Origin: Candidatus Omnitrophota bacterium | Lineage (GTDB): Bacteria > Omnitrophota > Gorgyraeia > B26-G9 | Length of the DNA stretch: 64,000 nt | NCBI GenBank assembly: GCA_018817165.1 | Contig: JAHITY010000118.1 | Coordinates: forward strand, 6,526-70,525 | Reading direction: 5' to 3' | Part shown: piece by piece, positions 1 through 64,000 of the stretch | Numbering within the stretch: the first letter of the stretch is position 1 | Layout of the letters: each line of letters starts with the position of its first letter | Notes under the pieces: generated by a model | Database searches by the model: none | The model's input: the letters and a program-made list of their open reading frames with translations, nothing else | Told to the model about the DNA's origin: nothing | Translations under genes and position numbers: made by a program

Positions 1-3000
1 CTGGTTCGATTCAGAATATTTCGATGACATATTCAATCAATGGCGGATCAACCTATCCTAATGTTATCGCTGCTTCTGTAAACGCATCTTTGGGGGCTTA
101 TCCATGGGCAATTCCCGACGCGATCGGCAATCAGGTGAGAGTAAGAATAACGGATACAGCTAATTCAACGGTTTATGACAGTTCTGATGCTAATTTCTCA
201 ATCAAAGGTGTATTGCATCTAGATACGCCAAATGGCGGAGAAGTGCTGGAAGTTGGCTCAAGCCGAAATATAACCTGGACAGTTACTGGTTCAATTTCCA
301 ATGTTAAATTGGAATATTCAGTTGATGCCGGGGCAACTTATCCGAATGTGATCACAGCATCTTTGAACGCGGCTTTAGGCACATATGCTTGGAGTGTGCC
401 GGATAATTTGACTACACAGGCTAGAGTGAAGATAACCAATCTATCAGATCCAACTGTATATGATCAGTCAGATGCTGATTTTGATATTATTGGTCAGCTG
501 ATTATTTCAGCGCCAAATGGCGGGGAAGTTTGGCCAGTAGGTACATCCCAAGCAATTTCTTGGGTAACCATGGGTTCAATTGTCGATGTTAAATTAGATC
601 TATCGACAAATGGCGGAGTTACTTATCCCACGGTTATAACAGCAAGCACAGCGGCGAATATTGGTTCATATAGCTGGATGATTCCGGACGCGATATCGAT
701 TGCTGCCCGGATAAAAATATCGGATATCAGTAATCCATCGGTAGTTAATGATGTATCTGACGCGAATTTCAAAATCAGAGGTAATCTGACATTAACCTAT
801 CCAAATGGCGGAGAAGTTTTGCTGATAAATGATAATCGAAATATTACCTGGACACGCTTTGGTTCAATTGTTAACGCGAGAATCGATTATTCGAAAGACG
901 GGGGAGGAACATTCCCCTACTCGATTATTGGTTCAGTAAACGCTGCATTGCAGACTTATGCTTGGAATGTGCCGGATGACCCAGGAACCTTGATCAGAGT
1001 GAAAATCGCGGACGCGGCGGATTTATCTGTATATGATGTTTCTGACGGAAACTTCATTATTCGCGGTGGATTCAGCATTATTACTCCAAATGGCGGCGAG
1101 CAATGGACAGTTAATTCAGTGCATGATATTACATGGACAACATTTGGAACGATAACGAATGTGCGTTTATCGTATTCAAGTAATAATGGTTCTAATTGGA
1201 CATTGATTACTGCTACAGTTCCTAATATTGATTTGTATTCATGGACAGTCCCGGATAGAATCTCTGAGCAATGTCTGGTAAGAGTATCCGATGTTAATGA
1301 CAGCGATGCGAATGATCTATCAAATGCCGCATTTAAAATCATTGGAACTTTGACATTGACAGCGCCAAATGGGGCAGAGCAATGGGGTGTTGCTACAGCC
1401 CAGAATATTAGCTGGACAATGAATGGAACAATCGCTAATGTGAAATTAGAATATTCAACTAATAGCGGAGCAACATATCCGAATTTGATCATCGCCTCAG
1501 CAGCCGGCGCGCCGCTAAATTATGTTTGGACAATTCCGGACGCGATTTATAATACTTTGAGAGTAAGAGTTTCTGATGTTTTGGACGTGAATGTTTATGA
1601 TACATCAGATGCTGATTTTAAAATCAAAGCTGATTTTACTTTATTGGTGCCAAATGGCGGAGAAACATGGGTAGTAAATTCCGCTCAAACCATATCCTGG
1701 ACTTCATCAGGAACAGTACCGAATATCAGACTGGATTATTCCTCTAATGCGGGTGCAAGCTGGACTGTAATATCATTGTCCCTGGCTAATGCAGGGTCAT
1801 ATTCCTGGACAGTTCCGGATGCTATTTCTAGCCAATGTAAGATCAAGGTAGCTAATGCGGCTGATACCAGTGCTTATGATGAATCAAATAATAGTTTCAA
1901 GATCAGAGGTGATTTGATCTTAACCGCGCCAAATGGCGGAGAAACATGGGCTGTGGGCGGTGTAAGGGTTATTACTTGGAATAGAGTCGGATCAATTGCT
2001 AATATATTGGTTGAATACTCAGATAATGGCGGAACAAATTTTGTGCCGATCATTGCTTCCACCCCTAATACCGGATCATATGCTTGGACAGTACCGGATT
2101 CAATTACAACTCAGGCTTTAGTGAGAATCACTAATCTTGCTGATCTAACGGTAACGGATACTTCGGCAGCGGTATTTAAAATCCAAGGCAGTTTCATGAT
2201 TAGCTCCCCAAATGGCGGCGAAGGCTGGAGAGTTGGAACTAATCAGAATATTAATTGGACCTGGAATGGAACATTACCGTTTGTTAAATTGGAATATTCA
2301 ATTAATAGCGGATCTACCTATAATTTAATAGCGGATAATTTACCGAATGTGGGAACCTATTCATGGTTAATTCCAGATGCTGTAGCCGGAACTTGTAGAA
2401 TAAAAGTATCTGATCCTAATGATTCACAGGCTTATGATATATCCAATGGTGATTTTCGGATCCGCTGCGGATTTACGCTGAGTACGCCAAATGGCGCGGA
2501 ACAATGGAGAGTCGGTTCAGTGCGTAATATTACTTGGGCCAGCGTGGGAACAGCGCCAACAGTTACTTTGCAGTATTCTCGCGATGATTTTGTAACTGAT
2601 ATCCAGCCGATTGTCAGCAATCAGGTAAATGTCGGCAGTTATGCTTGGACAATTCCGGATGCAATATCAGATAATGTGAAAGTTAAAGTACTTGATTCCA
2701 ATGATATCGGAGCTGCGGATTCTTCTAATGCTGTTTTTAGAATTACCGGAGATTTTACAGTAATTGCGCCAAATGGCGGGGAAATGTGGAATGTAAATGA
2801 TATTGAAAACATTACCTGGACCTGGCTGGGAACAATGTCCCAGGTGAGAATTGAATACTCAGTTGACGGTGGCGCAAGTTATCCGAATATTATTTCAGCA
2901 ACGAATAATGACGGAGTATATGAATGGCTTGTTCCGGATAGTATTACCGCCCAATTAAGAGTGCGGGTCAGTGATTTAGCAGATTCAACGGCTTATGATA

Positions 3001-6000
3001 CATCCAATGGCAATGCTAAGATCCGAGCGTTTTTTACAATGCTTACTCCTAATGGTTCAGAAATTATGACAGTTAACAATAGCTATGGAATCACCTGGAA
3101 TAGTGTAGGCACAGTGGCTAATGTTGATCTGCATTATTCAACAGACGATTTCTTGACTGCTAATGGGATTGTCGGCTCAACGCCAAACGATGGGGCTCAT
3201 ACCTGGACTGTTCCAGATTCAATATCAACTACAGTTAAAGTAAGAGTCAAGAGTTCGACGGATAGCGATGCTTACGATATTTCCAATGCTAATTTTAAAA
3301 TCCGAGGCGCGTTTACAGTTACTTCGCCGAATGGCGGGGAATTATGGGCAATTAATCAGGTCAGAAATATTACTTGGAACACCACTGGAACAATTGCTAC
3401 TGTAAGAATTATGTATTCAACTAATTCAGGAGCAACTTATCTAAATACAGTTACCAACAGCGCGGTTAATACTGAGACCTATGCTTGGACAGTTCCGGAT
3501 ACGGCTACAGCAAACGCTCGGATCAGAGTGCTGGATGCCGCGGATGCAACGGTGTATGATGATTCAGATGCTAATTTCAGAATGCAGGGATTCTTTACTT
3601 TGAATGCGCCAAATGGCGGGGAGTATTGGATTGTTGGCTCTAGTCATAATATTACCTGGACATGGGGCGGAACTTTAGCCAGCGCAAAACTTTCTTATTC
3701 AACAGACAGCGGCATAACTTATCCGAATGTGATTAATGCCGCAGCCCCAAATGGCGCGGGAAGCGGCGGAACATTTAATTATGCTTGGACAGTACCGGAT
3801 AATATTTCCCTAACAGTCAAAGTAAAGGTGGAAGATCCAAATGATAATACTGTATTTGATGTATCTGATGATGATCTGACTATTGGCGGACAGATTATTC
3901 TTACCAGCCCGAATGGCGGAGAACGCTGGATAACCCGAGAATCGCACCCAATTACCTGGACAACAGCGGGAACCGTTCCGATTGTGGATATTAGATATTC
4001 CAAAGATAATTTTGGATTGAATAATATCTCAATAGTCAGCGGACAAGTTAATATTAATTCATATGCTTGGAGTGTGCCGGATGACAGATCATCTACTGTG
4101 AAAGTAAGAATACTTGATCCGCGTGACCCAACCAATACCTATGATGATTCAAACGCTAATTTTAAAATCGATTATTATACTATTTCGTTTGAGATCCGTG
4201 ATTTGATCACCAATGAAGAATTGTCAACTTTAACGGTTGACGCGTCATCAAATTTAGGTGATATCTGGGCAACAGCAACCATGCCGAATAATCCAGGAGC
4301 GCCTTTAGGTTCACCAGTTACAGTTGATTTACCGTATGGCTTATGGACAGCGGTATGGTCAAAAGTTAGTTTTGGAGATAAACAGGCAAGCTTTGAAGTC
4401 AACGCGGATAAAGCAATAGATACTCTGTATATGGAAACAACAGTTATTCATATATGGCGGGCATATTCAGAAGTTACCTATGAGGCAACCAATGATGTGC
4501 TGAAAATAGCTTCCTGGCTAGAAAGAGATGGATATGCGGTATCTGGCGCGGAAACAGTAACGATTGATGTATATAATGATGATGGAGTTTTGGTACACAG
4601 CTTATTTTCCGATACTCCGAATGCCGCGGGATTTTTCAATTTAAAATGGAATGCTCCCACTGGGTTATTGCCATCAGTAGTATATACGGTTGTTACTAAA
4701 ATAACTAATGCTTCAGGCGCGGAATTTAAGACTCCGACTTCATTTAATATTACAGAAACTCAACAGCTGGTTGCTACTCAAGCAGCGATGGAAAGCATGC
4801 GTGATGTTACATTGCCGGCTTTTCAATCAGGAGTTGAAGCAACGATCAATGCGGGTATTGCTGAACAAAAAACATTGATTGATACTAAGATGACTGAGCA
4901 GACAAATATTATTGATACAAAAACAACACAAATGCAACAGTCGGTTGATGCTAGTATGACGGCTTTTGAAACCAGATCGCAGGTCGCGATTGATCAGTTA
5001 CAAGAAGGTGCTGACCAGGCAACTGCGGCTGGAGCAGAGCTGGAAACTATTGCTAAACGTCAATCAGGGGAATTGATTCTGCCGACAACCGTACTGACCG
5101 GCGGAACAGTTAATATTCGTTTTAGAATAGCTTCGGGATTAATGCCATTGATGGATGTTATTAGTTATGATGGAACAATGCTGAGAAATCAACAGATATT
5201 GACTGAATCAACATCAGTTGCTGGTTTATACGGATATGATTTGTATATTGATGGTACTCAGTTTAAACCAGGTAAAGCGTTTACAGTAGTTGTAACGGAA
5301 AATTCAACCGGAAATTTACAGGCTGGGTCTGTAATGGTTGAGTCAACATCATTAACATCGATTGAAGGTTTAGCATCGTCTATCCCTCAGGTTAAATCGA
5401 TTGCGGATCAGACTTTGCAAGCGGTTGACGCATTGAAAAATACATTAGCAACCGGAGGAGATATCGGAAAGGCGCTTTCTAGTTTACAAGATTCTGTTGA
5501 TGATCTGCCAGCTTTAATGGCTAAAGAAGGCCCCAGCGCGAAAATGGCGGAAGATATTAATGCTTTGATGGAGCGCTTACAGGCTTTTGCCGGTGAAGAA
5601 GGTTATGATATTTCAGCGATGGTTGAGGACGCATTGAGTAATTCACCGACAATGAAAGAAATCAAGAGCAGAACGGAAAGTATTAAGAGTATTGTTAATT
5701 TCTTGCAGCAGTTGTTTGAGCACAAGTTTGGCGGAATGGAAGATGAGCCAATGGTTTCAACCTCATTGTCAACTGGTAGTTTGGTGGTAAATGTGGTTGC
5801 GGCTAATCCATCGAGCACTATGTCGCAGATCACAAAGGTAAAAGTTTATTTACCTAAAGAAGTCACTCCGAATGATATAATGGATACAGGCGGATTGGAT
5901 GTTGAGTTTGACGCGAATCAATCAATATACTATGTATTTAAAGATAGAATAGAACTTGCTCCTAAAGAAGTTCGCGTATTCAAAGTTGAGATAGAAGATA

Positions 6001-6464
6001 TCTGGATTATTCCGCAGACAAGTTTGGATGTGCTTAAACTTAGAGCAACGAAACTTGCCAGTGCTCTGGAATCAACAGAGTATGCACAAGCAACTAGTAA
6101 GCTAGCTGAGAAAACATATGCAGCGGTTGATGAAGTAATTGCCAAGCAGAATGATATTACGCTGAGCCGAGAGCAGCATATTGGGGCTTATCGGGCAAAT
6201 ATTCTGATGATTGATAAGCTAAAAGCAGAACTTACAGATATGGAAAAATTGATGATTGTCAATCCCGATGAGGTAGGCGCTCTTTCACCGGCAATGACTT
6301 GGAAGATCATTATTATCGTAATACTGTTTATCGGATTGCTGGCAGTGGTATTCTTCTTTACTTGGTATCGCAAAGCTGGATTAACGCAGGATGTGCTTTC
6401 TAAAGCAAAACAGTTTTCTTTTCCTGAAGAAGGGGACACTGAAAAGGAAAAAGAAAAGAAATAG
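1..6464 (+). CDS. Giant repetitive cell-surface/adhesin-like protein. It is 5'-partial because the ORF is open to the window start. It has at least 15 tandem ~94-aa Ig-like repeats resembling Kre9/KNH-type domains, then beta-rich and coiled-coil regions, then a C-terminal TM helix with a charged KEKEKK tail.
   Basis: ORF 24..6464 stays open upstream in the same frame, and the first residues GSIQNIS fit the repeat. The repeat unit is PNGGE-W-VG-I-W-G-V-L-YS-DGG-T-Y-W-VPD-YD-SD-F-I, recurring 14 times in full with a ~282-288 bp DNA period. The repeats have diverged. The hydrophobic stretch WKIIIIVILFIGLLAVVFFFTWY lies near the C-terminus. Confidence 0.8.
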   Translation, partial: GSIQNISMTYSINGGSTYPNVIAASVNASLGAYPWAIPDAIGNQVRVRITDTANSTVYDSSDANFSIKGVLHLDTPNGGEVLEVGSSRNITWTVTGSISNVKLEYSVDAGATYPNVITASLNAALGTYAWSVPDNLTTQARVKITNLSDPTVYDQSDADFDIIGQLIISAPNGGEVWPVGTSQAISWVTMGSIVDVKLDLSTNGGVTYPTVITASTAANIGSYSWMIPDAISIAARIKISDISNPSVVNDVSDANFKIRGNLTLTYPNGGEVLLINDNRNITWTRFGSIVNARIDYSKDGGGTFPYSIIGSVNAALQTYAWNVPDDPGTLIRVKIADAADLSVYDVSDGNFIIRGGFSIITPNGGEQWTVNSVHDITWTTFGTITNVRLSYSSNNGSNWTLITATVPNIDLYSWTVPDRISEQCLVRVSDVNDSDANDLSNAAFKIIGTLTLTAPNGAEQWGVATAQNISWTMNGTIANVKLEYSTNSGATYPNLIIASAAGAPLNYVWTIPDAIYNTLRVRVSDVLDVNVYDTSDADFKIKADFTLLVPNGGETWVVNSAQTISWTSSGTVPNIRLDYSSNAGASWTVISLSLANAGSYSWTVPDAISSQCKIKVANAADTSAYDESNNSFKIRGDLILTAPNGGETWAVGGVRVITWNRVGSIANILVEYSDNGGTNFVPIIASTPNTGSYAWTVPDSITTQALVRITNLADLTVTDTSAAVFKIQGSFMISSPNGGEGWRVGTNQNINWTWNGTLPFVKLEYSINSGSTYNLIADNLPNVGTYSWLIPDAVAGTCRIKVSDPNDSQAYDISNGDFRIRCGFTLSTPNGAEQWRVGSVRNITWASVGTAPTVTLQYSRDDFVTDIQPIVSNQVNVGSYAWTIPDAISDNVKVKVLDSNDIGAADSSNAVFRITGDFTVIAPNGGEMWNVNDIENITWTWLGTMSQVRIEYSVDGGASYPNIISATNNDGVYEWLVPDSITAQLRVRVSDLADSTAYDTSNGNAKIRAFFTMLTPNGSEIMTVNNSYGITWNSVGTVANVDLHYSTDDFLTANGIVGSTPNDGAHTWTVPDSISTTVKVRVKSSTDSDAYDISNANFKIRGAFTVTSPNGGELWAINQVRNITWNTTGTIATVRIMYSTNSGATYLNTVTNSAVNTETYAWTVPDTATANARIRVLDAADATVYDDSDANFRMQGFFTLNAPNGGEYWIVGSSHNITWTWGGTLASAKLSYSTDSGITYPNVINAAAPNGAGSGGTFNYAWTVPDNISLTVKVKVEDPNDNTVFDVSDDDLTIGGQIILTSPNGGERWITRESHPITWTTAGTVPIVDIRYSKDNFGLNNISIVSGQVNINSYAWSVPDDRSSTVKVRILDPRDPTNTYDDSNANFKIDYYTISFEIRDLITNEELSTLTVDASSNLGDIWATATMPNNPGAPLGSPVTVDLPYGLWTAVWSKVSFGDKQASFEVNADKAIDTLYMETTVIHIWRAYSEVTYEATNDVLKIASWLERDGYAVSGAETVTIDVYNDDGVLVHSLFSDTPNAAGFFNLKWNAPTGLLPSVVYTVVTKITNASGAEFKTPTSFNITETQQLVATQAAMESMRDVTLPAFQSGVEATINAGIAEQKTLIDTKMTEQTNIIDTKTTQMQQSVDASMTAFETRSQVAIDQLQEGADQATAAGAELETIAKRQSGELILPTTVLTGGTVNIRFRIASGLMPLMDVISYDGTMLRNQQILTESTSVAGLYGYDLYIDGTQFKPGKAFTVVVTENSTGNLQAGSVMVESTSLTSIEGLASSIPQVKSIADQTLQAVDALKNTLATGGDIGKALSSLQDSVDDLPALMAKEGPSAKMAEDINALMERLQAFAGEEGYDISAMVEDALSNSPTMKEIKSRTESIKSIVNFLQQLFEHKFGGMEDEPMVSTSLSTGSLVVNVVAANPSSTMSQITKVKVYLPKEVTPNDIMDTGGLDVEFDANQSIYYVFKDRIELAPKEVRVFKVEIEDIWIIPQTSLDVLKLRATKLASALESTEYAQATSKLAEKTYAAVDEVIAKQNDITLSREQHIGAYRANILMIDKLKAELTDMEKLMIVNPDEVGALSPAMTWKIIIIVILFIGLLAVVFFFTWYRKAGLTQDVLSKAKQFSFPEEGDTEKEKEKK

Positions 6465-6471
6465 TGATCAA

Positions 6472-6674
6472 AGGACTCCGAAATGACTGCTAGGCCGCAG
6501 TCATTTTGGACTAAATTCGCGCAGGCTGACTTGACGTCACAAAAAACGTTCCGTAAGTCAGGCGAAATAATAATGATTCCAAAAGTGCCTGCTAGGCCGC
6601 AGTCATTTTGGACTAAATTCGCGCAGGCTGACTTGACGTCACAAAAAACGTTCCGTAAGTCAGGCGCTCATTTT
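6472..6674 (+). repeat. Family A structured repeat, a tandem pair of copies 1 and 2, immediately after the giant gene stop
   Basis: Two near-identical ~100-nt units (6472-6564 and 6569-6674). Each has hairpin 1 (ccRaaa..gctaggccgcag..tttYgg) and hairpin 2 (gcgcaggctgacttgacg..loop..cgtaagtcaggcgc). Confidence 0.85.
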
Positions 6675-7131
6675 AAAATGTCCGAAGGACGAAAAAGCAA
6701 AAGCTGCGGGACGAAGGACGCAAAAACATGAAAGCGCTTGGCTGATGGCAAAAATTCTCTTTGAGCGGCGCTTTCGAACTTAATTTTGACAAGGATGTCA
6801 AAATAGTGAGAACGCGCGGCTGGGCCTGCACGACGCAGGCTCAGGCTTAGCGAAAAGATGTGTTTTTGCCTAATACGCACGACTTACGACGCATTTTTTT
6901 TAAAAAAGTATATCGTATTGAGTATAGGGTTTAGAGTTTTTAAAAAGTATCCTTGTCACATAACGGCGGGACAGGCAACTATATTAAGACAAAACATTAG
7001 ATTATAGGTGTAACAAGAAGCACGAATAATGAGCACTCGTTTATTTGCTAAGAAGGTGGATTTTTTCGTCTCTCGTTCTTCGTCTTAGCGAAGCGCTCGT
7101 TTTTCGGCTTCAAAGGGGGCAAAGGATTGCA

Positions 7132-7383
7132 ATGGGGGAAAAGTTATTAAATGTAACAGTGTTAAACCCGGAAAAGATTGTTTTTCAGGGTAAGGCAGAA
7201 CGCTTAATTCTGCCTGGGGAAAGTGGGGTATTCGAAATCCTGCCATTTCATAAACAACTTTTAAGTCGATTGCTAACAGGTACGATTATAATTGATGAAC
7301 AAATGATTCCTATTTACCGCGGAGTGGTACAGGTAGGGGGGAATTCTGTGACTGTTATTATCGAAGAAAAAAGAAGCACTTAA
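7132..7383 (+). CDS. atpC: F-type ATP synthase epsilon subunit. It is a short form, an N-terminal beta-sandwich only. The ORF track starts at 7045; the ATG at 7132 follows a GGGGG-rich RBS.
   Basis: LNVTVLNPEKIVFQGKAERLILPGESGVFEILPFHKQLLSRLLTGTIIIDE matches the epsilon N-terminal domain pattern. The gene sits at the head of the atp cluster. Confidence 0.6.
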   Translation: MGEKLLNVTVLNPEKIVFQGKAERLILPGESGVFEILPFHKQLLSRLLTGTIIIDEQMIPIYRGVVQVGGNSVTVIIEEKRST

Positions 7384-7416
7384 AAATTAGAGGACTAATT
7401 AGGAAGGTAAATTATT

Positions 7417-7635
7417 ATGGCAAGACAAATAATATTGCTCATGGTTTTTGCTTTGTGTATATTAGGGCCATGCGGGGTTATGGCTGCGGCGGCTTTTGCC
7501 AGCATCAGTGCTTTGGGAAGAAATCCATCAGCCGCGCCGAAAATTTTTACAGCAATGACTATAACTCTGATTTTCGCTGAAGCATTGGCAATTATCGCGA
7601 TGTTAATAATATTTCAATTGTTTCAAACTGGCTAA
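7417..7635 (+). CDS. atpE: F-type ATP synthase c subunit (proteolipid)
   Basis: 72 aa with two TM helices and a polar loop GRNPSAAPK. A conserved carboxylate lies in helix 2 (IFAEALAII). Confidence 0.7.
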   Translation: MARQIILLMVFALCILGPCGVMAAAAFASISALGRNPSAAPKIFTAMTITLIFAEALAIIAMLIIFQLFQTG

Positions 7636-7726
7636 AGGATATAATCGCGCAATAAGTTTATTTGTGTTGGATGCGGTCAAATAATGACTTATTAATACTT
7701 TTTCGGTATAATAAGAAAGACGTGTT

Positions 7727-7880
7727 GACACTGGGCAAGGTTTAATGGGAACGAAGCCCGTATCGGTAAAGTTTAACGGTTTAGGCTAAAACAATAAATT
7801 TTAATACGGCAGACGTTACCGCAAGACGAAACGGGCATCGTAACCTTGACCGCAACATTTTAAAGTTGTAATTGTAAACA
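7727..7880 (+). repeat. Family B structured repeat, copy 1, between atpE and atpF
   Basis: gacactgggcaaggttta..acgaagcccgtatcggtaa..~60 nt..gacgttaccgcaagacgaaacgggcatcgtaacc. Outer stem gcccgt/acgggc, inner stem cggtaa/ttaccg. Confidence 0.8.
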
Positions 7881-7935
7881 GGCCTTTGTTAGAGTTTACA
7901 TAAAAAAACTGATTTGATAACCATAGGGGTGCTAA

Positions 7936-8670
7936 ATGATTATAGTTAGTTTTATCCTTTTACAGATTTTTATTTTTGGAGGACTTGCTTTTTTTCTCAA
8001 ACATTTGCTTACGAGAAATGTAACCAGCGCGACGTCTCATCTTCAGGGGATGATAAAGGAGAATACCGATAAACAAGAAGAAATGCAGAAGAAGATTGAA
8101 CAAGCGGAAAAAGAATACACGGCGAAGATTAAGAAAGCAAAAGATGAAGCAGAACAAATTGAGAAACAATGCCGCAAAGAAATAGAACAGGAAAGAGATA
8201 AAATTATCACTCAAGCACATGTCCAAAGTGAAGAACTGATGACGCGGGCTAAGAAAACTTGCGAAACTATTGTGGCTGAAATGAATAAAAATGTTAATGA
8301 TAAGGCAGTGGAACGCGCGGCTGAATTAATCTGCAAAGTTTTGCCGGAAAAAAATTGTCGAGATATTCATGAAGAATGGGTAAGGTCTTTAATTAATCAG
8401 GGGTTAAATAGTTTAGATCGGCTGCGGATACCGAATGATGTATCTCAGGTTGAAGTTATTACAGCTTTCGCTTTGACTGAACAGGAAAAAGCGGATTTAC
8501 ATAAACATCTTGTGGATCATTTGGATTTAGATTTATCAATTGAGGCAAATGTTCAGCCAGAAATTGTTGCGGGGATAATTATTAATATTGGAACATTAGT
8601 TCTTGACGGCAGCTTTGCAAATAAGATCAGGGAGGTAGTACATGAGTCATTCACCGGAACCGCAGAATAA
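7936..8670 (+). CDS. atpF: ATP synthase b subunit fused to a delta (OSCP)-like C-terminus (atpF-atpH fusion)
   Basis: An N-terminal TM helix is followed by a long charged coiled coil (b-like). The C-terminus PEIVAGIIINIGTLVLDGSFANKIREV matches the delta-subunit C-terminal motif. No separate atpH is present. Confidence 0.6.
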   Translation: MIIVSFILLQIFIFGGLAFFLKHLLTRNVTSATSHLQGMIKENTDKQEEMQKKIEQAEKEYTAKIKKAKDEAEQIEKQCRKEIEQERDKIITQAHVQSEELMTRAKKTCETIVAEMNKNVNDKAVERAAELICKVLPEKNCRDIHEEWVRSLINQGLNSLDRLRIPNDVSQVEVITAFALTEQEKADLHKHLVDHLDLDLSIEANVQPEIVAGIIINIGTLVLDGSFANKIREVVHESFTGTAE

Positions 8671-10135
8671 AACTCATGATATAAAGTTTGACGTAAAGGA
8701 AGTCGGACGGGTAAAGGCTGTGCGCGAGTTTATTGTTTTAGCGGAAGATATGCCTTCCTGTGTTAATGGTCAAATTGTTGAATTTGCCAATAACTTGCGT
8801 GGGATTGTGATGGGATTTACGCAGGATGAGGTGCAGATCCTGATGCTTGGGCCAAAAGCGCAAATCCGCGCTGGCGATAAAGTATATAGTAAAGCAAAAT
8901 CTCTGTATTTGCCTGTAGGAGATGGTTTTGTCGGGAGAGTTGTTAATGCTTTGTGTGAACCAGTTGATGGGCAAGGCGAAATTAAAACTGATGATATGTT
9001 TCCGGTATTCAAAGATGCTCCGGGAATTATGGAGCGTGATACTGTTGAACGGACTTTAGAATCCGGCACCAGGATTATTGACGCGATTATGCCATTGGCA
9101 CTTGGTCAAAGGCAGCTTTTAGTCGGCGATCGGCAAACCGGTAAATCCTCGGTAACAACTGACGCTATCATAAATCAAAAAGGAAAAGATGTTATCTGCA
9201 TCTATTGTGTTATTGGAAAAACTTATTCTGGATTAGTAAAAACAATTGAATTATTTAAAGAACATAAAGTTTTTGAGTACACGATGATTGTCAGCGGGAT
9301 TGCCTCAACTTCTGTTGGCGAACAATATTTAGCGCCGTATACAGCGGCAATGATCGGCGAATATTTTATGCAACAGGGCAAAGACGTTTTAGTTGTTTTT
9401 GATGATTTAACGCGACATGCCTGGATCTATCGTCAGATCTCATTGTTGTTAAAACGCGCTCCTGGCAGAGAAGCTTATCCCGGTGATATTTTTTATACCC
9501 ATTCGCAGCTTATGGAAAGAGCCGGGCAGATGAGCAAGGCTTTGGGTGGAGGATCAATGACTTTTCTGCCGATTGTGGAAACTTTACAAGGTGATGTGGC
9601 TGGTTTTATTCCGACTAATCTTGTTTCAATGACCGATGGACAAATTTATTTTAGTTCGGCTTTATTTAATAAAGGTTTTAGACCGGCAATTGATGTTGGA
9701 CTTTCAGTATCGCGTATTGGAAATAGAGCTCAGTGGCCAGCAGTAAAAGGGCCGAGCCGTAGTTTGCGGATGGAATTTTTACAATATAAAGAGTTAGTGG
9801 CAATGACGCAGTTAAGAACTACAGAATTATCAAAAGAAGCGGAAAAAAAGTTACGGCGAGGAGAAGCAATTACCGAACTATTGATTCAAGATAAAAATAA
9901 ACCGGTATCAATGGAGCATCAGGTAGTGGATATGTACGCGCTTAATCGAGAAGTATTAGATGAATTATCGGTTGAGCAAATTAGAAAATTTAAATTAGAT
10001 TTTTATGAAAAAATTAAAGAATGGTTTCCTAATTTCTCTACAAATCTAAGGGATACTAAAATTATTGTTGATGAAAGCATTGCTAATCTTGAAGAAGCGA
10101 TTTCTTTTTATTTTAATCAGGACCAAGAAAAGTAG
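8642..10135 (+). CDS. atpA: F1 ATP synthase alpha subunit
   Basis: P-loop GDRQTGKSS. Blocks such as PGREAYPGDIFYTHSQLMERAG and LSVSRIG match alpha throughout. Confidence 0.9.
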   Translation: MSHSPEPQNKTHDIKFDVKEVGRVKAVREFIVLAEDMPSCVNGQIVEFANNLRGIVMGFTQDEVQILMLGPKAQIRAGDKVYSKAKSLYLPVGDGFVGRVVNALCEPVDGQGEIKTDDMFPVFKDAPGIMERDTVERTLESGTRIIDAIMPLALGQRQLLVGDRQTGKSSVTTDAIINQKGKDVICIYCVIGKTYSGLVKTIELFKEHKVFEYTMIVSGIASTSVGEQYLAPYTAAMIGEYFMQQGKDVLVVFDDLTRHAWIYRQISLLLKRAPGREAYPGDIFYTHSQLMERAGQMSKALGGGSMTFLPIVETLQGDVAGFIPTNLVSMTDGQIYFSSALFNKGFRPAIDVGLSVSRIGNRAQWPAVKGPSRSLRMEFLQYKELVAMTQLRTTELSKEAEKKLRRGEAITELLIQDKNKPVSMEHQVVDMYALNREVLDELSVEQIRKFKLDFYEKIKEWFPNFSTNLRDTKIIVDESIANLEEAISFYFNQDQEK

Positions 10136-10164
10136 AAGCAATTAGTAATTTGTACAATAACAAA

Positions 10165-10328
10165 GATGTGTTGATACTCGGCAAGGTTTAACGGTAACGA
10201 AGCCCGTATCGGTAATGTTAAACGGTTTAGGCTAAAAACAATAAATTTTAATACGACAGACGTTACCGTAAGCCGAAACGGGCATCGTTACCCTAATCGT
10301 AACCGTTTAAAGTTGTAAATGTAAATCT
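10165..10328 (+). repeat. Family B structured repeat, copy 2, between atpA and atpG
   Basis: About 85% identical to copy 1 over ~155 nt, including the gatgtgttgatactcggcaaggttta head. Confidence 0.8.
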
Positions 10329-10496
10329 GACTTTGTTACAGTATAAATAATTTCTAATGGCAGTTACTAAAAAGAGAAAAGATGTAAAAAATAATAGGCA
10401 AACAAGGACTGTTTTTGCTTTTGAATTTTTTGATCAGGGGTTTTTTAGGTTTTAGAAATTAGGTGTTCTGAGAGAACAGGGAACGGGGGGTTTGCG

Positions 10497-11339
10497 ATGA
10501 TTCCGATAGCACAGTTAAAAGGAGATATGGAATTTTATAAATCCTTGGGTTCCTTGATCGAAGTCTTAAAACTAGTAGCTGCCGCGCAATATCAAACTCT
10601 AGAAAAGAAGATAAAAACCTATGGTTTATATTTAGATGCTTTAAGTAATGTTTTTAGTTGGCTGGATATGCAGCAAGTAAGACATCCTTTTGTGACTAGC
10701 AGTGATAAACCAGGGGCAATTGTCGCGATAACAACTGATGCTGGTTTCTTGGGCGGTTTAAACTCTCTAGTGATGAATAAAGCATTAGAAGAAGCAAAAA
10801 TATCTGATTCTCGGATGGTAATTGTGGGGAAAAGAGGACAATTGTATGTCGAGAAACGGGAAATGGTATACGCGAATTTTCCGGGAGTTGATGATCTGAA
10901 TCGCTTGCAGCAAGCTTTAAAGTTAAGAGACTATTTAATCGAAAATGTTTTGAAAGGTAAATTCGGAAAAGTTGCTATTGTTTTTCCCCGGGCATTATCT
11001 TTTACGTCACAGCGTATCGAGGTTTTGCAAGTTTTTCCTTTTGTCTGTGAAACATCGCAGAAAATGAATAATTTACAGATTTCTGATGTTATTTTAGAAT
11101 CAAAATTTGGGGATATTGTGGAATATATGATTTATTTGTGGTTGGGGCAGAAAATATTTGAAATTTTTGGCATGGCTAGATTATCCGAACAGGCAGCAAG
11201 ATTTATGCATTTAGAAAAATGTACTGATCGGATTCAGGACTTGGATAAAAAGCTGCGATTCCAATATTTTCGGGCTAAACATGAAATTATTGATCAAAAC
11301 ATGAGAGAACTCTTTGCGGCGAGGTTATTAAATGGCTAA
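10497..11339 (+). CDS. atpG: F1 ATP synthase gamma subunit
   Basis: Position between alpha and beta, a length of 280 aa, and a C-terminal helix of the ...RAKHEIIDQNMRELFAARL type. Confidence 0.75.
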   Translation: MIPIAQLKGDMEFYKSLGSLIEVLKLVAAAQYQTLEKKIKTYGLYLDALSNVFSWLDMQQVRHPFVTSSDKPGAIVAITTDAGFLGGLNSLVMNKALEEAKISDSRMVIVGKRGQLYVEKREMVYANFPGVDDLNRLQQALKLRDYLIENVLKGKFGKVAIVFPRALSFTSQRIEVLQVFPFVCETSQKMNNLQISDVILESKFGDIVEYMIYLWLGQKIFEIFGMARLSEQAARFMHLEKCTDRIQDLDKKLRFQYFRAKHEIIDQNMRELFAARLLNG

Positions 11340-12738
11340 TAATACAGCAAAAAAAAATGTAGTAGGAATCGTTGTGGCAGTTCAAGGGCCGGTAGTCGAT
11401 GTTAAGTTTGATAACCAAGCGGATGTTCCCAATGTGTTTGATGTAATTCATACATTTACAATCGATGGCCTGAGAATAACCTTAGAAGTCGCGGAACATT
11501 CTCCCGGCAATATTGCCCGCTGTATTTCAATTAATTCAACTCAAAATTTACAAAGGAATGCCCAAGCTTTTCCCACTGGAGGAGGAATTGAAATTCCGGT
11601 TGGTGATGAGACTTATACACGATTGATGAATGTAATGGGTGAGCCGATTGACCATAAAGGTCCGATTAAAGCCACGGAAACAAGACCAATCCGCTTGGCG
11701 GAAAAAGGAACTTTTGTCAGCTTAAAAAAAGAGAGCAAAACCAAATTTGAAATAATGGAAACCGGGATTAAAATTTTTGATCTGTTGTTTCCTTTGGTAA
11801 CTGGCAGCAAGAATGGGATTCTTGGTGGCGCGGCTATGGGAAAAAGCGTGCTTACTTTGGAAATTATTCAGCATATTGTTAAGAGACATAAAGGTACTTG
11901 TGTTTTTACTGGTGCCGGAGAGCGTGTGCGTGAAGGTAATGAATTATATCATGAACTTGCCCGCCATGATATTTTAGAAAAAATGAAAATTGTATTTGGC
12001 CAAATGAATGAACCTCCGGGAGCTAGATATGAAGTCGCGATGACCGGGATTACTTTGGCGGAAAGTATTCAGCGGCAGAATAAGGATGTACTTTTGTTTA
12101 TTGATAATATTTTTCGATTTCTCCAGGCTGGTCAGGAGATATCGACACTTTTAGGCCGCGTTCCTTCAGAAACCGGATATCAGCCGACCTTGATTTCCGA
12201 GGCTGCGGAATTCCATGAACGAATTAGAACCTCTGAAGGAGGGGGAGGATCAATAACCTCAATTGAAGCTGTATATGTTCCGGCTGATGATTTAACTGAT
12301 CCCGCGGTAGTCGCGATTTTTAGCTTTCTTGATTCAGTTATTGTACTTTCCCGTGAAAAAGTGCAGCTAGGGCTTTATCCGGCGATTGATCCATTGCTTT
12401 CGTCATGCGCTAATCTTGATCCGGATATTGTGGGGAAAAGGCATTATGATGTTTCGCAACAAGTATTGCAGTTGTTTCAGCGGTATGAAGAACTGCGGAA
12501 AATAGTTTTGGTTATTGGGATCGATGAATTATCTGCTCAAGATAGGACAATTTATGAGCGGGCTCGGAAAATGCAGTTTTTTCTTACTCAACCGTTTTCA
12601 GTTGCTGAAGCTTATACCGGAAGACATGGAGAATATGTGGTTTTGGAAGATACATTATCTAGCTGCGAGCGGATAATGAGCGGTGAATTTGACCAAAAAA
12701 GAGAGGACTTGTTTTACATGATTGGGGCGCTACATTAG
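11332..12738 (+). CDS. atpD: F1 ATP synthase beta subunit. It has a divergent Walker A (GGAAMGKS) and a DELSAQD loop.
   Basis: The family signature is present throughout (GERVREGNELYHE, DELSAQDRTIYERARKMQFFLTQPFSVAE). The P-loop reads GGAAMGKS instead of the canonical GGAGVGKT. Confidence 0.9.
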   Translation: MANNTAKKNVVGIVVAVQGPVVDVKFDNQADVPNVFDVIHTFTIDGLRITLEVAEHSPGNIARCISINSTQNLQRNAQAFPTGGGIEIPVGDETYTRLMNVMGEPIDHKGPIKATETRPIRLAEKGTFVSLKKESKTKFEIMETGIKIFDLLFPLVTGSKNGILGGAAMGKSVLTLEIIQHIVKRHKGTCVFTGAGERVREGNELYHELARHDILEKMKIVFGQMNEPPGARYEVAMTGITLAESIQRQNKDVLLFIDNIFRFLQAGQEISTLLGRVPSETGYQPTLISEAAEFHERIRTSEGGGGSITSIEAVYVPADDLTDPAVVAIFSFLDSVIVLSREKVQLGLYPAIDPLLSSCANLDPDIVGKRHYDVSQQVLQLFQRYEELRKIVLVIGIDELSAQDRTIYERARKMQFFLTQPFSVAEAYTGRHGEYVVLEDTLSSCERIMSGEFDQKREDLFYMIGALH

Positions 12739-12799
12739 GGGATAGGGTGTAGGGGATAGGGTGTAGGGTGTAGGGTGTAGGGATTAGAGTTAGGGGTGT
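12738..12799 (+). repeat. G-rich tandem heptad repeat (GGGTGTA/GGGGATA)n, G-quadruplex-capable, starting at the atpD stop codon
   Basis: Eight G3-4 tracts separated by 3-4-nt loops on the sense strand. Confidence 0.8.
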
Positions 12800-12836
12800 A
12801 CATCATATCATATCTTAAAAATCACTTGCCTTTTGA

Positions 12837-12865
12837 TTGACAAAATCACTGATCAATGTAATAAT
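12837..12865 (+). promoter_or_regulatory. Putative sigma70-like promoter upstream of the gspE-PilZ cluster. It has TTGACA, a 17-nt spacer, and an extended -10 TGtAATAAT.
   Basis: TTGACA at 12837-12842, AATAAT at 12860-12865, and TG at 12857-12858. Confidence 0.4.
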
Positions 12866-12974
12866 AAAATATACATATAGGTACATCTAACTGCGTTTAT
12901 TGCTATTAGTTAAGAGTTTAAAATTAGAGCATTAAATTACTTGTTTTTATATTACCGGAGCTTGAAAAGTAATT

Positions 12975-15164
12975 ATGGATAGAAAAATTGATGCGCGGGT
13001 AATCCGTTTGCTTAAAGAAACAAAGAATCTTGATGAGGAAAACCTAAAAAGCTGTTTTATTAAAGCAGAAAACAAACAAAACTCGCCGATTCCGATCATT
13101 GCTGCTAATACCCAAATCTCAGAAGTTGAATTATTGGAAATAATTGCTCAGGATTTCCGCACAGAATATGTTGATTTGCGTAATACCTCCATAGAAAAAT
13201 CCTTGATTAAAAAAGTTCCGGTTAAAATCGCTGCCTATTATAAATTCGCTCCGATGCATCTGGAAAATCGGCTTTTAACAATTGCCCGGGCTTATCCTTT
13301 GGATATCAAAATACTTGATGAGATAAGAACGCACCTTGGGTATAGTATTAATGTTGTATTAAGCACGGAGCAGGATGTTAATGAAATGCTTAAGAAATAC
13401 TATGGTTTGGGAGCTTCAACTGTAGAGAAGATAATTGCCCAAAAAGCATATGAACATGTGACCAGTAAAAAACAAGATGATCTGGTGGATGATCTGGAAG
13501 AAACCGGAGAATCAACCTCGGTAATTCAACTGGTAAATCAGATAATTCTCGAGGCTTTTACTAAACGGGCAACGGATATTCATATTGAGCCTTATCGCAG
13601 TAAATTGCGTTTGCGCTATCGGATTGACGGTATTCTTTATGATGCCAATGTCTCTCCGGAAATTAATAACTTCCTTATTCCGATATTGTCGCGAATTAAA
13701 CTTATGTCTAATCTGAATATTGTGGAAAAACGAGTTCCGCAAGACGGCAGAGCAATTGTTCAAGTTCAAGGGCAGACTCTTGATCTACGGGTTTCGTTTA
13801 TTCCTACGCCTCATGGGGAAAGTGTTGTAATTAGAATATTGCCTACTGTTATGTTATTTGGTTTGGATAAATTAGGTCTAACCTCTATTGAACTTGATTT
13901 TTTCAAGCAATTGATCAGCAAACCGCATGGAATTATTTTTGTTACCGGACCAACGGGTAGCGGAAAAACAACTACGCTGTATACTTGCTTATCCAGTATA
14001 AATACTAGTGAACGGAAAATAATTACAATTGAAGATCCGATTGAGTATGAGCTTGAAGGGATAACTCAAATCCAAATAACTCCGGAAGTTGGTCTGGATT
14101 TTTCTCGTGGATTGAGAAGCATGCTGCGCCATGACCCGGATGTAATGATGGTAGGAGAAGTAAGGGATTTGGAAACAGCGGAAATAGCGATAAGAGTTGC
14201 TTTGACCGGACATCTAGTTTTTTCTACATTGCATACTAATGATGCTGCTAGCGGAATAACTCGTTTAATTGATATAGGCCTTGAGCCTTATTTAGTAGCT
14301 TCCAGTGTGGACGCGTTTATTGCGCAGCGTTTGCTGCGGCTGAATTGTCCGCATTGTAAAGCAGAAGATATTCAGGTAGTCCCAGGATTAAAAGCGCAAA
14401 TATTAAAAGAACTTGGTAAAAATGATGATGAAGAAATTAAAATTTATCGGAGCAAAGGCTGCCAAGCTTGTAATTTTACTGGTTTCTATGGTAGAACCGC
14501 GATACATGAAATATTAGTACTGAATGAGAAATTAAAAGCACTTACAGCAAAAAAAGCATCAAGCGATGAAATTAAAAAATGCGCGGTGGCTGATGGAATG
14601 AAGACATTACGCCAGAGTGGCTGGATCAAAGTCTTGGAAGGTCAAACAACCGCGGATGAAGTCTTAAGAGTTACTCAGGCTGATGTTTTACCGGAAAATA
14701 TGATATCGGTTGAGCAAGCTACATATGATTTTAAAAAAGATGAAAAGCCTTCTAAAATGCTTAAATTGGAGATGCCTGAAAAAATAGAACAAACAATAAA
14801 GTCTCATGATCAGCGTATTCACGAGCGAATAGAAAACAAGTTATATTTGCATTATAAAATGTTTAAAACAAAAACAAAAGATTCCGGAGAGCTGGAATAT
14901 GAGCCGGAGCTTATCGGAGTTACTAAGAATATTAGTGCCGGAGGAGTATTGCTGAATTCTGTGGAATATATTTCAAAAGGGACGATTCTGGATGTTAATA
15001 TGGAAATGCCTAATAATGAGAGAAAAATAGAATGTTTAGCAAGGGTTATTCGCTGTACAGAGGTTGTTCCTGATAAAAATTATGAAATAGCGATTTGTTT
15101 TTTAGATTTAGCAAGTGCCGAAAGAAGCAGACTTAATCGCTATATAAACAGTGTAAGCTCATAG
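12975..15164 (+). CDS. gspE: GspE/PilB-family secretion ATPase with a C-terminal PilZ (c-di-GMP receptor) domain
   Basis: GspII_E N-terminal domains, Walker [11 protein letters not shown], and the tetracysteine motif CPHCK...CQACNFTGFYGR. The last ~130 aa carry RIHER (RxxxR) followed by NISAGG (NxSxGG), typical of PilZ. Confidence 0.85.
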   Translation: MDRKIDARVIRLLKETKNLDEENLKSCFIKAENKQNSPIPIIAANTQISEVELLEIIAQDFRTEYVDLRNTSIEKSLIKKVPVKIAAYYKFAPMHLENRLLTIARAYPLDIKILDEIRTHLGYSINVVLSTEQDVNEMLKKYYGLGASTVEKIIAQKAYEHVTSKKQDDLVDDLEETGESTSVIQLVNQIILEAFTKRATDIHIEPYRSKLRLRYRIDGILYDANVSPEINNFLIPILSRIKLMSNLNIVEKRVPQDGRAIVQVQGQTLDLRVSFIPTPHGESVVIRILPTVMLFGLDKLGLTSIELDFFKQLISKPHGIIFVTGPTGSGKTTTLYTCLSSINTSERKIITIEDPIEYELEGITQIQITPEVGLDFSRGLRSMLRHDPDVMMVGEVRDLETAEIAIRVALTGHLVFSTLHTNDAASGITRLIDIGLEPYLVASSVDAFIAQRLLRLNCPHCKAEDIQVVPGLKAQILKELGKNDDEEIKIYRSKGCQACNFTGFYGRTAIHEILVLNEKLKALTAKKASSDEIKKCAVADGMKTLRQSGWIKVLEGQTTADEVLRVTQADVLPENMISVEQATYDFKKDEKPSKMLKLEMPEKIEQTIKSHDQRIHERIENKLYLHYKMFKTKTKDSGELEYEPELIGVTKNISAGGVLLNSVEYISKGTILDVNMEMPNNERKIECLARVIRCTEVVPDKNYEIAICFLDLASAERSRLNRYINSVSS

Positions 15165-15257
15165 CAGCGATTTTGAACAAAAGAAGATCAGGTTATTGCG
15201 CTGGAAAAACTGGCTTAGCCGACATGCAAGTGAGTGTAATGCATAGGATGGGGCTTT

Positions 15258-15746
15258 ATGGGTGTGTATAAATATCAGGCAACAAAGAATATTTCTGGGG
15301 TTACCATTGAATCAATAATCTATGCTGATACCATTGAAGAAGCTTTTGAGAAAATAGTAGAAATGGGCTATTCACCGGAAAAAATAGAAGAGATTAATGC
15401 TCCTGATCGCAGGGTAAATGAGCGATTAGAAATAGGGTTAAAGTTTGTTTATAGCCGGTTTAAAACCGGACAGGCTAAAGGGAGAACAAGAGAAGCTTTT
15501 ACTCAAAATATTAGTTCAGGGGGAATGCTTTTTCAATCAGAAATATCTTTTGATATCGGAACGATTTTGGATGTTGAATTGTATTTACCGGAAGGGCTAG
15601 ATGATATTAAGTGTTTGTGCCGAGTAATCCGAAGCGATCAAATAAATCAACAGGCAAATCAGTATAATATAGCAGCGTGTTTCTTAGATCTGCCTAATTC
15701 TGAGCGTTCTAGAATAAATGATTATATAACACAGCAGAAAAGATAA
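15258..15746 (+). CDS. Small two-module protein: a GspF/PilC N-terminal-domain look-alike (~48 aa) fused to a canonical PilZ domain
   Basis: The N-terminus MGVYKYQATKNISGVTIESIIYADTIEEAFEKIVEMGYSPEKIEE aligns with the N-terminus of the next gene, MGLFKYKAKKGPNKIIKSVINASSRQEAIDRISEMGYLPIFIEE. The C-terminal half has RRVNER (RRxxxR) followed by NISSGG and is closely paralogous to the PilZ tail of the upstream ATPase (GTILDV, CFLDL..ERSR.N.YI). Confidence 0.6.
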   Translation: MGVYKYQATKNISGVTIESIIYADTIEEAFEKIVEMGYSPEKIEEINAPDRRVNERLEIGLKFVYSRFKTGQAKGRTREAFTQNISSGGMLFQSEISFDIGTILDVELYLPEGLDDIKCLCRVIRSDQINQQANQYNIAACFLDLPNSERSRINDYITQQKR

Positions 15747-15748
15747 AA

Positions 15749-16972
15749 ATGGGATTATTTAAATATAAAGCAAAAAAAGGTCCGAATAAGATTATCAAGT
15801 CAGTTATCAATGCATCATCTCGGCAAGAGGCGATTGACAGAATAAGCGAGATGGGATATCTTCCAATTTTCATCGAAGAGGTGCATGATGCTGGGGGTGC
15901 TATTTTTTCTAATAAAAAATTAAATAAAGTAAAATTAAAATCAAAGCAAGTAACTGTTTTTACCCGTCAATTGGCAATATTGCTGCGTTCAGGAGTCCCG
16001 ATTCTCAAAGGATTATTGATCTTGGCAGACCAAGCATTACATGCTGATTTTAAAGCTATCTTAAATACAATTAATGCTCAGATAAAAGATGGCAATTCAC
16101 TTTCCGCAGCATTATCAGCTTATCCTAAGATCTTTTCCCCGCTTTATGTTGCCTTGGTGCGTGCAGGGGAAGATAGCGGCACATTAGAAGTTTCTTTGCT
16201 GCGGATTGCCGAATACAGACAAAAACAAGAACAAATTTTTACTAATATTAAGACTGCGCTTACCTATCCGCTTTTAATGGCTTTTGTTGGTACAGGGACA
16301 ATTATATTTATGCTGACTTTTGTTATGCCAAGATTATTGGGGATTTTTGCCAGGTTAGGTCAGGAATTGCCGCTGCCGACAAAAATATTGATCAGTATCA
16401 GCAATTTTTTGACTCAAGGCTGGGTGTGGCTGATTATTGCGGGTATTGGTTTAAGCTTAGTATTTTATTTTAAAAATAATACTCCATCAAAAAGACGAAG
16501 GATATTTATTAGTCAGCTAAAACTTAAATTTCCGGTTTTCGGTGATGTTTTTCTGAAAGCAGAGTTAGCTAGATTTAGCCGAACTCTTGAACTTTTGCTG
16601 GACAGCGGGGTCCATGTGCTGGCTGCTTTACAAAGAAGTATTCCGATTGTGGAAAATGAAATAATGCAGGATGAACTAAAAAAAGCTTATAAAGCAATTG
16701 AGCAAGGTGAATCTTTTGGGTCAACGCTAAATCAATCGATTGTTTTCCCTAAATTCATGGTTAATCTCATAAGCGTAGGGGAAGAATCCGGAAATCTTGA
16801 AGAGGCACTTAAAGAATTGGCATTTACTTATGAAGAAGAAACTGATGAAGCAGTAAAAGTCATGACAAATCTTTTGGAGCCGATGATGATATTAATTATG
16901 GGAATTGTTGTTGGTTTTATAATAGTGTCGATGCTTTTGCCCGTATTTCAATTAAATGTAATGGTTAATTAA
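15749..16972 (+). CDS. gspF: GspF/PilC inner-membrane platform protein
   Basis: 407 aa with two T2SSF repeats, TM segments, and the characteristic N-terminal domain. Confidence 0.85.
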   Translation: MGLFKYKAKKGPNKIIKSVINASSRQEAIDRISEMGYLPIFIEEVHDAGGAIFSNKKLNKVKLKSKQVTVFTRQLAILLRSGVPILKGLLILADQALHADFKAILNTINAQIKDGNSLSAALSAYPKIFSPLYVALVRAGEDSGTLEVSLLRIAEYRQKQEQIFTNIKTALTYPLLMAFVGTGTIIFMLTFVMPRLLGIFARLGQELPLPTKILISISNFLTQGWVWLIIAGIGLSLVFYFKNNTPSKRRRIFISQLKLKFPVFGDVFLKAELARFSRTLELLLDSGVHVLAALQRSIPIVENEIMQDELKKAYKAIEQGESFGSTLNQSIVFPKFMVNLISVGEESGNLEEALKELAFTYEEETDEAVKVMTNLLEPMMILIMGIVVGFIIVSMLLPVFQLNVMVN

Positions 16973-16973
16973 A

Positions 16974-17837
16974 TTGAAAATAAAAAAAACAGTTACTTAT
17001 CTTTTATTTTTTTTATTGATATTTTGCTATAGGCTGAGTTTCGCTGAACAGGGATGGACTCAGCTAAATTCAGATCATTTTATTGTCTATTATCAAGATA
17101 GCGATAAAAATTTTGCTGCTGATGTAGCAAGAAAAGCCGAGGAATATTATAATTCTATTGCCGACAACTTAGGATATGTGCGTTATTCGAATTTTTGGAA
17201 ATGGGATAAAAGAGTTAAAATTTATATTTATCCGGATCATGCGTCCTATCTTTTAGCGACTAATCAGCAGAGCTGGTCGCATGGAGTCGCGGATTATTTT
17301 AAAAAAGAAATAATTAGTTATGCCTGGGGAAAAGATTTTTTAAAATCGCTTTTACCTCATGAATTGGCACATCTAATATTCAGAGATTTTGTTGGCTTTA
17401 AGTCGGATATTCCTTTGTGGCTAGATGAAGGAGTTGCCCAATGGGAGGAAACGGAGTTAAAAGCCCAAAGACTTTCTCTGGTCAGGCAGCAAGCAAGCCA
17501 AAATATAATATTGCCAATTAGGACGATGATTGACCTGGACATAAGAACAATCGAAACTGACCAGCAGATAAAGCTGGAAGGTATGGCCTTGGATAATGGG
17601 CAAATCCCGATTCTGGAAATGGATGGAAGGGCTCTGGTTAATATTTATTATTTACAGGCTTTTTCTTTGGTAGGATTTTTAATGGAAAGATATGGGGCAG
17701 AAAGCTTTGTTGTTTTTAGTCGCCAGTTGCGAGATGGTAAGACAATTAGTGATGCTTTGAAATTTGCTTATCCACAGCAATTGCGGAGTATTGAACAACT
17801 GGAAAAACAATGGAAACAATATTTATTGAACGCTTAA
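16974..17837 (+). CDS. Secreted HExxH zinc-metallopeptidase-like protein of the peptidase MA-like fold. It has a TTG start.
   Basis: N-terminal signal peptide, then HELAHLIF (HExxH) with EGVAQWEE downstream. It is embedded between gspF and gspG. Confidence 0.45.
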   Translation: MKIKKTVTYLLFFLLIFCYRLSFAEQGWTQLNSDHFIVYYQDSDKNFAADVARKAEEYYNSIADNLGYVRYSNFWKWDKRVKIYIYPDHASYLLATNQQSWSHGVADYFKKEIISYAWGKDFLKSLLPHELAHLIFRDFVGFKSDIPLWLDEGVAQWEETELKAQRLSLVRQQASQNIILPIRTMIDLDIRTIETDQQIKLEGMALDNGQIPILEMDGRALVNIYYLQAFSLVGFLMERYGAESFVVFSRQLRDGKTISDALKFAYPQQLRSIEQLEKQWKQYLLNA

Positions 17838-17867
17838 ATTGAAAATTGAAATAAATGGGGGTAGGAT

Positions 17868-18272
17868 ATGAAGCGAAAACAAGGTTTTACTTTGATTGAA
17901 TTAATGCTGGTGGTTATTATTATAAGCGCATTAGCAGCTATGGTTTTGCCCCGGCTTGCCGGTCGTTCGGAACAGGCAAGAACCGCTGCCGCGAATGCTG
18001 ATATTAATGCGAATATTGCTACAGGACTTAAGCTTTATGAACTGGATAATGGTCAATTCCCCAGCACTTCGGAAGGCTTGCAAGCGTTGTTAATCAAGCC
18101 GGCTACTGCTAATACTTGGAACGGTCCGTATTTGGAAAAAGAGCCGATTGATCCATGGGGTAGAAAATATGAGTATAAATCTCCCGGACAGAATCGCCCT
18201 CAGGATTATGATCTTTTTTCTTTAGGCCGGGATGCTCAGCCGAGCGAAGATGATATAAATAATTGGAATTAA
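17868..18272 (+). CDS. gspG: Major T2SS pseudopilin GspG
   Basis: Prepilin leader with GFTLIELM. GPYLEKEPIDPWGRKYEYKSPG...DYDLFSLGRDAQP matches the GspG signature. Confidence 0.8.
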   Translation: MKRKQGFTLIELMLVVIIISALAAMVLPRLAGRSEQARTAAANADINANIATGLKLYELDNGQFPSTSEGLQALLIKPATANTWNGPYLEKEPIDPWGRKYEYKSPGQNRPQDYDLFSLGRDAQPSEDDINNWN

Positions 18273-18274
18273 AA

Positions 18275-18757
18275 ATGTTGTTTTTCTCTAAGCCAGGCTT
18301 AAATCAGTTGTTTAAGTTTAAATCGCTTAAAATAAGTTTCAGCCAAAATAAAGGGTTTACCTTGGTTGAGGTTCTTATCTCAGCGGTTATTTTGGCAGTG
18401 GGATTGGTAGTTATTTTTGAAGTATTTTTGACTTCATTAGATATCGTCAGCTTGTTTGATAATCGAATGAACGCGCAAATGTATTTGGATGAAAAAATCT
18501 GGCAGTTGCAGAGCAGTCTAGACCAGCAAAGCGGGCTGTTTATTCCCAGCAAACAGTCGGGCAAGGTGGTTTTAGGGCAAAAAGAATTTAATTGGCAGCT
18601 GGACTTGGAATTGGTGGATTTAACTCAGGAGTTGTTTAAAGTTAATGGGCAAATGAACTGGACAGAAGGTAAAAAAAATAGAAGCAGTAAGCGCCAAACA
18701 GTAGTTAAAAGCTATTTCAGCAATGCTAATCCTTGGAAAGATGAGGATAAGCAATGA
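18275..18757 (+). CDS. Minor pseudopilin (GspH/I-like). The ORF track starts at 18263 with TTG.
   Basis: A prepilin-type N-terminal methylation motif, KGFTLVEVLISAVIL, follows a ~25-aa leader. Confidence 0.55.
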   Translation: MLFFSKPGLNQLFKFKSLKISFSQNKGFTLVEVLISAVILAVGLVVIFEVFLTSLDIVSLFDNRMNAQMYLDEKIWQLQSSLDQQSGLFIPSKQSGKVVLGQKEFNWQLDLELVDLTQELFKVNGQMNWTEGKKNRSSKRQTVVKSYFSNANPWKDEDKQ

Positions 18758-19377
18758 TAAAAAAAAGATTATATTCCGGATTTACGTTTGTCGAAATGAC
18801 TTTAGCTACGGCAATGGTTGGCGTAATAGCGATTGCTTTGTACGCAATGATTGCTAATGGATTAAAAGTTTGGGAGATCGTTAATCAAGAATCTCCGCAG
18901 ATGGATGCCAGTTTGCTTTTTGAAAAAATAAGCATGGATTTAGCCAATGGGGTTTGCTTGGAGGGAAGTGATTTTATTGGCAATGAAAAGAGTTTTTCTT
19001 TTTCCTGCATTAGTAAAACATTTATAGCGGAGAATGGATTTAATCAAGGGGTGGGGCGAGTAAACTATGCCTATGACCCGGGAATGAAAGAAATTAATCG
19101 ACAATATGTGGATTATGAACAATTATTCGCAAAAGAGCAGCCGGAAGCGCGAAATTTAATCAGCAATATCAATAATATTCTATTAAGCTATTATTTTTTT
19201 GATGAGCAAAAAAAAGCTTTTTTATGGAGCAATGTCTGGCCCCCGGAAGCTTATGCTAAGCAGGATAAACATGCTTGGCCTTTAGCAGTTAGAGTTTCCA
19301 TAGTTTTTGAAATCCGAGGCCAGATAATTCAAAAAGGAAAAACATTTAATCTGCCGATCGGAGCAATTGAACTCTGA
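18754..19377 (+). CDS. Minor pseudopilin (GspI/J-like)
   Basis: N-terminal SGFTFVEMTLATAMV prepilin motif. Confidence 0.55.
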   Translation: MIKKRLYSGFTFVEMTLATAMVGVIAIALYAMIANGLKVWEIVNQESPQMDASLLFEKISMDLANGVCLEGSDFIGNEKSFSFSCISKTFIAENGFNQGVGRVNYAYDPGMKEINRQYVDYEQLFAKEQPEARNLISNINNILLSYYFFDEQKKAFLWSNVWPPEAYAKQDKHAWPLAVRVSIVFEIRGQIIQKGKTFNLPIGAIEL

Positions 19378-19396
19378 TTTAATATTAATAAGGTCT

Positions 19397-20509
19397 ATGA
19401 AAATAAATAAAATTATAATAAAGAGAAAAGGAAGTGTTTTAGTTCTTGTGCTTTGGGCGCTTGGACTTTTAAGTGTTTTTGGTTTATACTTAGGGCTGGG
19501 CGCGAGAAGTAAAATTGATTTTTTAAGTAGAATGGAAACGCGCAGTAAAACATTGCAGATAGCTGAAGCCGGAGTAAAACAGGCTATCGCGGCAATTGGG
19601 AATATTGATAAAAAAAAATTATATCTTTATCTTAATGATATTTGTTCAACCAATAATCAATTGTTTTCAGGAGTTGTATTCGATGATGGAGTTGTTCAGC
19701 TCGGAGTTGAATACCCAGCGAATGATTATTCGAATGGGCAAAGTGACGAACAAAATATTATCTATGGGGTTTCTGATGAACAGTCGAAACTGAATATCAA
19801 TACTGCCGAACGTAAAGAATTGCTTGCTTTATTAGTTGAATCCGCTAAAATTGACTCTGATATTGCTGATCAGATAGCTAGTTCAATTATTGATTGGCGG
19901 GATGCGGATTCTCTGTCATTGGCAAACGGCGCGGAAGATAATTATTATCATGCACTGAAAAACTCTTATGAATGCAAGGATTATCAGTTTGAATCAATAG
20001 AAGAGTTGCGTTATGTCAAGGGAATGGATTATAATATATTTAAGAAAATTCAATCGTATATAACGGTGTATGGTTCAGGTTTAGTTAATATAAATACTGC
20101 GTCAAGAAATGTATTAAAAGCCTTGGGATTAAGTGATAAATTAATCGATAAAATATTGGTTTACCGCTGCGGGCAAGATGAAATAGCGGCAAACGGCGAT
20201 GATGCTGTTTTTGAAAATATCAGTTCTGTTGTTGCCAAGTTGTCTCAATCTGAGGCAGTTTCAGCCAGTGAAGTTGCCCAGTTAAGTAATCTAACTGCTT
20301 CGGGGCGGCTGACTGTTTTTTCAAATATATTTTTGATTCAAAGTCAGGCAAACTTGAAAAATAAGCAGGATATTTGCCAGATTAAATGTTTTTTTGAAAA
20401 GAACCTAGATGAAAATTATAAAAAAGCAGGTTTTATTTTAGGCTGGAGAATGAATTATCTTAAATTATCACCGGATAATCAAGTAGAAGGGGATTATGGA
20501 ACTGAGTAA
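19397..20509 (+). CDS. gspK: GspK-like minor pseudopilin. The ORF track starts at 19367 with TTG.
   Basis: N-terminal hydrophobic GSVLVLVLWALGLLSV. The C-terminal helix-hairpin-helix LVNINTASRNVLKALGLSDKLIDKILVYR is typical of GspK. Confidence 0.6.
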   Translation: MKINKIIIKRKGSVLVLVLWALGLLSVFGLYLGLGARSKIDFLSRMETRSKTLQIAEAGVKQAIAAIGNIDKKKLYLYLNDICSTNNQLFSGVVFDDGVVQLGVEYPANDYSNGQSDEQNIIYGVSDEQSKLNINTAERKELLALLVESAKIDSDIADQIASSIIDWRDADSLSLANGAEDNYYHALKNSYECKDYQFESIEELRYVKGMDYNIFKKIQSYITVYGSGLVNINTASRNVLKALGLSDKLIDKILVYRCGQDEIAANGDDAVFENISSVVAKLSQSEAVSASEVAQLSNLTASGRLTVFSNIFLIQSQANLKNKQDICQIKCFFEKNLDENYKKAGFILGWRMNYLKLSPDNQVEGDYGTE

Positions 20510-21935
20510 ACACAAAGATATAATTGGTATAGATTTTTCAGCAGATCAGCTTAGTATCGGCCTGATGAAAACTTTAAACAAAGAGAAAACAATTATTAAT
20601 CTAGCGCAATATTCTATTGCTGGTGTTAGTGAGGCTGAAATAGCTCAGATGATTATTAAGGCTTTTAAGGATTTTAATATTAAAAATCCTTATGTGGTCA
20701 ATGTTGTCCCCTTACATCTTACGATAACAAAAAATTTAGAAATACCATCTTTGGATGTGAAAGAGATAAAAGAAATCATTGATCTGCAGTCGGGCAGACA
20801 GACGCCTTATGCCCGAGAAGAGATTATTGTTGATTATATAAATATTGGAACTTATCGGCAGAGCTATACAAAAATTTTATTGGTAATTGTGACTAGAGCT
20901 GCGATTAAAAAGCAGTTTGATGTTATGGAAAAAGCCGGGTTGAAAATTGAAAAAATAGTTTTTGCTCCGGAAGGTGTGAGCCGGGCATGCTACAGCCAGA
21001 TTAAAAAAGAAGTAAAAGACTCTCCAGTGGTTATCGTTCATATTGATTCAGATTTTACAGATTTTATTGTTAGCCTTAAAGGCGTGCCTATTTTTACAAG
21101 AAATATTCCGATCGGAGTTAAACATATTTCTGCTGATCCGGATAAATCGGAAATAAAGTTTATTGAAGAATTAAAAAACTCCTTGGAGACTTATCAGTCA
21201 GAAGATATTGATAAAACTCCTCAACTGCTAATATTGACCGGGGCTACGGAAAAGATCGAACAATTAGAAAAGTTAGTTATTGGCGAAATCCATATTCCGA
21301 TTCAGAGCATGCCATATTTTGGGTTAATTCCCTTGTCAGCGGATTTAGCGAAGATTCCGACAATTACAAAAAAGATTTCTTTCTTTAATATCGCGGCATC
21401 CGCTTTGTTTGAAAAAAATATGAAAGTGAGTCTTATCCCGGAAGAAATAAAATTAAAGCGATCTTTTGAAGAACGAGCGCAGGAACTGATTAAGATGGGC
21501 ATTTATATAATATGCTTGATGCTTATTGCCGGAAGTTTTTTTGTGACGGAGCTTTATTTTAAAGGTCAATATCTTAAGAATCTTAAAAAGAAAAATTCAA
21601 TTACTTACGAAGAAGCTAAGATATTAGAAAAAGCTATGGAAAAAATGCGGATTGTTAAGCATTATATGGCAAATAGAGGGTATAGTTTAGAAGTTGTCGC
21701 GGCAATTTACGATATATTACCAAAAGAAATTATGCTGACAAATATAAAGATGGATACTGAGAAAAAACTGCATTTAAAAGGTACTGCCCGGGCGATGTCT
21801 AATGTGTTCACATTTGTCAGTGCTTTGGAGGCATCTGAGTATTTTAGTAATGTTAAGACTAATTATACTACTTCGCGTAAAAAAGATGATGAAGATTGGG
21901 CTGATTTTGGGATTTCCTGTGTTTTAGCAAAATAA
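20496..21935 (+). CDS. gspL: GspL-like (PilM/PilN-type) assembly protein: a cytoplasmic actin-like domain, a TM segment, and a periplasmic domain
   Basis: N-terminal IIGIDFSADQLSIGL actin-like start, a central TM segment MGIYIICLMLIAGSFFV, and its position after gspK. Confidence 0.5.
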   Translation: MELSKHKDIIGIDFSADQLSIGLMKTLNKEKTIINLAQYSIAGVSEAEIAQMIIKAFKDFNIKNPYVVNVVPLHLTITKNLEIPSLDVKEIKEIIDLQSGRQTPYAREEIIVDYINIGTYRQSYTKILLVIVTRAAIKKQFDVMEKAGLKIEKIVFAPEGVSRACYSQIKKEVKDSPVVIVHIDSDFTDFIVSLKGVPIFTRNIPIGVKHISADPDKSEIKFIEELKNSLETYQSEDIDKTPQLLILTGATEKIEQLEKLVIGEIHIPIQSMPYFGLIPLSADLAKIPTITKKISFFNIAASALFEKNMKVSLIPEEIKLKRSFEERAQELIKMGIYIICLMLIAGSFFVTELYFKGQYLKNLKKKNSITYEEAKILEKAMEKMRIVKHYMANRGYSLEVVAAIYDILPKEIMLTNIKMDTEKKLHLKGTARAMSNVFTFVSALEASEYFSNVKTNYTTSRKKDDEDWADFGISCVLAK

Positions 21936-21964
21936 TTTAATAAAAATATATTTAGGGATCACAT

Positions 21965-22504
21965 ATGCTGCAAATTATTAGTAAACTTTCAAAAAGAGAA
22001 AAAATGGTTTTATCCGTGTCAATAGCTTTTGTATTTTTAGCTCTCTTAGACCGGGCGATACTTCATCCGATTATTGATAAAATGAAAAGCTTTGAGCAGG
22101 AAATAAAAGCGACTGAATATGAAATGACTAAGAATGTTAAAATTCTTGGGCAAAGCGCTCGCATAGAAAGGGAAGAAAAAAAGTATTCATCATATATAAA
22201 AGAAGCGGGTTCGGAAGAGGAAGAAACCGCTGGATTGTTGCGCATTGTGGAAAACCTTGCTAGTACCACTAATGTATATTTAGTTGATTTGAAGCCAGGC
22301 GGCGTAGAAATTGCTGGGAATGTAAAGAAATTTGTGATTAATGTTAGTTGTGAAGCGCAAATGCAGAAAATACTTAGCTTTATGTATGAAATAGAAAGTT
22401 CCGATGTTTTAATGCATATTGCAGCTTTTAGCATGAATCCAAAATCTAAGGACTCAGATATAAACCGTTGCGAATTTCTATTGAATAAAATAGTGATCCA
22501 ATAA
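21965..22504 (+). CDS. gspM: GspM/PilO-like bitopic inner-membrane protein
   Basis: 179 aa with one N-terminal TM helix, then a coiled coil and an alpha/beta periplasmic part. Position after the gspL-like gene. Confidence 0.4.
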   Translation: MLQIISKLSKREKMVLSVSIAFVFLALLDRAILHPIIDKMKSFEQEIKATEYEMTKNVKILGQSARIEREEKKYSSYIKEAGSEEEETAGLLRIVENLASTTNVYLVDLKPGGVEIAGNVKKFVINVSCEAQMQKILSFMYEIESSDVLMHIAAFSMNPKSKDSDINRCEFLLNKIVIQ

Positions 22505-22508
22505 TTAG

Positions 22509-22600
22509 TATTGCGTATCGCGTATCGCGTATTGAGTATGAAACAAAAGCAAAAAATAGTTATTTTTACGCAATACGCATGACTCAAGACTCAATACTGA
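22509..22600 (+). repeat. Complex direct and inverted repeat region, (cgtatcg)n with gtattgNgta arms, downstream of the gspM-like gene
   Basis: gtattgcgta at 22508-22517 and gtattgagt at 22529-22537, with their reverse complements at 22567-22576 and 22589-97, in an interleaved order. Confidence 0.5.
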
Positions 22601-22759
22601 ACATAAAGGCGCAAGTTCGTAAAGTTGAAAGTTCATAAAGTAAAAGCAGTTACAAATTAAAGGTTTTGAGTTTTTTAGAAATTAGTGCAATTAGAAATTT
22701 GTTTTCTGTCTTCTGTTTTCAGTTATCCTAATCGCTATCCGCTGTTTCAATCTGTCTGG

Positions 22760-22788
22760 TTGCAATATATGGGGCTTAATGATATAAT
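22760..22788 (+). promoter_or_regulatory. Putative promoter for pgk: TTGCAA, a 17-nt spacer, and an extended -10 TGaTATAAT
   Basis: TTGCAA at 22760-22765 and TATAAT at 22783-22788, preceded by TG. Confidence 0.45.
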
Positions 22789-22825
22789 AATTTGTTAAAT
22801 ATTGAACATAAGGGGAGGATACATA

Positions 22826-24010
22826 ATGAATAAAATGACAGTGAAAGATATTGATTTAAAAGATAAGAAAATCCTTATGCGAGCTGATTTTAATGTTCCT
22901 TTGGATGAAAATTGCAATATTACTGATGATTTGCGGATTGTCTCGGCTTTACCGACAATTAAATATTGTCTAGAGCAAGGGGCGGCAAAAATTATTTTGA
23001 TCAGTCATTTAGGCCGGCCCAAGGGGCAGGTTGTGGCTAAGATGAGTTTAAAACCAGTTGCCGTAAGACTGGAAAAACTTCTGGGCATGCCAATTAAGAT
23101 GTTGGATGATTGTGTGGGCGAATCAGTTAAAAGGGCAATTAGTCAATCAAGTGAAAAAGTGGTTTTATTAGAAAATTTAAGGTTTTATGCTCAGGAAACG
23201 AAAAATGAGCCGGTTTTTGCTCAGCAGTTAGCGGAATTAGGTCAGGTTTTTGTTAATGATGCTTTTGGTACAGCGCATCGCGCTCATGCATCAACTGAGG
23301 GTGTTACGCATTATCTGCCGGCAGTTGCCGGGTTTCTCTTGGAAAAAGAAATGGCTTATTTGGGCAAGGTAGTAGAAAATCCGGAAAGACCATTAGTAAC
23401 AATTCTCGGCGGAGCAAAAGTTTCCGATAAAATTAAAATGATTGAAAATATGATGGATAAAGTGGATTGTTTTTTAATCGGCGGGGGCATGGCATATACT
23501 TTTTTAAAGGCACAAGGTAAAGAAATCGGCGACTCTAAATTGGAAGCAGATAAAGTTGATTTGGCTAAAACAATTTTAGAAAAAGCAAAAGAAAATAATG
23601 TTGATTTTGTTTTACCGATCGACCATAAAGTAGCTGATAAGTTTGATGCTCAAGCAGCGGTGCAATATGTTGGCGAAGAAATCCCGAAAGGTTGGATGGG
23701 TTTAGATATTGGTCCGAAAACCATAGAATTGTTTAAACAAAAACTGAAAACAGCTAAAACAATTGTCTGGAATGGTCCGGTTGGGGTTTTCGAAATGGAG
23801 GCTTTTTCCAAAGGCACAGAGGCCTTGGCGCGGTATATTGCAACATTGCCAGCAACCAGTATTATTGGTGGTGGTGATACGGCTAGCGCAGTGAGAAAAT
23901 TTGATGTTGTAAATAAAATGAGTCATGTTTCAACTGGCGGTGGAGCCAGTCTAGAGTTATTGGAAGGCTTGGAATTACCGGGAATTGCCGCTTTAAAAAA
24001 CAGAACATAA
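22826..24010 (+). CDS. pgk: Phosphoglycerate kinase
   Basis: Full-length match (RADFNVP, GGGMAYTFL and the rest). RBS AAGGGGAGGA. Confidence 0.9.
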   Translation: MNKMTVKDIDLKDKKILMRADFNVPLDENCNITDDLRIVSALPTIKYCLEQGAAKIILISHLGRPKGQVVAKMSLKPVAVRLEKLLGMPIKMLDDCVGESVKRAISQSSEKVVLLENLRFYAQETKNEPVFAQQLAELGQVFVNDAFGTAHRAHASTEGVTHYLPAVAGFLLEKEMAYLGKVVENPERPLVTILGGAKVSDKIKMIENMMDKVDCFLIGGGMAYTFLKAQGKEIGDSKLEADKVDLAKTILEKAKENNVDFVLPIDHKVADKFDAQAAVQYVGEEIPKGWMGLDIGPKTIELFKQKLKTAKTIVWNGPVGVFEMEAFSKGTEALARYIATLPATSIIGGGDTASAVRKFDVVNKMSHVSTGGGASLELLEGLELPGIAALKNRT

Positions 24011-24019
24011 GGTATTAAA

Positions 24020-24478
24020 TTGAAAATAAAAAATAATTATTTAGGATTTACCTTAATGGAAATGCTTGCGGTAATAGCGATAATTTCTGTTTTAATGGGT
24101 ATAATTTTAAGTGGCGGTAATCAAGCAAAGCAAAGAGCCCGGATATATAAAACTAGAGCAATGATTGCTTCTTTGGAAACGGCTTTAGCCCTATATCATA
24201 CTGATTTCGGTGCTTATCCCGCAGCTGGAAATCAAAGTATGGTTAATGATTTGGCAGATGTTGCTGCTAATTCTTCAAATGCTGACTGGCATGGGCCGTA
24301 TATGTCATTTAAAGCAGCAGATCTTAATGGCCCTATTACTACAGGAACAGTAATTGATGCTTGGGGTAATGATTATGTGTATAATAATCCGCATCCTTTA
24401 GGCGCTATTCCACCATATGAAATAAGATCTCTAGGCCCTGATGCTTTAGATGCCGCTGATGATATAAGTAATTTGTAA
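24020..24478 (+). CDS. GspG-like pseudopilin (second copy), inserted between pgk and tpiA. It has a TTG start.
   Basis: LGFTLMEMLAVIAIISVL prepilin motif. The C-terminal signatures GPYM...DAWGNDYVY resemble GspG. Confidence 0.7.
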   Translation: MKIKNNYLGFTLMEMLAVIAIISVLMGIILSGGNQAKQRARIYKTRAMIASLETALALYHTDFGAYPAAGNQSMVNDLADVAANSSNADWHGPYMSFKAADLNGPITTGTVIDAWGNDYVYNNPHPLGAIPPYEIRSLGPDALDAADDISNL

Positions 24479-24501
24479 GTAGTAAACGGATTAAAGGCCT
24501 A

Positions 24502-24610
24502 TAATAATAATGATTCCGAAAGTGTCTGCTAGGCCGCAGCCATTTCGGACTAAATTCGCGCAGGTTGACTTGACGTCGTGAAGAACACTCCGTAAGTCAT
24601 GCGCTCATTT
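24502..24610 (+). repeat. Family A structured repeat, copy 3, in the tpiA 5' leader
   Basis: Shares ~105 nt with copies at 6472-6674, 42917-43023 and 47034-47134. It ends gcgctcattt directly before the AAGGAG RBS. Confidence 0.8.
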
Positions 24611-24622
24611 AAGGAGAATATA

Positions 24623-25387
24623 ATGCGTAAACCGATTATCGCTGGTAACTGGAAGATGAATAAAACAATAACTGAATCTTTGGATCTTGTCCGCCAACTT
24701 AGCATAGAATTGAAAGATGTTAAAGATGTCGATATACTGGTTTGTCCAGTATTTACAGCGCTGCATAGTGTTAGCCAGGCGGTTGACGGGTCTAATATAA
24801 AAATGGGAGCGCAGAATCTATTTTGGGAGGAAAAAGGGGCTTTTACCGGAGAAGTATCAGCTTTGATGTTAAAAGATACGCATTGCGAATATGTTATTCT
24901 TGGTCATTCGGAAAGACGAAGTATTTTTAAAGAAACTAATGAACATGTAAATAAAAAAATAAAAGCCGCGTTAAAAGCGGACTTATTACCTATTCTTTGT
25001 GTCGGAGAAAGACTTCAGGAACGCGAAGATGATAAGACTTATGATGTTATTACTGAACAAATCAAAGGTTCCTTAGCAGATATTAGCGCGGATGAACTGA
25101 AGAATATTATTATTGCCTATGAACCTGTTTGGGCAATTGGTACTGGAAAAGTTGCCAGTCCTGAACAAGCACAAGCCGTACATGCTTTTATCAGAAAACT
25201 TATATCTGATAATTTTGGTCAGGATACTGCCGAGAGTTTGCGGATTCAATACGGCGGGAGTGTAAAACCAGATAATATTAAAGTGTTGATTAATCAGCCT
25301 GACATTGATGGCGCTTTAGTTGGTGGAGCAAGTTTAAAAGCAGAAGATTTTATCCAATTAGTCTTAGCTTGTTCAATCCAGGATTAG
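24623..25387 (+). CDS. tpiA: Triosephosphate isomerase
   Basis: MRKPIIAGNWKMN start, and the catalytic motifs ILGHSERR and AYEPVWAIGTG. Confidence 0.9.
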   Translation: MRKPIIAGNWKMNKTITESLDLVRQLSIELKDVKDVDILVCPVFTALHSVSQAVDGSNIKMGAQNLFWEEKGAFTGEVSALMLKDTHCEYVILGHSERRSIFKETNEHVNKKIKAALKADLLPILCVGERLQEREDDKTYDVITEQIKGSLADISADELKNIIIAYEPVWAIGTGKVASPEQAQAVHAFIRKLISDNFGQDTAESLRIQYGGSVKPDNIKVLINQPDIDGALVGGASLKAEDFIQLVLACSIQD

Positions 25388-25465
25388 CCAGATTAAACGG
25401 GATAAAGCCTAGCGATTAATTAAAATTGATTGTTAAATGTAATTGCTCAGCCATAATTTGAATCA

Positions 25466-27142
25466 GTGATTTTCTCTACTGGGGTAAAAATGCTGAATAA
25501 ACAAAAAATATTAAGCGAATTTCTTGAAGCTAAAGGGATCGCTAATTCTGTACAACTTGAGCAAGCTAGGCAAATTCAACAGCGTGTGCAGAAACGTATT
25601 GACCATATCCTTAAAGATTTAGGCGTTAGCTATGACGATAATCTGTCTCAACTGATTATCGAAGAACTTGGGCTTGCTTATGTTGACGGACTAAATTATT
25701 CTTTTGAAAAAAAACTAATAGAACTGTTTAATCCCTTCTTTGCAAAACGTTTTAGAATTATTCCTCTTAAATTAGAATCAGATAAAATCTTAGTAGGTTT
25801 AGATGATCCGATAAATTTTTTGTCATTAGATTATTTTTCCGAAACCGTAGGCTTTATTGTGGAAGCGGAACTTATAACAAAAAAAGATATGGATTATCTG
25901 CTAAAAACTCATTATCAATCTGAAGAAGATGTTGCGCTTACTGACAATGGTTTGGTTGGATCTGAAGCAAATCTTCCGGAGGATGATGCTCCTGTTATTC
26001 AGTTAGTTAGTATGTTAATTTCTGATGCTTATGAAAAAAGAGCAAGCGATATTCATATTGAGCCTATGACTGATTCTTTAAGAATCCGCTATCGGATTGA
26101 TGGTATCTTAAGACAAGTGGAATCTCCAGAGAAAAATTTACAAGCTTCGATAATTAGCAGAATTAAATTAATGGCTGGTTTGAATATTGCTGAGAAAAGA
26201 TTGCCTCAAGATGGCAGGATCAGAACTGTGGTAAATAATAAGGAATTTGATTTAAGAATTTCAACCCTTCCTGCTCATTATGGGGAAAGTGTGGTATTGC
26301 GTATCCTAGATCGCCGAGTTATCAGAATTGAAGAAATGGGTTTTTCTTTGGCTCAGATAGAGAGTTTTAAAAACATTGTAAAAATGCCAAATGGAATAAT
26401 CCTTGTAACTGGCCCTACTGGCAGCGGGAAAAGCACAACTCTTTATGGGGTTTTAAATAGTATTAATCGCGCCAAGAAAAAAATATTAACAGTTGAAGAT
26501 CCGGTTGAGTATCAGATAAGCGGAATAAATCAGGTACAGGTAAAAACAAAAATCGGATTAACTTTCCCCATAGTATTAAGATCGATGTTACGACAAGCTC
26601 CGGATATTATAATGGTTGGAGAAATTCGGGATCTTGAGACGGCTAAAATTGCGGTGCAGTCTGCGCTTACTGGACATCTGATTTTTAGTACATTGCATAC
26701 AAATGACGCGCCAAGTGCGGTAGCGAGAATTGTTGATATGGGAATAAAGCCATATCTTGTCGGAGCTACTTTGCAGGCTATTTTGGCTCAGCGTTTGATT
26801 CGGTTGCTTTGTCCGGATTGTAAGCAATCTTATAAGCCGCCTAAAGATGAAATTAGAATTTTAGAAATTAAACCAAATAGTGAGATCGAAATTTTTAAAG
26901 CTGGGGGTTGCCCGCTTTGTGCTCATACCGGATATTTGGGGCGTACAGGTATTTTTGAGCTCTTAATGATTGATGAAAAAATCAGACGTTTAGCTGGTGA
27001 GCATGTATCGAGCAGTGTTATCAGGGAGCAGGCCAGAGCATCAGGGATGACTACATTAAAAGAGCATGCTCGGGATAAAGTGTTGGAGGGCTTAACCACC
27101 TTTCAGGAACTTGTTAGAGTTACTCAGAGCGATGTGGATTGA
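25466..27142 (+). CDS. GspE/PilB-family ATPase (second copy)
   Basis: T2SSE_N-type N-terminus, GPTGSGKSTT, tetracysteine CPDCK...CPLCAHTGYLGR. Confidence 0.85.
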   Translation: MIFSTGVKMLNKQKILSEFLEAKGIANSVQLEQARQIQQRVQKRIDHILKDLGVSYDDNLSQLIIEELGLAYVDGLNYSFEKKLIELFNPFFAKRFRIIPLKLESDKILVGLDDPINFLSLDYFSETVGFIVEAELITKKDMDYLLKTHYQSEEDVALTDNGLVGSEANLPEDDAPVIQLVSMLISDAYEKRASDIHIEPMTDSLRIRYRIDGILRQVESPEKNLQASIISRIKLMAGLNIAEKRLPQDGRIRTVVNNKEFDLRISTLPAHYGESVVLRILDRRVIRIEEMGFSLAQIESFKNIVKMPNGIILVTGPTGSGKSTTLYGVLNSINRAKKKILTVEDPVEYQISGINQVQVKTKIGLTFPIVLRSMLRQAPDIIMVGEIRDLETAKIAVQSALTGHLIFSTLHTNDAPSAVARIVDMGIKPYLVGATLQAILAQRLIRLLCPDCKQSYKPPKDEIRILEIKPNSEIEIFKAGGCPLCAHTGYLGRTGIFELLMIDEKIRRLAGEHVSSSVIREQARASGMTTLKEHARDKVLEGLTTFQELVRVTQSDVD

Positions 27143-27159
27143 ACAGAGAACAGATAGAG

Positions 27160-27290
27160 CGGAAAGGGTAGTCGGTGACGAAGCCCGTATCGGTAACGGT
27201 CACGGTTAAAAATAATGAATTTTAAGCCGAAAGACGTTGCCCTAAAACGAAACGGGTATCGTAACCTTAACCATAACCTTTTAAAAATGA
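27160..27290 (+). repeat. Family B structured repeat, copy 3, between the ATPase gene and pilT
   Basis: gacgaagcccgtatcggtaa ... cgaaacgggtatcgtaacc cores shared with 7727-7880, 10165-10328 and 58990-59112. Confidence 0.75.
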
Positions 27291-27303
27291 AGGGGGTGAA
27301 AAC

Positions 27304-28368
27304 ATGGTAGATATTGGAGAACTATTACAGCTATGTGTTAAGCATAATGCTTCGGATTTGCATTTAACTGTAGGTAAACCGCCAACGCTGCGCATTGACG
27401 GATCATTGATGTCTTTAAATTATGAACCGCTGGGGCATGAAGAAACTGAGGGATTGATGAAGTCACTGACCAGTAATGATAATCAGCGGCGGATTCAGGA
27501 AGTGGGGGGAGTTGATTTTGGTTTTGCGTTTGAAAAAATAGCCAGATTCCGTGTGTCTGTTTATAAACAAAAAGGACATTATGGTTTGACTTTGCGTCTA
27601 ATTCCCACTCATTTGCTTAGCTTTCAAGAAATTGGAGTTAGCGATGTGGTCAAGCAGTTGCTTTATCGTCCTCGGGGCTTAATTTTAGTTACCGGACCTA
27701 CAGGGTCTGGAAAAACCACAACTTTAGCAACAATGACGGATTTTATAAATACTGAGCGCGATGCGCATATTATTACAATAGAAGATCCAATAGAATATTA
27801 TCATACGCATAAAAAAGGGATTATTACGCAAAGAGAATTAGGCGTAGATGTGCCTAGTTTTAGTGAAGCCTTGATAAAAGGCTTGCGTCAAAATCCTGAT
27901 GTAATCCTAGTTGGTGAAATGCGGGACTTAGCAACTATTGAAGCGGCAATTTTAGCTGCGGAGACAGGCCATTTGGTTTTGGCGACTTTACATACAACCA
28001 GCGCGGCAAGAACTGTAGACAGAATCATTGATGTTTTTCCTCCTAATCAACAAGAACAGATAAGGACACAGTTATCTACTTCAATATTAGCGGTAATTTC
28101 GCAGCAATTAATTCCTAAAGCTTCTGGCCGAGGTCGAATCGCGGCTTTTGAGCTGATGATTAATACATCTTCGATTCAAAATCTTATTAGAGAAAAGAAA
28201 ACATATAGAATTACTTCTGATTTGCAGACTGGGGCAAAATATGGTATGAAGACATTTGATTCTTCTTTATATGAATTATATTCAAATGGCACAATTCGCT
28301 CAGAAGATGCGATTGATAAGGCATTTGACCAAGATGCTATGCGAGCAAAAGTCGAAGGCAAACTATAA
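27304..28368 (+). CDS. pilT: PilT twitching-motility (retraction) ATPase
   Basis: Lacks an N-terminal domain. [31 protein letters not shown] and the [11 protein letters not shown]-type motif are present. Confidence 0.85.
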
Positions 28369-28408
28369 GAAAATTGTTTGTAAATCCAGGTTTATTTAGG
28401 AATCAACT

Positions 28409-30112
28409 ATGAGCAATCTATTTAAATTTAAAACAATCGGCACTATTTTACAAGAACGCGGGTTGATAAGTAAAGTAGATCTGAAAGAAGGCCTTGAAAG
28501 CCAAAAGACAAGCGGTTTGCCTTTGGGTAAAATTCTTGTAAACATGGGGATTATTACCGAGGGTCAACTGCTTAATGCTTTAGGTATTCAGGCTCGGCTG
28601 GAAACAGTTGAACTGGAACAGTTTTCAGTTCCGACAGACGTTTTGGAAAAAATTCCTGGGTCAATTGCTCGTTTGTATAATATCCTCCCGCTTAATTTTG
28701 AAACCGGAACGCTTACAATAGCGACATCTGATCCATTTAATTTTAGTATAATTGATGATTTGCGGTTTATGTTTAATTGTAATATTAAAGCTAAAATAGC
28801 AACCAGAGTGAGTATTGCTGAGGCAATTAAAAAATATTATGGCTCAGACATCGAACGTGTTGATGAGATTTTTTCTGAGATCAGTAATAATATTCCAGAA
28901 CTTATTGAAGAAGCTTCTCGCGCGGATAATATAGAAGAACTTTCGGCGCAGTTACCAATTGTTAAGTTGATAAATTTAATTCTTATTCAGGCGATTAAAA
29001 AGAAGGCTTCCGATATCCATTTTGAACCTTTTCAGGATGAATTTAAAATACGTTATCGTCTGGACGGAGTACTTTATGATGTTGTTTCACCTCCGAAAAT
29101 TCTGCACATAGCGATAAGTTCAAGGATTAAGGTTATGGCGAACTTGAACATAGCGGAAACAAGATTACCACAAGATGGGCGTACGCTTGTGCGGATTGCC
29201 GGAAGAATGGTTGATATGCGTGTATCAACTTTACCAACAATTTTCGGAGAAAGTGTTGTAATTAGAATATTAGATAAAGCAACAGTGCAATTATCATTGG
29301 ATGATTTAGGTTTTAAGGAAGATATAAAAAATAAAATACTTTCCTTAATTAAAAAACCGTATGGGATAATATTGAGCACTGGGCCGACTGGATGCGGTAA
29401 GACAACAACTCAATATTCGGCATTAAGCCAGATAAATACAATTGAACAAAAAATAATTACGGTTGAAGATCCGGTGGAATTTGATTTGCCGGGTTTAATC
29501 CAGGTTTCAGTACGACCAAAAATTAATTTTACATTTCCGATTGCCTTGAGGCATATCCTTAGACAAGATCCGGATATAATTATGGTCGGAGAAATTCGGG
29601 ATACAGAAACTGTGCAAATGGCAATTCATGCTTCTTTGACCGGACATCTTGTTTTTTCTACATTGCATACTAATGATGCTCCCAGTGCGGTGACAAGGCT
29701 GATTGATATGGGGGTGGAACCTTTTTTAATTGCTTCGGCTGTTGAGGCAGTTTTGGCTCAAAGGCTTGTTCGCTGTATTTGTTTGAATTGTAAACAAGAA
29801 TATGTGCCGACAAAAAAAGAGTTTGCGGAGTCAGTGATTGACCCGGCAGAAGTTGATAATCAGAAGTTTTACAAAGGTTCTGGATGCGGGCAGTGTAATA
29901 ATTCCGGGTATCGGGGGCGAGTGGGTATTTTTGAATTAATGGTTTTAGATGAGGATTTGCGCTCACTTGTTCTTGATCGAGTAACTGTTAGTCAATTGCG
30001 CAAACAAGCAATTAAAAATGGGATGAGGACATTAAGAGAGGATGCAGTATTAAAAGTATTTCAAGGGATAACAACTTTAGAGGAACTAATTAATATAAGT
30101 TCTAATTATTAA
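28409..30112 (+). CDS. pilB: PilB/GspE-family assembly ATPase (third copy) with a tandem MshEN-like N-terminal motif
   Basis: GPTGCGKTTT, CLNCK...CGQCNNSGYRGR. The N-terminus has TIGTILQERGLISKVDLKEGLESQ and PLGKILVNMGIITEGQLLNALGIQ, resembling the 24-aa MshEN motif. Confidence 0.85.
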   Translation: MSNLFKFKTIGTILQERGLISKVDLKEGLESQKTSGLPLGKILVNMGIITEGQLLNALGIQARLETVELEQFSVPTDVLEKIPGSIARLYNILPLNFETGTLTIATSDPFNFSIIDDLRFMFNCNIKAKIATRVSIAEAIKKYYGSDIERVDEIFSEISNNIPELIEEASRADNIEELSAQLPIVKLINLILIQAIKKKASDIHFEPFQDEFKIRYRLDGVLYDVVSPPKILHIAISSRIKVMANLNIAETRLPQDGRTLVRIAGRMVDMRVSTLPTIFGESVVIRILDKATVQLSLDDLGFKEDIKNKILSLIKKPYGIILSTGPTGCGKTTTQYSALSQINTIEQKIITVEDPVEFDLPGLIQVSVRPKINFTFPIALRHILRQDPDIIMVGEIRDTETVQMAIHASLTGHLVFSTLHTNDAPSAVTRLIDMGVEPFLIASAVEAVLAQRLVRCICLNCKQEYVPTKKEFAESVIDPAEVDNQKFYKGSGCGQCNNSGYRGRVGIFELMVLDEDLRSLVLDRVTVSQLRKQAIKNGMRTLREDAVLKVFQGITTLEELINISSNY

Positions 30113-30143
30113 TAATCCAATTTATAACCAAAAATAGAAAACA

Positions 30144-31394
30144 GTGAAAATGGAAAAATTTAATTATGTAGCTGTAAAAAAAGATGGTTCGGATATTAAG
30201 GGGATTGTCGAAGCAGTAAATTTAAATGATGCTTTGACTAAAATTAAGGCAATGGGATATTATCCCTCTCAAGTTTTGCCTGATAAGAAAAATAATAAAA
30301 AAGACTCGATTAGTAATTCATTTTTTGCGCGATTAAATTTTCTTAATTTATCTGGTCATAAAATTAAAGAGATGGATCTGGTGATTTTTACTAGACAGCT
30401 TTCAGTTTTACTTGATGCGGGCTTATCTTTAGTTCGTGCTTTGCACGCTTTGCAAAAACAATCCCGGTTTAAATCGATGAATGAAATTATTTCCGATATT
30501 GTTGATATGATTGAATCAGGCAGGGCATTTAGTGATGCTTTGGCGCATTATCCCGTGACTTTTTCCAAAGTTTATATAAATATAGTTAAAGCTGGAGAGA
30601 CCGGGGGAGCGATGGATCAGGTGCTGCGACGTTTGGCTGATTTTTTAGAAAGAAATTTAAAATTACGGCAAAGAATTAATGCTGCCTTGATTTATCCTAG
30701 TCTTGTTCTTGCTGTATCGGTTTCGATTTTAATTCTTGTAATTGTTTTTGTTATTCCTAAATTTATGGAAATGTTTCAGGGTACGGGTATAGCCTTACCT
30801 TTTTTAACTTTAAGCATTATGTCTTTAAGTGATTTTATGTTAACTAAATGGTATGTGTTTATAGCGGGGATAGTTGGATTAATAGCCGGCTATAAAATGT
30901 TGTTGAGTAATTTTACGTTTCGTAAGTTTATTGATAATTTTAAATTAAACATTCCAGTTTTAGGGGGATTGACTAAAAAGGTTATTGCTGCGCGCTTTTC
31001 CCGCACTCTTTCAACTTTATTGTCAGGCGGAGTTCCCATATTGCGCGCTTTAGAATTAACCAAGGAAGTTATTGATAATGAGGTAGTGGCAACTGCGATT
31101 GCTGATGTCTCCGATCATGTTAGGGAGGGTGGCTTTATTTCTAAAGTGCTGGAACATAATTCGGCATTCCCTCAGTTGATGGTTAATATGATTTCTGTTG
31201 GTGAAGAAAGCGGTGCCTTGGATAAGATGCTGTCTAAAGTTGCTGATACTTATGAAGAAGAGGTTGATGTTACGGCTAATACCTTAACATCACTTTTGGA
31301 ACCTTTTCTGGTTATTATCATGGGCGGAGTTGTTTTGCTAATAGTTTTAGCGATGTTTTTACCTTTAATGACGCTTATTCAGTCACTAACTTAA
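30144..31394 (+). CDS. pilC: PilC/GspF platform protein (second copy)
   Basis: 416 aa with two T2SSF repeats and TM segments. Confidence 0.85.
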   Translation: MKMEKFNYVAVKKDGSDIKGIVEAVNLNDALTKIKAMGYYPSQVLPDKKNNKKDSISNSFFARLNFLNLSGHKIKEMDLVIFTRQLSVLLDAGLSLVRALHALQKQSRFKSMNEIISDIVDMIESGRAFSDALAHYPVTFSKVYINIVKAGETGGAMDQVLRRLADFLERNLKLRQRINAALIYPSLVLAVSVSILILVIVFVIPKFMEMFQGTGIALPFLTLSIMSLSDFMLTKWYVFIAGIVGLIAGYKMLLSNFTFRKFIDNFKLNIPVLGGLTKKVIAARFSRTLSTLLSGGVPILRALELTKEVIDNEVVATAIADVSDHVREGGFISKVLEHNSAFPQLMVNMISVGEESGALDKMLSKVADTYEEEVDVTANTLTSLLEPFLVIIMGGVVLLIVLAMFLPLMTLIQSLT

Positions 31395-31466
31395 TGATAT
31401 AAAATAAGTTATGTTGCATGTTTAATTTTTGTATTTTTTGTTAAAATTAAATTCAGCAGGTATAAG

Positions 31467-31495
31467 TTGACAAACCTTTATAAATGTGCTATATA
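31467..31495 (+). promoter_or_regulatory. Putative promoter for the pilMNOPQ sub-operon: TTGACA, a 17-nt spacer, and an extended -10 TGcTATATA
   Basis: TTGACA at 31467-31472 and TATATA at 31490-31495, preceded by TG. Confidence 0.45.
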
Positions 31496-31665
31496 TTATG
31501 TAATATATAAGAGTTAGAACTTCTGTATAAGCGAGTGTAAATGCAAGCGTCTTCCATTTTAAAAAGCCTTTTCAAAGGGATGAATAGGTATCTATGGGTA
31601 TTGAAACTATCTTAGTGTCTTACCTGGTTAAATTTAAAAAGGATAAATAATATTTAGGTTGTTTT

Positions 31666-33264
31666 ATGTCTATTGATAAAAATATATTTTTAGGTATTGA
31701 TATTGGTTCAAGCTCCTTGAAAATTGCTCTTTTGAGCAAGGATAAGGGGGGCAGAATTAAATTGCTTAAAGCTGTTTGTCATGAATATACTAGCTACCCT
31801 GTAACTTCCGATAATCACAATCAAACTGAATTACTCGCCTATTTTTTGAAGAAATTTCTGATCAAAGAGAATATTAATCGGGATACTCGGATAGGTATAT
31901 CTATTGCCGGCCAAGCGGCTTTTGTTAGATTAGTTAAAGTCCCAATTACTGCGCCGGAAAAGTTACGTCAGATCGTGCTTTATGAGACGCAGCAACAGGT
32001 TCCATTTCCGATTAATGAAGTTGTTTGGGATTTTCAGATATATGGTAGGGATAAAAAACAGTTAAGTGTTCTTTTAGCAGCTGTAAAAAAGGAACTTACT
32101 GGTTCCATTTTAAGCATTATCAGTGAGTTTTCCTTAAATGTGGAATTTATTGATGTAAGCAATCTTGCTTTGTATAATTGTTTGCATTATTTTTATCGGG
32201 ATCTTAAAGAAACTTTGGTTCTAGATATTGGGGCTAAGACTACAAATATTATCATTATAAGTGAGGAGAAATTTTGGACAAGAAGTTTACCCCTTGGCGG
32301 TCAAGATATTACTGATTCAATCGCGGTTGCGCTTAAAGTCGATAATGGTGTGGCTGAGAAAATTAAAAGAGAGCAGGGTAAAGTTGCAATGCTTTATTAT
32401 GGACAAAAGCTTTCTTCTGATACTCAGGAACAAAAAATTGCGGAGGCAATTACCGCGATACTTACCGATATGACCAATGAAATTGTTAAGACTTTGAATT
32501 TTTATAAGTCTCAGCATAAATCTGAGATGAATTTTAAAAAAGTATTATTAACTGGGGGTGTGAGCAAAGTTGATAATATCGATAAGTTTTTTGAGAATAG
32601 TCTATCTTTACCTGTGGAAAAGTTGGATTATTTTAATTTTCTGGGTTTTAGCCAAAAAGTTGACATGTCAATCAATGAGTTCTTTGGTCCGGCAATCGGG
32701 TTAGCTTTACGTGGTCATGGCCGCTCAATGCTCAATATTAATTTATTATCCCAAGAATACTTGAAAAAGAAAAATTTCAGTAAAAAAATTCCGTTTATTT
32801 TAAGCGCTTTTGTTTTTTTGGGATTGATATTACTTGGTTTTTTTATGCTGTTATTGAGTAAGAATGCTGAATTATCTGATTATTTTAAGAAAATAAATAA
32901 TCAGGTTAATCAATATGAACAATCAGCGAAACAATTAGATGCTTTGAAGCAAGATATTAATGAAATCCAAAAAAATCAAAAGTCAATGAATGCGATTATA
33001 AATGCACGGTATCAAGCAATAGAAATACTGAGTAAAATCACGCAAGCTATGCCTGGAGCAGTCTGGATTAAGAATTTAGATTTAAATTTAGAACTTAAAA
33101 CTATTGTTCTCGAGGGGAATTGCGGTAAGGATTTGAATGCGGTAGATCATTTTCAAAATAAAATCAAATCGCAAGATATTTTTAAAGATGTAAAACTGAA
33201 TACTGTTGGCAAACAAGCTGATGGAAGTATAGACTTTTCAATGACAATATTTATAAACAAATAG
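31666..33264 (+). CDS. pilM: PilM-PilN fusion: actin-like PilM, then a TM segment and the coiled-coil and periplasmic PilN part
   Basis: FLGIDIGSSSLKIAL N-terminus with an ATPase-like fold. A TM segment IPFILSAFVFLGLILLGFFMLLL lies near aa 375, followed by a coiled coil. Confidence 0.65.
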   Translation: MSIDKNIFLGIDIGSSSLKIALLSKDKGGRIKLLKAVCHEYTSYPVTSDNHNQTELLAYFLKKFLIKENINRDTRIGISIAGQAAFVRLVKVPITAPEKLRQIVLYETQQQVPFPINEVVWDFQIYGRDKKQLSVLLAAVKKELTGSILSIISEFSLNVEFIDVSNLALYNCLHYFYRDLKETLVLDIGAKTTNIIIISEEKFWTRSLPLGGQDITDSIAVALKVDNGVAEKIKREQGKVAMLYYGQKLSSDTQEQKIAEAITAILTDMTNEIVKTLNFYKSQHKSEMNFKKVLLTGGVSKVDNIDKFFENSLSLPVEKLDYFNFLGFSQKVDMSINEFFGPAIGLALRGHGRSMLNINLLSQEYLKKKNFSKKIPFILSAFVFLGLILLGFFMLLLSKNAELSDYFKKINNQVNQYEQSAKQLDALKQDINEIQKNQKSMNAIINARYQAIEILSKITQAMPGAVWIKNLDLNLELKTIVLEGNCGKDLNAVDHFQNKIKSQDIFKDVKLNTVGKQADGSIDFSMTIFINK

Positions 33265-33275
33265 AGATTTATATA

Positions 33276-34007
33276 ATGGAAATATTTTTAATCAAAAATT
33301 TCAGAAAAACATTTACAAGTATTGTTCTTATCGCAATCACTTGTGCTGGTTTGATATTAGCGATTATAGCAGCTGGTTTATTCAATTCTAATTTAAACCC
33401 AAAATTAGGGGATTTAGAAAAAAGGCTTATAATTTACAAAAAAACTTTAGGTAATAATCCGGAGCAATTGATCGCAGGTAAAAAAATATATAAAAGTCAA
33501 TTATTAGAAAAGAATGAAAAAATCAATAATATGTTTACAAAGCCGAATTATGTTAGTAGTACTCCGCTTTCTTTCAAACAGCTTTTGTTTAGCGCTCAGG
33601 ATAGATTGAAAGTAGAAGCGCATAAAAAAAATTTAAAATTGTCTGAATGGTTAGGATTTGATGAATATAAAATAAATGTTCCGGAGGCTGCTATTACTGA
33701 TGTTTTAACCCAGGAATTAAACGTAATTGAGGCGCTAGTTACTGGCGCAATAGATAGCGGTGTGAGCTCAATTGATAATATTAAATTATCTCATCAGAGA
33801 CTGTCCGTGACGGTAGCGGATAAGAAGTTTAGCTATTTGCCGATATCTTTATCAATTAAATCAGGTTCGGGACAAATGAAAGCTTTTTTAATGAATATTT
33901 CAAAAATGCCTGGTATTTTTGAAATAATCCAATTAAAAGTCAAGAGTGTTGATCAGGATAAGAATATGTTATCTACGGATATAATTCTACAATTTATTGA
34001 GATATGA
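33276..34007 (+). CDS. pilO: PilO-like bitopic protein
   Basis: N-terminal TM helix, coiled coil and periplasmic domain, in the position between pilN and pilP/Q. Confidence 0.4.
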   Translation: MEIFLIKNFRKTFTSIVLIAITCAGLILAIIAAGLFNSNLNPKLGDLEKRLIIYKKTLGNNPEQLIAGKKIYKSQLLEKNEKINNMFTKPNYVSSTPLSFKQLLFSAQDRLKVEAHKKNLKLSEWLGFDEYKINVPEAAITDVLTQELNVIEALVTGAIDSGVSSIDNIKLSHQRLSVTVADKKFSYLPISLSIKSGSGQMKAFLMNISKMPGIFEIIQLKVKSVDQDKNMLSTDIILQFIEI

Positions 34008-34707
34008 AAATATGAATAAAATATATGATAAGTTAGATAAAATAATTTGTTTTATTATGGCAGGATTATTTATTGTCAGCAGTTATTTATTTATAGGTAA
34101 TAGTTATAATTATAAAATATCTATGGAGCAGAAGAAAAATGCTTTAATTGTTGAAAATAAAAATGAGAATAATGATTTATTGCCAGAAGGTTTACTTTTA
34201 GACCCTGATCCTAAAGCAGCGATTGATTTGCTTGCAATAAAAAGAAATATTTTTGTTCCGTTTGAAGATGATGAGAAAAGGGTAACGTTTGATAATCCTG
34301 TCCTGGAATTATTGGATATATCATATAAACCGCTTGGTTTTCAATATCAAGGAAGAATTATTTATCCAAATGGCAAGATCGTAGCTCAAATTAATGCGAA
34401 TAATAAAAGTTATTTAGTTCAGCTGGGTGCAAAAGTGGGAGATTATAAAGTTACTCACCTGGATAAAAATTCAGTTGTCCTAAAAATGAAAAAAGGAGAA
34501 TCTTTGGATATAAAATATCTGCAACAAGGCTATAGTGATGAATTGATGGCAAAAATTAAAGACAATATTTCTGGAAAGATTGAAACAGTTTATAAAAATA
34601 GTGATATATTCGGCTATAAGGTGCTTGACATAGACAGAGATTTTGTGATATTGTCTAAGTTAGGTCAGCAGTTACGGTTACAGAAAGGAATGGTGCAAAC
34701 GAAATGA
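33997..34707 (+). CDS. pilP: PilP-like protein, membrane-anchored and beta-rich
   Basis: Lies immediately upstream of the secretin gene with a 4-nt overlap. N-terminal anchor and a beta-rich C-terminus. Confidence 0.3.
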   Translation: MRYENMNKIYDKLDKIICFIMAGLFIVSSYLFIGNSYNYKISMEQKKNALIVENKNENNDLLPEGLLLDPDPKAAIDLLAIKRNIFVPFEDDEKRVTFDNPVLELLDISYKPLGFQYQGRIIYPNGKIVAQINANNKSYLVQLGAKVGDYKVTHLDKNSVVLKMKKGESLDIKYLQQGYSDELMAKIKDNISGKIETVYKNSDIFGYKVLDIDRDFVILSKLGQQLRLQKGMVQTK

Positions 34708-36602
34708 AACGATTAATCTTCTTTTTACTTATAATATCTTTTTGCTTAAATATGGATTTAAATGTTTTTGCTCAGGATAGTGGCTTGTCTGATTTTGAAC
34801 AGGATCGGGCATTGGATTTAGCCAATCAAATTGCTCAGCAGAAAAATTCAAAGGCTACTGTAAATACAGCGAATTTAAGCCTTGGTTTGACAGATTTAAT
34901 TAACAAGGGATATGATGCTTGGGCAAATCTGGAATTTGAAAAAGCAAAAGCATATTTTAATGCAGCTTTGAGCTTGGAACCGAATAATTCGGAAATATCT
35001 GAAATTATTTATGGTTTAGAAAAAGCGCAATTAGAATATGAGCGAAGTCAGGTTAAAACAGAATTATCGCTTTTGCAGGGCAAAAGAATGCTTGATTCAG
35101 AAAAAGCTTGGTTGATTGAGCCTCCGAAGACAACAAGTTCCACTGGGCAAATAAAAAAACAATCAATTTCTTCTTTAAAAGAAAAGGCAATGACGAAAAA
35201 TGTAAGCATTGATTTTACTAATGCGCAGATTAGCAATGTGCTTGAATTTTTATCTGAGGTAAGCGGAATCAATATAATTATGGATCAGGCCGCAGTTGCT
35301 AGTGCCGGTAATATCGGCATACATCTTAAAAATGTAAGCTTGGTTCAGGCCTTAGAATCAATATTGCGTTCAAAAGGATTGGCTTATAGGTTTGAAAAGG
35401 ATTTTATTTGGGTTAGTTCCCAAGCGGATATTGCTAATGAGAGTTTAGTTATTCGGATATATAATCTTTCTCAGGGCTTAGCTAGTTTTACTTATTTTAC
35501 GACTTTTGATACTGTTACCATAAAAGGTGTGCGCCCCGATAGTAAAGTGATTTTAGGAGAAGAAGGTTTGGGTGTTGAGACTAATGAAGGAATAAAAATC
35601 GGCGGTCCAAGCGGAGTATCGGGTAAGGTTACTATGACAATTGAGGATGTTTTGAAACAAGTTGTTGATTGGCCTGAGGCAAGTAGGATATTTTTAGATA
35701 ATCGGACAAGTACGCTTATTGTGCGAAATACTCCGACTAATTTAGCAATTTTAGAGGAAGTTATACAAGCCCTTGATGTTAATCCTCCTCAGGTTATGAT
35801 TGAAGCAAGATTTGTCGAAATCGGGGAAGATGATTTATACTCTTTGGGTCTTAAAATGAATACTGAGATTAGTGGGCAGGGAGCAGCAGCTCCAACATCA
35901 TTTCCGTTTAATAAAAATAATAATGGAAAATTCGCTTCGACGTTTCCTGCACCAGCTACTACTGACTTTAACTACGGTAAACTAGATTTTTCCCAGTTTC
36001 AGGCAGTTATTTCGGCCATAGAACAGAATACTAATAGCAATACACTTTCTTCCCCGAAAATCACTACGATTAGCGGGCAGGAAGCAGTAATAAAAATAGT
36101 AAAAGAATATAGATATCCTACAAAATATGAAATCGAAGTACTAAAAGTAGAAGATGCTGATGGTAATACAGTTACGCAATCATTTCCTGTTCCAGTTGAA
36201 TTTACAACTCGCGATATTGGGATAATTTTAAAGGTTACGCCAAATGTCGGAGCTGATGAGAAAACAATTAATATGACTGTTATTCCCGAGGTCAGTGAAT
36301 TTGATGTAACTAAAGATTTTTTTAATTATGGAACTGATGAAAGACCGTTTTTGCAGCCTTTCTTTAATACGCGAAATGCAACAGCCAGTATAATTGTAAA
36401 TAATAATGAAACAGTGGTAATGGGCGGTCTTATGCGGGAAACTGTAGAACAAGGAGTTGACCGTATTCCGGTTCTGGGCAGTATTCCTTTGCTTGGCAAT
36501 TTATTCAGCCGCAAGGTAGATAATAAGCAGAAAAGAAATTTGTTGATTTTTGTTACTGCTCGAATAATCAGTCCAACAGGACAGACAGTAGTTAAAAAGT
36601 AG
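34704..36602 (+). CDS. pilQ: PilQ/GspD-family outer-membrane secretin
   Basis: Signal peptide, N0/secretin_N-like domains, and the C-terminal secretin signature VVMGGLMRE...IPVLGSIPLLGNLFS...NLLIFVTARII. Confidence 0.85.
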   Translation: MKRLIFFLLIISFCLNMDLNVFAQDSGLSDFEQDRALDLANQIAQQKNSKATVNTANLSLGLTDLINKGYDAWANLEFEKAKAYFNAALSLEPNNSEISEIIYGLEKAQLEYERSQVKTELSLLQGKRMLDSEKAWLIEPPKTTSSTGQIKKQSISSLKEKAMTKNVSIDFTNAQISNVLEFLSEVSGINIIMDQAAVASAGNIGIHLKNVSLVQALESILRSKGLAYRFEKDFIWVSSQADIANESLVIRIYNLSQGLASFTYFTTFDTVTIKGVRPDSKVILGEEGLGVETNEGIKIGGPSGVSGKVTMTIEDVLKQVVDWPEASRIFLDNRTSTLIVRNTPTNLAILEEVIQALDVNPPQVMIEARFVEIGEDDLYSLGLKMNTEISGQGAAAPTSFPFNKNNNGKFASTFPAPATTDFNYGKLDFSQFQAVISAIEQNTNSNTLSSPKITTISGQEAVIKIVKEYRYPTKYEIEVLKVEDADGNTVTQSFPVPVEFTTRDIGIILKVTPNVGADEKTINMTVIPEVSEFDVTKDFFNYGTDERPFLQPFFNTRNATASIIVNNNETVVMGGLMRETVEQGVDRIPVLGSIPLLGNLFSRKVDNKQKRNLLIFVTARIISPTGQTVVKK

Positions 36603-36713
36603 TTTTATGTTTAAACACTGTCAAACTATAACCACTTAAACCATGGGTACCGCCGCATTGTATAAATCCCGTTGATAACTATGTATTTATAGTATAAGGC
36701 ATATCTAATATCC

Positions 36714-39287
36714 ATGCAGAGAAAAAAACTTTATCTTGTTGATGGAAATTCATATATTTATCGGGCATATTATGCTATCGGCGATTTAACTACATCAACA
36801 GGTATTCCTACTGGGGCAGTTTTTGGTTTTGTAACAATGCTGAACAGGTTAAAATCAGATGCTCATCCTGATTATCTTGCCGTTTGTTTTGATTTAAAAG
36901 GTCCGACACTGCGTCATGGTGGAGAAGTGGATTATAAAAAAGATCGCAAGCCAATGCCGGAAGATCTTGTCAGTCAGATGCAGGTGGTTAAAGAGGTTAT
37001 TGGCGCTTACGGTATCCCGATTTTTCAATTGTCGGGATATGAGGCTGATGATATTATTGCAACTTTAGCGGTTAAATTTAAAGAAGATGTGGATGTTTAC
37101 ATTGCTAGCAGCGACAAAGATATGTTGCAACTAGTTGATAATTATGTTAAAATTTATAATCCGCAAAAAGAAAATAAAATTGTGGGGTATGAGCAAGTTT
37201 TTGAAAAATTTAAAGTAACTCCCAATCAAATAACAGACCTTTTAGCTTTAGCCGGAGATAGTTCAGATAGTATTCCAGGAGTGCCAGGTATCGGGCCTAA
37301 AACAGCCGCAGAATTATTATCAGTATTTAAAGATCTTGAAGGGATTTTAAGTAATACGCATAAGATTACCCAGAAAAAAAGAAAACAACTTCTTGAAGAA
37401 TTCGCGGATCAGGCAAGATTAAGTAAAAAACTGGCAACAGTAATTACTGATGTTCCAATTGATGTATCCCTGGAAAGACTTAAGGGAACGACTCAAGATA
37501 TACAGACATTGAGAGGTATTTTTCAAAGATTGGAATTTAAAAATCTATCCAGTAGTTTAGTTGATCAGGCTCCAAAACAAAATGCTGGCTTTAAAATACA
37601 TCAAATTAATACAAAAAAAGAATTATGTGATTTATATCTTAGTTTGAAAAAAGAAAAAACTTTTTCTTTCTGCGTTCGTCCTGACAATGAAAAACTGCAT
37701 AATATTAAAAGTATAGAAATAAGCACTGGTCTGCAATCGCTAATAAGCATCAGTCTAAATAATCAAGTGACAATCGCGGATGTTAAACAGCAATTAGAAG
37801 AAATTTTTTTAGATAAAAACATTCTTAAAATTGGTTACGATATTAAAAATCTATGTATTGTTTTTAAGAAAAACAATATTGAACTGGATGGTCCGTTTTT
37901 TGACATAATGGTTGGGGCATATTTATTAGAACCAGGTGCAAGTCGCAGGACTCTGGGAGATATTGCCGGGGACTATATCGCGAGAAATATTGATTATGAT
38001 ATTCAGGCAATTGAGCAGATAAATATAAAAAATATTTTAGCGCAAGAGCTTAAGGCTAAAGAATTGATAGAGCTTTTTAACACTGTTGAGATGCCTTTAA
38101 TCAGAGTTTTGGCTTTGATGGAGTGCGCGGGGATAAAAGTAGATAAAGACCTTCTTTGTTCTATGGAAAAAAGTATTGAGAAAAAATTAGAAGTACTTAC
38201 TGCTGAAATATATAAGACAAGTGGTTGTGAATTTAATATAAATTCTCCGAAACAATTAGGTGAAATTTTATTTGATAAATTAAAATTACCGGTTGGCAAA
38301 AAAGGTAAAAGCGGATTTTCAACAAATGGAGAAGTGCTGAAGCAGCTATCTTTAGAGCATGAATTACCGGCGATGATTTTAGAATATCGGGAGTTGGCTA
38401 AACTTAGGTCAACTTATGTTTTGGGATTGCTTGATTTAATTGATCCTATTAGTGGTCGAATTCATACATCTTTCAATCAAACAGTTACCGCTACTGGCAG
38501 GCTTAGTTCAAGCACCCCTAATCTTCAGAATATTCCAGTGCGTACAGAAATAGGCAGAAAAATTCGTGCCGCTTTTATCAGTAAGTCAAAGGATTGGAGT
38601 TTATTATCAGCTGACTATTCACAGATAGAGTTAAGAGTTTTAGCCCATCTGTCAGAAGATGAGTATTTGACCAAGGCCTTTAATCAGGATTTAGATATAC
38701 ATACTTTTACGGCAACTTTGATTTTTGATATTCCGAGTGAACAAGTAGATAAAAAGATGCGTTATTTGGCTAAAAGAGTTAATTTTGGGATAATTTATGG
38801 TATGGGCGCATATGGCTTAGCCAGAGATATTAATGTGTCTCATGCTGAGGCTAAGAAGTTTATTCAAGAATATTTCAAGCGGTATCCTTCGGTACAAAAC
38901 TATTTGCAAAAACAGATTGATCATGCCAGACAAACAGGTTATGTAACAACTTTGCTTAATCGGCGGCGATATATACCGCAAATAAACACAAAAAATATGA
39001 TGCAACGCAGTTTTGCCGAACGCACCGCGATGAATACGCCAATTCAAGGGACAGCAGCTGATTTAATTAAAGTAGCAATGATTAATGTATTAAATAAATT
39101 GGATCAAGGCAAGTTTAAGACGAGTATGCTTTTGCAGGTACATGATGAATTGGTTTTTGATGTTCCAGATGATGAGCTTGAACAGGTAAAAAAAATAGTC
39201 AAGCAATGTATGGAAAGTATTTTTAAGCTTCGCGTGCCAATTAAAGTTGATTTAAAATCTGGGAAAAACTGGAGAGATATGCAGTAG
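36714..39287 (+). CDS. polA: DNA polymerase I
   Basis: 857 aa with a 5'-3' exonuclease domain, a central domain and a family A polymerase domain (RRxAKxxNFGxxYG, QVHDELV). Confidence 0.9.
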   Translation: MQRKKLYLVDGNSYIYRAYYAIGDLTTSTGIPTGAVFGFVTMLNRLKSDAHPDYLAVCFDLKGPTLRHGGEVDYKKDRKPMPEDLVSQMQVVKEVIGAYGIPIFQLSGYEADDIIATLAVKFKEDVDVYIASSDKDMLQLVDNYVKIYNPQKENKIVGYEQVFEKFKVTPNQITDLLALAGDSSDSIPGVPGIGPKTAAELLSVFKDLEGILSNTHKITQKKRKQLLEEFADQARLSKKLATVITDVPIDVSLERLKGTTQDIQTLRGIFQRLEFKNLSSSLVDQAPKQNAGFKIHQINTKKELCDLYLSLKKEKTFSFCVRPDNEKLHNIKSIEISTGLQSLISISLNNQVTIADVKQQLEEIFLDKNILKIGYDIKNLCIVFKKNNIELDGPFFDIMVGAYLLEPGASRRTLGDIAGDYIARNIDYDIQAIEQINIKNILAQELKAKELIELFNTVEMPLIRVLALMECAGIKVDKDLLCSMEKSIEKKLEVLTAEIYKTSGCEFNINSPKQLGEILFDKLKLPVGKKGKSGFSTNGEVLKQLSLEHELPAMILEYRELAKLRSTYVLGLLDLIDPISGRIHTSFNQTVTATGRLSSSTPNLQNIPVRTEIGRKIRAAFISKSKDWSLLSADYSQIELRVLAHLSEDEYLTKAFNQDLDIHTFTATLIFDIPSEQVDKKMRYLAKRVNFGIIYGMGAYGLARDINVSHAEAKKFIQEYFKRYPSVQNYLQKQIDHARQTGYVTTLLNRRRYIPQINTKNMMQRSFAERTAMNTPIQGTAADLIKVAMINVLNKLDQGKFKTSMLLQVHDELVFDVPDDELEQVKKIVKQCMESIFKLRVPIKVDLKSGKNWRDMQ

Positions 39288-39337
39288 GGTTTTTAAAAAA
39301 ATGGGGAGGAATGGTTGCATGCTTCATGGGGGGAATT

Positions 39338-40750
39338 ATGAAAGTATTATTTTGTAGTTCAGAAGTTGTGCCTTTTGCGAAAACCGGTGGATTAGCTGAT
39401 GTTGCTGGAACTTTACCTCCTGAACTTGCAAATTTAGGGGTAAATATAAAAGTTGTTTTACCTTATTATAAAAGTATTGATTCTAAGAAATTTGAAATTA
39501 AAAAAATAGATAAAGATACCTCAGTTGCAGTTATTCAGAATAATGTTGAGGTTTATTTTATAGAGAATAAAAGATATTTTGACCGAGCAAATCTTTACCA
39601 ATATAACGGAGTAGATTATCGAGATAATTTGGAAAGATTTACATATTATTGTCAGCAAACATTAAGATTAGCTAAAAAGATTAAATTCAAGCCAGATATT
39701 ATTCATTGCAATGATTGGCAAAGTGCTTTAATCCCGATTTATTTAAAAACTATTTATAAAGATGATGCTTTTTTTAAAAAAACCAAAACTGTTTTTACAA
39801 TCCATAATTTGGGGTATCAAGGTCTTTTTTCCAAAGAAGATTTTTCGGTGACGGGACTTGACTATGATGTGTTTTCAATGGAGGGGTTGGAGTTCTATGG
39901 GAGGATAAATCTGCTTAAAGGCGGTTTATTGTTTTCCGATAAAATTACTACAGTGAGTTCCACCTATGCTGATGAAATTCAAACTCCGCAATTTGGCTGC
40001 GGATTAGAAGGGGTGTTGCTGAAAAGAAAAAATGATTTATCTGGAATATTAAACGGTATAAATTGTCATGATTGGGATCCAACGCAAAATAAAACACTAA
40101 CAAAAAATTATGGACCGGATGCGATTGCTGGCAAGTATCATAATAAAATTGATCTGCAGAAAATTTGCAAATTAAAAGTCAGTAAAAATATTCCCTTGCT
40201 GGGCATAATCACTAGATTGGCTGATCAAAAAGGACTAGATATCTTAGCGGAAGTTATTGATAAAATAGTTCAGATGCCGATTCAGTTTGTTTTACTTGGT
40301 ACCGGGGATCCTAAATATCATAAATTATTCGAGAATATAAAAAATAAGTATAGAAACACCTCGATACATCTTAGTTTTGATGCAAAATTAGCATATAAAA
40401 TTTATGCGGGTTCAGATATTTTCTTAATGCCTTCTTATTATGAACCGTGCGGGTTGGGGCAGCTAATAAGTCTTAATTTCGGCACAATTCCTTTGGTGCG
40501 AAAGATCGGAGGTTTAGCCGATACGGTTGTTGATTATAATCCTTTTACTAAACAAGGAAACGGTTTTGTGTTTGATAATTATCAAGCAGGGGCATTGCTG
40601 GAAGCAATAAAAAGAGCATTATGTGTTTATAATGACAGCGAGACCTGGAACAAGCTTGTTGCCGGAGCAATGAAATGCAATTTTTCCTGGGAAAAATCAG
40701 CAAAAGAGTATAATAAGCTTTATAAGAAACTTTTAAGTTCTAAAAAATAA
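39338..40750 (+). CDS. glgA: Glycogen synthase (ADP-glucose type)
   Basis: MKVLFCSSEVVPFAKTGGLADV start. The ORF track's 39311 start is probably too far upstream. Confidence 0.85.
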   Translation: MKVLFCSSEVVPFAKTGGLADVAGTLPPELANLGVNIKVVLPYYKSIDSKKFEIKKIDKDTSVAVIQNNVEVYFIENKRYFDRANLYQYNGVDYRDNLERFTYYCQQTLRLAKKIKFKPDIIHCNDWQSALIPIYLKTIYKDDAFFKKTKTVFTIHNLGYQGLFSKEDFSVTGLDYDVFSMEGLEFYGRINLLKGGLLFSDKITTVSSTYADEIQTPQFGCGLEGVLLKRKNDLSGILNGINCHDWDPTQNKTLTKNYGPDAIAGKYHNKIDLQKICKLKVSKNIPLLGIITRLADQKGLDILAEVIDKIVQMPIQFVLLGTGDPKYHKLFENIKNKYRNTSIHLSFDAKLAYKIYAGSDIFLMPSYYEPCGLGQLISLNFGTIPLVRKIGGLADTVVDYNPFTKQGNGFVFDNYQAGALLEAIKRALCVYNDSETWNKLVAGAMKCNFSWEKSAKEYNKLYKKLLSSKK

Positions 40751-40764
40751 AAAGAATTTATTTT

Positions 40765-41376
40765 ATGGATAGTAAATTAATAGTAATCGGTTTGACTGGC
40801 GGATTAGCCAGTGGAAAAAGTACCGCAGCTAAAATGTTTACTGCTTTTGGCGCAATAATTTTGGATGCGGATAGGATTGGGCATAAAACTCTAGCGAAAA
40901 ATTCTAAATGTTTTAAAAAGATAGTAAAGCGATTTGGTAATAGGATTTTAGATTGCAATGGAACAATCAATAGAGGGAGTTTAGCCAAAGTCGCATTTAA
41001 AAATAGTGCTAACCAAAAAGCCCTTTGCGCGATAATTCATCCTTGGATTTTTGAATACATTGATAAAAAAATAAAACTTTATCAAAAAAATAAAGATGTG
41101 AGATTGCTTATTGTGGAGGCAGTATTACTTATTGAATCCGGTTTGTTTGAGAAAATGGATAAGAACATTGTTGTAAAATCAAATCAGGCGCAGCAGCTTT
41201 TAAGAGCAAAACTTAATCGGAATATGGACAAGGAAGCAGCAAAGCAGAGAATGCAATATCAATTAAAACTAGCTGATAAAATCAAGTACGCTGATTATGT
41301 TATTGATAATCGCGGTACTTTTAAAAATACAGAATCTCAAGTAAAAAAAATAGTAGTTAAATTGTTAAATAATTGA
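40765..41376 (+). CDS. coaE: Dephospho-CoA kinase
   Basis: IGLTGGLASGKST P-loop, ~200 aa. Confidence 0.8.
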   Translation: MDSKLIVIGLTGGLASGKSTAAKMFTAFGAIILDADRIGHKTLAKNSKCFKKIVKRFGNRILDCNGTINRGSLAKVAFKNSANQKALCAIIHPWIFEYIDKKIKLYQKNKDVRLLIVEAVLLIESGLFEKMDKNIVVKSNQAQQLLRAKLNRNMDKEAAKQRMQYQLKLADKIKYADYVIDNRGTFKNTESQVKKIVVKLLNN

Positions 41377-41383
41377 TTAAATA

Positions 41384-42820
41384 ATGTTTGGGGCAGTTAG
41401 ATGCTTCAAACGAAAAGCGAGGGAGTGTATGAAACCACAGAAACCAGAGAGAGCAAAACCAACCAGGGCCGATAGTAATTCTCGGTATCCAATGCATAGT
41501 TCTAGACCTAAACCGTTACAGACAGAAGATCGTAAACCAATGGAAAGACATCAGACTGATGGTGGAATATATATTGGTGAGCTTAAAAAAATGAGCGGTG
41601 CCGGATTAATAAAAATCGCGAAAGAATTAAAAATTGCCGGAATTAGCGGGGTGCGTAAACAGGATCTTATTTTTAAAGTTTTGCAAGCGCAAGCGGAAAA
41701 AGCTGGTAATATGTTTGGCGAAGGAATACTGGAAATATTGCCGGATGGATTTGGTTTTTTAAGATCACCTAATTACAACTATCTGCCTTGTCCTGATGAT
41801 ATTTATATTTCTCCGAGTCAAATCAGAAAATTTAATTTAAAAACCGGTGATACAGTTAGTGGGCAGATTCGTCCACCTAAAGAAGGTGAGCGTTATTTTG
41901 CGCTGCTAAAGGTCGAAGCAGTTAATTTTGAAGCTCCGGAAAAAGTTAAAGACAAAATTCTTTTTGATAACCTTACTCCGCTTTATCCTGAGTCACGTTT
42001 AATCCTGGAAACTGATTCGGAAGATGTCTCGACTAGAATTATGGATTTATTTACCCCGATCGGAAAAGGACAGCGGGGTTTAATTGTCGCTCCTCCGTAT
42101 AGCGGAAAAACTGTTTTATTACAGAAAATAGCAAATAGTATAATTGCCAATAATGAGGATGTTGTGCTTATTGTTTTATTGATTGACGAGCGTCCGGAAG
42201 AAGTTACGGATATGCAGCGTTCAGTTAAAGCTGAAGTAATCAGCTCTACTTTTGATGAGCCGCCAGAGAGGCATGTTCAGGTGGCGGAAATTGTTTTGGA
42301 AAAAGCAAAGCGATTGGTTGAATGTGGTAGAGATGTCGTTATATTATTAGATAGTATAACTCGTTTGGCTCGAGCGCATAATACGGTTGTTCCGCATTCT
42401 GGAAAAATATTATCGGGCGGTGTTGATTCAACTGCTTTGCAAAAACCAAAACGTTTTTTTGGAGCTGCGCGGAATATTGAAGAGGGCGGATCATTGACTA
42501 TTCTGGCAACAGCCTTGGTTGACACAGGAAGCAGAATGGATGAAGTTATTTTTGAAGAATTTAAAGGTACCGGTAATATGGAATTACAGCTTGATCGTAA
42601 TTTATTTCAGAGACGGATTTACCCGGCGATTGATATTAAACGTTCGAATACGCGTAAAGAAGAATTACTGGTCGATCCAGAAGAATTAAAGCTTATTTGG
42701 ATTTTACGTAAAGCGCTTAATGAGCTGAGCAGTGTGGAAGCAATGGAGCTGCTTACTACAAAACTTAAAAAAGTATCGACAAACGCGGAATTCTTGCTTT
42801 CTCTGTCAAAAAGCAGATAA
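41384..42820 (+). CDS. rho: Transcription termination factor Rho with a basic N-terminal extension
   Basis: The N-terminal domain, an RNA-binding OB domain, and an ATPase core with Walker A/B and Q/R loops. The ~50-aa Lys/Arg/Pro-rich leader is atypical, so the start is uncertain. Confidence 0.85.
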
Positions 42821-42916
42821 ATAATCGCAAGGTATTAACAATGGTTGACGAAAAGTCTATTTTCTGATAAAATTTCTAGTTCAGAACCGAAGATGTGAAC
42901 AATCGAAAATATTTGA

Positions 42917-43023
42917 ATAATAATGATTCCGAAAGTGCCTGCTAGGTCGCAGTCATTTCGGACTAAATTCGCGCAGGCTGACTTGATGTCGCAATAATGC
43001 TCCATAAGTCAGGCGCTCATTTA
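42917..43023 (+). repeat. Family A structured repeat, copy 4, in the rpmE 5' leader
   Basis: The same two-hairpin element. It ends gcgctcattt directly before the AACAGGAGG RBS of rpmE. Confidence 0.8.
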
Positions 43024-43036
43024 ACAGGAGGGAAAT

Positions 43037-43234
43037 ATGAAGAAGAAAATACATCCAGAATACAATCAAAGCACGATAACTTGTGCTTGTGGTGAAGTAA
43101 TGAGTACAAATAGTACAAAACAGGACATGCGTGTAGAAATATGCAGCAGTTGTCATCCTTTTTTTACTGGAAAACAAAAAATGCTTGATACTGCCGGAAG
43201 AGTAGAGCGATTTAAGAAGCGATATGCTAAATAA
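43037..43234 (+). CDS. rpmE: Ribosomal protein L31
   Basis: 65 aa, MKKKIHPEY...CxxC...[10 protein letters not shown]. Confidence 0.85.
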
Positions 43235-44312
43235 TAAGCTTTTATTTGGTAAACTCGATGAGTTTGTGGATCGTTTAAAAGTTTTAGAAAATCAAATGAG
43301 TGATCCAGAGATAATAAAAAATGTTTCTGGATATCGGAAATTAGCAATAGAAAGGTCTGATCTTTTAGATAAGATCGCTTTGTTTAGTAATTATAAAAAT
43401 AATTACGAGGAGGTTAATCGTTTAAAATCAATCATTCAAGAGTCGACTGAAGAGGAAGATTTTCTTGAGCTGGTTGAAGAAGAATTAAAAGTTTTAAAAG
43501 GAAAACAAAATAAACTTATTGAAAATATTGAAGAATTTTTGATTGAGCCTGATCCGAATGATGATAAAGATATTATTATTGAAATCCGGGCCGGGACTGG
43601 CGGTGAAGAAGCCGCGCTATTTGCCGCGGATCTTTATAGAATGTATGCTTATTATGCTGAAAAGTGTGGGATCAAAGTCGAAGTAATAAATTCTAGCCCC
43701 ACGCCGATCGGTGGGTTTAAAGAAATAATTTTTTCCTTAGAGGGAAGTAAAGTTTATAAACGGTTTAAATTTGAATCGGGGATTCATCGAGTTCAAAGGG
43801 TTCCGAGTACTGAAACAGCAGGGAGAATTCATACTTCAGCGGTTAGTGTGGCAGTTTTAGCGGCGGCAGAGGAAATGGATTTAGAAATAAATATTAATGA
43901 TCTAAAAGTGGATGTATACCGTTCTTCCGGCGCTGGTGGCCAGAGCGTAAATACAACAGACTCAGCAGTAAGAATCACGCATTTGCCTACAGGGGTAGTA
44001 GTTACTTGTCAAGATGAACGCTCTCAGATTAAAAATAAAGCTAAAGCACTTAAAGTTTTAAGAGCAAAGCTATATGATCATGCTCAATTAGAGCAGGCTT
44101 CGAAAATCAGCCAAGATCGAAAGAAACAGGTTGGATCCGGAGATAGAAGTGAAAAAATAAGGACTTATAATTTTCCTGATAGACGGGTTACTGATCATCG
44201 GATTTCCTTAACTTTGTATAAAATTGAACAAATTTTAGCTGGAGATTTAGATGAACTTATTTCAGGATTGCAATCAGCGGAAAAAGAGCTTAAACTTAAA
44301 CAGAATAAATAA
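43224..44312 (+). CDS. prfA: Peptide chain release factor 1
   Basis: The GGQ motif ([23 protein letters not shown]), the PxT-type region, and a length of 362 aa. Confidence 0.9.
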
Positions 44313-44415
44313 TGAATTAGTGATATTGGCTCAATAATATTTAGTCCAAAGGCATGCTTATTTATTGCACCAATGGGGTGTAATTTTTTTTTATAATACA
44401 AGGTATGAGGAAAAA

Positions 44416-44847
44416 ATGAAATTTTCTGGATATAACTTTGTGTTAATCTCCGTAGTTTTTAGTATATTAATTAGTAACAAAGTAATGGCGCAGAATGTTA
44501 AAAAAGCCGATCAAGGTAGAGTTATTTATGAACAGCAAATGTCTTATGATGATGCGCGTAAAATGCAGGAAATAGTGGCGCAACTAGAAAAAGAAAAAAA
44601 TAATAATGATGGATCAGCAGTATCAAGTAATCCATTAATTGACGCTATGAGTGATGGCTCAGCTGATAATTCAAAAATGCTTGATATGCTGAAGATTTTA
44701 ATTAATACAATGGGTATTGATGTTTTGCCGGAAGATTTAGTTGCACAGAAAACAGGCATAGAGACGGATAACTCAGAAAAAAGCGGTGTGAATAATTTCA
44801 AGAAGTGGGACGACACACATAATTGGAAGAAGCTAAGAATTGAGTAA
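44416..44847 (+). CDS. Hypothetical secreted protein
   Basis: Signal peptide MKFSGYNFVLISVVFSILISNKVMAQ. No recognisable domain. Confidence 0.4.
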   Translation: MKFSGYNFVLISVVFSILISNKVMAQNVKKADQGRVIYEQQMSYDDARKMQEIVAQLEKEKNNNDGSAVSSNPLIDAMSDGSADNSKMLDMLKILINTMGIDVLPEDLVAQKTGIETDNSEKSGVNNFKKWDDTHNWKKLRIE

Positions 44848-44882
44848 AATTAGGGACCGATTAGCTTGAATCGTAAAATATA

Positions 44883-45776
44883 ATGAATAAACAAGATACT
44901 ACTATCGGGAAAGCTCTAAGTGCAGCAGAGTGTTTGTTATCACAGGCTGGCATTGTTTCAGCAGAAAAAGAAGCGGTAATATTACTAGGTTTTTTTTTAG
45001 ATTTAAAGCGAATTGACGTGTATTTTATTAGAAATGAAATTTTAAATTCAGATATTTTGATTGAATTTCAATCTGCGGTAAATAAAAGATGCGCTTATTT
45101 CCCCCTGCAGTATCTTACAGGGGAAACTTTTTTTTATGGTTTAAGACTGGTAATGCGGGAGGGAGTTTTTATTCCCAGGCCTGAAACAGAAATATTGGTA
45201 GAGAAAATAATTAAAATAGCGGAGAAGAATTTTCCAAACGGCTTGAAAATATTAGAGTTATGTACAGGTTCCGGTAATATTTCAGTTTCATTGACAAAAA
45301 ACATACAATATTGTACAATTATTAGTTCAGATATAAACAAAAAAGCTTTGGACTTATCGCGACATAATGCTTGTATCCATGGAGTAAGTGAGCAAATTAA
45401 ATTTATCCAAAGTGATTTGTTTGAGGCTTTAGATTCTCAAGATTATCAACAGGAAAGTAATCGGTTTGAGATTATAGTGGCTAATCCTCCTTATGTTAGT
45501 TTTGAGCAGATGAATGAATTACCGGCGGATGTGCTTAATGAACCTAAAGAGGCACTTTATGGGGGTAATGACGGTTTAGATTTTTATCGGAAAATTATTG
45601 GACAAACAAGAAATTTTTTAAAAAAAAGCGGTTATATTGCTTTTGAATTTGGTGATAAGCAAGCCAAAGATATTGAACAAATTATACAAGTAAGTAAGCT
45701 TTTTGATCAAACAGAGTTTTTTGCTGATTTAAACGGAATATACCGATTTGTAATCGCTAGGCGTATAAATGGATAA
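44883..45776 (+). CDS. prmC: Release-factor glutamine N5-methyltransferase (HemK/PrmC)
   Basis: NPPY motif (IVANPPYV) and a SAM-binding fold. Follows prfA. Confidence 0.8.
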   Translation: MNKQDTTIGKALSAAECLLSQAGIVSAEKEAVILLGFFLDLKRIDVYFIRNEILNSDILIEFQSAVNKRCAYFPLQYLTGETFFYGLRLVMREGVFIPRPETEILVEKIIKIAEKNFPNGLKILELCTGSGNISVSLTKNIQYCTIISSDINKKALDLSRHNACIHGVSEQIKFIQSDLFEALDSQDYQQESNRFEIIVANPPYVSFEQMNELPADVLNEPKEALYGGNDGLDFYRKIIGQTRNFLKKSGYIAFEFGDKQAKDIEQIIQVSKLFDQTEFFADLNGIYRFVIARRING

Positions 45777-47034
45777 AATTATTATTGAAGGTGGAGTGCC
45801 GTTAAAAGGTAAGATTGAAGTTAGTGGCGCGAAAAACGCGGCATTGCCGATATTGGCGGCAACTCTGTTAACAGAAGAAAAATGTATTATTAAAAATGTG
45901 CCGGTACTAAGGGATGTTATGACTATGCTGAGAATTCTGCGTAGTTTAGGCGTTAAGACCCAAATGGAAGGCAATAAAGTAATTATAGAACCAAAAAGAT
46001 GCAATAGTTATATTGCTGATTACAAATTAGTCAGTACTATGAGAGCGTCTATTTGTGTGTTAGGCCCGTTGTTAGCTAAACAGAAACAGGCAAAGGTTTC
46101 AATGCCAGGTGGGTGTATTATTGGGCAGCGACCTGTTGATCTGCATATAAAAGGTTTGAGTGCTTTAGGCGCAAAGATCAAGATAGAACATGGGTATATT
46201 GATGCGCGGGCAAAGCAATTGCGCGGCGCAAATATTTTTCTTGGCGGAGCATATGGTTCTTCGGTTCTGGCTACATCTAATGTGCTGATGAGTGCATGTT
46301 TGGCTAAAGGAATAACCTTAATTGAAAATGCTGCTTGTGAGCCGGAAATTGTTGATCTGGCAAATTTTTTAATTAAGATGGGTGCAAAAATAAAAGGGCA
46401 GGGAACACCTCTGATTACGATTGAAGGTGTGAAAAAATTAAGCGGTGCGACGCATACTGTAATCCCGGACAGGATAGAAGCCGGAACATTTATTCTTGCT
46501 GCGATAATTACCGGCGGGGATTTAATTATTGAAAAAGCTCGCCCGGATCATTTATCCGCTTTATTTGATAAATTAAAACAGGTTGGGTGTAGCATTACGG
46601 TTCGGGGTGATACTATTTACGCTAAAAGAAAAACTGCTTTTTTAAAGCCTGTTGATATAACAACTATGCCTTATCCGGGTTTTCCGACTGATATGCAGGC
46701 TCAAATGATGGCATTAGCATCAATCAGCGATGGAATAAGTGTTTTGACGGAAAAGATATTTCCCGATAGGTTTATGCATGTTAGTGAGTTAAACCGCATG
46801 GGAGCAGGAATTTTTTTAGAAGGGGCAAGCGCTATTGTTAAAGGCGTAAAACGTCTGAGCGGTGCGCCGGTTATGGCTTCAGATTTAAGAGCTTCAGCTG
46901 CGCTGATTCTGGCTGGTTTGGTTGCTAAAGGTAAGACAGAAATTTCTCGTATTTATCATTTAGATCGAGGTTATGACAAGATAGAAGAGAAATTGCAAAA
47001 AGTTGGGGCAAGAATTAAAAGAGTAAAAGAATAA
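45769..47034 (+). CDS. murA: UDP-N-acetylglucosamine 1-carboxyvinyltransferase
   Basis: 421 aa with the EPSP-synthase fold and an active-site Cys in VSMPGGCIIGQRPVDLH. Confidence 0.9.
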   Translation: MDKIIIEGGVPLKGKIEVSGAKNAALPILAATLLTEEKCIIKNVPVLRDVMTMLRILRSLGVKTQMEGNKVIIEPKRCNSYIADYKLVSTMRASICVLGPLLAKQKQAKVSMPGGCIIGQRPVDLHIKGLSALGAKIKIEHGYIDARAKQLRGANIFLGGAYGSSVLATSNVLMSACLAKGITLIENAACEPEIVDLANFLIKMGAKIKGQGTPLITIEGVKKLSGATHTVIPDRIEAGTFILAAIITGGDLIIEKARPDHLSALFDKLKQVGCSITVRGDTIYAKRKTAFLKPVDITTMPYPGFPTDMQAQMMALASISDGISVLTEKIFPDRFMHVSELNRMGAGIFLEGASAIVKGVKRLSGAPVMASDLRASAALILAGLVAKGKTEISRIYHLDRGYDKIEEKLQKVGARIKRVKE

Positions 47035-47134
47035 ATGATTCCGAAAGTGTCTGCTAGGCCGCAGCCATTTCGGACTAAATTCGTGTTGGCTGACTTGACG
47101 TCGCGTAAATGCTCCGTAAGTCAGACACTCATTT
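47034..47134 (+). repeat. Family A structured repeat, copy 5, between murA and rpsP
   Basis: Carries paired GCGC to GTGT (5' arm) and GCGC to ACAC (3' arm) changes that keep the hairpin-2 pairing. Confidence 0.8.
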
Positions 47135-47244
47135 AAAGAGTAAAAGTATTATCCACGCCGAAAAACGGCGGGATTAAATTCGCACAGATAATTTATATTG
47201 CTAGAAACCACATAAATTATGTGCTCATTTGAGGAGGTGAAAAA

Positions 47245-47511
47245 GTGGCTGTTATTATTCGTTTATCGAGACTAGGAACAAAAGGAAAACCGCATCATAA
47301 GATTGTGGTTATAGACCAACATAGACCGAGAGATGGACGTTTTATTGAAGAAATTGGTTATTATAATGCTTCGATTAAACCAACATTGATGGAAGTTAAA
47401 GCTGATCGTGCTTTATATTGGATGAGTGTTGGAGCAAAACCAACTGGAACTGTAAAAAGAATATTTAAAAATAAAAAAATTCCTTTAAATGCTAAAAAGG
47501 AGACAAAATAG
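47245..47511 (+). CDS. rpsP: Ribosomal protein S16 (GTG start)
   Basis: MAVIIRLSRLGTKGKPHHKIVV. Confidence 0.85.
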   Translation: MAVIIRLSRLGTKGKPHHKIVVIDQHRPRDGRFIEEIGYYNASIKPTLMEVKADRALYWMSVGAKPTGTVKRIFKNKKIPLNAKKETK

Positions 47512-47816
47512 TGAAGCGTGCTATTTTATTTGTTTTTGTTTTATTTATGGTTTCTACTGTTTCTGGGTGTAAGACTTTTAATCAGTTTAGTAATCAGAAC
47601 AGAGATAGTGCGGCATTAAAAGGGGAAGAGTTAAACCTTGATAGTGATCAGGCCTATCTGTTGAGTACATGGTATCATAATGCAGTTTTATCTGAAGATG
47701 TGGGTGATTATAATGCAGCAATTATGTATTATGCGAAAATCGTTGAATATTTTCCGGAAACTGAAAAAGGCAGAATGGCCAACAAAAGGCTTAATGTGCT
47801 GAATAGAGCACATTAA
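47511..47816 (+). CDS. Small lipoprotein with a TPR-like helical region, in the position usually occupied by rimM/KH-domain genes
   Basis: Lipobox-like signal with a Cys (VSGCK), 101 aa. Confidence 0.4.
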   Translation: MKRAILFVFVLFMVSTVSGCKTFNQFSNQNRDSAALKGEELNLDSDQAYLLSTWYHNAVLSEDVGDYNAAIMYYAKIVEYFPETEKGRMANKRLNVLNRAH

Positions 47817-47852
47817 TATTGATATGTCGGTTAAGACAAAAATTATTAAAAT

Positions 47853-48545
47853 ATGAATATAGACGTGCTCACATTATTTCCGGAAATGTTTCCGGGAATT
47901 CTGAATGAATCTATTTTAAAAAGAGCTCAAGAAAATAAAAAAGCGAAAGTTTCTATACATGATATGCGCAATTGGACTCATGATGCGCGTAAGACTGTTG
48001 ATGATAAACCTTTTGGTGGCGGTCCAGGAATGGTGATTAAACCTGAACCTGTTTTTGAAGCTTGTGACGATCTTTGTAAAAAAAATTCGTATGTGATTTT
48101 ACTTACTCCGCAAGGGGAAAAATTTAATCAAGCAATGGCTAAAGAGCTATCATCTAAAAAACGCATTTTAATGATATGCGGACACTATGAAGGCTTTGAT
48201 GAGCGGATTAGAAAAATTGCGGATAAAGAAATTTCTATAGGGGATTATGTTTTGACTGGCGGAGAAATCCCCGCTATGGTGCTTATTGATGCAGTCATCA
48301 GACTGATACCAGGAGTTTTGGGGGAAGAATCTTCATTGGATGATGAGTCGTTTAATGATGGGCTGCTTGAATATCCTCAATATACCAGACCGAGAGTTTT
48401 TAGAGATATGGAAGTACCGCCAGTTCTTTTGTCTGGCGATCATAAAAAAGTAGCTAAATGGCGCAGTGAACAAGCATTAAAAAGAACTCAGGAAAAAAGA
48501 AAAGATTTATTAAAGGAGGAAATAAACAATGGTAAAGAAAAATAG
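47853..48545 (+). CDS. trmD: tRNA (guanine37-N1)-methyltransferase
   Basis: SPOUT fold motifs ([27 protein letters not shown]). Confidence 0.85.
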
Positions 48546-48879
48546 TGATCAGCCGAAAATAGTTGATTTTGGCCCTGGTGATACAGTTAAGGTTCATGTG
48601 AAAATTCAGGAAGAAGAAGGTAAAGTGCGTATTCAGACTTTTGAAGGAATTGTACTGAGAAAGCGCGGCGGCGGTGTTAGCGAAACTTTTACTGTGAGGA
48701 GAGTTTCTTATGGTGAAGGAGTTGAAAGAATTTTCCCTTTGCATTCTCCGATTATTGACAGAATCGAGCTTGTCAAAAAAGGAAAAGTTCGTAGAGCAAG
48801 ATTGTATTATTTACGCGATCGAAAAGGTAAAAAAGCAAAAGTAGAGGAAAAAAAGACATTTGTTACTGCTGAGGCTTAA
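48529..48879 (+). CDS. rplS: Ribosomal protein L19
   Basis: 116 aa, FxPGDxVxVxxxIxEG..RxQxFEGxV pattern. Confidence 0.85.
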
Positions 48880-48885
48880 TTAAGC

Positions 48886-49488
48886 GTGTGGCGCATTGAG
48901 CAGTCTATTTTCGACCAAGGTTTTGAGTCTATTGCCGGAGTTGATGAGGCTGGCCGCGGTCCTTTAGCCGGACCAGTTGTTGCCGCGGCTGTTATTGTTC
49001 CTAAATTTTACGAATTTTCATCTAAGGTTACTGACTCTAAAAAATTGTCTGCTGCTCAGAGGCAGAGAGCATATGAAGAAATAATCGCTAAATGTATTTA
49101 CGCTTTTGCAGTTGTTGATGAAAATCAAATAGACAAGTATAATATTCTGCAGGCCAGCCTTTTGGCTATGGCTGATGCGATTCATAATCTTTCCCAAAAA
49201 CCAGAATGGGTTTTAATTGACGGAGTGCATAAACCCGCTTTGGAATTTCCCATGCAAGCGATAATTAAGGGGGATTCCTTGAGTATTTCAATCGCTAGTG
49301 CCTCAATTGTGGCTAAAGTTATAAGAGATAGTATCATGATTGAATTAGATCGGGAGTATCCTCAGTACGGTTTTGCAATTCATAAAGGCTATGGGACTAA
49401 ATCCCATTTACAATCTATATCTGCATATGGTCCATGCCCGATTCATCGTAAGACTTTCCAGCCGATAAAAGGTATTCTCAGTAAGTAG
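48886..49488 (+). CDS. rnhB: Ribonuclease HII (GTG start)
   Basis: [15 protein letters not shown] active-site motif. Confidence 0.85.
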
Positions 49489-49650
49489 TTTTCCTCTGGT
49501 TTCGAAGAATTCTCTCAAAATAAAATTTTATTAAAAGTTGGCATAATCAGTTAAAAAATGGTAAACTTTATTAATTTTTAATTGATTAAAAAAGCGCATA
49601 ACCTCATGCGATTAAAAGATAAATGAAATTTTTACTTTAACAGGTAATCT

Positions 49651-52600
49651 ATGCTTATAGGGAAAAAGTTTAAAATTATCAGAAAGACACTGGCATTATT
49701 TTGCCTGTGGGGTTTTCTTGGCCTAAACAATGCACTGGCCTTTAGCTTGCTGGATTATCCTAATCCGGATAATTTTTTGAGTCCGCAGCTGAACATTTCC
49801 ATTCCGCTTTTCATCGATGATTATCAAAAAGTTACAAAAGCTCCGCGTTGGCTTAGACCGGATATCGTGGGTTTATTTGGCGGCACCGGAGGTAATATTG
49901 CCGGCAATGTTTTAAGTTTTAGTGATTTAAATCAGTTTTTAACGGAAAAATTATTTGTCAGTTTTATTATCTCACCGCATGATGATGGCGGTTCTTCGGT
50001 TATTCTGCAGAGAATGTTATCTGAATATCTCGGGTATACGCTTTCTCCCGGTGACACAAACAATATATTCGCCGGGCTGACGAGTTATTTTAAAAAGCGG
50101 GTTCTTAGAACGCGTTTTGAAGAGAAGATCTCAGGAACGCTTTTACGTGATCAGTTAGAGAAAATTATCAGCAATACTGAAGCACTGGCTAAGCCAAGGC
50201 CTTTATTTATAGATGAACAAGAAGAAAAAACAGTGAGCAAGATAACGATCGAAGGTATTGACTATCCTGTGAGTTTTGACGCAAAGAATAACCGGTTTAT
50301 TTTTGATCAGGATAAAGAAGCCGGGATTAATCAGAAGCTAATATTTGGTAAGGAGCAATTTATAATCAAGCAATATGCGGGGAAAACAAAATTGTGTTTT
50401 ATCCCTGATGAGAATGATTCAGAAGCCTTAACTTCTGACTTAAAAACGGATTCCAACTGGGTAGAGTTTAAACAGCAAATCTTGGAACTTGCCCGGAGTT
50501 TTGATCAGGAGTTTATAAACCCGAAAATCAAAACTTTACCGGGAAAGGTTATTGATATCTCTTCTGGAAGCATGGGGAATTTTTTAATTGCCGCTAAGAT
50601 GATTCAAACCGGGGCTTATGATCCTAAAAGAAAAGATAAAATAGATCAGGATAAATATCACCAGGGGATTCAGGAATTGTGTGAAATGCTGGATATTGAT
50701 AATGGCTTTGTCAGCTGTTCGACTTTTGATCCGGCAACTTTGTATGCAAAACTTGCTTCAATTGCTATTGAAAAAGATGATAAAGCTTTATTGCTGGATG
50801 GAAATAATGAACAAGCGCTAAAAGAAAACGGGATTATAATCGATAAAATGGATCGGAGCAATGGGGTATTTGACATTTATTATGCTGGTTTGGAAAATAA
50901 TAAGCGTACCAAGTTTGGTTTAAAAATTCGGGAATATATTGAAGGCTATGTATATAGAAATAAACTCGGACGGGAAGACAGCTATTCAGAAGTGAGTCTG
51001 CCTTTAGATGTTTTAGAACGATATCCGGTTACGCTCAGCCATAATCGGCTTAGTTTGAATCTAAAGATCACGAATCAGAAAATAGTTGGGCTAGAATATG
51101 TAAAAAAAAAGGAAACTGTAAAAATTGATCAAGAGCAATTAGCGGAGTTTGAATCAGACGGACAGATTATTTTTGCTTTGCCGAAAGAGATTAGTTCGGC
51201 TTCAGAGGAATCAATCCGCAGCTTACCACGATTTTATATTGATGCAAAGTCAGGGAGCTTAAATATAGTTCTCGATACTAAGGGAATAGGCGTTGGGTTT
51301 TTAATAAATGGAGTGGAGTTAAAAATAAAAGGCCGCTTGGTTATTGAGCAGACAAATATAACCGAGGGTTTGCATCACAGCGGAATTGTTGATTTTGGTT
51401 TTTTAAATAATGTTAAGCCGCGGGTTAACAAGCATAGCCTTTTAGCAATTGCCAATGCTCCTTTGTTCATGATGGGGCCAGGCAGTCAGTATACAAGTTT
51501 AATGTCGTTGTTGCTTATTCCGGAAGTAGTCGTAGCTTTAAAACAAAGGGTTGCCAGCGGTAAAGAGAGTTTATTTATTTTTAATCCCTTAAGAGACAAT
51601 GAAACAGTGGATAGTCAAAGCGTAAGGGATATTATTAGAGCTGTTGAAAAGGTAACAGATGTGAGATTCGGGGAAATATTTAATTATGCGGTAGTGAGTG
51701 ACAGCGAAGGGTTGCAGGAAGATTTTGCCAAAGCTGAAGATGCTTTTAGGGGAGCATCATCTCCGGATTATATAGCGGCAAAACAATTATATGAAAAGTA
51801 TTCTAAGATGTACGGCTTAATGGATGAGATGAAAAATAAAAAATTATCAAATGCGAGAGAAGCATCGAGTTTTTCCAAGCTGGCAAAATACTCAAGAGGC
51901 CTTATTAGTTTTGATGAAAATGATTTAGACGCGCTGATAGACCAAGGTGTGGAAGTTTATAAAACAAAAGTTATTTTAAGCTCTCGGGAAGTTCGCAAAA
52001 AAGGAAAGGCCGAGAAGGAGGAGTCGATCAGATATGATAATGCGCAGATCGCGAATATTATTGATCAAATACTCTGGAGCCGGGGAGCTTTGTTTAAACA
52101 GGATGAAAAATTAGCCAGGCTCAGGCAGAAGCTTATTGACGAAAATTTTGATAGATATCCCGAGGGACTTTACGAAGCAATCAACCGGATAAGAAAGGAA
52201 GGGCTTTTAGGATCAAAAAGCCCCGCGGCTGCCGCACGCTATATCTTTGAACGCTTACAAAAAGAGGATTTTGCTTTATCTGATCAGCAGAGCAGAGCAT
52301 TATTAGATAAGAAGGTAATCATCACAAATCTCAAGCATACGCTTTGTGAGAAAGACGGAATTACGCCAAAAATAAAAAAAGAGTTAGAGGTGTTTTTAAG
52401 GAACAATGGTAAATTGATCGTTATCAGCGGTTTTGAAGTTCAAGAAATGAAGCAAAGGCTGCTTGATTCTCTGGATAAGAATTTATGGAGTTCAATTATT
52501 TTAGTAGCTAATTATGGAACAGAGGCATGGTACTGGGACCAGCAGCAGTCAAAATTAATGAACTTATTTAATTTTCACAAGGAAGCGGCGCTTAAAGATA

Positions 52601-53280
52601 CTCAAATAGCTAAATGGCAGCAAGTAGTGGATAATACTCTGCGGGAATATGCTTTGGATAGACCGCTTAGAGTTAAAGGCCAAGACGTGGATCAAACTAT
52701 TGCGAAAGTAGAAGATCGGGCAACGATGATTGCTTTGCGCTTGAGATCGCGAGCTTTTTTGAGCAGTTTAAATGCTATTAGCGAGGTAAACAAGCGCTTA
52801 AAAGAACAAGATCTGCCTCAGGTCAAAGCTGATGGGATTTTACGTACTCCGATGCTTGAGCGTTTAAATAATATGTTTGCCAAATATGATCTGCCGATAA
52901 GCGCTGTTTTGGGTGGAACCGGGACGATTAATACAATGGTTGAAAAAGCGGCGAATAAGGGCGATGTGATTCAGCGGGTATTATCGGCGGCAATAGATAA
53001 GGGCCTGCTGTTAAGAGAAAACCTTGAGCAAATCCTGATAATGGGTAAGGGCAATTATGAAATAGCCGAAAGGCTGCATGTGCCTTGGCTGGTGTTCCAG
53101 GTCCCGCGTCAATCCACTGAGCATACGATTGAATTTAAGAAAGGATATGGGGTTGGAGGTGCTGAGATATTTTTAGAAATTCTTAATTCGGTACAGGGGG
53201 CTTTGAATTCCTCAAAAATAGATGGTAAAAGCCGGAAGGATATCCAGGATAATGCGATGTTTATTGATCAGGCTATATAG
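49651..53280 (+). CDS. Large (1209 aa) signal-anchored protein with a highly expanded CofD/YvcK (UPF0052)-like domain and a ~580-aa C-terminal extension of unknown function
   Basis: Hydrophobic N-terminus, then the ordered family motifs GLFGGTGGN, HDDGGSSV...PGDTNN, SGSMGNFL and GPGSQYTSLMSLLLIPE, separated by insertions of ~190 and ~290 aa. Confidence 0.55.
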   Translation: MLIGKKFKIIRKTLALFCLWGFLGLNNALAFSLLDYPNPDNFLSPQLNISIPLFIDDYQKVTKAPRWLRPDIVGLFGGTGGNIAGNVLSFSDLNQFLTEKLFVSFIISPHDDGGSSVILQRMLSEYLGYTLSPGDTNNIFAGLTSYFKKRVLRTRFEEKISGTLLRDQLEKIISNTEALAKPRPLFIDEQEEKTVSKITIEGIDYPVSFDAKNNRFIFDQDKEAGINQKLIFGKEQFIIKQYAGKTKLCFIPDENDSEALTSDLKTDSNWVEFKQQILELARSFDQEFINPKIKTLPGKVIDISSGSMGNFLIAAKMIQTGAYDPKRKDKIDQDKYHQGIQELCEMLDIDNGFVSCSTFDPATLYAKLASIAIEKDDKALLLDGNNEQALKENGIIIDKMDRSNGVFDIYYAGLENNKRTKFGLKIREYIEGYVYRNKLGREDSYSEVSLPLDVLERYPVTLSHNRLSLNLKITNQKIVGLEYVKKKETVKIDQEQLAEFESDGQIIFALPKEISSASEESIRSLPRFYIDAKSGSLNIVLDTKGIGVGFLINGVELKIKGRLVIEQTNITEGLHHSGIVDFGFLNNVKPRVNKHSLLAIANAPLFMMGPGSQYTSLMSLLLIPEVVVALKQRVASGKESLFIFNPLRDNETVDSQSVRDIIRAVEKVTDVRFGEIFNYAVVSDSEGLQEDFAKAEDAFRGASSPDYIAAKQLYEKYSKMYGLMDEMKNKKLSNAREASSFSKLAKYSRGLISFDENDLDALIDQGVEVYKTKVILSSREVRKKGKAEKEESIRYDNAQIANIIDQILWSRGALFKQDEKLARLRQKLIDENFDRYPEGLYEAINRIRKEGLLGSKSPAAAARYIFERLQKEDFALSDQQSRALLDKKVIITNLKHTLCEKDGITPKIKKELEVFLRNNGKLIVISGFEVQEMKQRLLDSLDKNLWSSIILVANYGTEAWYWDQQQSKLMNLFNFHKEAALKDTQIAKWQQVVDNTLREYALDRPLRVKGQDVDQTIAKVEDRATMIALRLRSRAFLSSLNAISEVNKRLKEQDLPQVKADGILRTPMLERLNNMFAKYDLPISAVLGGTGTINTMVEKAANKGDVIQRVLSAAIDKGLLLRENLEQILIMGKGNYEIAERLHVPWLVFQVPRQSTEHTIEFKKGYGVGGAEIFLEILNSVQGALNSSKIDGKSRKDIQDNAMFIDQAI

Positions 53281-53350
53281 ATTGTTTGATTTTATTGGTT
53301 AAACAAGTATCTTTAACTAGTAAATATAATATTTGCAATGCTTTAGCTTT

Positions 53351-53379
53351 TTGCTTTTTAGCTGACTTTATGGTATAAT
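53351..53379 (+). promoter_or_regulatory. Putative promoter for the RelA/SpoT-homolog gene: TTGCTT, a 17-nt spacer, and an extended -10 TGgTATAAT
   Basis: TTGCTT at 53351-53356 and TATAAT at 53374-53379, preceded by TG. Confidence 0.45.
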
Positions 53380-53428
53380 TTATAAGTTTTTAAAAAGACT
53401 TATAAAACAAATATGATAGGTGTGATTC

Positions 53429-56221
53429 ATGAAGTTGCAAAAAAACAATCTTAAAAGAAAATTTTTTTATATAATAAATTTACTTATTATCCAGGTATTT
53501 TTATTATATAATTTGGCTTTTGCGGAAAGTTTAAAAGCTGAAAGCAATTTTCTTAGCCCTTCTTTGCAGATCGGTGTTCCTAATTTTCTCACTGTTTTTG
53601 ACAGGTATAATCAGAATAATACTGACAATATAGATAGTTATTCTCTGTTTGAGCAAAAGAAATTACAAGCAGGACTGATTAAAAAAATAATCTCTGAAAT
53701 TGAGAAAAGTGATAAATTTACATCTGCTGATTTAGAAATAGTAAAAAAATTCATAAAAATCGCAGAATCTAATTATGGAGAATCAACCTTTTCCTCTGAG
53801 CCGAATGAATACTATTTTAATCATGTGCTTGAGGTTACTGAAATTCTGCTCAGACCAGATCTAAAGTTGAATCCTTCTATGGATACTGTTTGTGCTGGGC
53901 TATTGCATCGGATGCCTGATACCCGTATTTGGCAGTCATTAATGGCAGCCGGAATAGAAGATGTTTTAATTGATGAGATAGTGAGTCTTAAAAATAAATT
54001 TTTAAATCTTACAGATTTTTCTTATACAAAGATGAATTTAAAAAAAGATAGACATACTCTTAATAATTTTATGAATAATATTATACAGCAATCTGAAGAT
54101 GATTTGGGTCAAGCTGCTCCCAATATTATAAAGCTTGTCTTGGCGGATAAGCTTGCCTCAATAAGATTTGCGTCAGAAGTAGACAGGGATACCCTTGTAA
54201 AAGATATAGCTGATGTTTATGCTCCTTTGGCACATCGGATTGGGGCACAAAAATTAAAGGATAAACTTTATAATGAATCATTTCGCTTGGCGCGCCCTGC
54301 AGAATATAAACAAACTTTAAAACTGGTTGAGGCTTTTCTCGGCAAAGATTATTTTGAATTAGATGCTGATTTGCAGGTGCTGGAAGAAAAATTAAAGAGA
54401 TTTATTAAGGATAACTTTAGAGTTGATTTTACAATCGATGTTATGGTAAGGGTTAAGGGCTTGTATGAAATTTATGAAAAATTCCGCGATAGAGAAAGTT
54501 TAAATGATGTTTTGGGTATAAGAATAATATGTGATTGTTCTGCAGCAGAGCTATATCAATTTTCAGATGTAGTCCAGCAGATTGTAGGTACTTGGGATCC
54601 TAAATTGTATGACCAGAAATTTGAGAATGGACTGCAGAGCGGGATGATATTTGTAGATGTAGGCTCTGTTGATAGCTATGATGGTAATCCTTATGAAGTA
54701 CAAATATTAAACAGACAAAGTCATGAAAAAAGAGAAAGAGAATTCCCGCATTGGTCTTATAAATTAGCACAGCGGACAGGTCAAGTATTTGATACGGAAG
54801 AATATGTTCCGATTGGTGATTTTGATGATGATTTTAAGCGTGTATTTGATGGATTAAAAGATAGCGTATTTCCGATTGCTTTGGGTGCGAATGGGGAGCT
54901 TGAAATAAAGCGTTTGGCTGCTGGGTCTGTGCCTGCTGATTTGGCTGCCGCACGCTTGGTAAACCGTTTAAATGAGGATTATAAAGGGGCTAAGGTTAGT
55001 CAATGGAAAAATGGATTGTTACTTAATACACAAGATGTAGCCATGGATTATCAAATAAAGTCTAAGGATATAGTCGAAATTGTAAGCGCTCAAGGGTACT
55101 TAAAAAATGATATTAATAAAAGAACAAATTTAAGGAAAAGCGTTAAAGGATTCAGAACTCAGTTATTGCTTGCTTTAATGGATTTAGGCGTAAGTCCTGA
55201 TTCTTCAAAGATAACATCTGGAGAAATAAGGCTTAAAGAACAATTTGATTTAAGGGGCATAAAGATTACCAGTAAGGTTGTTGAGGAATTTCTAACTCCA
55301 TTTGCTATAAGTCTGGGTTTAGCAGATGTAAAAGAGCTTTATCTGGCACTGACATATTATAATCAACAAGTGAGTGTTGGCGAAGTCATTGAAGCGGCCA
55401 AAGAATCAGGGATTAAAATCATCAAAGATAATTTTTCTGCAGATGACTTTATGTTAGGACAGATTGCTAAGAAAGGGTCACTGGAAGAATTTTTTGTTAG
55501 GGTTGGAGCAGGAGAGATAACGATAAAAGATATCAAGGCAAAAATAAAAGATTTAAAGAATGGCATTAAAACTGATATTAAAAATGTCCGTTTTGATAAA
55601 GAATATAAATTTAAGCTGACTATTCCCAGGCACACAAAGAGAAGCTCTAAGGAACGGCTTAATCAACAAATGATTACAACAAGAGTAAAAAATATTAATG
55701 AGATCATAAAATCTCTTGGTTTGGAAGTTGTTGGTGGAGAAGTGAAAAGTCCGGTATCAAAAGGCAATGGTTCGATTAAAATCCAGTTTTCTGTGCTGCA
55801 TGATGATATCTTTCAAATAAATGAATTAGTCAAAAAATTTAAAAATTCTCAAAAGGTGAAGATTGATACCATTGGATTTAATGAAACTGTAGGAAGGAAG
55901 TTTGTAGTTGAGTTCTTTAATCAAGGCCAGAAACTTACGAGTTTGATTGAATATCTTGAAAATATAATATCTCAGGAAAGCAACAGCACTCAGACTATAG
56001 AGCTTGATGTTAAGAAACAGCCGCTTGATCAAGTTAAGGATGGGATTATTGAAATAACAACCACACTTCCTTCGGGACTTGATAAAAAAGCGATTACTAC
56101 GATTCTAGAAAGGATAGAAAAAGATAGAATAGCACATCAGGCAACTAGAAATGGACTTGGTCCTCAAGCCCAAAAAAAACATATCCCTGAGCTTATGAGA
56201 ATGCTCCAATTTTCAATATAA
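53429..56221 (+). CDS. Long RelA/SpoT homolog. It has a degenerate (HD to HR) hydrolase domain, a (p)ppGpp synthetase domain, a TGS domain, and an unusual N-terminal signal-anchor plus a ~120-aa leader.
   Basis: LLHRMPDT replaces HD. LVLADKLASIRF and VYAPLAHRIGAQKLKDKLYNESFRL match the hydrolase-domain helices. The synthetase motifs RVKGLYEIYEKF, DVLGIRII and EVQILNRQSHEKREREFPHWSYK are present. A TGS-like segment runs FPIALGANGELEIKRLAAGSVPADLAAARL...GAKV. Confidence 0.8.
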   Translation: MKLQKNNLKRKFFYIINLLIIQVFLLYNLAFAESLKAESNFLSPSLQIGVPNFLTVFDRYNQNNTDNIDSYSLFEQKKLQAGLIKKIISEIEKSDKFTSADLEIVKKFIKIAESNYGESTFSSEPNEYYFNHVLEVTEILLRPDLKLNPSMDTVCAGLLHRMPDTRIWQSLMAAGIEDVLIDEIVSLKNKFLNLTDFSYTKMNLKKDRHTLNNFMNNIIQQSEDDLGQAAPNIIKLVLADKLASIRFASEVDRDTLVKDIADVYAPLAHRIGAQKLKDKLYNESFRLARPAEYKQTLKLVEAFLGKDYFELDADLQVLEEKLKRFIKDNFRVDFTIDVMVRVKGLYEIYEKFRDRESLNDVLGIRIICDCSAAELYQFSDVVQQIVGTWDPKLYDQKFENGLQSGMIFVDVGSVDSYDGNPYEVQILNRQSHEKREREFPHWSYKLAQRTGQVFDTEEYVPIGDFDDDFKRVFDGLKDSVFPIALGANGELEIKRLAAGSVPADLAAARLVNRLNEDYKGAKVSQWKNGLLLNTQDVAMDYQIKSKDIVEIVSAQGYLKNDINKRTNLRKSVKGFRTQLLLALMDLGVSPDSSKITSGEIRLKEQFDLRGIKITSKVVEEFLTPFAISLGLADVKELYLALTYYNQQVSVGEVIEAAKESGIKIIKDNFSADDFMLGQIAKKGSLEEFFVRVGAGEITIKDIKAKIKDLKNGIKTDIKNVRFDKEYKFKLTIPRHTKRSSKERLNQQMITTRVKNINEIIKSLGLEVVGGEVKSPVSKGNGSIKIQFSVLHDDIFQINELVKKFKNSQKVKIDTIGFNETVGRKFVVEFFNQGQKLTSLIEYLENIISQESNSTQTIELDVKKQPLDQVKDGIIEITTTLPSGLDKKAITTILERIEKDRIAHQATRNGLGPQAQKKHIPELMRMLQFSI

Positions 56222-56263
56222 TTTTTATTTTTTCTTTTCTTTTTTTATGCTATAATATGAAAC

Positions 56264-56668
56264 ATGGAAAATATAAAAACCTCTTGGCCGCAAGAAAAGG
56301 CGCTTAAACATCATAAAATTGCCTCTATCCTTATAATCATTAGCGCTATTTCTGGATTATACTTATGTCTTGATGATATTATAATTTTGGGTAATAATTT
56401 AAGCGCTTTTGTTTTTCCTTATTTATTTAATTATTTTGGCTTGTTCCTGTCATTATTTCAACTATATACGGCAATTTGTTTTCTGAACAAACAAGCCTGG
56501 GCTAGCAAAGCTATTTTATGGATTTTTTTAATCAGACTGCTTATGGGATATTATGATTTAATCGAGGTTGTCCCGGTTGTTCTTGTTCTGCCGTATTTAC
56601 TATTTATTCTTTCGGGAAAAAGATTAAATAGTTTGTTTGAAAAAAGTGCTAGTGACGTAAGTGCTTAA
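56264..56668 (+). CDS. Small polytopic membrane protein (3-4 TM helices), hypothetical
   Basis: 134 aa, hydrophobic helices, directly downstream of the RelA/SpoT-homolog gene. Confidence 0.4.
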   Translation: MENIKTSWPQEKALKHHKIASILIIISAISGLYLCLDDIIILGNNLSAFVFPYLFNYFGLFLSLFQLYTAICFLNKQAWASKAILWIFLIRLLMGYYDLIEVVPVVLVLPYLLFILSGKRLNSLFEKSASDVSA

Positions 56669-56763
56669 AATTATTGGGGTTTTAAATATTTAGCTGCTTT
56701 TCCGGAATATCGCTGAGTTTAGGCTTAGCTTGACATTCAAATTAGTTTGGGGTACAATTTTAA

Positions 56764-57318
56764 ATGAATAAAATGGTTATAAGGGAACGGATTCTAAAGA
56801 AATTAAAAGCGCAAAGAGAGGAGCTAAAACACAAGAAAAGCTTAGCAATAAAAAAACAACTATTTTCACAAAATCTGTTTTTACAGGCAGATACAATAAT
56901 GTTTTATATAGCGAATGATGATGAAGTTGATACAAAAGATATGATTAAAGATGTGCTTAAAATGAGAAAAAAGGTGGTTGTTCCAGTGACATTGGTAAAA
57001 GAAAATAAGATAATTCCTTCTCAGTTAAAAGATTTCGATAAAGAACTGATTAAGGGGCCTTATGGGATCTATCAACCAAAAAAACAATTCATACGCAAGG
57101 TTTTATTAAAAACCATTGATTTGATTATTGTTCCAGGAGTTGCTTTTGACCGTTTAGGGAATAGACTAGGACGGGGCGGGGGCTATTATGATAGATTTTT
57201 GGCAAAATTACAAAAATATGATGTACCAATGTTAGGGTTGGCATTTAAATGCCAGATATTGAATAAACTTCCTGTCTTACCTCATGACATTCCTGTCACA
57301 AAGCTCATTTTTGCCTAA
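56764..57318 (+). CDS. 5-formyltetrahydrofolate cyclo-ligase family protein
   Basis: IVPGVAFDRLGNRLGRGGGYYDRFL and the terminal PHDIPV motif. Confidence 0.7.
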   Translation: MNKMVIRERILKKLKAQREELKHKKSLAIKKQLFSQNLFLQADTIMFYIANDDEVDTKDMIKDVLKMRKKVVVPVTLVKENKIIPSQLKDFDKELIKGPYGIYQPKKQFIRKVLLKTIDLIIVPGVAFDRLGNRLGRGGGYYDRFLAKLQKYDVPMLGLAFKCQILNKLPVLPHDIPVTKLIFA

Positions 57319-57418
57319 TCTTAAACTGATCTCAAATCGCTAAGTGTTTATTTTAATGCAAACTTAATCGTTGTTATAACACTGAGATAGTACATCTTAA
57401 GGAGGTGAAGATCAAACT

Positions 57419-58978
57419 ATGAGTACTTTAAATATTATAATTGGGGTATCTAGTGGGATTGTCTTCTTTTTGGCTGGGTATCTTTTTCGCCGGTTTGGAG
57501 CGGAGAAAAAAGTACAAAGTGCGGAAAACAAGGCAAAACTTATTTTAGAAGAGGCGGATAAACAGGTAGAAGCAAAAAAGAAAGAAGCAAGTTTGGAAGC
57601 AAAAGACTTGCTGTATAAGACCAGAATAGAATTTGAAAAAGAATCAAAAAATAGACGCCAAGAATTACTGACTATTGAAAGACGGCTAATCAGTCGTGAA
57701 GAAAATCTGGATAGAAAAGTCGATCTTCTTGAGAAAAAAGAGCAGGATTTAAGTACGAAATATAAAAATCTGGAAACAAAAGAACAAGAAAACAAAGAGA
57801 AAGAAGATGAACTGAAAAGTCTTGTTTTAGAAGAAAAAGACCGTCTTCAGAAAGTTTCCGGATTAACCAGTGATGAGGCAAAAAAAATCTTGCTCAAGCA
57901 CATGGAAGGTGAAGTCAGATATGATGCGAATCTGATGATTAAAAGAATCGAAGATGAATCAAAAGACATTGCTGCTAAGAAAGCAAAGCAGATCATTAGT
58001 TTAGCTATTCAGCGTTGTGCTGCTGAGCATACAGTCGAATCAACCGTCAGTGTGGTTAGTTTGCCTAGTGATGATATGAAGGGCAGAATTATCGGTAGAG
58101 AGGGCCGTAATATCAGATCTTTAGAAGTGGCTACGGGAGTGGATGTGATTATTGATGATACTCCTGAGGCTGTTACCTTATCAGGATTTGATCCGATTCG
58201 CAGGGAAATAGCGCGCTTATCTCTTGAGCGCCTGATTGCCAACGGCAGAATCCATCCGGCTAGAATAGAAGAAGTCGTGGAAAAAGTAAAAAAAGAAATG
58301 GATGTTACTATCAAGGAAGAAGGTGAAAAAGCTTCTTTTGATGTAGGGGTTCAAAGAATTCATCCGGAAATAGTAAGACTCCTTGGTCGTTTGAAATACC
58401 GAACAAGTTATGGGCAAAATGTATTACAACATGCTAAAGAAGTGGCTTATATTATGGGGCTACTTGCAGGACAGCTTGACCTTGATGTTACGCTGGCTAA
58501 GAGAATAGGATTATTGCATGATATTGGTAAAGCTGTGGACCATGATCAGGAAGGAACGCATGCTGGTTTAGGAGCAGATCTAGCTAGAAAATATGGAGAA
58601 AATCAGGAAGTAGTAAACGCGATCGCGGCGCATCATGATGATAGTGAGTCTAATTCTGTTTATGGAATTTTGGTTCAAGCTGCAGATGCAATCAGTGCGA
58701 CAAGGCCAGGAGCTCGCCGGGAAACATTGGAAATTTATATTAAACGCTTAGAGAAGTTAGAAGCTATTGCGGATTCTTTTAAAGGTGTTGACCGGGCATT
58801 TGCAATTCAGGCTGGTAGGGAAATCAGAGTTATTGTTCATCCCGATAAGGTTGGAGATGCTGAATCAGCAATAATGGCACGTGAGATTACTAAAAGAATT
58901 GAAAATGAATTAGAGTATCCAGGACAGGTAAAAGTAACTGTTATCCGGGAAAAACGAGTTGTTGAATACGCAAAATAA
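57419..58978 (+). CDS. rny: Ribonuclease Y
   Basis: N-terminal TM helix, coiled coil, KH domain and HD domain (LLHDIGKAVDHD), 519 aa. Confidence 0.85.
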   Translation: MSTLNIIIGVSSGIVFFLAGYLFRRFGAEKKVQSAENKAKLILEEADKQVEAKKKEASLEAKDLLYKTRIEFEKESKNRRQELLTIERRLISREENLDRKVDLLEKKEQDLSTKYKNLETKEQENKEKEDELKSLVLEEKDRLQKVSGLTSDEAKKILLKHMEGEVRYDANLMIKRIEDESKDIAAKKAKQIISLAIQRCAAEHTVESTVSVVSLPSDDMKGRIIGREGRNIRSLEVATGVDVIIDDTPEAVTLSGFDPIRREIARLSLERLIANGRIHPARIEEVVEKVKKEMDVTIKEEGEKASFDVGVQRIHPEIVRLLGRLKYRTSYGQNVLQHAKEVAYIMGLLAGQLDLDVTLAKRIGLLHDIGKAVDHDQEGTHAGLGADLARKYGENQEVVNAIAAHHDDSESNSVYGILVQAADAISATRPGARRETLEIYIKRLEKLEAIADSFKGVDRAFAIQAGREIRVIVHPDKVGDAESAIMAREITKRIENELEYPGQVKVTVIREKRVVEYAK

Positions 58979-58989
58979 ATACTCATTTA

Positions 58990-59112
58990 ACGGTTAGGGT
59001 GACGAAACCCGTATCGTATGACGTTGGCGGTTACGGAAGTTAATAAAAAATAACAGTTTTTAAACACGGAAAACGTAACCAAAAACCGAAACGGGCATCG
59101 TAACCGTTCAAC
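58990..59112 (+). repeat. Family B structured repeat, copy 4, between rny and ymdB
   Basis: gacgaaacccgtatcg ... ccgaaacgggcatcgtaacc cores. The inner stem is re-formed with ggttacg/cgtaacc. Confidence 0.7.
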
Positions 59113-59124
59113 GTGGGACGAATT

Positions 59125-59928
59125 ATGAAGATCTTAATGATCGGTGATATTGTGGGAGACCCTGGCAGACAGGTTGTGCGCCAGAGTATTCCTATTTTAA
59201 AACAGCGAGAAGGCATTGATTTTGTGATTGCTAATGGCGAGAATTCTGCCGGTGGTTCTGGGATAACTACCCGGATCTACACGGAGCTGGTTAAAGCGGG
59301 TGTAGATGTTTTAACTTCCGGCGATCATATTTTTAAAAAAAAAGAGATTATGGAGTTTATTGATTTCCAAGATCGCTTATTAAGACCAGCAAATTATCCG
59401 CCGGGGGTTGCCGGTAAAGGATTTACGATTATTAAAGCGAATAATGGTATTAAGGTGGGAGTGGTTAATTTAAACGGCAGGGTTTTTATGGAAGCTTTGG
59501 ACTGTCCATTTCGCTGCGCGTCTGAGATTATTCAGGAAATAAAAAAACAAACTAATATTATCTTTGTAGATATACATGCCGAAGCTACCAGTGAAAAAGT
59601 GGCTATGGGTTGGCATTTAAACGGAAAGGTAAGTGCTGTTTTGGGTACGCATACGCATATCCAAACCGCTGATCAGCGCATTTTGCCGGAGTTTGAGCAT
59701 ACTGCTTATATAACTGATGTGGGGATGACTGGCTCCGTTGATTCGGTAATCGGGAGAAAAGTTGATCAGGTTTTACATCGTTTTTTAACTCACACGCCTA
59801 CTCGGTTTGAGGTCGAAGATAAAAATGTACAGCTCCAAGGAGTAATTGTTGAGCTTGATTCAGATACGGGCAAAGCATTATCAATAAAACGTGTTTGTGA
59901 AAAGCTTATGGTTGAAGATTTAAATTAA
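59125..59928 (+). CDS. ymdB: YmdB-like calcineurin-type metallophosphoesterase (2',3'-cyclic-nucleotide phosphodiesterase family)
   Basis: Near full-length collinearity with YmdB (ILMIGDIVG.PGR, ANGENSAGG, VDIHAEATSEK, GTHTHIQTAD, ITDVGMTG). The conserved rny-ymdB pairing supports it. Confidence 0.85.
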   Translation: MKILMIGDIVGDPGRQVVRQSIPILKQREGIDFVIANGENSAGGSGITTRIYTELVKAGVDVLTSGDHIFKKKEIMEFIDFQDRLLRPANYPPGVAGKGFTIIKANNGIKVGVVNLNGRVFMEALDCPFRCASEIIQEIKKQTNIIFVDIHAEATSEKVAMGWHLNGKVSAVLGTHTHIQTADQRILPEFEHTAYITDVGMTGSVDSVIGRKVDQVLHRFLTHTPTRFEVEDKNVQLQGVIVELDSDTGKALSIKRVCEKLMVEDLN

Positions 59929-59952
59929 ATAAGATGGCTTATAAAAATGTAT

Positions 59953-60006
59953 AATGTAAAATTAGCAATTTAAGCTTTAGATAATTGCTAATTTTACATT
60001 TTTTCA
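59953..60006 (+). terminator. Rho-independent terminator after ymdB. It has perfect 18-bp inverted arms (aatgtaaaattagcaatt / aattgctaattttacatt) and a T-run.
   Basis: Arms at 59953-59970 and 59983-60000 with a 12-nt loop, followed by TTTTTTC. Confidence 0.65.
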
Positions 60007-60020
60007 CAAAAAGGTAATTC

Positions 60021-60857
60021 ATGTCACATAGAATAATAAATAATGAGTTTTTGAATCAGCAGGTGTTTAGGCTTACAGTAGAAGCTGCGGATATTGCTGC
60101 CAAAATTAAGCCAGGTCAGTTTATTATTCTTAGGCTTGATGAAAAGGCAGAGAGGATTCCTTTGACAGTATCGCAAGCTAATCCGCAACAAGGTTATATT
60201 CAGCTTATTATTCAAAAAATAGGAACAAGTACTATCCGGTTGTCTGAACTTAAACCAGGCGATATTATTCAAGATATGATTGGTCCATTAGGACAACCCA
60301 CGGAGATTAAAAATTACGGTAAGGTTATTTGTATTGCCGGGGGAGTGGGAATTGCCGAGATATATCCGTTAGCTGCTGCTTTGAAAAATGCCGGAAATAC
60401 TTTGTCTTCGATTATCGGAGCACGGAATAAAGATTTGCTTATGCTAGAGCAGGAAATCAAACAACTTAGTTCTTGTTTTTATTCCGTGACTGATGATGGT
60501 TCAGCTGGCGCCAAAGGTAATGTGGGAGATATTTTAAAAAAACTGTTAACTGAACAGTCTTATGATATTGTTTTTGCTGTTGGCCCGGTAGCGATGATGA
60601 AAGCCATTGCCGAGCTTACAAAAAAGTATAAATTAAAGACGATTGTTAGTCTTAATTCAATTATGGTTGACGGTACCGGAATGTGCGGCTCTTGTCGGGT
60701 GAGTATAGCTGGAAAAACTAAATTTGTTTGTGTTGATGGTCCTGATTTTGATGCGCACTTGGTTGATTTTGCAGAATTGGCAATGCGGCAAAAAAGATTT
60801 ACTAAGCAGGAAAAGCATTGTTTGCCGGAAAATAAGGAGCATAAAGCATGTCACTAA
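60021..60857 (+). CDS. nfnA: NfnA/SudB-like FAD/NAD(P)-binding oxidoreductase small subunit with a C-terminal 2Fe-2S motif
   Basis: Ferredoxin-reductase-type fold (RLTVEA..., IAGGVGIAEIYPL) and C-terminal MCGSCRV...C cysteines. Overlaps the next gene. Confidence 0.65.
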   Translation: MSHRIINNEFLNQQVFRLTVEAADIAAKIKPGQFIILRLDEKAERIPLTVSQANPQQGYIQLIIQKIGTSTIRLSELKPGDIIQDMIGPLGQPTEIKNYGKVICIAGGVGIAEIYPLAAALKNAGNTLSSIIGARNKDLLMLEQEIKQLSSCFYSVTDDGSAGAKGNVGDILKKLLTEQSYDIVFAVGPVAMMKAIAELTKKYKLKTIVSLNSIMVDGTGMCGSCRVSIAGKTKFVCVDGPDFDAHLVDFAELAMRQKRFTKQEKHCLPENKEHKACH

Positions 60858-62236
60858 ACATAGTCCGGCAACCCATGCCTTCACAGGATCCGGAGAGCCG
60901 GATTAAGAATTTTGATGAAGTTGCTCTGGGTTATACTTTAGAGCAGGCATTAGAGGAATCAAAAAGATGTCTTAATTGTAAAAATGCGGCTTGTATAAAG
61001 GGCTGTCCTGTGCAGATCAATATCCGGGATTTTGTTCAATCAATAAAAACAAAAGATTTTCTTAATGCTTACAAAATTCTTAAATCAGCTAATAATCTTC
61101 CGGGAATTTGCGGTAGAGTATGTCCGCAGGAAACTCAGTGTGAGCAGGCTTGTGTTTTGGCTAAACAGGGAAACCCTATCGCAATCGGGCGTTTGGAACG
61201 GTTTGTGGCTGATTGGGCTATAGAAAATAATATTACTGATTTAAAATTAGATCTTAAAAAAAATATTTCCCCGAAAGTGGCAATTATTGGTTCAGGACCG
61301 GCTGGGCTTACTTGTGCCGCAGATTTGGCTAAAGCAGGATTTAAGGTGACAATTTTTGAAGGATTGCATGCTGCGGGAGGAGTATTACGTTATGGGATTC
61401 CGGAGTTCAGGATGCCTAAGAAAATTTTAGACCATGAAATTAATTTAATAAAAAGTTTGGGAGTAGAAATAAGCATTAACGTAGTGGTGGGTAAAACTAA
61501 AACTATTGATGATTTGCGTAAACAAGGATTCAAGGCGTTTTTTATTTCTACTGGCGCGGGATTACCTTATTTTCTGGAAATTCCCGGGGAAAATCTTAAT
61601 GGCGTATATTCGGCAAATGAATTCCTCACTCGGATTAATTTGATGAAAGCTTATAAGTTCCCGGAATACGAAACTCCGATATCAATAGGCGAAAAAGTTT
61701 GTGTGATTGGGGCCGGGAATGTAGCAATCGATTGTGCCAGAGCAGCGCTGCGTTTAGGCGCAAAAAAAGTTATTGTAGTATATCGGAGAAGTCAAACGGA
61801 GATGCCGGCAAGGGATGAGGAAATTATAAATGCTAAAGAAGAGGGTATAGAATTCGAATTGCTTACATCGCCGCTTAAAATTATCGGGGATGCTCAAGGC
61901 AATGTTATTGCTATGGAATGTCAAAAAAACCAATTAGCGGAGGTTGATGCTTCAGGGCGAAAAAGTCCTGTGCCGGTTCTGGGTTCAGAATTTACAATTA
62001 AAACTCAGACAGTTATCTGCGCTATTGGTCAAGGGCCAAATCCTTTATTAATCAGCAATTTACCCGAACTTAATTTGAATTCTCGAGGGAATATTATTGT
62101 TGATGAAAATATGCAGACAAACCTTATGGGAGTTTTTGCCGGCGGAGATATTGTTACTGGCGCGGCAACAGTGATCTTGGCAATGGGCGCTGGGAAAAAA
62201 GCAGCATTAGCTATTGGCCAATATCTAAAAAAATAA
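60848..62236 (+). CDS. nfnB: NfnB/GltD-like NADPH-dependent oxidoreductase (glutamate synthase small-chain family)
   Basis: Two N-terminal Fe-S cysteine clusters (CLNCKNAACIKGCP, CGRVCPQETQCEQAC) and GSGPAGL FAD/NAD Rossmann motifs. Confidence 0.75.
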   Translation: MSLNIVRQPMPSQDPESRIKNFDEVALGYTLEQALEESKRCLNCKNAACIKGCPVQINIRDFVQSIKTKDFLNAYKILKSANNLPGICGRVCPQETQCEQACVLAKQGNPIAIGRLERFVADWAIENNITDLKLDLKKNISPKVAIIGSGPAGLTCAADLAKAGFKVTIFEGLHAAGGVLRYGIPEFRMPKKILDHEINLIKSLGVEISINVVVGKTKTIDDLRKQGFKAFFISTGAGLPYFLEIPGENLNGVYSANEFLTRINLMKAYKFPEYETPISIGEKVCVIGAGNVAIDCARAALRLGAKKVIVVYRRSQTEMPARDEEIINAKEEGIEFELLTSPLKIIGDAQGNVIAMECQKNQLAEVDASGRKSPVPVLGSEFTIKTQTVICAIGQGPNPLLISNLPELNLNSRGNIIVDENMQTNLMGVFAGGDIVTGAATVILAMGAGKKAALAIGQYLKK

Positions 62237-62557
62237 ATTGTTTATATTTATTTTCCTATTATTTAGTTACCAAATATTAGATAATAATACTTTGTTGACA
62301 ATAAGCCTAATTTTTGATAAATCTTATATATTGTGTTAAAATAAAGATTACAATAATATTAGAAATTTAGAGTAGCTTCTTGATGAATCCTCAATAATTA
62401 TTATTGCCATAGATAAAGTAGACATGGAACTAGAAAACATTTTTATTAGTTTTTGTTTTTTAGTATGACTTTTTTTTTTAAACCACAGACATCTGCCATT
62501 TAAAACTAAGAGTTTAATTTTTTGAAAGATATCTTACAAAAACAAAAGAGGTGAACA

Positions 62558-63181
62558 ATGACTGACAAATTAGAGAGATTGACCAAACAGATTTATGATG
62601 AAGGGATTGCCAAAGCGAATCAGCAGGCTACGGAAATAATCAAGGCAGCCGAAGATGAAAAAAGAAAAATCCTCCGATCAGCTAGAAAAGAAGCAGAAGA
62701 CATTATTGCTGTGGCTCATAAAGAATCTGATGAATTAAAAAATATGGTTAACTCTGAAATGCGTATGGCAACTCAGCAGTCATTAGCGCTGCTCAGACAA
62801 AAAATTACGGAGCTTATCGCGGTTACTGTAACCAAAGGAGCGGTTGAGGGTTTTTTAGATGATCCTAATTTTTTAAAGAAAATTCTTGAGATTGTTATGA
62901 AAGAGTGGCTGGGATCAGGTTGTAAACAAGGCCAGGAATTTTATTTAAAACTATCGAAAAAAGTTCAGGTAGATATTGAGAACTATTTTTTTGCTGCTGG
63001 TAAGCAATCCATGGATAAGGGTTTAAAAATCGAGTTTGACGATAAAATAAAAAGCGGTTTTGTGATCAGTCCGAAAGACGGAAGTTACCGGATTGGTTTT
63101 ACCGAAGATGATTTTAAAGCGCTTATTCAGCATTTTCTCCGGCCGAGAATGAAACAATTTCTTTTTGGAGATGGTAAATGA
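62558..63181 (+). CDS. V/A-type ATPase subunit E-like protein (peripheral stalk)
   Basis: ~200 aa with a long N-terminal A/E/K-rich helix (AEIIKAAEDEKRKILRSARKEAEDII) and a globular C-terminus. It is followed by a DUF2764-like gene, as in Bacteroidetes-type V-ATPase operons. Confidence 0.4.
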   Translation: MTDKLERLTKQIYDEGIAKANQQATEIIKAAEDEKRKILRSARKEAEDIIAVAHKESDELKNMVNSEMRMATQQSLALLRQKITELIAVTVTKGAVEGFLDDPNFLKKILEIVMKEWLGSGCKQGQEFYLKLSKKVQVDIENYFFAAGKQSMDKGLKIEFDDKIKSGFVISPKDGSYRIGFTEDDFKALIQHFLRPRMKQFLFGDGK

Positions 63182-64000
63182 GTAATTATTATTATTATTT
63201 AGTTTCTTCTTTACCTGAGCTAAGATTAGATGATTATAAAGAGCCTTATCGGGTAAATGAGTTTATTGAAGAACTTTATGCTAATCTTGAGCTTGAACAT
63301 TGCGGATATGTCCAAGATATTTTATACATGAATGATAATCCGAATATTATTGATATTGTGACTGACAGTGAAAATACCTGGCTGGATGCAAAGGGAAATT
63401 GGACCTTTGATGAAATAAAAGCATTTTTCGATAATCCGGAAACTTTGGATCCTAAGCAAAACGCCTATATCTTGGAATTTATAAACGCTTTAGGCGGTTT
63501 TAAAAAAGAAGACAAAAAAATAAATCGTTTTCAAGCTGAGAATTTGCTTTTAACTAGGTTTTATACAAAGATGATGAATCACGAAAATTCTTTTATTAAA
63601 GAGTATTTTACTTTTGATTTTCAACTAAGGAATGTCTTGCTGGCAATTAATAAAAGAAAGTTTAATCAGGATAAAATTAATTTATTAGAAGTAGATGAAG
63701 ATGAAGTCGTGCAAACACTCCAAAAGTCTACGGCTAATGATTTTAACTTATCAATGAATCTTGAATATATGCAGCCATTATTAGCGGCTTTTGAGAAAGA
63801 TGATATATTATTTAGAGAAAAACTGATTGACCAGTTGCGCTGGGCAAAAATAGATCAAATTAATACTTTTGCTTATTTTAAAGTTGATGTTTTGTTGGGT
63901 TATTTAATTAAATTGATAATGGTTGAACGCTGGCTGGCGATGGGTGCTGCCCGCGGTCAGGAAGCTTTTTTGAAGATTTCTGAAATTGACCCTAAACTTT
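63178..64000 (+). CDS. DUF2764-like V-ATPase-associated protein, 3'-partial (runs off the window end)
   Basis: ATG at 63178 overlaps the stop of the upstream gene. The frame is open to 64000. It is not in the ORF track because there is no stop in the window. Confidence 0.3.
   Translation, partial: MSNYYYYLVSSLPELRLDDYKEPYRVNEFIEELYANLELEHCGYVQDILYMNDNPNIIDIVTDSENTWLDAKGNWTFDEIKAFFDNPETLDPKQNAYILEFINALGGFKKEDKKINRFQAENLLLTRFYTKMMNHENSFIKEYFTFDFQLRNVLLAINKRKFNQDKINLLEVDEDEVVQTLQKSTANDFNLSMNLEYMQPLLAAFEKDDILFREKLIDQLRWAKIDQINTFAYFKVDVLLGYLIKLIMVERWLAMGAARGQEAFLKISEIDPKL

Follow-up and report, generated by a model that had tools for sequence, protein, structure and literature searches.

Positions 1-6464 of the window, the 64,000-nt stretch of an Omnitrophota chromosome analysed here, probably encode the final 2,153 aa of a giant surface fibre that is specific to Omnitrophota and has a type-I, membrane-anchored topology. 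This segment is roughly the last third of a protein of ~4,300 to >6,400 aa. Its C-terminus represents a conserved, separable family of anchor domains, and alignments and gene order place the giant gene at a fixed position in a phylum-wide locus of F-type ATPase and T2SS-like genes. Giant Omnitrophota ORFs and ATPase/pilus loci have already been published, but separately (Seymour et al. 2023, PMC10066038); a literature search found no description of the anchor domain or of the fixed linkage of giant gene, anchor, ATPase and T2SS-like genes.

In the mechanism proposed, Sec would export the giant protein by means of an N-terminal signal peptide, a signal seen solely in relatives. Dozens of Kre9/KNH-type Ig modules would form an extended rod of perhaps ~4 nm per module, the 15 units in the window spanning ~60 nm and the 57-58 units of longer orthologues >200 nm, comparable to the ~0.2 µm cell. 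The rod would stand on a conserved stalk of beta-sandwiches and coiled coil, which the ~240-aa anchor domain, with its transmembrane (TM) helix and short cytoplasmic tail, would fix in the cytoplasmic membrane; stalk and anchor would be joined covalently in the window protein and non-covalently where the gene is split. The giant gene would thus be the variable cargo slot of a phylum-wide cassette of giant protein, anchor, F-type ATPase without subunit a, and T2SS-like pseudopilus system. Co-expression with the cassette machinery and display aided by it seem most likely, and the fibre may attach to surfaces or host cells. An adhesin role is suggested by the Ig-type repeats and by published ideas on the lifestyle of the phylum, whose tiny members (a cell size of ~0.2 µm has been reported) are thought to live on other cells.

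The features of the region, all on the + strand, are as follows.

3..227, +, partial Kre9/KNH-like Ig unit, the C-terminal 75 aa of the unit, in an ORF open to the window edge
228..4193, +, 14 complete tandem Kre9/KNH-like Ig-type units (aa 76-1397), each beginning PNG[GAS]E and 93-100 aa long
4173..4745, +, stalk part 1, two predicted beta-sandwich domains (aa ~1391-1581; AlphaFold pLDDT 70-91; signatures in invariant alignment columns)
4752..5063, +, stalk part 2, predicted long helix or coiled coil (aa ~1584-1687; AlphaFold H194-209 and H214-297, pLDDT 51-70)
5070..5342, +, stalk part 3, predicted beta-sandwich (aa ~1690-1780; AlphaFold)
5397..5744, +, stalk part 4, helical region closing with a conserved KFGG..P.VSTSL strand (AlphaFold, low confidence)
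5745..6299, +, extracytoplasmic part of the anchor domain (AlphaFold, homologous clusters, alignments)
6300..6365, +, predicted single TM helix WKIIIIVILFIGLLAVVFFFTW (aa 2100-2121; sole hydrophobic stretch; AlphaFold)
6366..6464, +, 32-aa cytoplasmic tail YRK...AKQFSFPEE...KEKEKK, with the conserved AKxxxFP motif, and stop codon
7132..12738, +, F-type ATPase cluster (synteny)
7132-7383, +, ATPase short epsilon
7417-7635, +, ATPase c
7936-8670, +, ATPase b-delta fusion
8642-10135, +, ATPase alpha
10497-11339, +, ATPase gamma
11332-12738, +, ATPase beta
12975..22504, +, T2SS-like operon: GspE-PilZ, PilZ, GspF, peptidase MA_2, GspG, three more pseudopilin-like genes, PilM/PilN fusion, GspM-like gene

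Stalk and anchor characterise what is defined in the present analysis as the Omnitrophota giant-cargo/anchor family. The window protein carries METT.HIWRA and SWLERDG in the stalk and VxAxNPS, YLPxE, SRxQHIGxYRxN and the TM helix in the anchor, and its gene lies straight upstream of eps-c-b/delta-alpha-gamma-beta and the T2SS-like operon. A scan of genome contigs for the family signatures, with patterns taken from stalk part 1, returned 57 loci, and all named homologues belong to Omnitrophota or PVC. Across the full 763-aa C-terminal region (stalk plus anchor) the window protein shares 29-91% identity with its orthologues. The stalk (~520 aa) is conserved; its third part weakly resembles FlgD_ig in some orthologues, and its fourth is where nine or more orthologous loci have the gene split. 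The first-pass annotation had described beta-rich domains and coiled-coil segments after the repeats, and AlphaFold likewise shows domains that are beta-rich or helical in the stretch leading from the repeats to the TM helix, in a whole-module model of only moderate quality (pLDDT 67, pTM 0.25).

The anchor, comprising the last ~240 aa, is modelled as a beta-sandwich (aa 1926-1998, signature VxAxNPS...YLPxE), a three-helix bundle (aa 2005-2086, signature SRxQHIGxYRxN) and the TM helix (AlphaFold pLDDT 88). A homology search matched 821 protein clusters with E-values down to 8e-90; searches of Pfam, NCBIfam and the PDB gave no relative, the best Foldseek match in the PDB having E=0.14. In at least nine loci the anchor is a separate gene of 265-290 aa with its own signal peptide, and the same is true of many among 491 anchor homologues in the database. 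One paralogue, P0029, has two anchor copies and a TM helix followed by a cytoplasmic GGDEF domain in place of the tail. The TM helix and AKxxxFP tail are conserved in the alignments, the tail occupying 30-45 aa after the helix.

In 58 of 58 related loci the anchor is followed by an epsilon gene that shares its strand, at a median gap of ~100 nt; the gap is 50 nt or less in 25 of these, including overlaps of 5-11 nt, and anchor stop and epsilon start codons overlap in several. In the window, 667 nt containing a duplicated element separate the giant gene from epsilon, and co-transcription of the two is therefore uncertain there. The order eps-c-b/delta-alpha-gamma-beta-GspE-PilZ-GspF is kept down to ~28% giant-protein identity, the T2SS-like operon comes next after the ATPase in nearly every locus reaching far enough, and a conserved peptidase MA_2 gene accompanies the locus. 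In one locus (L064) a secretin is also present, upstream of the cargo gene. The N-terminal passenger is variable, and loci with Kelch, LamG or DUF2341 passengers retain the stalk, anchor, ATPase and T2SS-like genes. The conserved order of giant gene, ATPase and T2SS-like genes could stem from vertical inheritance instead of function.

A possible though unlikely functional explanation is a mechanically coupled apparatus, in which the anchor TM helix and tail would engage the ATPase and/or the T2SS-like platform, and ATP hydrolysis would extrude, move or tension the fibre in the manner of the gliding legs of Mycoplasma mobile, which an F1-like ATPase drives. The invariable adjacency of anchor and epsilon speaks for such coupling, as does its persistence through passenger swaps, gene fission and local rearrangements, and the conserved helix and tail are consistent with it. 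Furthermore, the window's ATPase cluster departs from the canonical F1Fo operon, with subunit a beside c: no ATP-synt_A match was found among the window ORFs, and the subunit-a Arg motif was found in none of the 58 fetched loci. Housekeeping ion pumping could fall to what is probably a V/A-type ATPase operon, located at 62.5 kb of the window. The remaining subunits argue the other way. The alpha subunit is very near ordinary bacterial F1 alpha (E~1e-132), and its best 60 PDB matches are all named ATP synthase or F1-ATPase alpha chains (E 1e-139 to 1e-106); c retains the ion-binding Glu, and none of gamma, epsilon and b-delta is missing. It is thus entirely possible that the enzyme is a normal one, driven by ions or pumping them, whose subunit a is encoded elsewhere. 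On a wider and doubtful reading, the anchor may be the adaptor of an unrecognised, Omnitrophota-only envelope machine of swappable fibres, a-less F-type rotary ATPase and T2SS-like pseudopilus, where ATP hydrolysis would deploy, retract or move the fibre through a secretin for attachment to prey or host. Giant fibres would in that machine be fused to the anchor or docked on it via a terminal strand, and the whole, if real, would give a diderm a device for surface display or motility that is assisted by a rotary ATPase.

The body of the proposed fibre is the repeat array. At least 15 diverged Kre9/KNH-like units had been reported for the first 4.2 kb, and splitting on PNG[GAS]E bears this out with 14 full units and one partial N-terminal unit over nt 3-4193; an HMM made from the window's own units also recovers 15. 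Pfam matches PF10342 (Kre9_KNH) to five stretches of the protein with E=2.2e-15 and 57.6 bits, against a gathering cut-off of 24.6 bits. The repeats are rich in T, S and N and contain 27 N-x-S/T sequons, a composition that would also suit a cell coat or S-layer-like envelope protein; it would then be no host adhesin, and its many membrane-anchored copies would protect or space the cell surface as a layer. Some archaeal S-layer glycoproteins classically have a C-terminal TM anchor, another giant protein, that of V. archaeovorus, has been proposed to act as a coat, and the giant gene looks like a core gene passed on vertically. This explanation is nevertheless quite improbable: S-layer proteins form lattices and do not resemble a linear, 200-nm rod of Ig modules, the giant protein showed no lattice-forming domain, and the exchange of passengers for Kelch, LamG or DUF2341 types among lineages suggests ligand-facing diversification.

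A surface fibre retained by its C-terminal helix differs from one that is sorted and cleaved there. The single hydrophobic helix and KEKEKK tail described in the first-pass annotation stand, but the helix had been placed 40 residues from the C-terminus, and 32 residues follow it. A hydrophobic helix with a basic C-terminus superficially resembles LPXTG, PEP-CTERM and GlyGly-CTERM signals, and the peptidase MA_2 gene travels with the locus, as might be expected of a protein that is processed by sortase, exosortase, rhombosortase or a T9SS C-terminal domain (CTD) pathway and then released or covalently linked to the wall. Cleavage of this kind is very unlikely for the window protein. No LPXTG, PEP or GlyGly motif was found before the helix, no NCBIfam sorting-domain model matched the giant protein, and the conserved motif of the tail, together with its replacement by a whole GGDEF domain in P0029, indicates that the helix behaves as a permanent TM segment. 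A sorting domain of the known sortase, exosortase, rhombosortase or T9SS types was ruled out on these grounds, the PGF motif being absent as well.

Five independent lines indicate that the bulk of the protein lies outside and the C-terminal tail inside. The giant protein of L008, the sole N-terminus recovered among Kre9-type orthologues, begins with a Sec-type signal peptide ending in LKAFLGTLTTLCLAAAFIVGLGTGSAEA and followed by RT; the complete relatives P0025 and P0035 begin with classic signal peptides; the split anchors carry signal peptides of their own; the GGDEF domain of P0029 follows the TM helix; and the charge distribution is positive-inside, with no K/R in the 15 aa before the helix and four in the 15 aa after it. 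The presumed extracytoplasmic location and membrane anchorage are thereby upheld. It is highly improbable that the protein is instead a cytoplasmic, tail-anchored giant, the 'TM-only' reading that is common for other Omnitrophota giants and predicted for 46% of giants of at least 10 kaa (Nielsen and Lui 2026, bioRxiv 10.64898/2026.06.07.730766): the N-terminus of the window gene lies outside the window, but the five lines all oppose that reading, and Kre9_KNH domains typically occur in proteins outside the cytoplasm. A secretin is encoded within the window, which makes an outer membrane likely and the cell, on gene content, probably diderm; the puzzle of a C-terminal anchor topology, called unusual for a diderm at first pass, is therefore real. 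The inner-membrane-anchored fibre may cross the outer membrane, and both its route and its function are putative.

The frame itself, + strand frame 3, opens at base 3 and meets its first stop with the TAG at 6462-6464 (2,153 codons). The listed ORF, 24..6464, starts merely at the first internal ATG, and the giant gene therefore truly exits the 5′ window edge in mid-repeat, as had been claimed together with a larger true size. Orthologues agree: one from another assembly (L002) is 91% identical over all 2,153 aa with no gaps and extends to at least 4,326 aa with 38 units, and more distant ones have 57-58 units in at least 6,260-6,480 aa with the 5′ end still open after a 10 kb flank. Loci of the latter size include some from single-cell genomes. 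A single orthologue, of ~5,985 aa, appears complete. A second assembly (L011) is 88% identical over the same 2,153 aa, again with no gaps, and the gap-free collinearity with both provides independent support for the unit count. Units share 33-55% protein identity (mean 43%) and 51-63% DNA identity (mean 57%; shuffled units 48%); TRF detected no tandem array in the repeat region, and a repeat search of the window DNA gave a 279-300 nt periodicity whose best segments reach just 60-77% identity. The array is thus one of old duplications and not of collapsed exact repeats, in keeping with the moderate identity first noted. Orthologous contigs mostly end within the repeat array, and a few carry N-gaps or frameshifts. 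Mis-assembly from short reads or a pseudogene, to which such breaks might point, is extremely unlikely given the diverged units, the absence of long exact repeats from the array, the two collinear assemblies, and intact ORFs >18 kb, present in single-cell genomes as well as on contigs 640-685 kb long.

The first-pass annotation had likened the protein to giant adhesin-like proteins of small-celled, host-associated candidate phyla; Omnitrophota is such a phylum, putatively host-associated, and giant adhesin-like ORFs are documented in it. The published Archaeovorin and Dockerin-type giants (West-Roberts et al. 2023, bioRxiv 10.1101/2023.11.21.568195) and the catalogue of Nielsen and Lui share with the window family the phylum, very long repetitive membrane-associated proteins, predicted adhesion-type domains, and proximity to type II or type IV secretion-pilus genes and PilZ or c-di-GMP components. 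The published classes, however, are of 10-147 kaa, with many TM helices and SecA-DEAD, C39 peptidase, dockerin/TSP3 or multi-enzyme content, and have a conserved secretion locus (gspD, rcpC, rotamase) upstream, whereas the window family, of ~6 kaa by its one apparently complete example, combines Kre9_KNH repeats with a stalk and anchor of its own and a single C-terminal TM helix, and lies straight upstream of an F-type ATPase. Kre9 and ATP-synthase adjacency are both unmentioned in those texts. An Archaeovorin or Dockerin-type giant (>30 kaa, numerous TM helices, SecA-DEAD and C39 or dockerin/TSP3) was ruled out by the one TM helix, the absence of such Pfam domains and the ~6 kaa of the apparently complete orthologue, other orthologues being >6.3 kaa with an open end.

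Seymour et al. (2023) described 'symbiotic' F-type ATPase/type-4a pilus loci in every Omnitrophota class and proposed a part for them in attachment and motility. The genes downstream of the giant gene fit that description in having an F-type ATPase cluster beside pilus-type genes; the main text of that paper treats giant ORFs apart and reports no giant gene or anchor domain that regularly heads the locus. The Omnitrophota F-type ATPase clade was there placed with Mycoplasma types 2/3 (Seymour et al. 2023). By the names of its best PDB matches, the window's alpha subunit may be closer to canonical F1 alpha than to a Mycoplasma type-2/3-like subunit. Mycoplasma is wall-less, its gliding genes are not adjacent to the ATPase, and that ATPase is without c, b and delta. 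Gli349 and Gli521 of Mycoplasma mobile are very large surface proteins with a TM anchor, and they work in association with an F1-type ATPase (Seymour et al., their reference 35). The pairing of large TM-anchored surface proteins with an F1-type ATPase is common to that gliding system and the window family.

Thermotoga Omp-alpha and archaeal S-layer glycoproteins set a coiled-coil or Ig-rich extracytoplasmic body on a single C-terminal hydrophobic helix; the window protein has no SLH domain or S-layer signature and no sequence or fold match. LapA, SiiE and MpIBP/RTX adhesins are alike in principle, a long tandem Ig-like rod projecting a distal region, but they are exported by type I secretion, have RTX repeats and a T1SS signal at the C-terminus, and stay in the outer membrane through a plug at the N-terminus. 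An RTX/T1SS giant adhesin was ruled out: the window protein has no RTX motif (GGxGxDxUx), no corresponding Pfam or NCBIfam match and a C-terminal TM helix, and its relatives have a Sec signal. The repeat unit itself passes the PF10342 threshold; elsewhere, judging from weak matches and general knowledge, that domain occurs singly or in small numbers on proteins that are sorted by T9SS or, in fungi, GPI-anchored, whereas in the window family it is iterated up to at least 58 times on a TM-anchored protein.

The + strand at 1-6464 encodes the C-terminal part of a giant Ig-repeat protein of Omnitrophota that has a conserved stalk and is genuinely membrane-anchored at its C-terminus, and the gene for this protein is invariantly linked with a cassette of F-type ATPase and T2SS-like genes. 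In the translation of the window, the giant gene occupies frame 3 of the + strand with 2,153 codons from base 3 and a first stop at 6462-6464. The frame is open up to the window edge, where it begins in the middle of a repeat, and the start of the listed ORF is an internal ATG. A partial unit (its last 75 aa) precedes 14 complete Kre9 units, Ig-like repeats of 93-100 aa that extend over aa 76-1397 (nt 228-4193) when the array is split at PNG[GAS]E. An HMM built from the window's own units finds 15 copies and none past aa 1397, in agreement with the first-pass annotation, which had counted at least 15 tandem Ig-like copies in the first 4.2 kb. Its Kre9/KNH-like assignment, with PF10342 or a Big-like domain expected on checking, is borne out by Pfam (PF10342 Kre9_KNH, E=2.2e-15, 57.6 bits versus a cut-off of 24.6); an NCBIfam search of the giant protein gave no match.

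Identity between units is 33-55% in protein and 51-63% in DNA (shuffled controls, 48%), no tandem array is reported by TRF across the repeat region, and a repeat search recovers a 279-300 nt period whose best segments, 35-90 nt long, are at most ~77% identical. Because unit identity is low, no array is called and the best segments are short, the Kre9 units are ancient duplications that short reads can resolve. All 2,153 residues align gap-free with orthologues from two other assemblies (L002, 91%; L011, 88%), and the earlier reading of the repeats as old duplications and not assembly artefacts stands; observation and interpretation in that annotation are both judged sound overall. A conserved [ND][IV][TSN]W motif, mostly NITW or NISW, occurs in nine of the 14 full units (228-4193), and the repeat region holds 27 N-x-S/T sequons with a Thr+Ser+Asn content of ~30%; the motif and the richness in sequons may reflect a structural role or glycosylation.

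The first-pass annotation had also held that the gene continues upstream and that its true size is larger, as the open frame and orthologues of ~5,985 to at least 6,480 aa confirm. In most related loci the ORF is still open after 10 kb of upstream flank. Six of them (L004, L006, L016, L017, L054, L055) encode at least 6,260-6,480 aa with an open 5′ end, the first four with 57-58 Kre9 units, and the 91% identical L002 encodes at least 4,326 aa with 38 units before reaching its contig edge. What look like stops upstream in L009, L010 and L021 come from N-gaps or frameshifts within repeats, and nearly all long database proteins of the family are 5′-truncated fragments. A true start is seen only in L008, where an Arg-rich n-region, a hydrophobic core and an AEA|R cleavage site are followed by a 370-aa unique domain and 49 units, for a total of ~5,985 aa; a database search with this N-terminal domain found no homologues and matched only stray Kre9 units. 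Judged by the sizes of these longer orthologues, the window holds roughly the last third to half of the giant protein.

Omnitrophota are abundant, uncultivated, ultra-small bacteria suspected of being predators or parasites of other cells. The window is a segment of bacterial chromosome in which all gene-like ORFs of at least 100 aa lie on the + strand. All 2-kb bins have a positive GC skew (0.11-0.28), and G+C is ~42% in the giant gene, dropping to 31-38% further along. Every homologue of the C-terminal part outside the repeats (aa 1391-2153) is annotated as a hypothetical protein, and the named ones come nearly all from Omnitrophota MAGs. A contig scan of one genome per GTDB species, made with a profile of five sequences (an 11-sequence alignment was too diverse), yielded 57 loci at no more than 91% identity, nearly all in Omnitrophota MAGs or single-cell genomes; an exact-protein look-up with the window's c subunit gave no match. 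Labels of Planctomycetia/Planctomycetales, Deltaproteobacteria or Patescibacteria on L007, L008, L013-L015, L023, L025, L027, L028, L049 and others are probably the result of mis-binning or mis-classification.

The C-terminus was divided into a stalk (its first ~520 aa) and an anchor (its last ~240 aa). AlphaFold on aa 1391-2153 with a 12-sequence alignment (pLDDT 67) places two beta-sandwiches with invariant METT.HIWRA and SWLERDG motifs at the start of the stalk, followed by a helix of ~85 residues and a third beta-sandwich; after a helical region of poor prediction quality come a fourth beta-sandwich, three helices and the TM helix. The anchor modelled by itself from 64 sequences (pLDDT 88, pTM 0.66) has a beta-sandwich at residues 12-84 and a bundle of three helices at 91-172, followed by a long TM helix. 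Placement of the module in a known family is rejected, as searches of stalk and anchor with Pfam, NCBIfam and PDB profiles gave nothing significant. Foldseek returned for the 763-aa model only generic multi-beta-sandwich, MG or Ig-like matches (complement C3 MG domains) at a TM-score of ~0.11, and for the anchor model a best match no better than E=0.14. The sole hydrophobic segment of the giant protein lies at aa 2100-2121 (WKIIIIVILFIGLLAVVFFFTW), with no K/R in the 15 aa before it and four in the 15 aa after. The single C-terminal helix and KEKEKK ending of the first-pass annotation are thus both found, with a tail of 32 residues and not 40.

The anchor is also a separable unit. At least nine orthologous loci have a giant ORF that ends just past a conserved KFGG..P.VST.L motif, and the remaining ~230 aa form a separate gene of 265-290 aa with its own signal peptide, for example MKRSKIICVMLIAVAFCTLAFA|DLKLRVVAVNPSE in L038. 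Split anchor genes of this kind are present in L015, L022, L025, L038, L043, L044, L047, L051 and L055, and also in L059-L063. The split falls at one precise position in the gene, by fission or fusion. Where the anchor is split off, a conserved strand closes the giant protein (for example ...EPVVSTSLVSE* and ...KPVTQTWYEYK*; consensus PVVxSx-hydrophobic), a region that is a low-confidence strand in the fused model and stays unmodelled (pLDDT<50) in the model of the anchor alone, which was built on an alignment of split anchors. The conserved terminal strand may point to an interface for docking or strand donation.

With the window's anchor as query, an exhaustive phmmer search over 1.84 billion representatives found homologues in 821 clusters (E<=1e-3), of which 616 reach E<=1e-10, and the matches carrying a source name are all Omnitrophota or 'PVC group'. 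The anchor occurs in three architectures: at the C-terminus of proteins of 2-5 kaa, as a stand-alone protein of ~245-300 aa, and in proteins of 410-690 aa as two or three tandem copies ahead of the TM helix. Two complete database proteins of 1.85-2.03 kaa (P0025, P0035) have N-terminal signal peptides and three anchor copies each, and P0029 (L063:3315-5186) has two anchor copies and a TM helix followed by a cytoplasmic GGDEF diguanylate cyclase domain. Sec signal peptides are seen, as predictions, in relatives only. Signal peptides at the front, GGDEF behind the TM helix and the positive-inside charge bias together establish a predicted topology in which passenger (the variable N-terminal part before the stalk), stalk and anchor body lie outside the cytoplasmic membrane and the tail inside. 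The same three features argue against cleavage of the C-terminal helix as a sorting signal and for its being a permanent anchor, and they sustain the earlier proposal of a C-terminal TM anchor on an extracellular protein. LPXTG, PEP-CTERM, GlyGly and RTX motifs are absent from the part of the giant protein in the window. The P0029 paralogue presents an anchor-type extracytoplasmic module wired to c-di-GMP synthesis; a receiver-GGDEF gene stands between anchor and ATPase in L061, and the window's GspE has a PilZ domain.

Downstream of the giant gene the window carries an F-type ATPase cluster, two pilus-type systems and, probably, the start of a second rotary ATPase operon.

Features of the window downstream of the giant gene
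7132-7383, + strand: short epsilon subunit (~83 aa, beta-sandwich only), first in the ATPase cluster
7132-12738, + strand: F-type ATPase cluster of unusual content and order (epsilon, c, b-delta fusion, alpha, gamma, beta)
12975-22504, + strand: T2SS-like operon without its own secretin
22802-25387, + strand: PGK, a lone pseudopilin and TIM, between the two pilus-type systems
25466-36602, + strand: T4P cluster with three T2SSE-family ATPases, PilC, PilM/N, PilO and secretin
34704-36602, + strand: secretin of the T4P cluster
62558-64000, + strand: start of a probable second rotary ATPase operon (207-aa protein, then a DUF2764 protein leaving the window)

The T2SS-like operon encodes GspE with a C-terminal PilZ domain, a PilZ protein, GspF, peptidase MA_2, GspG, three further pseudopilin-like genes, a PilM/N fusion and a GspM-like gene. 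At 62558-64000 the 207-aa protein resembles the V/A-ATPase stalk subunit E/G, with a weak V-ATPase_G match, and the protein at the window end matches DUF2764 (E=8.5e-51), which we take to be a component of V-type ATPase operons; a second rotary ATPase operon probably begins here.

By tblastn, virtually all related loci of sufficient length keep the cassette gene order, and epsilon follows the anchor on the same strand in 58 of the 58 loci containing the anchor's TM end. The gap between them has a median of ~100 nt, is at most 50 nt in 25 loci and gives way in several to overlaps of 5-11 nt. Contexts of stand-alone and multi-copy anchors, chosen solely for long contigs, share the cassette (L059-L062 and L064) despite differing passengers: Kelch/DUF2341/Laminin_G_3 in L059, DUF2341 and Kre9 in L061, Kre9 in L062, and unannotated sequence in L060 and L064. 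Since the same cassette stands behind different passengers, with the stalk recognisably kept in L059 and L062, what is conserved as a unit is the stalk and anchor together with the ATPase and T2SS-like genes, and it is the passenger that varies. Local rearrangements include insertion of peptidase MA_2 or a GGDEF response regulator in some loci and a moved or duplicated alpha gene in others. L064 (ENA ERZ21828307 contig-100_428) is a complete small version of the locus. Its upstream side carries a PilZ protein, MerR, an AAA ATPase, a secretin, a TPR protein and two FGE-sulfatase-domain proteins; a cargo of 1,851 aa with three anchor copies follows, and then eps, c, b-delta, two alpha paralogues, gamma, beta, GspE, GspF and GspG.

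Subunit a was found neither in the 64-kb window nor in the 58 related loci checked. The window's c subunit keeps its Glu carboxylate, and alpha and beta keep their P-loops. An ordinary ATPase with atpB elsewhere in the genome is a possible reading, given how closely the window's alpha resembles canonical F1 alpha (E~1e-132). In the window, 667 nt separate the giant gene from epsilon. This gap holds an 84-nt element twice in tandem (6481-6666; 98% identical, 102-nt spacing) with no further copy elsewhere in the window, and L011 has in the same place a stretch 94% identical to it. A promoter and terminator scan of the gap was uninformative, and an Rfam scan gave no credible match, the sole one being to a miRNA family of plants, with a score far under the gathering threshold. 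The putative gene orf82 (6483-6731, 82 aa) is rejected, being the translated 84-nt duplication, ARPQSFWTKFAQADLTSQKTFRKSG twice.

As a rod, the repeats would measure ~60 nm for the part in the window and >200 nm in full-length orthologues, and such a rod would serve attachment. Its display may depend on the neighbouring pseudopilus system and a secretin, for which the candidates are that of the window's T4P cluster (34704-36602) and, in L064, the one upstream of the cargo gene. It is an attractive prediction, in our estimate a rather unlikely one, that the anchor mechanically couples the fibre with the ATPase and pseudopilus machinery. The locus places at least one family of giant proteins physically within an ATPase/T2SS-like cassette that joins separately published signatures, and it reveals a modular design of variable passenger, conserved stalk and separable anchor. 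The outcome is a defined, unannotated domain family in 821 clusters and, for one class of giant proteins, a clear topology. Concrete hypotheses also arise that the anchor interacts with the ATPase or with the T2SS platform, and the cargo-anchor-ATPase-T2SS cassette makes the roles of giant proteins and the odd ATPase testable.

Giant ORFs, odd F-type ATPases and pilus/secretion clusters have each been published separately as Omnitrophota 'symbiosis' signatures, as far as the literature consulted extends. In the main texts, attachment and motility roles were proposed for the F-type ATPase/pilus loci (Seymour et al. 2023, PMC10066038); giants >30 kaa were described with many TM helices and SecA, C39 or dockerin domains, a Tad/T2SS-like locus before them and PilZ genes after (West-Roberts et al. 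2023, bioRxiv 10.1101/2023.11.21.568195); and 916 proteins of at least 10 kaa were catalogued and an 'incomplete F1F0 apparatus' noted (Nielsen and Lui 2026, bioRxiv 10.64898/2026.06.07.730766). These three main texts do not mention Kre9 repeats, and the latter two do not report adjacency of giant genes to ATP synthase; a non-exhaustive literature search of main texts found no description of the anchor domain. The giant protein differs from the Archaeovorin and Dockerin-type giants, from RTX adhesins and from sortase-type substrates in lacking the defining features of each, and it therefore belongs among the giant surface proteins of Omnitrophota, already known as a kind, within which, relative to the literature covered, the anchor domain is newly delineated and the fixed ATPase/T2SS-like linkage newly noticed.

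Follow-up and report, generated by a model that had tools for sequence, protein, structure and literature searches.

A two-hairpin palindromic element at gene boundaries of Omnitrophota genomes

The element and its copies in the window

The window, a 64,000-nucleotide stretch of a Candidatus Omnitrophota genome that was analysed as a whole, contains six copies of a two-hairpin element, all of them intergenic and on the + strand. Five had been recognized in an earlier note made from the sequence alone, and their coordinates and strand were confirmed by alignment and by two core probes (20–29 nt); the sixth, at 47151–47231, had been missed. Each probe matches exactly the five first-noted sites, where shuffled sequences lead one to expect 0.00–0.01 matches; as had been claimed, the repetition is not random. 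The mean column identity of these five copies in the alignment is 81 %. The copies and one associated feature are as follows.

6472..6564, + strand: copy 1 (family A), truncated at its 3' end; hairpin 1 at approximately 6477–6510, TAAATTCG at 6512–6519, hairpin 2 until ...CAGGCG at 6564 (alignment, folding, covariance model)
6565..6674, + strand: copy 2 (family A), complete; leader AAATAATAATGAT at 6565–6577, hairpin 1 at 6578–6612, hairpin 2 with its flanks TAAATTCG...CTCATTT at 6614–6673 (covariance model, 55.3 bits)
24502..24611, + strand: copy 3 (family A); leader at 24502–24514, hairpin 1 at 24515–24549, hairpin 2 at 24551–24611 (covariance model, 60.6 bits)
42845..42873, + strand: sigma-70-like promoter, TTGACG, 17 nt, TAAAAT, with TG (consensus match only)
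42915..43023, + strand: copy 4 (family A), in the putative rpmE 5' UTR; hairpin 1 at 42928–42962, hairpin 2 at 42964–43023 (covariance model, 62.2 bits)
47035..47135, + strand: copy 5 (family A), a lineage-specific insert approximately 101 nt long; hairpin 1 at 47040–47074, hairpin 2 at 47076–47135 (empty orthologous sites)
47151..47231, + strand: copy 6, diverged subfamily, directly upstream of rpsP; hairpin 1 ATCCACGCCGAAAAACGGCGGGAT at 47151–47174, hairpin 2 at 47175–47230 (covariance model, 59.5 bits)

Copy 1 lacks CTCATTT and is directly adjoined by the leader of copy 2; the covariance model gives it no more than 24 bits, compared with 55–62 bits for the other copies, and its truncated junction, GTCAGGC joined to AAAATAATAATGATTCC, was found again in another genome (L154). 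Copy 3 is immediately followed by AAGGAG and then by the tpiA start at 24623, while the Shine–Dalgarno (SD) sequence AGGAGG of rpmE lies 3 nt downstream of copy 4, ahead of the ATG at 43037. The statement that the element ends 6–10 nt before the ribosome-binding site (RBS) of these two genes needs correction, since CTCATTT is separated from AAGGAG (tpiA) or AGGAGG (rpmE) by 0–3 nt. The promoter-like match is located between rho and copy 4, and copy 4 would thus fall within the rpmE transcript. Copy 5 stands immediately 3' of the murA stop codon TAA and has the termini ATGATTCC...CACTCATTTA, which form the short inverted repeat AATGA/TCATT. Copy 6 has kept the family flanks TAAATTCG...CTCATTT but differs in its hairpin sequences, hairpin 2 being TAAATTCGCACAG-ATAATTTAT..ATAAATTAT-GTGCTCATTT; it is followed by GAGGAGG and the rpsP GTG start at 47245.

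The unit is approximately 90–130 nt long, with a core order in which a variable hairpin 1 abuts TAAATTCG and is followed by hairpin 2 and CTCATTTA. Hairpin 1 (20–73 nt) is free in sequence, usually has the base A-YCCC...GGGR-T and leads into the conserved junction, abutting TAAATTCG in 71 of the 71 Omnitrophota-type pattern matches checked. Hairpin 2 comprises, from the base upward, the paired stem TAAAT/ATTTA, a TC.TC bubble, GCRC/GYGC, a 1–3-nt bulge, a stem of approximately 10 bp and a variable loop, and the invariant residues that flank it are TTCG and CTCA. The module 'stem / TC.TC bubble / G-C' occurs three times. The inverted ends are AATGA...TCATT (5 nt) in family A, where they provide an alternative fold that closes the whole element, and ATGAG...CTCAT in some other subfamilies, the 5' end being poorly conserved.

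Both stem-loops predicted in the earlier note were recovered by folding in each copy, with minimum free energies of -31 to -37 kcal/mol and z-scores of -2.5 to -4.7. The compensatory pairs that it described (CCGAAA/TTTCGG versus CCAAAA/TTTTGG, ACG/CGT versus ATG/CAT and GCGC/GCGC versus GTGT/ACAC) were all seen, and the hairpin-2 loop, which it had called hypervariable, is the most variable part of the alignment. Double compensatory changes affect 6 of the 29 consensus pairs in the five window copies first noted.

Distribution and pairing across Omnitrophota

A genome pattern scan yielded at least 119 loci, which, among the matches listed, belong mostly to Omnitrophota metagenome-assembled genomes (MAGs). 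The pattern scan combined with the covariance model identified 110 copies in 560,876 nt from 79 loci of approximately 68 Omnitrophota assemblies. The family is dispersed, with about one copy per 5–20 kb. The element is present in at least approximately 68 Omnitrophota genomes and is not specific to one genome. The covariance model found just three weak matches in 40 non-Omnitrophota loci, and none of 30 pattern matches in viral contigs passed it. No Rfam 15 family matched the whole window or five element-bearing loci at the gathering score, and the sole match in a permissive Rfam scan of 46990–47260 was a chance hit of 12 bits on the opposite strand. Literature searches on intergenic or palindromic repeats of Omnitrophota (Omnitrophica) did not turn up the element. 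The family is previously undescribed, and its core motifs are conserved throughout the phylum; for TTCG and CTCA the conservation is exact, which is unusual for REP or MITE families.

Hairpin formation is under strong selection. Across the 110 copies, compensatory changes were observed at 18 of the 19 pairs of hairpin 2 and 96.4 % of cells pair, values that none of 500 shuffles reached; the structural selection proposed from the window copies thus holds in an alignment drawn from approximately 68 genomes. The base stem itself covaries (TAAAT/ATTTA, TAAGT/ACTTA and TTAAT/ATTAA). Hairpin 1 folds despite its replaced sequence (z -3.4 versus -0.13 in controls), equally well on either strand, and for the element both strands fold, the antisense strand slightly better.

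The strand on which the structure acts was addressed by comparing mismatch types. Co-oriented copies contain 12 G.U and 8 A.C combinations among 1155 Watson–Crick pairs, and antisense copies 12 G.U and 5 A.C, with no flip relative to the co-oriented ones. A strand-specific structured RNA is not supported, because G.U is not enriched and 30 % of the copies are antisense. The loop bias (TTCG in 34 cases versus CGAA in 3) tracks the strand of the element and not the transcription unit, as do the TC.TC bubbles, also where the copy is antisense. Read on the antisense strand, TTCG loops and TC.TC correspond to C-GAA-G loops and tandem G.A, features that stabilise hairpins in DNA, and the element-strand bias and the bubbles fit a signal in folded DNA no less well than one in mRNA. 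Among the identities suggested earlier (a small structured RNA, a leader element or a MITE-like REP), the last is closest; a small RNA or leader is not specifically indicated, the antisense copies, the lack of a G.U excess and the absence of an Rfam family all speaking against it.

Gene context, conservation in place and mobility

The end of hairpin 2 lies flush with an RBS or start codon in co-oriented copies and with a stop codon in antisense copies. Of 114 copies, 66 have a start codon 0–37 nt beyond CTCATTT, and in approximately 23 the distance is 0–6 nt, including those preceding the genes for S14, L11, S10, L10, ThrRS and AspRS. About a third of the co-oriented copies have the start codon 0–6 nt past hairpin 2 and no SD sequence, as at rplK, rpsN, rpsJ, rplJ, thrS and aspS, among others. 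Where an SD is present, co-oriented copies lie 0–3 nt from it even if a spacer of approximately 100 nt is free. Orientation counts, which like the gene context are based on crude ORF calls, gave 69 co-oriented versus 31 antisense copies, and approximately 30 % of the copies are antisense to both neighbouring genes. In approximately 26 of 36 antisense copies the stop codon of the converging gene falls within TAAATGAG (TAA in approximately 21, TGA in 5).

Copies are enriched approximately nine-fold beside ribosomal-protein genes; many of the other neighbours serve translation or central metabolism, and placement upstream of a gene extends to those for IF3, RpoC, aminoacyl-tRNA synthetases (aaRS), AcpP, GAPDH and TpiA. 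Elements occur between essential co-transcribed genes, such as rpsM–rpsK and rpoB–rpoC, and fill short spacers in compact operons, with stop codons carried by both element ends. The gene for RNase Y occurs in syntenic loci. Genes bracketed by inverted copies were considered as candidate transposases and rejected, being rpsD/rpsK and rplM/rpsI.

Individual copies have retained both position and sequence while their genomes diverged widely. At rpsP, an element abuts the SD sequence in 8 of the 10 genomes with this synteny, S16 identity falling as low as 64 %, and the most distant genome has a related hairpin 1. Orthologous copies are 94–97 % identical, compared with 63–83 % at third codon positions: copy 6 and its L054 orthologue share 97.5 % identity (third codon positions 69–83 %), and copy 4 and its L003 orthologue 94.3 %, with one compensatory change from C-G to T-A.

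The family also amplifies within genomes, as shown by a clean insertion, by copies in tandem and by subfamilies peculiar to single genomes. In L054 and L153 the site orthologous to that of copy 5 is empty, and only the orthologue of copy 6 is kept; the empty site reads GAATAA/AAGA, and in the filled site ATGATT..CTCATTTA stands between GAATAA and AAGA. The Logan contig L120 breaks inside copy 5, and two copies in L053 have no counterpart in the window. Across 10 genomes, presence and absence vary at the murA–rpsP and trmD–rplS junctions, the latter being filled in L154, L155, L157, L022 and L078 and empty in the window, L152, L153 and L158, where the two genes overlap. Tandem arrays were found in the window, L052, L021/L075 and L154, and head-to-head pairs in L074, L064 and L110. 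In the earlier note, covariation and a plain MITE had been treated as exclusive alternatives, a false dichotomy, as mobility is seen together with structural and positional selection. Of the two signs of a plain MITE that it named, the terminal inverted repeat is short and poorly conserved at the 5' end, and the sites at copy 5 fit a target-site duplication of anything from 0 to 4 nt (TA, TAA, TAAA) given A/T ambiguity. A 12-nt target duplication, AAAGAGTAAAAG, was considered around copy 5 and rejected, its right-hand copy being orthologous to the pre-existing spacer of L054. Truncated upstream copies in tandem arrays prompted the idea that CTCATTTA is the insertion target and lies outside the element, following IS200/IS605 logic; it was rejected for copy 5 because the empty sites in L054 and L152 lack CTCATTT. 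With approximate RAYT and IS200 TnpA queries, tblastn gave no match better than E=0.7 in the sampled loci, which represent <1 % of each genome; these loci also contain almost no orphan half-sites, none flanking an ORF, and no autonomous IS with matching ends.

Known systems and competing explanations

Among known repeats, the REP/BIME/REPIN elements of Enterobacteria and Pseudomonas are short imperfect palindromes limited to extragenic space that, like the Omnitrophota element, occur within operons in both orientations, in tandem arrays and head-to-head pairs, often a few nucleotides from stop codons, and in about a hundred or more copies per genome, a number extrapolated here from local density. 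They are mobilised by RAYT, an IS200/IS605-like Y1 transposase, and affect mRNA stability and translation of the upstream gene. The Omnitrophota unit differs in consisting of two different hairpins and a conserved linker and not of one REP, a single 20–40-nt hairpin beside a GTAG-type 5' tetranucleotide, which the Omnitrophota element lacks; moreover, no RAYT lies near the copies in the sampled loci, core motifs are conserved across the phylum and not within a genus, and the majority of copies are oriented towards a downstream start codon instead of coming after a stop. The 127-bp ERIC/IRU sequences share the length of an imperfect palindrome of approximately 100–130 nt, the location in transcribed intergenic regions, an unusually high conservation across distant hosts, a copy number that varies greatly between genomes and, for ERIC, orientation-dependent effects on flanking mRNA. 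However, their sequence is unrelated and ERIC forms one long hairpin, in contrast to the two hairpins, the first hypervariable, of the Omnitrophota element. We know of no mobilisation mechanism for ERIC, nor of RBS-flush placement or enrichment at ribosomal-protein genes.

The Correia (NEMIS/CREE) elements of Neisseria and the RUP, BOX and Nezha MITEs are likewise non-coding, approximately 100–150 nt long and inverted at their ends, insert at TA-containing targets near genes, are polymorphic between strains and are co-transcribed, their hairpins being processed (by RNase III in Neisseria). The Omnitrophota family is distinguished by a terminal inverted repeat of approximately 5 nt (AATGA/TCATT, family A) instead of 26 bp, by conservation at the level of the phylum and by the absence of a parent IS from the sampled loci. 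Integron attC sites also conserve architecture and not sequence (base stem, unpaired bubble, bulged second stem, variable terminal loop) and lie at the very stop codon of the gene before them, whose end often falls within the attC site. The resemblance is limited to fold architecture only: the ends are TAAATTCG and CTCATTTA without the RYYYAAC/GTTRRRY core, no integrase or attI was found at the loci sampled, the surrounding genes are core housekeeping genes whose synteny is conserved, hairpin 1 is additional and 70 % of the copies face downstream genes.

The element is somewhat more likely than not to be a REP/BIME/ERIC-like mobile palindromic element that would punctuate operon mRNAs. It would be a non-autonomous mobile palindrome spread by a putative enzyme or repair process, and, once co-transcribed within operons, would serve the host as an intercistronic hairpin module that may protect or define mRNA ends and insulate the adjoining RBS or stop codon. 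Such punctuation is probably exerted by the element, its position alone suggesting a role at the RNA level. Points against this account are the G.U pairs, neither enriched nor tracking the direction of transcription, the asymmetry of loop and bubbles, the exact phylum-wide conservation of TTCG and CTCA and the negative searches of the sampled loci for a mobilising enzyme and an autonomous element. A purely selfish MITE or REP, with hairpins that meet the needs of a transposase, positions that reflect tolerated insertions and no host function, would account for the insertion polymorphism, the tandem arrays, the short inverted ends AATGA/TCATT, the filling of short spacers in compact operons and the stop codons in both ends, which make gene-end insertions harmless. 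This explanation seems very improbable in view of the excess conservation of orthologous copies over synonymous sites, the compensatory change between such copies, the retained rpsP position with its related hairpin 1 in the most distant genome and core motifs conserved phylum-wide, and no autonomous partner was found in the sampled loci. The copies could instead represent a dedicated cis-regulatory RNA, acting in the 5' UTR as a leader or as a signal for processing of the transcripts of ribosomal-protein genes and others with high expression; its multiplicity would be that of a regulon, and it would be recognised on the mRNA by a conserved Omnitrophota factor, e.g. RNase Y or III, or a translational regulator. 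The presence of the RNase Y gene in syntenic loci, the co-orientation of approximately 70 % of the copies with their neighbours, the contact with SD or ATG, the enrichment upstream of ribosomal-protein, IF3, RpoC, aaRS, AcpP, GAPDH and TpiA genes, the position kept at rpsP, the conservation of orthologous copies beyond that of synonymous sites and the promoter-like site that places copy 4 in the rpmE 5' UTR are all consistent with such a signal. It is nevertheless fairly unlikely, as approximately 30 % of the copies run antisense to the genes on both sides and abut stop codons, the G.U to A.C ratio is unreversed in antisense copies and without G.U excess, and the asymmetry of loop and bubbles belongs to the element and not to the transcript; the recent clean insertion of copy 5, the tandem arrays, the genome-specific subfamilies, the junctions whose occupancy differs between close relatives and the functional heterogeneity of the neighbouring genes also speak against it.

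A further alternative is a folded single-stranded DNA or cruciform signal, a recombination, transposition or replication site for a strand-specific enzyme with a logic that is HUH/RAYT-like, integron attC-like or primosome-site-like, in which recognition would rest on the conserved TC.TC bubbles (tandem G.A mismatches when the opposite strand is read), the bulged bases and the variable loop. The almost purely Watson–Crick stems, in which G.T is about as rare as A.C, the folding of both strands, the threefold module, the predominance of TTCG whatever the gene orientation, the parallels with attC (base stem, bubble, bulged stem, variable loop) and insertion flush with TAA stop codons fit this idea. 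We consider it unlikely, since it leaves unexplained both the 0–3 nt SD spacing where approximately 100 nt of spacer are free and the purifying selection on fixed copies; the neighbours are housekeeping genes and not cassettes, and no integrase, RAYT or Y1 transposase was found in the sampled loci, although this is a weak test. An intrinsic, possibly bidirectional, terminator, a sigma-70 promoter or a boxA-like antitermination site is suggested by the hairpin with AAA upstream and TTT downstream, by the resemblance of TAAATT to a -10 box and by the occurrence in ribosomal-protein and rpoBC operons, respectively, and GCTCATTTAA loosely resembles the E. coli boxA, GCTCTTTAACAA. All three are highly improbable: the elements lie between essential co-transcribed genes and 30 % of the copies are antisense, with which a boxA-like function, itself a loose resemblance, is incompatible. 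The terminator was rejected as the tail is UCAUUUA, with no U-tract of >=5, and a terminator scan of 40000–50000 flagged no element; the promoter was rejected as TAAAT covaries with ATTTA as a stem, TTAAT has lost the A that is critical at position 2 and the variable hairpin 1 permits no conserved -35.

A more speculative and fairly unlikely proposal is a host-maintained, phylum-specific gene-boundary signal, in which a conserved Omnitrophota factor would read 'stem / TC.TC bubble / G-C' as folded DNA or RNA and thereby punctuate operons. If true, core translation genes would be initiated by a hairpin-assisted, SD-independent route, or, alternatively, the G-rich upstream arm of hairpin 1 would be bridged to the start codon, and mobility would be the means of distributing the signal.

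The element is a practical marker: it breaks assemblies, and it could reveal mis-binned contigs, e.g. element-carrying MAGs labelled Planctomycetia or Paceibacterota. For the study of repeat elements, dispersed palindrome motifs that persist across a phylum sharpen the old question, which ERIC and REP have left unsettled, of whether such sequences are selfish, domesticated or both. The bacteria of the phylum Omnitrophota are uncultivated, ultra-small and possibly dependent on hosts, and to our knowledge nothing is known of how they control gene expression. The element offers a concrete way into the architecture of operons and into the processing or translation of mRNA in these organisms.

The element and its fold

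The repeat consists of a variable hairpin 1, a junction, hairpin 2 (whose base is TAAAT paired with ATTTA) and a terminal CTCATTT. The five copies reported in an earlier note were found where it had placed them, all on the + strand and with a mean column identity of 81 %, and two core probes, one of 20 nt and one of 29 nt, matched these sites and no others with up to 3 mismatches allowed (shuffle expectation, 0.01 and 0.00 sites). The number of copies has nevertheless to be corrected to six, the sixth being diverged; an unfiltered hairpin-2 covariance model returned only these six from the whole window, the next match scoring 14 bits.

Copies of the element in the window
6472-6564, + strand, copy 1, truncated, with the 3' CTCATTT part absent
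6565-6674, + strand, copy 2
24502-24611, + strand, copy 3, preceding tpiA
42915-43023, + strand, copy 4, preceding rpmE
47035-47135, + strand, copy 5, after the murA stop
47151-47231, + strand, copy 6, preceding rpsP; flanks TAAATTCG...CTCATTT kept, hairpin sequences different

Each of the five copies folds into the two hairpins claimed (MFE -31 to -37 kcal/mol, z -2.5 to -4.7). RNAalifold predicted 29 pairs, of which six show double compensatory changes, and these include every compensatory example quoted previously. The covariation also held across many copies: in the model alignment (110 copies) 96.4 % of paired cells are paired, compensatory changes occur in 18 of the 19 hairpin-2 model pairs, none of 500 shuffles attained any of the pairing or covariation measures, and sliding the partners out of register lowered pairing to 22–41 %. 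The base stem covaries (TAAAT/ATTTA, TAAGT/ACTTA, TTAAT/ATTAA, TCAAT/ATTGA) beside invariant TCG and CTC. In the 71 Omnitrophota-type matches checked among the matches listed, hairpin 1 is 20–73 nt long, unrelated in sequence, and its end coincides with the T of TAAATTCG; the base of this hairpin is usually ATCCC-TC-G...C-TC-GGGAT. The mean folding z is -3.4 for the 60 nt 5' of TAAATTCG and -0.13 for controls taken at a distance of 700 nt.

Other repeats and a short ORF were observed in the window and in fetched loci of other genomes (L-numbers).

Other features of the window
24-6464, + strand, giant ORF (its part in the window encodes 2146 aa), made up of 12 or more tandem repeats, each about 279–288 nt (about 95 aa), with conserved motifs including PNGGE and YxWxVPD
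6678-6731, 17-codon ORF (MSEGRKSKSCGTKDAKT) beginning 4 nt past copy 2, within the roughly 370-nt spacer before an ATP synthase epsilon-like gene; probably a chance ORF
7706-7903, 10152-10350, 27160-27324 and 59059-59105, + strand, second intergenic repeat family, about 50–200 nt

The second family (81–92 % identity over a 47-nt core, 61–86 % over longer stretches) contains ...GACGTTACCG.AAG.CGAAACGGGCATCGTAACC..., lies upstream of a + strand gene in each copy and had no Rfam match at gathering score. Repeat types with a ..TTAATTCG.. junction occur at L156 5293-5565, where the trmD–rplS spacer has four 41-nt units in tandem, all beginning CTTAATTCG, and at L159 around 3770-3890 and 5360-5480, where rpsP and rplS are each preceded by another module, about 120 nt long, that joins a hairpin 1, TAATTT and a GC-rich segment; this suggests a modular super-family.

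Distribution, mobility and retention

The element extends beyond its source genome. At least 119 loci match TAAATTCGYRY-N25-55-RYRCTCATTT when one genome per species is scanned, and the matches listed are mostly Candidatus Omnitrophota MAGs or 'uncultured Planctomycetia/Planctomycetales' bins with the same element. The covariance model identified 110 copies in the 560,876 nt of 79 element-bearing loci among the matches listed, which come from about 68 assemblies; it found no copy in 30 viral contigs matching the bare pattern and three weak matches in 40 non-Omnitrophota loci. One weak match, which also has hairpin 1, is on a Paceibacterota-labelled contig that may be mis-binned (L030 5989-6059, JBBDUH010000050). 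Bona fide-looking copies with hairpin 1 also occur in L093 and many 'uncultured Planctomycetia/Planctomycetales' bins, on contigs not labelled Omnitrophota; in all these cases, L030 included, the contig could be mis-binned or mislabelled, or the element could really occur outside the phylum.

That the family is mobile or duplicative is the best-supported reading. In the relative L054 (83–87 % nucleotide identity over window 44233-49476) the murA–rpsP junction holds only the orthologue of copy 6, a layout shared by L153, whereas in the window an insertion of about 101 nt lies immediately 3' of the murA stop. The empty site reads GAATAA followed by AAGAATAAATG..., and the filled site GAATAA, the insert ATGATTCC...CACTCATTTA, and then AAGAGTAAAAG... 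The inserted unit, copy 5, comprises both hairpins and ends AATGA...TCATT; any target duplication from 0 to 4 nt fits. L053 has two antisense copies against the stop codon of its orthologue to window ORF 57419-58978, a site without any element in the window. The tandem array of the window has a period of 102 nt; L052 has three copies at a 127-nt period, and L021/L075 and L154 also contain tandem arrays, the one in L154 repeating the truncated-copy junction of window copies 1 and 2. Subfamilies differ genome by genome. A tblastn search of the sampled loci (a sliver of each genome) with two approximate Y1 transposase queries found no mobilizing enzyme, and a search of these loci for an autonomous element with matching ends was likewise negative.

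Two observations touch on these sites. At window 58976-58989, the very site at which L053 carries its two elements, a mini-palindrome (TAAAT-ACTC-ATTTA) overlaps the stop of ORF 57419-58978. It resembles the base of hairpin 2 with the interior missing and could be a chance sequence, a preferred target or the relic of an element. A public assembly contig of the same organism (Logan SRR7067536_63; L120 1-110, matching window 47047 onward) breaks inside copy 5, consistent with a repeat-induced contig end.

Many copies are, on the best-supported reading, fixed and constrained. The block rho-rpmE-prfA-x-prmC-murA-rpsP-x-trmD-rplS-rnhB was fetched from eight further genomes (S16 identity, 94 % to 64 %). 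In 8 of 10 genomes (the window, L054 and these eight) an element lies flush against the AGGAGGTGA of rpsP and stops 8–10 nt short of the start codon; the other two have a tight spacer of 13–22 nt instead. In the most distant genome, L159, hairpin 1 (ATCCCGCCAAAAAGCGGCGGGAT) is near that of copy 6 (ATCCACGCCGAAAAACGGCGGGAT), which suggests an old orthologous copy, and L154 has a family-A unit (the type of copies 1–5) at this position. Copy 6 is 97.5 % identical to its L054 orthologue, against 69–83 % at third codon positions in the genes on either side, and copy 4 is 94.3 % identical to its L003 orthologue (third positions, 63–68 %), with one C-G pair changed to T-A between them. For identity to exceed that of silent sites so far, purifying selection is needed, or else continual gene conversion.

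Gene boundaries and the molecule that is read

Crude ORF calls class 69 copies as running in the direction of their neighbours and 31 as antisense to them, and place 12 in spacers between divergent or convergent genes. The hairpin-2 end touches the gene, and in 66 of 114 copies a long ORF starts 0–37 nt past CTCATTT, usually behind an A(A)GGAGG that immediately follows CTCATTT(A). The gap between element and ribosome-binding site at tpiA and rpmE, previously put at 6–10 nt, is 0–3 nt from CTCATTT. In about 23 copies the start lies within 0–6 nt, leaving no room for a Shine–Dalgarno (SD) sequence; Pfam confirms starts of this kind for S14, L11, S10, L10, ThrRS and AspRS, whose domain boundaries agree with the N-termini. 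Antisense copies have the converging ORF stopping inside the reverse complement TAAATGAG in about 26 of 36 cases (TAA about 21, TGA 5), and 0–128 nt separate the hairpin-1 end from the upstream stop. Ribosomal proteins make up about 15 of 60 downstream genes, others being IF3, RpoC, AcpP, GAPDH, TpiA and AccC, and some ribosomal protein operons lie between a sense copy on their 5' side and an antisense copy on their 3' side. Head-to-head pairs occupy single spacers, some sharing one palindromic hairpin 1 (hairpin 2' - hairpin 1 - hairpin 2). A sigma-70-like promoter between rho and copy 4 would place that copy inside the predicted rpmE transcript, and no terminator-like site in window 40000-50000 coincides with an element.

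Features at gene boundaries
Window 42845-42873, promoter-like: TTGACG, 17 nt, TAAAAT, extended -10 TG
L074, between rpoB and rpoC, and L064 4536-4708, pairs sharing hairpin 1
L074 440-507 and 6507-6589, L105 206-273, L110 7671-7737, L064 4642-4708, TAAGTTCGGNC...GNCCTCACTTA subfamily

This subfamily is antisense to flanking genes in 5/5 cases, flush with a stop codon in 4/5 and often head-to-head with a sense TAAAT/TTAAT-type copy, which hints at specialization of subfamilies for 3' versus 5' gene boundaries.

The earlier reading as a structured RNA stands insofar as the hairpins are under compensatory change, but the data do not point to mRNA specifically as the molecule read. A serious rival is that a folded-DNA signal is read instead. 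Hairpin-2 stems are almost purely Watson–Crick (1155 Watson–Crick, 12 G.U and 8 A.C pairs in co-oriented copies; 557, 12 and 5 in antisense ones), and hairpin 1 folds equally or slightly better on the antisense strand. Each element contains three nested 'stem / TC.TC bubble / G-C' modules, and TTCG outnumbers CGAA in hairpin 2 by 34 to 3 (co-oriented 15:1, antisense 14:0); this built-in strand asymmetry is independent of flanking-gene direction. The counterparts of these features on the opposite strand are tandem G.A mismatches and C-GAA-G loops, which stabilize DNA hairpins. A DNA signal leaves both the SD-flush placement and the conservation in place without explanation.

Identity and possible role

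An Rfam search, as the earlier note had suggested, matched no family, and a full-text literature search found no description of the element; the kind of element is known and the family is new. It is best regarded as an Omnitrophota-wide member of the dispersed intergenic palindromic repeats, a class that includes REP/BIME, ERIC and Correia-like MITEs. It is unusual in that TTCG and CTCA are invariant across the phylum, hairpin 1 is hypervariable, copies lie flush against gene boundaries and are enriched at ribosomal protein genes, and some start codons adjoin hairpin 2 with no SD between them. The more novel reading, in which the host encodes a system for signalling gene boundaries, seems rather unlikely. 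As a taxonomic marker, the element might help to assign contigs. Judged from its position and from REP and ERIC as analogues, it would most likely serve its host as a co-transcribed intercistronic hairpin module; a module of this kind would define the ends of mRNAs or protect them, and would insulate the neighbouring ribosome-binding site or stop codon.

Follow-up and report, generated by a model that had tools for sequence, protein, structure and literature searches.

Two gaps between genes of the ATP synthase (atp) operon in an uncultured Omnitrophota bacterium hold copies of one structured repeat, two further copies of which lie in other gene gaps of the same stretch of DNA. The question this locus raises is whether the repeat belongs to the operon, as an element that sets the stoichiometry of the ATP synthase subunits, or is a REP-like selfish repeat that tolerates operon interiors, both of which had been put forward in the original prediction. 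We refer to the whole 64,000-nt stretch of DNA analysed as the window, to the repeat as Family B, and to loci from other genomes by L numbers.

Four copies of one repeat in the window

The pattern ACGAARCCCGTATCG-N45-75-CGAAACGGGYATCGT has exactly four matches in the window, all on the + strand, where 100 shuffles lead us to expect none. Its two arms, of 15 nt each, are invariant in all four copies and stand 55-70 nt apart. A covariance model built from 95 homologues recovers the same four copies from the 64-kb window and no others, at 81-96 bits. The predicted four-copy family is thus borne out by both pattern and model, with ends that fall within ~10-15 nt of those first given, and its flanking genes had been named correctly (atpE/atpF-atpH fusion, atpA/atpG, T2SSE ATPase/pilT and rny/ymdB). 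The conserved module of Family B measures 110-125 nt, extending to about 190-250 nt with lineage-specific flanks.

7729..7863, + strand: copy 1, conserved module, in the atpE / atpF-atpH gap; pattern match and covariance model (90.5 bits); predicted fold -41.3 kcal/mol, z = -4.05
7751-7765 (5') and 7827-7841 (3'), + strand: copy 1, arms; pattern match 7751-7841
7715..7903, + strand: copy 1, whole inserted block, module plus lineage-specific flanks; delimited against L112
10175..10310, + strand: copy 2, conserved module, in the atpA / atpG gap; pattern match and covariance model (95.6 bits); predicted fold -41.3 kcal/mol
10197-10211 and 10274-10288, + strand: copy 2, arms; pattern match 10197-10288
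10150..10341, + strand: copy 2, whole inserted block; delimited against L112
27141..27154, + strand: GAACAGAGAACAGA, 14-nt remnant of an older, unrelated hairpin arm, directly 5' of copy 3
27156..27284, + strand: copy 3, in the T2SSE ATPase / pilT gap; pattern match and covariance model (84.4 bits); also folded
27178-27192 and 27248-27262, + strand: copy 3, arms; pattern match 27178-27262
58980..59124, + strand: copy 4, long-loop subfamily, in the rny / ymdB gap; pattern match and covariance model (81.5 bits)
59002-59016 and 59087-59101, + strand: copy 4, arms; pattern match 59002-59101

Predicted folds of the four copies range from -38.7 to -41.3 kcal/mol (z = -2.7 to -4.1 against shuffles). 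The predicted core helix is a near-perfect 13 bp, in which ACGA-A-GCCCGT-A-TCG pairs with CGA-A-ACGGGC-A-TCGT around two conserved A.A mismatches. Of the nested stems originally proposed, the outer GCCCGT/ACGGGC stem is predicted for copies 1-3 and the inner CGGTAA/TTACCG stem for copies 1 and 2; copy 3 is predicted to form a variant of the inner stem, and the minimum-energy fold of copy 4 differs from those of copies 1-3, its inner stem being one that would read GGTTACG/CGTAACC. The ~60-nt loop that these stems had been thought to enclose is not open in the predicted fold, where it holds a hairpin of its own. The flanks of copy 1 recur in copy 2 and in L102 and L080, and the core-to-core stretch of copy 4 closely resembles, by eye, that of L074, from another Omnitrophota MAG.

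Conservation of the core as sequence

In profiles anchored on the arms, conservation sets in about 16 nt before the 5' arm and ceases about 20 nt past the 3' arm, with the consensus g..aa.GGTTACGGTA/ACGAAGCCCGTATCG ... ACGTAACCga.a.A/CGAAACGGGCATCGT/AACCGTAACC (slashes mark divisions of the consensus). The arms run on into hexamer-like units, which read GGTAAC or GGTTAC next to the 5' arm and GTAACC next to the 3' arm, and the occurrence of GTAAC on both arms accounts for the recurrent A.A mismatches. The top strand is uneven in its words (GTAAC 247 vs GTTAC 106; ACGAA 213 vs TTCGT 9). Neither 15-nt arm contains a self-complementary stem of more than 3 bp, and the pairing is from arm to arm.

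The proposed helices are 84% paired across the alignment of 95 sequences, in which covariation in the outer, core and inner helices is no higher than in a control with shuffled 3' letters. The single variable pair of the core varies without compensation: the seven sequences with A at that position comprise six A.C and one A-U. There is no asymmetry in folding between the strands, which reach -42.1 and -42.4 kcal/mol and use G-U pairs equally. A brute-force search for covarying column pairs tells us nothing, since the register of the hexamer arms shifts. Part of the invariance of the 30 core positions comes from the search pattern itself, and a profile search of the same loci finds copies with 1-3 core substitutions. 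We conclude that it is as sequence, not through covariation, that the 15-nt arms and the GGTAAC/GTAACC hexamers next to them are conserved. Arms conserved as sequence that happens to be self-complementary favour a sequence-specific factor and disfavour an RNA of the riboswitch or ribozyme type.

An autonomous structured RNA, whether riboswitch, ribozyme or other, whose core is kept for ligand binding or catalysis, is suggested by the conserved 30-nt core, the variable periphery and the spread over many phyla, a pattern that resembles the conservation of self-cleaving ribozymes. We nevertheless consider it very improbable. Almost all conserved nucleotides lie in a predicted plain Watson-Crick helix rather than in loops or junctions, covariation is absent, the two strands are equally stable, and copies take both orientations relative to genes and also occupy convergent gaps. 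Rfam 15, to which the original prediction had looked for a possible match, gives none anywhere in the window at gathering thresholds, and none at the repeats when 7600-10500 is scanned at E <= 10. The broader class of cis-regulatory RNAs (riboswitch, leader, attenuator) is rejected on mixed orientations, 19 copies in convergent gaps, the lack of an enriched downstream gene family and covariation no higher than shuffled. A small ORF is ruled out by stops in two frames and by loop lengths that are not multiples of three, and a retroposed cellular RNA by the absence of Rfam similarity. The GTAAC and GGTAACCGTA words may resemble the 3' end of 16S rRNA, a likeness that is unsupported.

Empty sites in the sister lineage

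Family B is absent from all four orthologous sites in a sister lineage (~94% protein and ~86% DNA identity). The atp copies can be compared with L112, which is collinear with the window (AtpA identity 94%, DNA identity 86-87%): window positions 7010-7714 and 7904-10149 align to L112 2049-2757 and 2764-5008, leaving 6 nt at the site of copy 1 in place of the window's 189 nt (7715-7903), and L112 lacks the block 10150-10341 that contains copy 2. Against these empty sites the extents first predicted for the repeats in the atp gaps were too short, the inserted DNA running from about 7715 to 7903 and from about 10150 to 10341. The junctions of copy 2, GCAATT/AGTAAT... and ...AAATAATT/TCTAATGG (slashes mark the boundaries), compare with ACAATT/TCTAATGA in L112 and fit a possible 3-4 bp duplication (AATT) or equally microhomology. 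Over the junctions against L112 the ends and any target-site duplication (AATT or ATAA) are ambiguous, the flanks being AT-rich and the relatives diverged. Just inside the left junction of copy 2, GTACAATAA matches the native GTATAATAA at the left flank of copy 1, a word also present in L112; in this AT-rich region the match tentatively suggests that copy 2 was copied from the copy 1 locus with a little of its flanking DNA.

Copy 3 is missing from L195-L198 (PilT identity 94, 88, 86 and 78%), where the order gspE-pilT-gspE is kept, and copy 4 from L192, L193 and L194 (YmdB identity 94, 86 and 76%), where rny and ymdB remain in order. More distant relatives such as L113 have short atp gaps of unrelated sequence. 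The reverse case is seen in L060, where prmC and murA, two genes that overlap in the window, are separated by 216 nt that contain an antisense copy. Site-by-site comparison of these orthologous sequences shows all four window copies, as judged from the alignments, to have been gained after the split from the sister lineage.

A recent insertion between genes argues against a built-in control of ATP synthase. A dedicated cis-regulatory RNA for subunit stoichiometry, acting by processing or attenuation between c, b-delta, alpha and gamma, draws support from the position of two of the four window copies inside the atp operon and from a copy after atpD in L040. Yet the closest relative, L112, lacks both atp copies, and a profile HMM run on 80 related atp loci, collected by a metagenome search with AtpA, detects no clear copy of Family B and one weak match (E 1.5e-4). 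The same element stands at more than 100 other loci beside unrelated housekeeping genes, including Mur ligases, aminoacyl-tRNA synthetases, chorismate synthase, pilT and ymdB, about a quarter of the copies in co-directional gaps are antisense, and neither an Rfam match nor covariation was found. The empty sites largely refute this reading, which we regard as very unlikely. Should the copies affect how atp mRNA is processed in this genome, or how stable it is, the effect would be incidental and would result from recent insertion.

Surroundings of the copies

The atp genes themselves are arranged unusually (window 7132-12738). Here atpE is preceded by a short epsilon-like gene (PF02823, 83 aa) and followed by a fused b-delta subunit of 244 aa (PF00430 + PF00213), and no a-subunit gene is evident between the epsilon-like gene, atpE and the b-delta fusion. 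On the sister contig L192 a V/A-type ATPase subunit is encoded nearby. A promoter-like ATGACT-17-TATAAT at 7684-7712 lies just upstream of copy 1, and TTGTAA-18-TAGAGT / TACAGT occurs in the 3' extension of copies 1 and 2 (7866-7895; 10316-10342), facing the downstream gene. A truncated copy in L102 (5400-5350, - strand) retains the promoter-like 3' part right upstream of pilT. Such promoter-like sites in the flanks of copies 1 and 2 are not clearly above shuffled expectation (13 vs 9.0 +/- 3.2).

Family B lies directly upstream of a pilT-family gene in three Omnitrophota genomes (L074 4397-4497, L102 5412-5478 and window 27156-27284), one of these copies being truncated. The pilT-family genes of L074 and L102 are 47-51% identical to the window's PilT and possibly paralogues, and the gene upstream differs. 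Closer PilT relatives lack Family B, and the L074 copy closely resembles, by eye, window copy 4 and not copy 3. The window also contains three T2SSE (GspE/PilB-like) ATPase genes whose conserved DNA blocks (13521-13840, 25994-26307 and 28958-29271) reflect ordinary paralogy and are not repeat elements.

A second, unrelated intergenic repeat of ~105 nt occurs at window positions 6464-6571, 6566-6673, 24503-24610, 42916-43023 and 47028-47135, with two hairpins, TCCGAAAGTGnCTGC...GCAGnCATTTCGGA and GCCTGACTT...AAGTCAGGC; it is probably the repeat that the original prediction had named Family A. This repeat too is polymorphic, the tandem pair at 6464-6673 being absent from L112, where a partial Family A (5134-5184) lies in the atpA/atpG gap, slightly downstream of the insertion point of copy 2, at a place where the window sequence is unrelated. 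The tandem pair directly follows a giant ORF (window 24-6464, continuing upstream to 4358 aa on the source contig) made of tandem repeats of ~279-288 nt (~95 aa) with a conserved PNGGE motif.

Placement relative to genes

Judged by crude ORF calls, Family B copies are almost always intergenic and often fill nearly the whole spacer; the element itself has no ORF. By orientation of the flanking genes, 58 copies are co-directional sense, 21 co-directional antisense, 19 convergent and 2 divergent, so that divergent promoter gaps are avoided. Sense copies make up 73% and antisense copies 27% of those in co-directional gaps (binomial p = 4e-5), and a same-strand gene lies upstream of 82 of 106 copies. 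Placement downstream of genes is the known distribution of REP-type repeats (PMC3733652), and that of Family B is of this type rather than that of a 5' leader.

An intrinsic terminator, which is a GC-rich hairpin with a U-tract right behind it, is ruled out for want of a consistent U-tract: in the anchored profile T is not enriched past the 3' arm, only 21 of 106 copies have four or more T in a row in the 20 nt scanned just beyond the 3' flank, and a terminator scan finds none at copies 1 and 2.

All-against-all clustering and Pfam scans of the upstream and downstream ORFs reveal no gene family enriched on either side, the largest cluster of neighbours in the all-against-all comparison covering 11 loci. 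The neighbours are housekeeping genes (Mur ligases, aminoacyl-tRNA synthetases, chorismate synthase, ATP synthase, helicases, pilT and ymdB). No similarity to Y1 transposases was detected in 110 loci and the window by tblastn with IS200/IS608 TnpA queries. Among the loci covered by a non-exhaustive search no arm pair encloses a gene, as the ends of a related autonomous insertion sequence would. Integron attC sites have R''/R' boxes of the form RYYYAAC/GTTRRRY and occur in cassette arrays with an integrase. Family B shares with such sites an imperfect palindrome of 110-125 nt with strand-specific mismatches, and often one copy per gene gap in the same orientation (L056 and the window). Its outer boxes, GGTAAC/GTAACC, do not fit this consensus, however, its flanks are core housekeeping operons and not cassettes, and neighbour clustering and Pfam scans place no integrase near the copies, all of which makes an attC-like or other site-specific recombination site exceedingly unlikely.

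Marks of mobility beyond the window

Several loci have the structure of mobile DNA. L056 contains a full copy of Family B nested in the loop of another, L049 a tandem array, and solo 3' halves are found in L102, L035 and L056. Copies 94-97.5% identical sit in unrelated flanks, both within one MAG and between MAGs. In L033 two copies face in opposite directions at a distance of 1.4 kb, in a region whose genes are all on the same strand, which argues against a strict replication-strand rule.

Family B also occurs at contig ends in several Desulfobacteraceae MAGs and accounts for some MAG contig breaks. In MAGs of the Desulfobacteraceae type the module is the center of a ~250-nt composite repeat bounded by CTAG...CTAG (CTAGATGTCT...GAGCTTCGCTAG; loci L001, L005, L017, L029, L032, L034, L044, L068, L075, L076, L088, L089 and L106). 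Small GC-rich hairpin modules are optionally inserted into the composite repeat, within which several contigs end, and in L089 a 16-nt sequence, GGAGCTATGCATCTAG, is found on both sides.

In two orthologous pairs the element is more conserved than its coding flanks (98.3% vs about 91%, and 92.6% vs about 84%); with the fixed core left out, the difference has P = 0.02 and 0.10. On these alignments, constraint or gene conversion among copies is likely. An element conserved above the flanking coding DNA could mean a host-level function or gene conversion, and not pure selfishness.

Spread across phyla

A scan of species-representative genomes with the arm pattern returned at least 109 stretches, and the exact 30-nt core is present at more than 109 loci in at least eight phyla of uncultured bacteria. 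A tally of the 109 listed stretches, made by hand from record titles, assigns 36 of the matches listed to Omnitrophota, 31 to Desulfobacterota, Deltaproteobacteria and 'Pseudomonadota' MAGs with the same composite repeat, 14 to Nitrospirota, 8 to Planctomycetota or the PVC group, 3 to Bacteroidota, 2 to WOR-3, 2 to CPR, and 1 each to Schekmanbacteria, Ratteibacteria and Subteraquimicrobiales, with 10 unclassified. Closed chromosomes and contigs of more than 100 kb are among the matches, so that a binning artefact is ruled out. The plasmid collection contains no real match and the viral contig collection only one. Literature searches by sequence strings, and by MITE keywords for these phyla, returned nothing on Family B.

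That a 30-nt core should be letter-identical across at least eight phyla is the surprising part of these results.

Hairpin turnover in operon gaps

The gspE/pilT and rny/ymdB gaps of relatives that lack Family B are not all empty of structure. They contain other long hairpins, whose arms are tandem 6-7-mers:

L192 2364-2500, L194 2397-2500 and L195 1389-1500: gap hairpins of relatives
L196 1314-1500, L197 1278-1500 and L198 1386-1500: gap hairpins of relatives

In L195 (PilT identity 94%) the gspE/pilT gap is occupied by a complete (GAACAGA)n / (TCTGTTC)n hairpin, and the GAACAGA/TCTGTTC words recur in the L192 and L194 hairpins; those of L196 and L197 are built of (GTAGCGA)n and that of L198 is of the GTATTG type. 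The rny/ymdB gap of L193 has a short palindrome only. Among the genomes examined, long hairpins, of unrelated sequence, occupy the gspE/pilT gap in five of five, and a long hairpin is present in the rny/ymdB gap in three of four. No motif of the GAACAGA kind occurs in the window apart from the remnant GAACAGAGAACAGA, which immediately precedes copy 3; with the nesting in L056, the remnant suggests a tendency of Family B to insert into hairpins already present, or to take their place. Alternatively, some hairpin may be maintained in these spacers while its sequence turns over. The arms of Family B are themselves hexamer-periodic (GGTAAC), like the tandem 6-7-mer arms of the hairpins in related genomes, and 'periodic-arm' intercistronic hairpins may constitute a general class in Omnitrophota.

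These gaps bear on the possibility that the hairpin benefits the host. Cells would need an intercistronic stem-loop for mRNA protection, for decay punctuation or for slowing RNA polymerase, and Family B would be one interchangeable cassette, spread by selection at the RNA level and not by selfish transposition. The frequency of long hairpins in the two gaps speaks for this, as do the excess of sense copies in co-directional gaps, the same-strand gene upstream of most copies, the conservation of the element above coding flanks in the two orthologous pairs, and the L102 remnant upstream of pilT, which retains the 3' half. On the other side, the empty atp sites of L112 are free of hairpins where the window has copies 1 and 2, so none is required there; more than a quarter of co-directional copies are antisense, with neither covariation nor G-U strand asymmetry; nested, tandem and contig-end copies are typical of mobile DNA; and a function at the RNA level leaves the identity of the 30-nt core across phyla, letter by letter, unexplained. 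We judge this joint proposal of host need and RNA-level spread to be rather unlikely.

Comparison with known repeat families

In architecture Family B comes closest to REPINs, and in size and location to ERIC and Correia elements. REPINs are inverted REP doublets mobilised by RAYT transposases (Bertels and Rainey, PMC3337134). Family B shares with them two conserved inverted arms around a less conserved spacer (~55-70 nt in Family B), a long imperfect hairpin, and many dispersed copies without an ORF in intergenic positions downstream of genes. A REP unit, however, is a 20-40-bp hairpin with an unpaired GT[AG]G or CGTC at its foot (PMC3733652; PMC6006769), whereas the arms of Family B are not small hairpins themselves and lack such a foot, the anchored profiles showing no GTAG or CGTC conserved beside them; a canonical REP is ruled out on these grounds. 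A REP or REPIN system would also include a cognate RAYT (TnpA-REP) gene bordered by its repeats, a REPtron; no RAYT was found for Family B in the loci and window searched. REPIN families are described as lineage-specific and vertically inherited, unlike a core that is identical across at least eight phyla and missing from four sites of a sister lineage. The suggestion of a REP-like selfish repeat is supported as to kind, given the insertion polymorphism, the solo halves, the copies that are nested or in tandem and the scarcity in divergent gaps; Family B is not a canonical REP, and its spread across phyla far exceeds what could be seen in the window.

ERIC/IRU and Correia (NEMIS) elements are palindromic MITEs of 100-155 nt from Enterobacteria and Neisseria. 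Family B, at ~125 nt, is likewise an imperfect palindrome over the whole unit, inserted in either orientation into transcribed intergenic or intercistronic regions, with subfamilies that differ by internal insertions and deletions and a possible effect on mRNA stability. It has no sequence similarity to them, the TA duplication and terminal inverted repeats of Correia elements are not evident in it, and those families are not known outside one family or genus. Classical MITEs have inverted repeats at their extreme ends and a target-site duplication of fixed length; the inverted arms of Family B are sub-terminal, and conservation ends about 16-20 nt outside them.

A third likeness is to the IS200/IS605-derived PATEs and the hairpins recognised by HUH Y1 enzymes, in the sub-terminal imperfect hairpin, the strand-specific mismatches, the bias in orientation to genes, and the lack of clear terminal inverted repeats or long target duplications. 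PATEs, by contrast, keep separate left-end and right-end hairpins where Family B has one long fold, no tnpA or tnpB was found for Family B in the loci searched, and in L033 it takes opposite orientations within 1.4 kb.

A probable mobile palindrome that tolerates operon interiors

We consider it probable that Family B is a non-coding, non-autonomous, interspersed palindrome of the MITE or REPIN-like kind, which tolerates operon interiors and would be recognised and moved by a candidate trans-acting factor. As shown above, Family B enters or is copied into short intergenic spacers, including those that already hold a hairpin. Having no ORF and no consistent U-tract, it would sit inside operons and be read through within the mRNA; operon interiors would tolerate it because it neither codes nor terminates. 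A transcribed copy would fold into a hairpin of about -40 kcal/mol and, by analogy with REP, ERIC and Correia elements, might be an incidental barrier to 3' exonucleases or a substrate of RNase III. The arms would be the recognition site of the sequence-specific trans-acting factor, most plausibly a mobilising enzyme that works on the folded single strand in the manner of HUH/Y1 transposases with REP and IS200/IS605 hairpins; an enzyme of this type is proposed because of the strand-specific mismatches, the sub-terminal arms and the lack of clear terminal inverted repeats or long target duplications. Either the factor or the element would move between phyla that share anoxic sediment and groundwater habitats. 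Against a mobile palindrome of this kind stands the fact that conservation is highest in the sub-terminal or internal part and the outer parts vary from lineage to lineage, where a classical terminal-inverted-repeat MITE would show the opposite. Also against it are the lack of a transposase or other partner gene in the searches above, the ambiguous ends, the two opposed copies in L033, the conservation above coding flanks and the frequency of long hairpins in the gspE/pilT and rny/ymdB gaps of relatives, where a hairpin may itself be selected.

A bolder version, which we hold as a tentative possibility and doubt on balance, is a REPIN-like replicator common to many phyla. Its invariant core would be the substrate of a single-strand-hairpin enzyme or of a universal host factor, shared or exchanged among Omnitrophota, Desulfobacterota, Nitrospirota, Planctomycetota, WOR-3, CPR and others, and it would target existing intercistronic hairpins. 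If this were true, hairpin families would replace one another in the same operon gaps.

As a type, an intergenic palindromic repeat is ordinary; the cross-phylum core, the want of any match in Rfam or in the literature searched, and the apparent replacement of hairpins in the same gaps are what is unexpected. In this genome, annotation should treat the repeats in the atp, pilus and rny-ymdB operons as mobile palindromes of recent acquisition and not as conserved regulators. Different hairpin families in the same operon gaps of sister lineages offer a tractable case of intercistronic hairpin turnover. REP, REPIN, ERIC and Correia elements are viewed as lineage-specific, a view that the core of Family B, shared by phyla of uncultured anaerobes, does not fit; the core implies either a widely shared mobilising or binding factor, or exchange of non-coding DNA across phyla in these communities.
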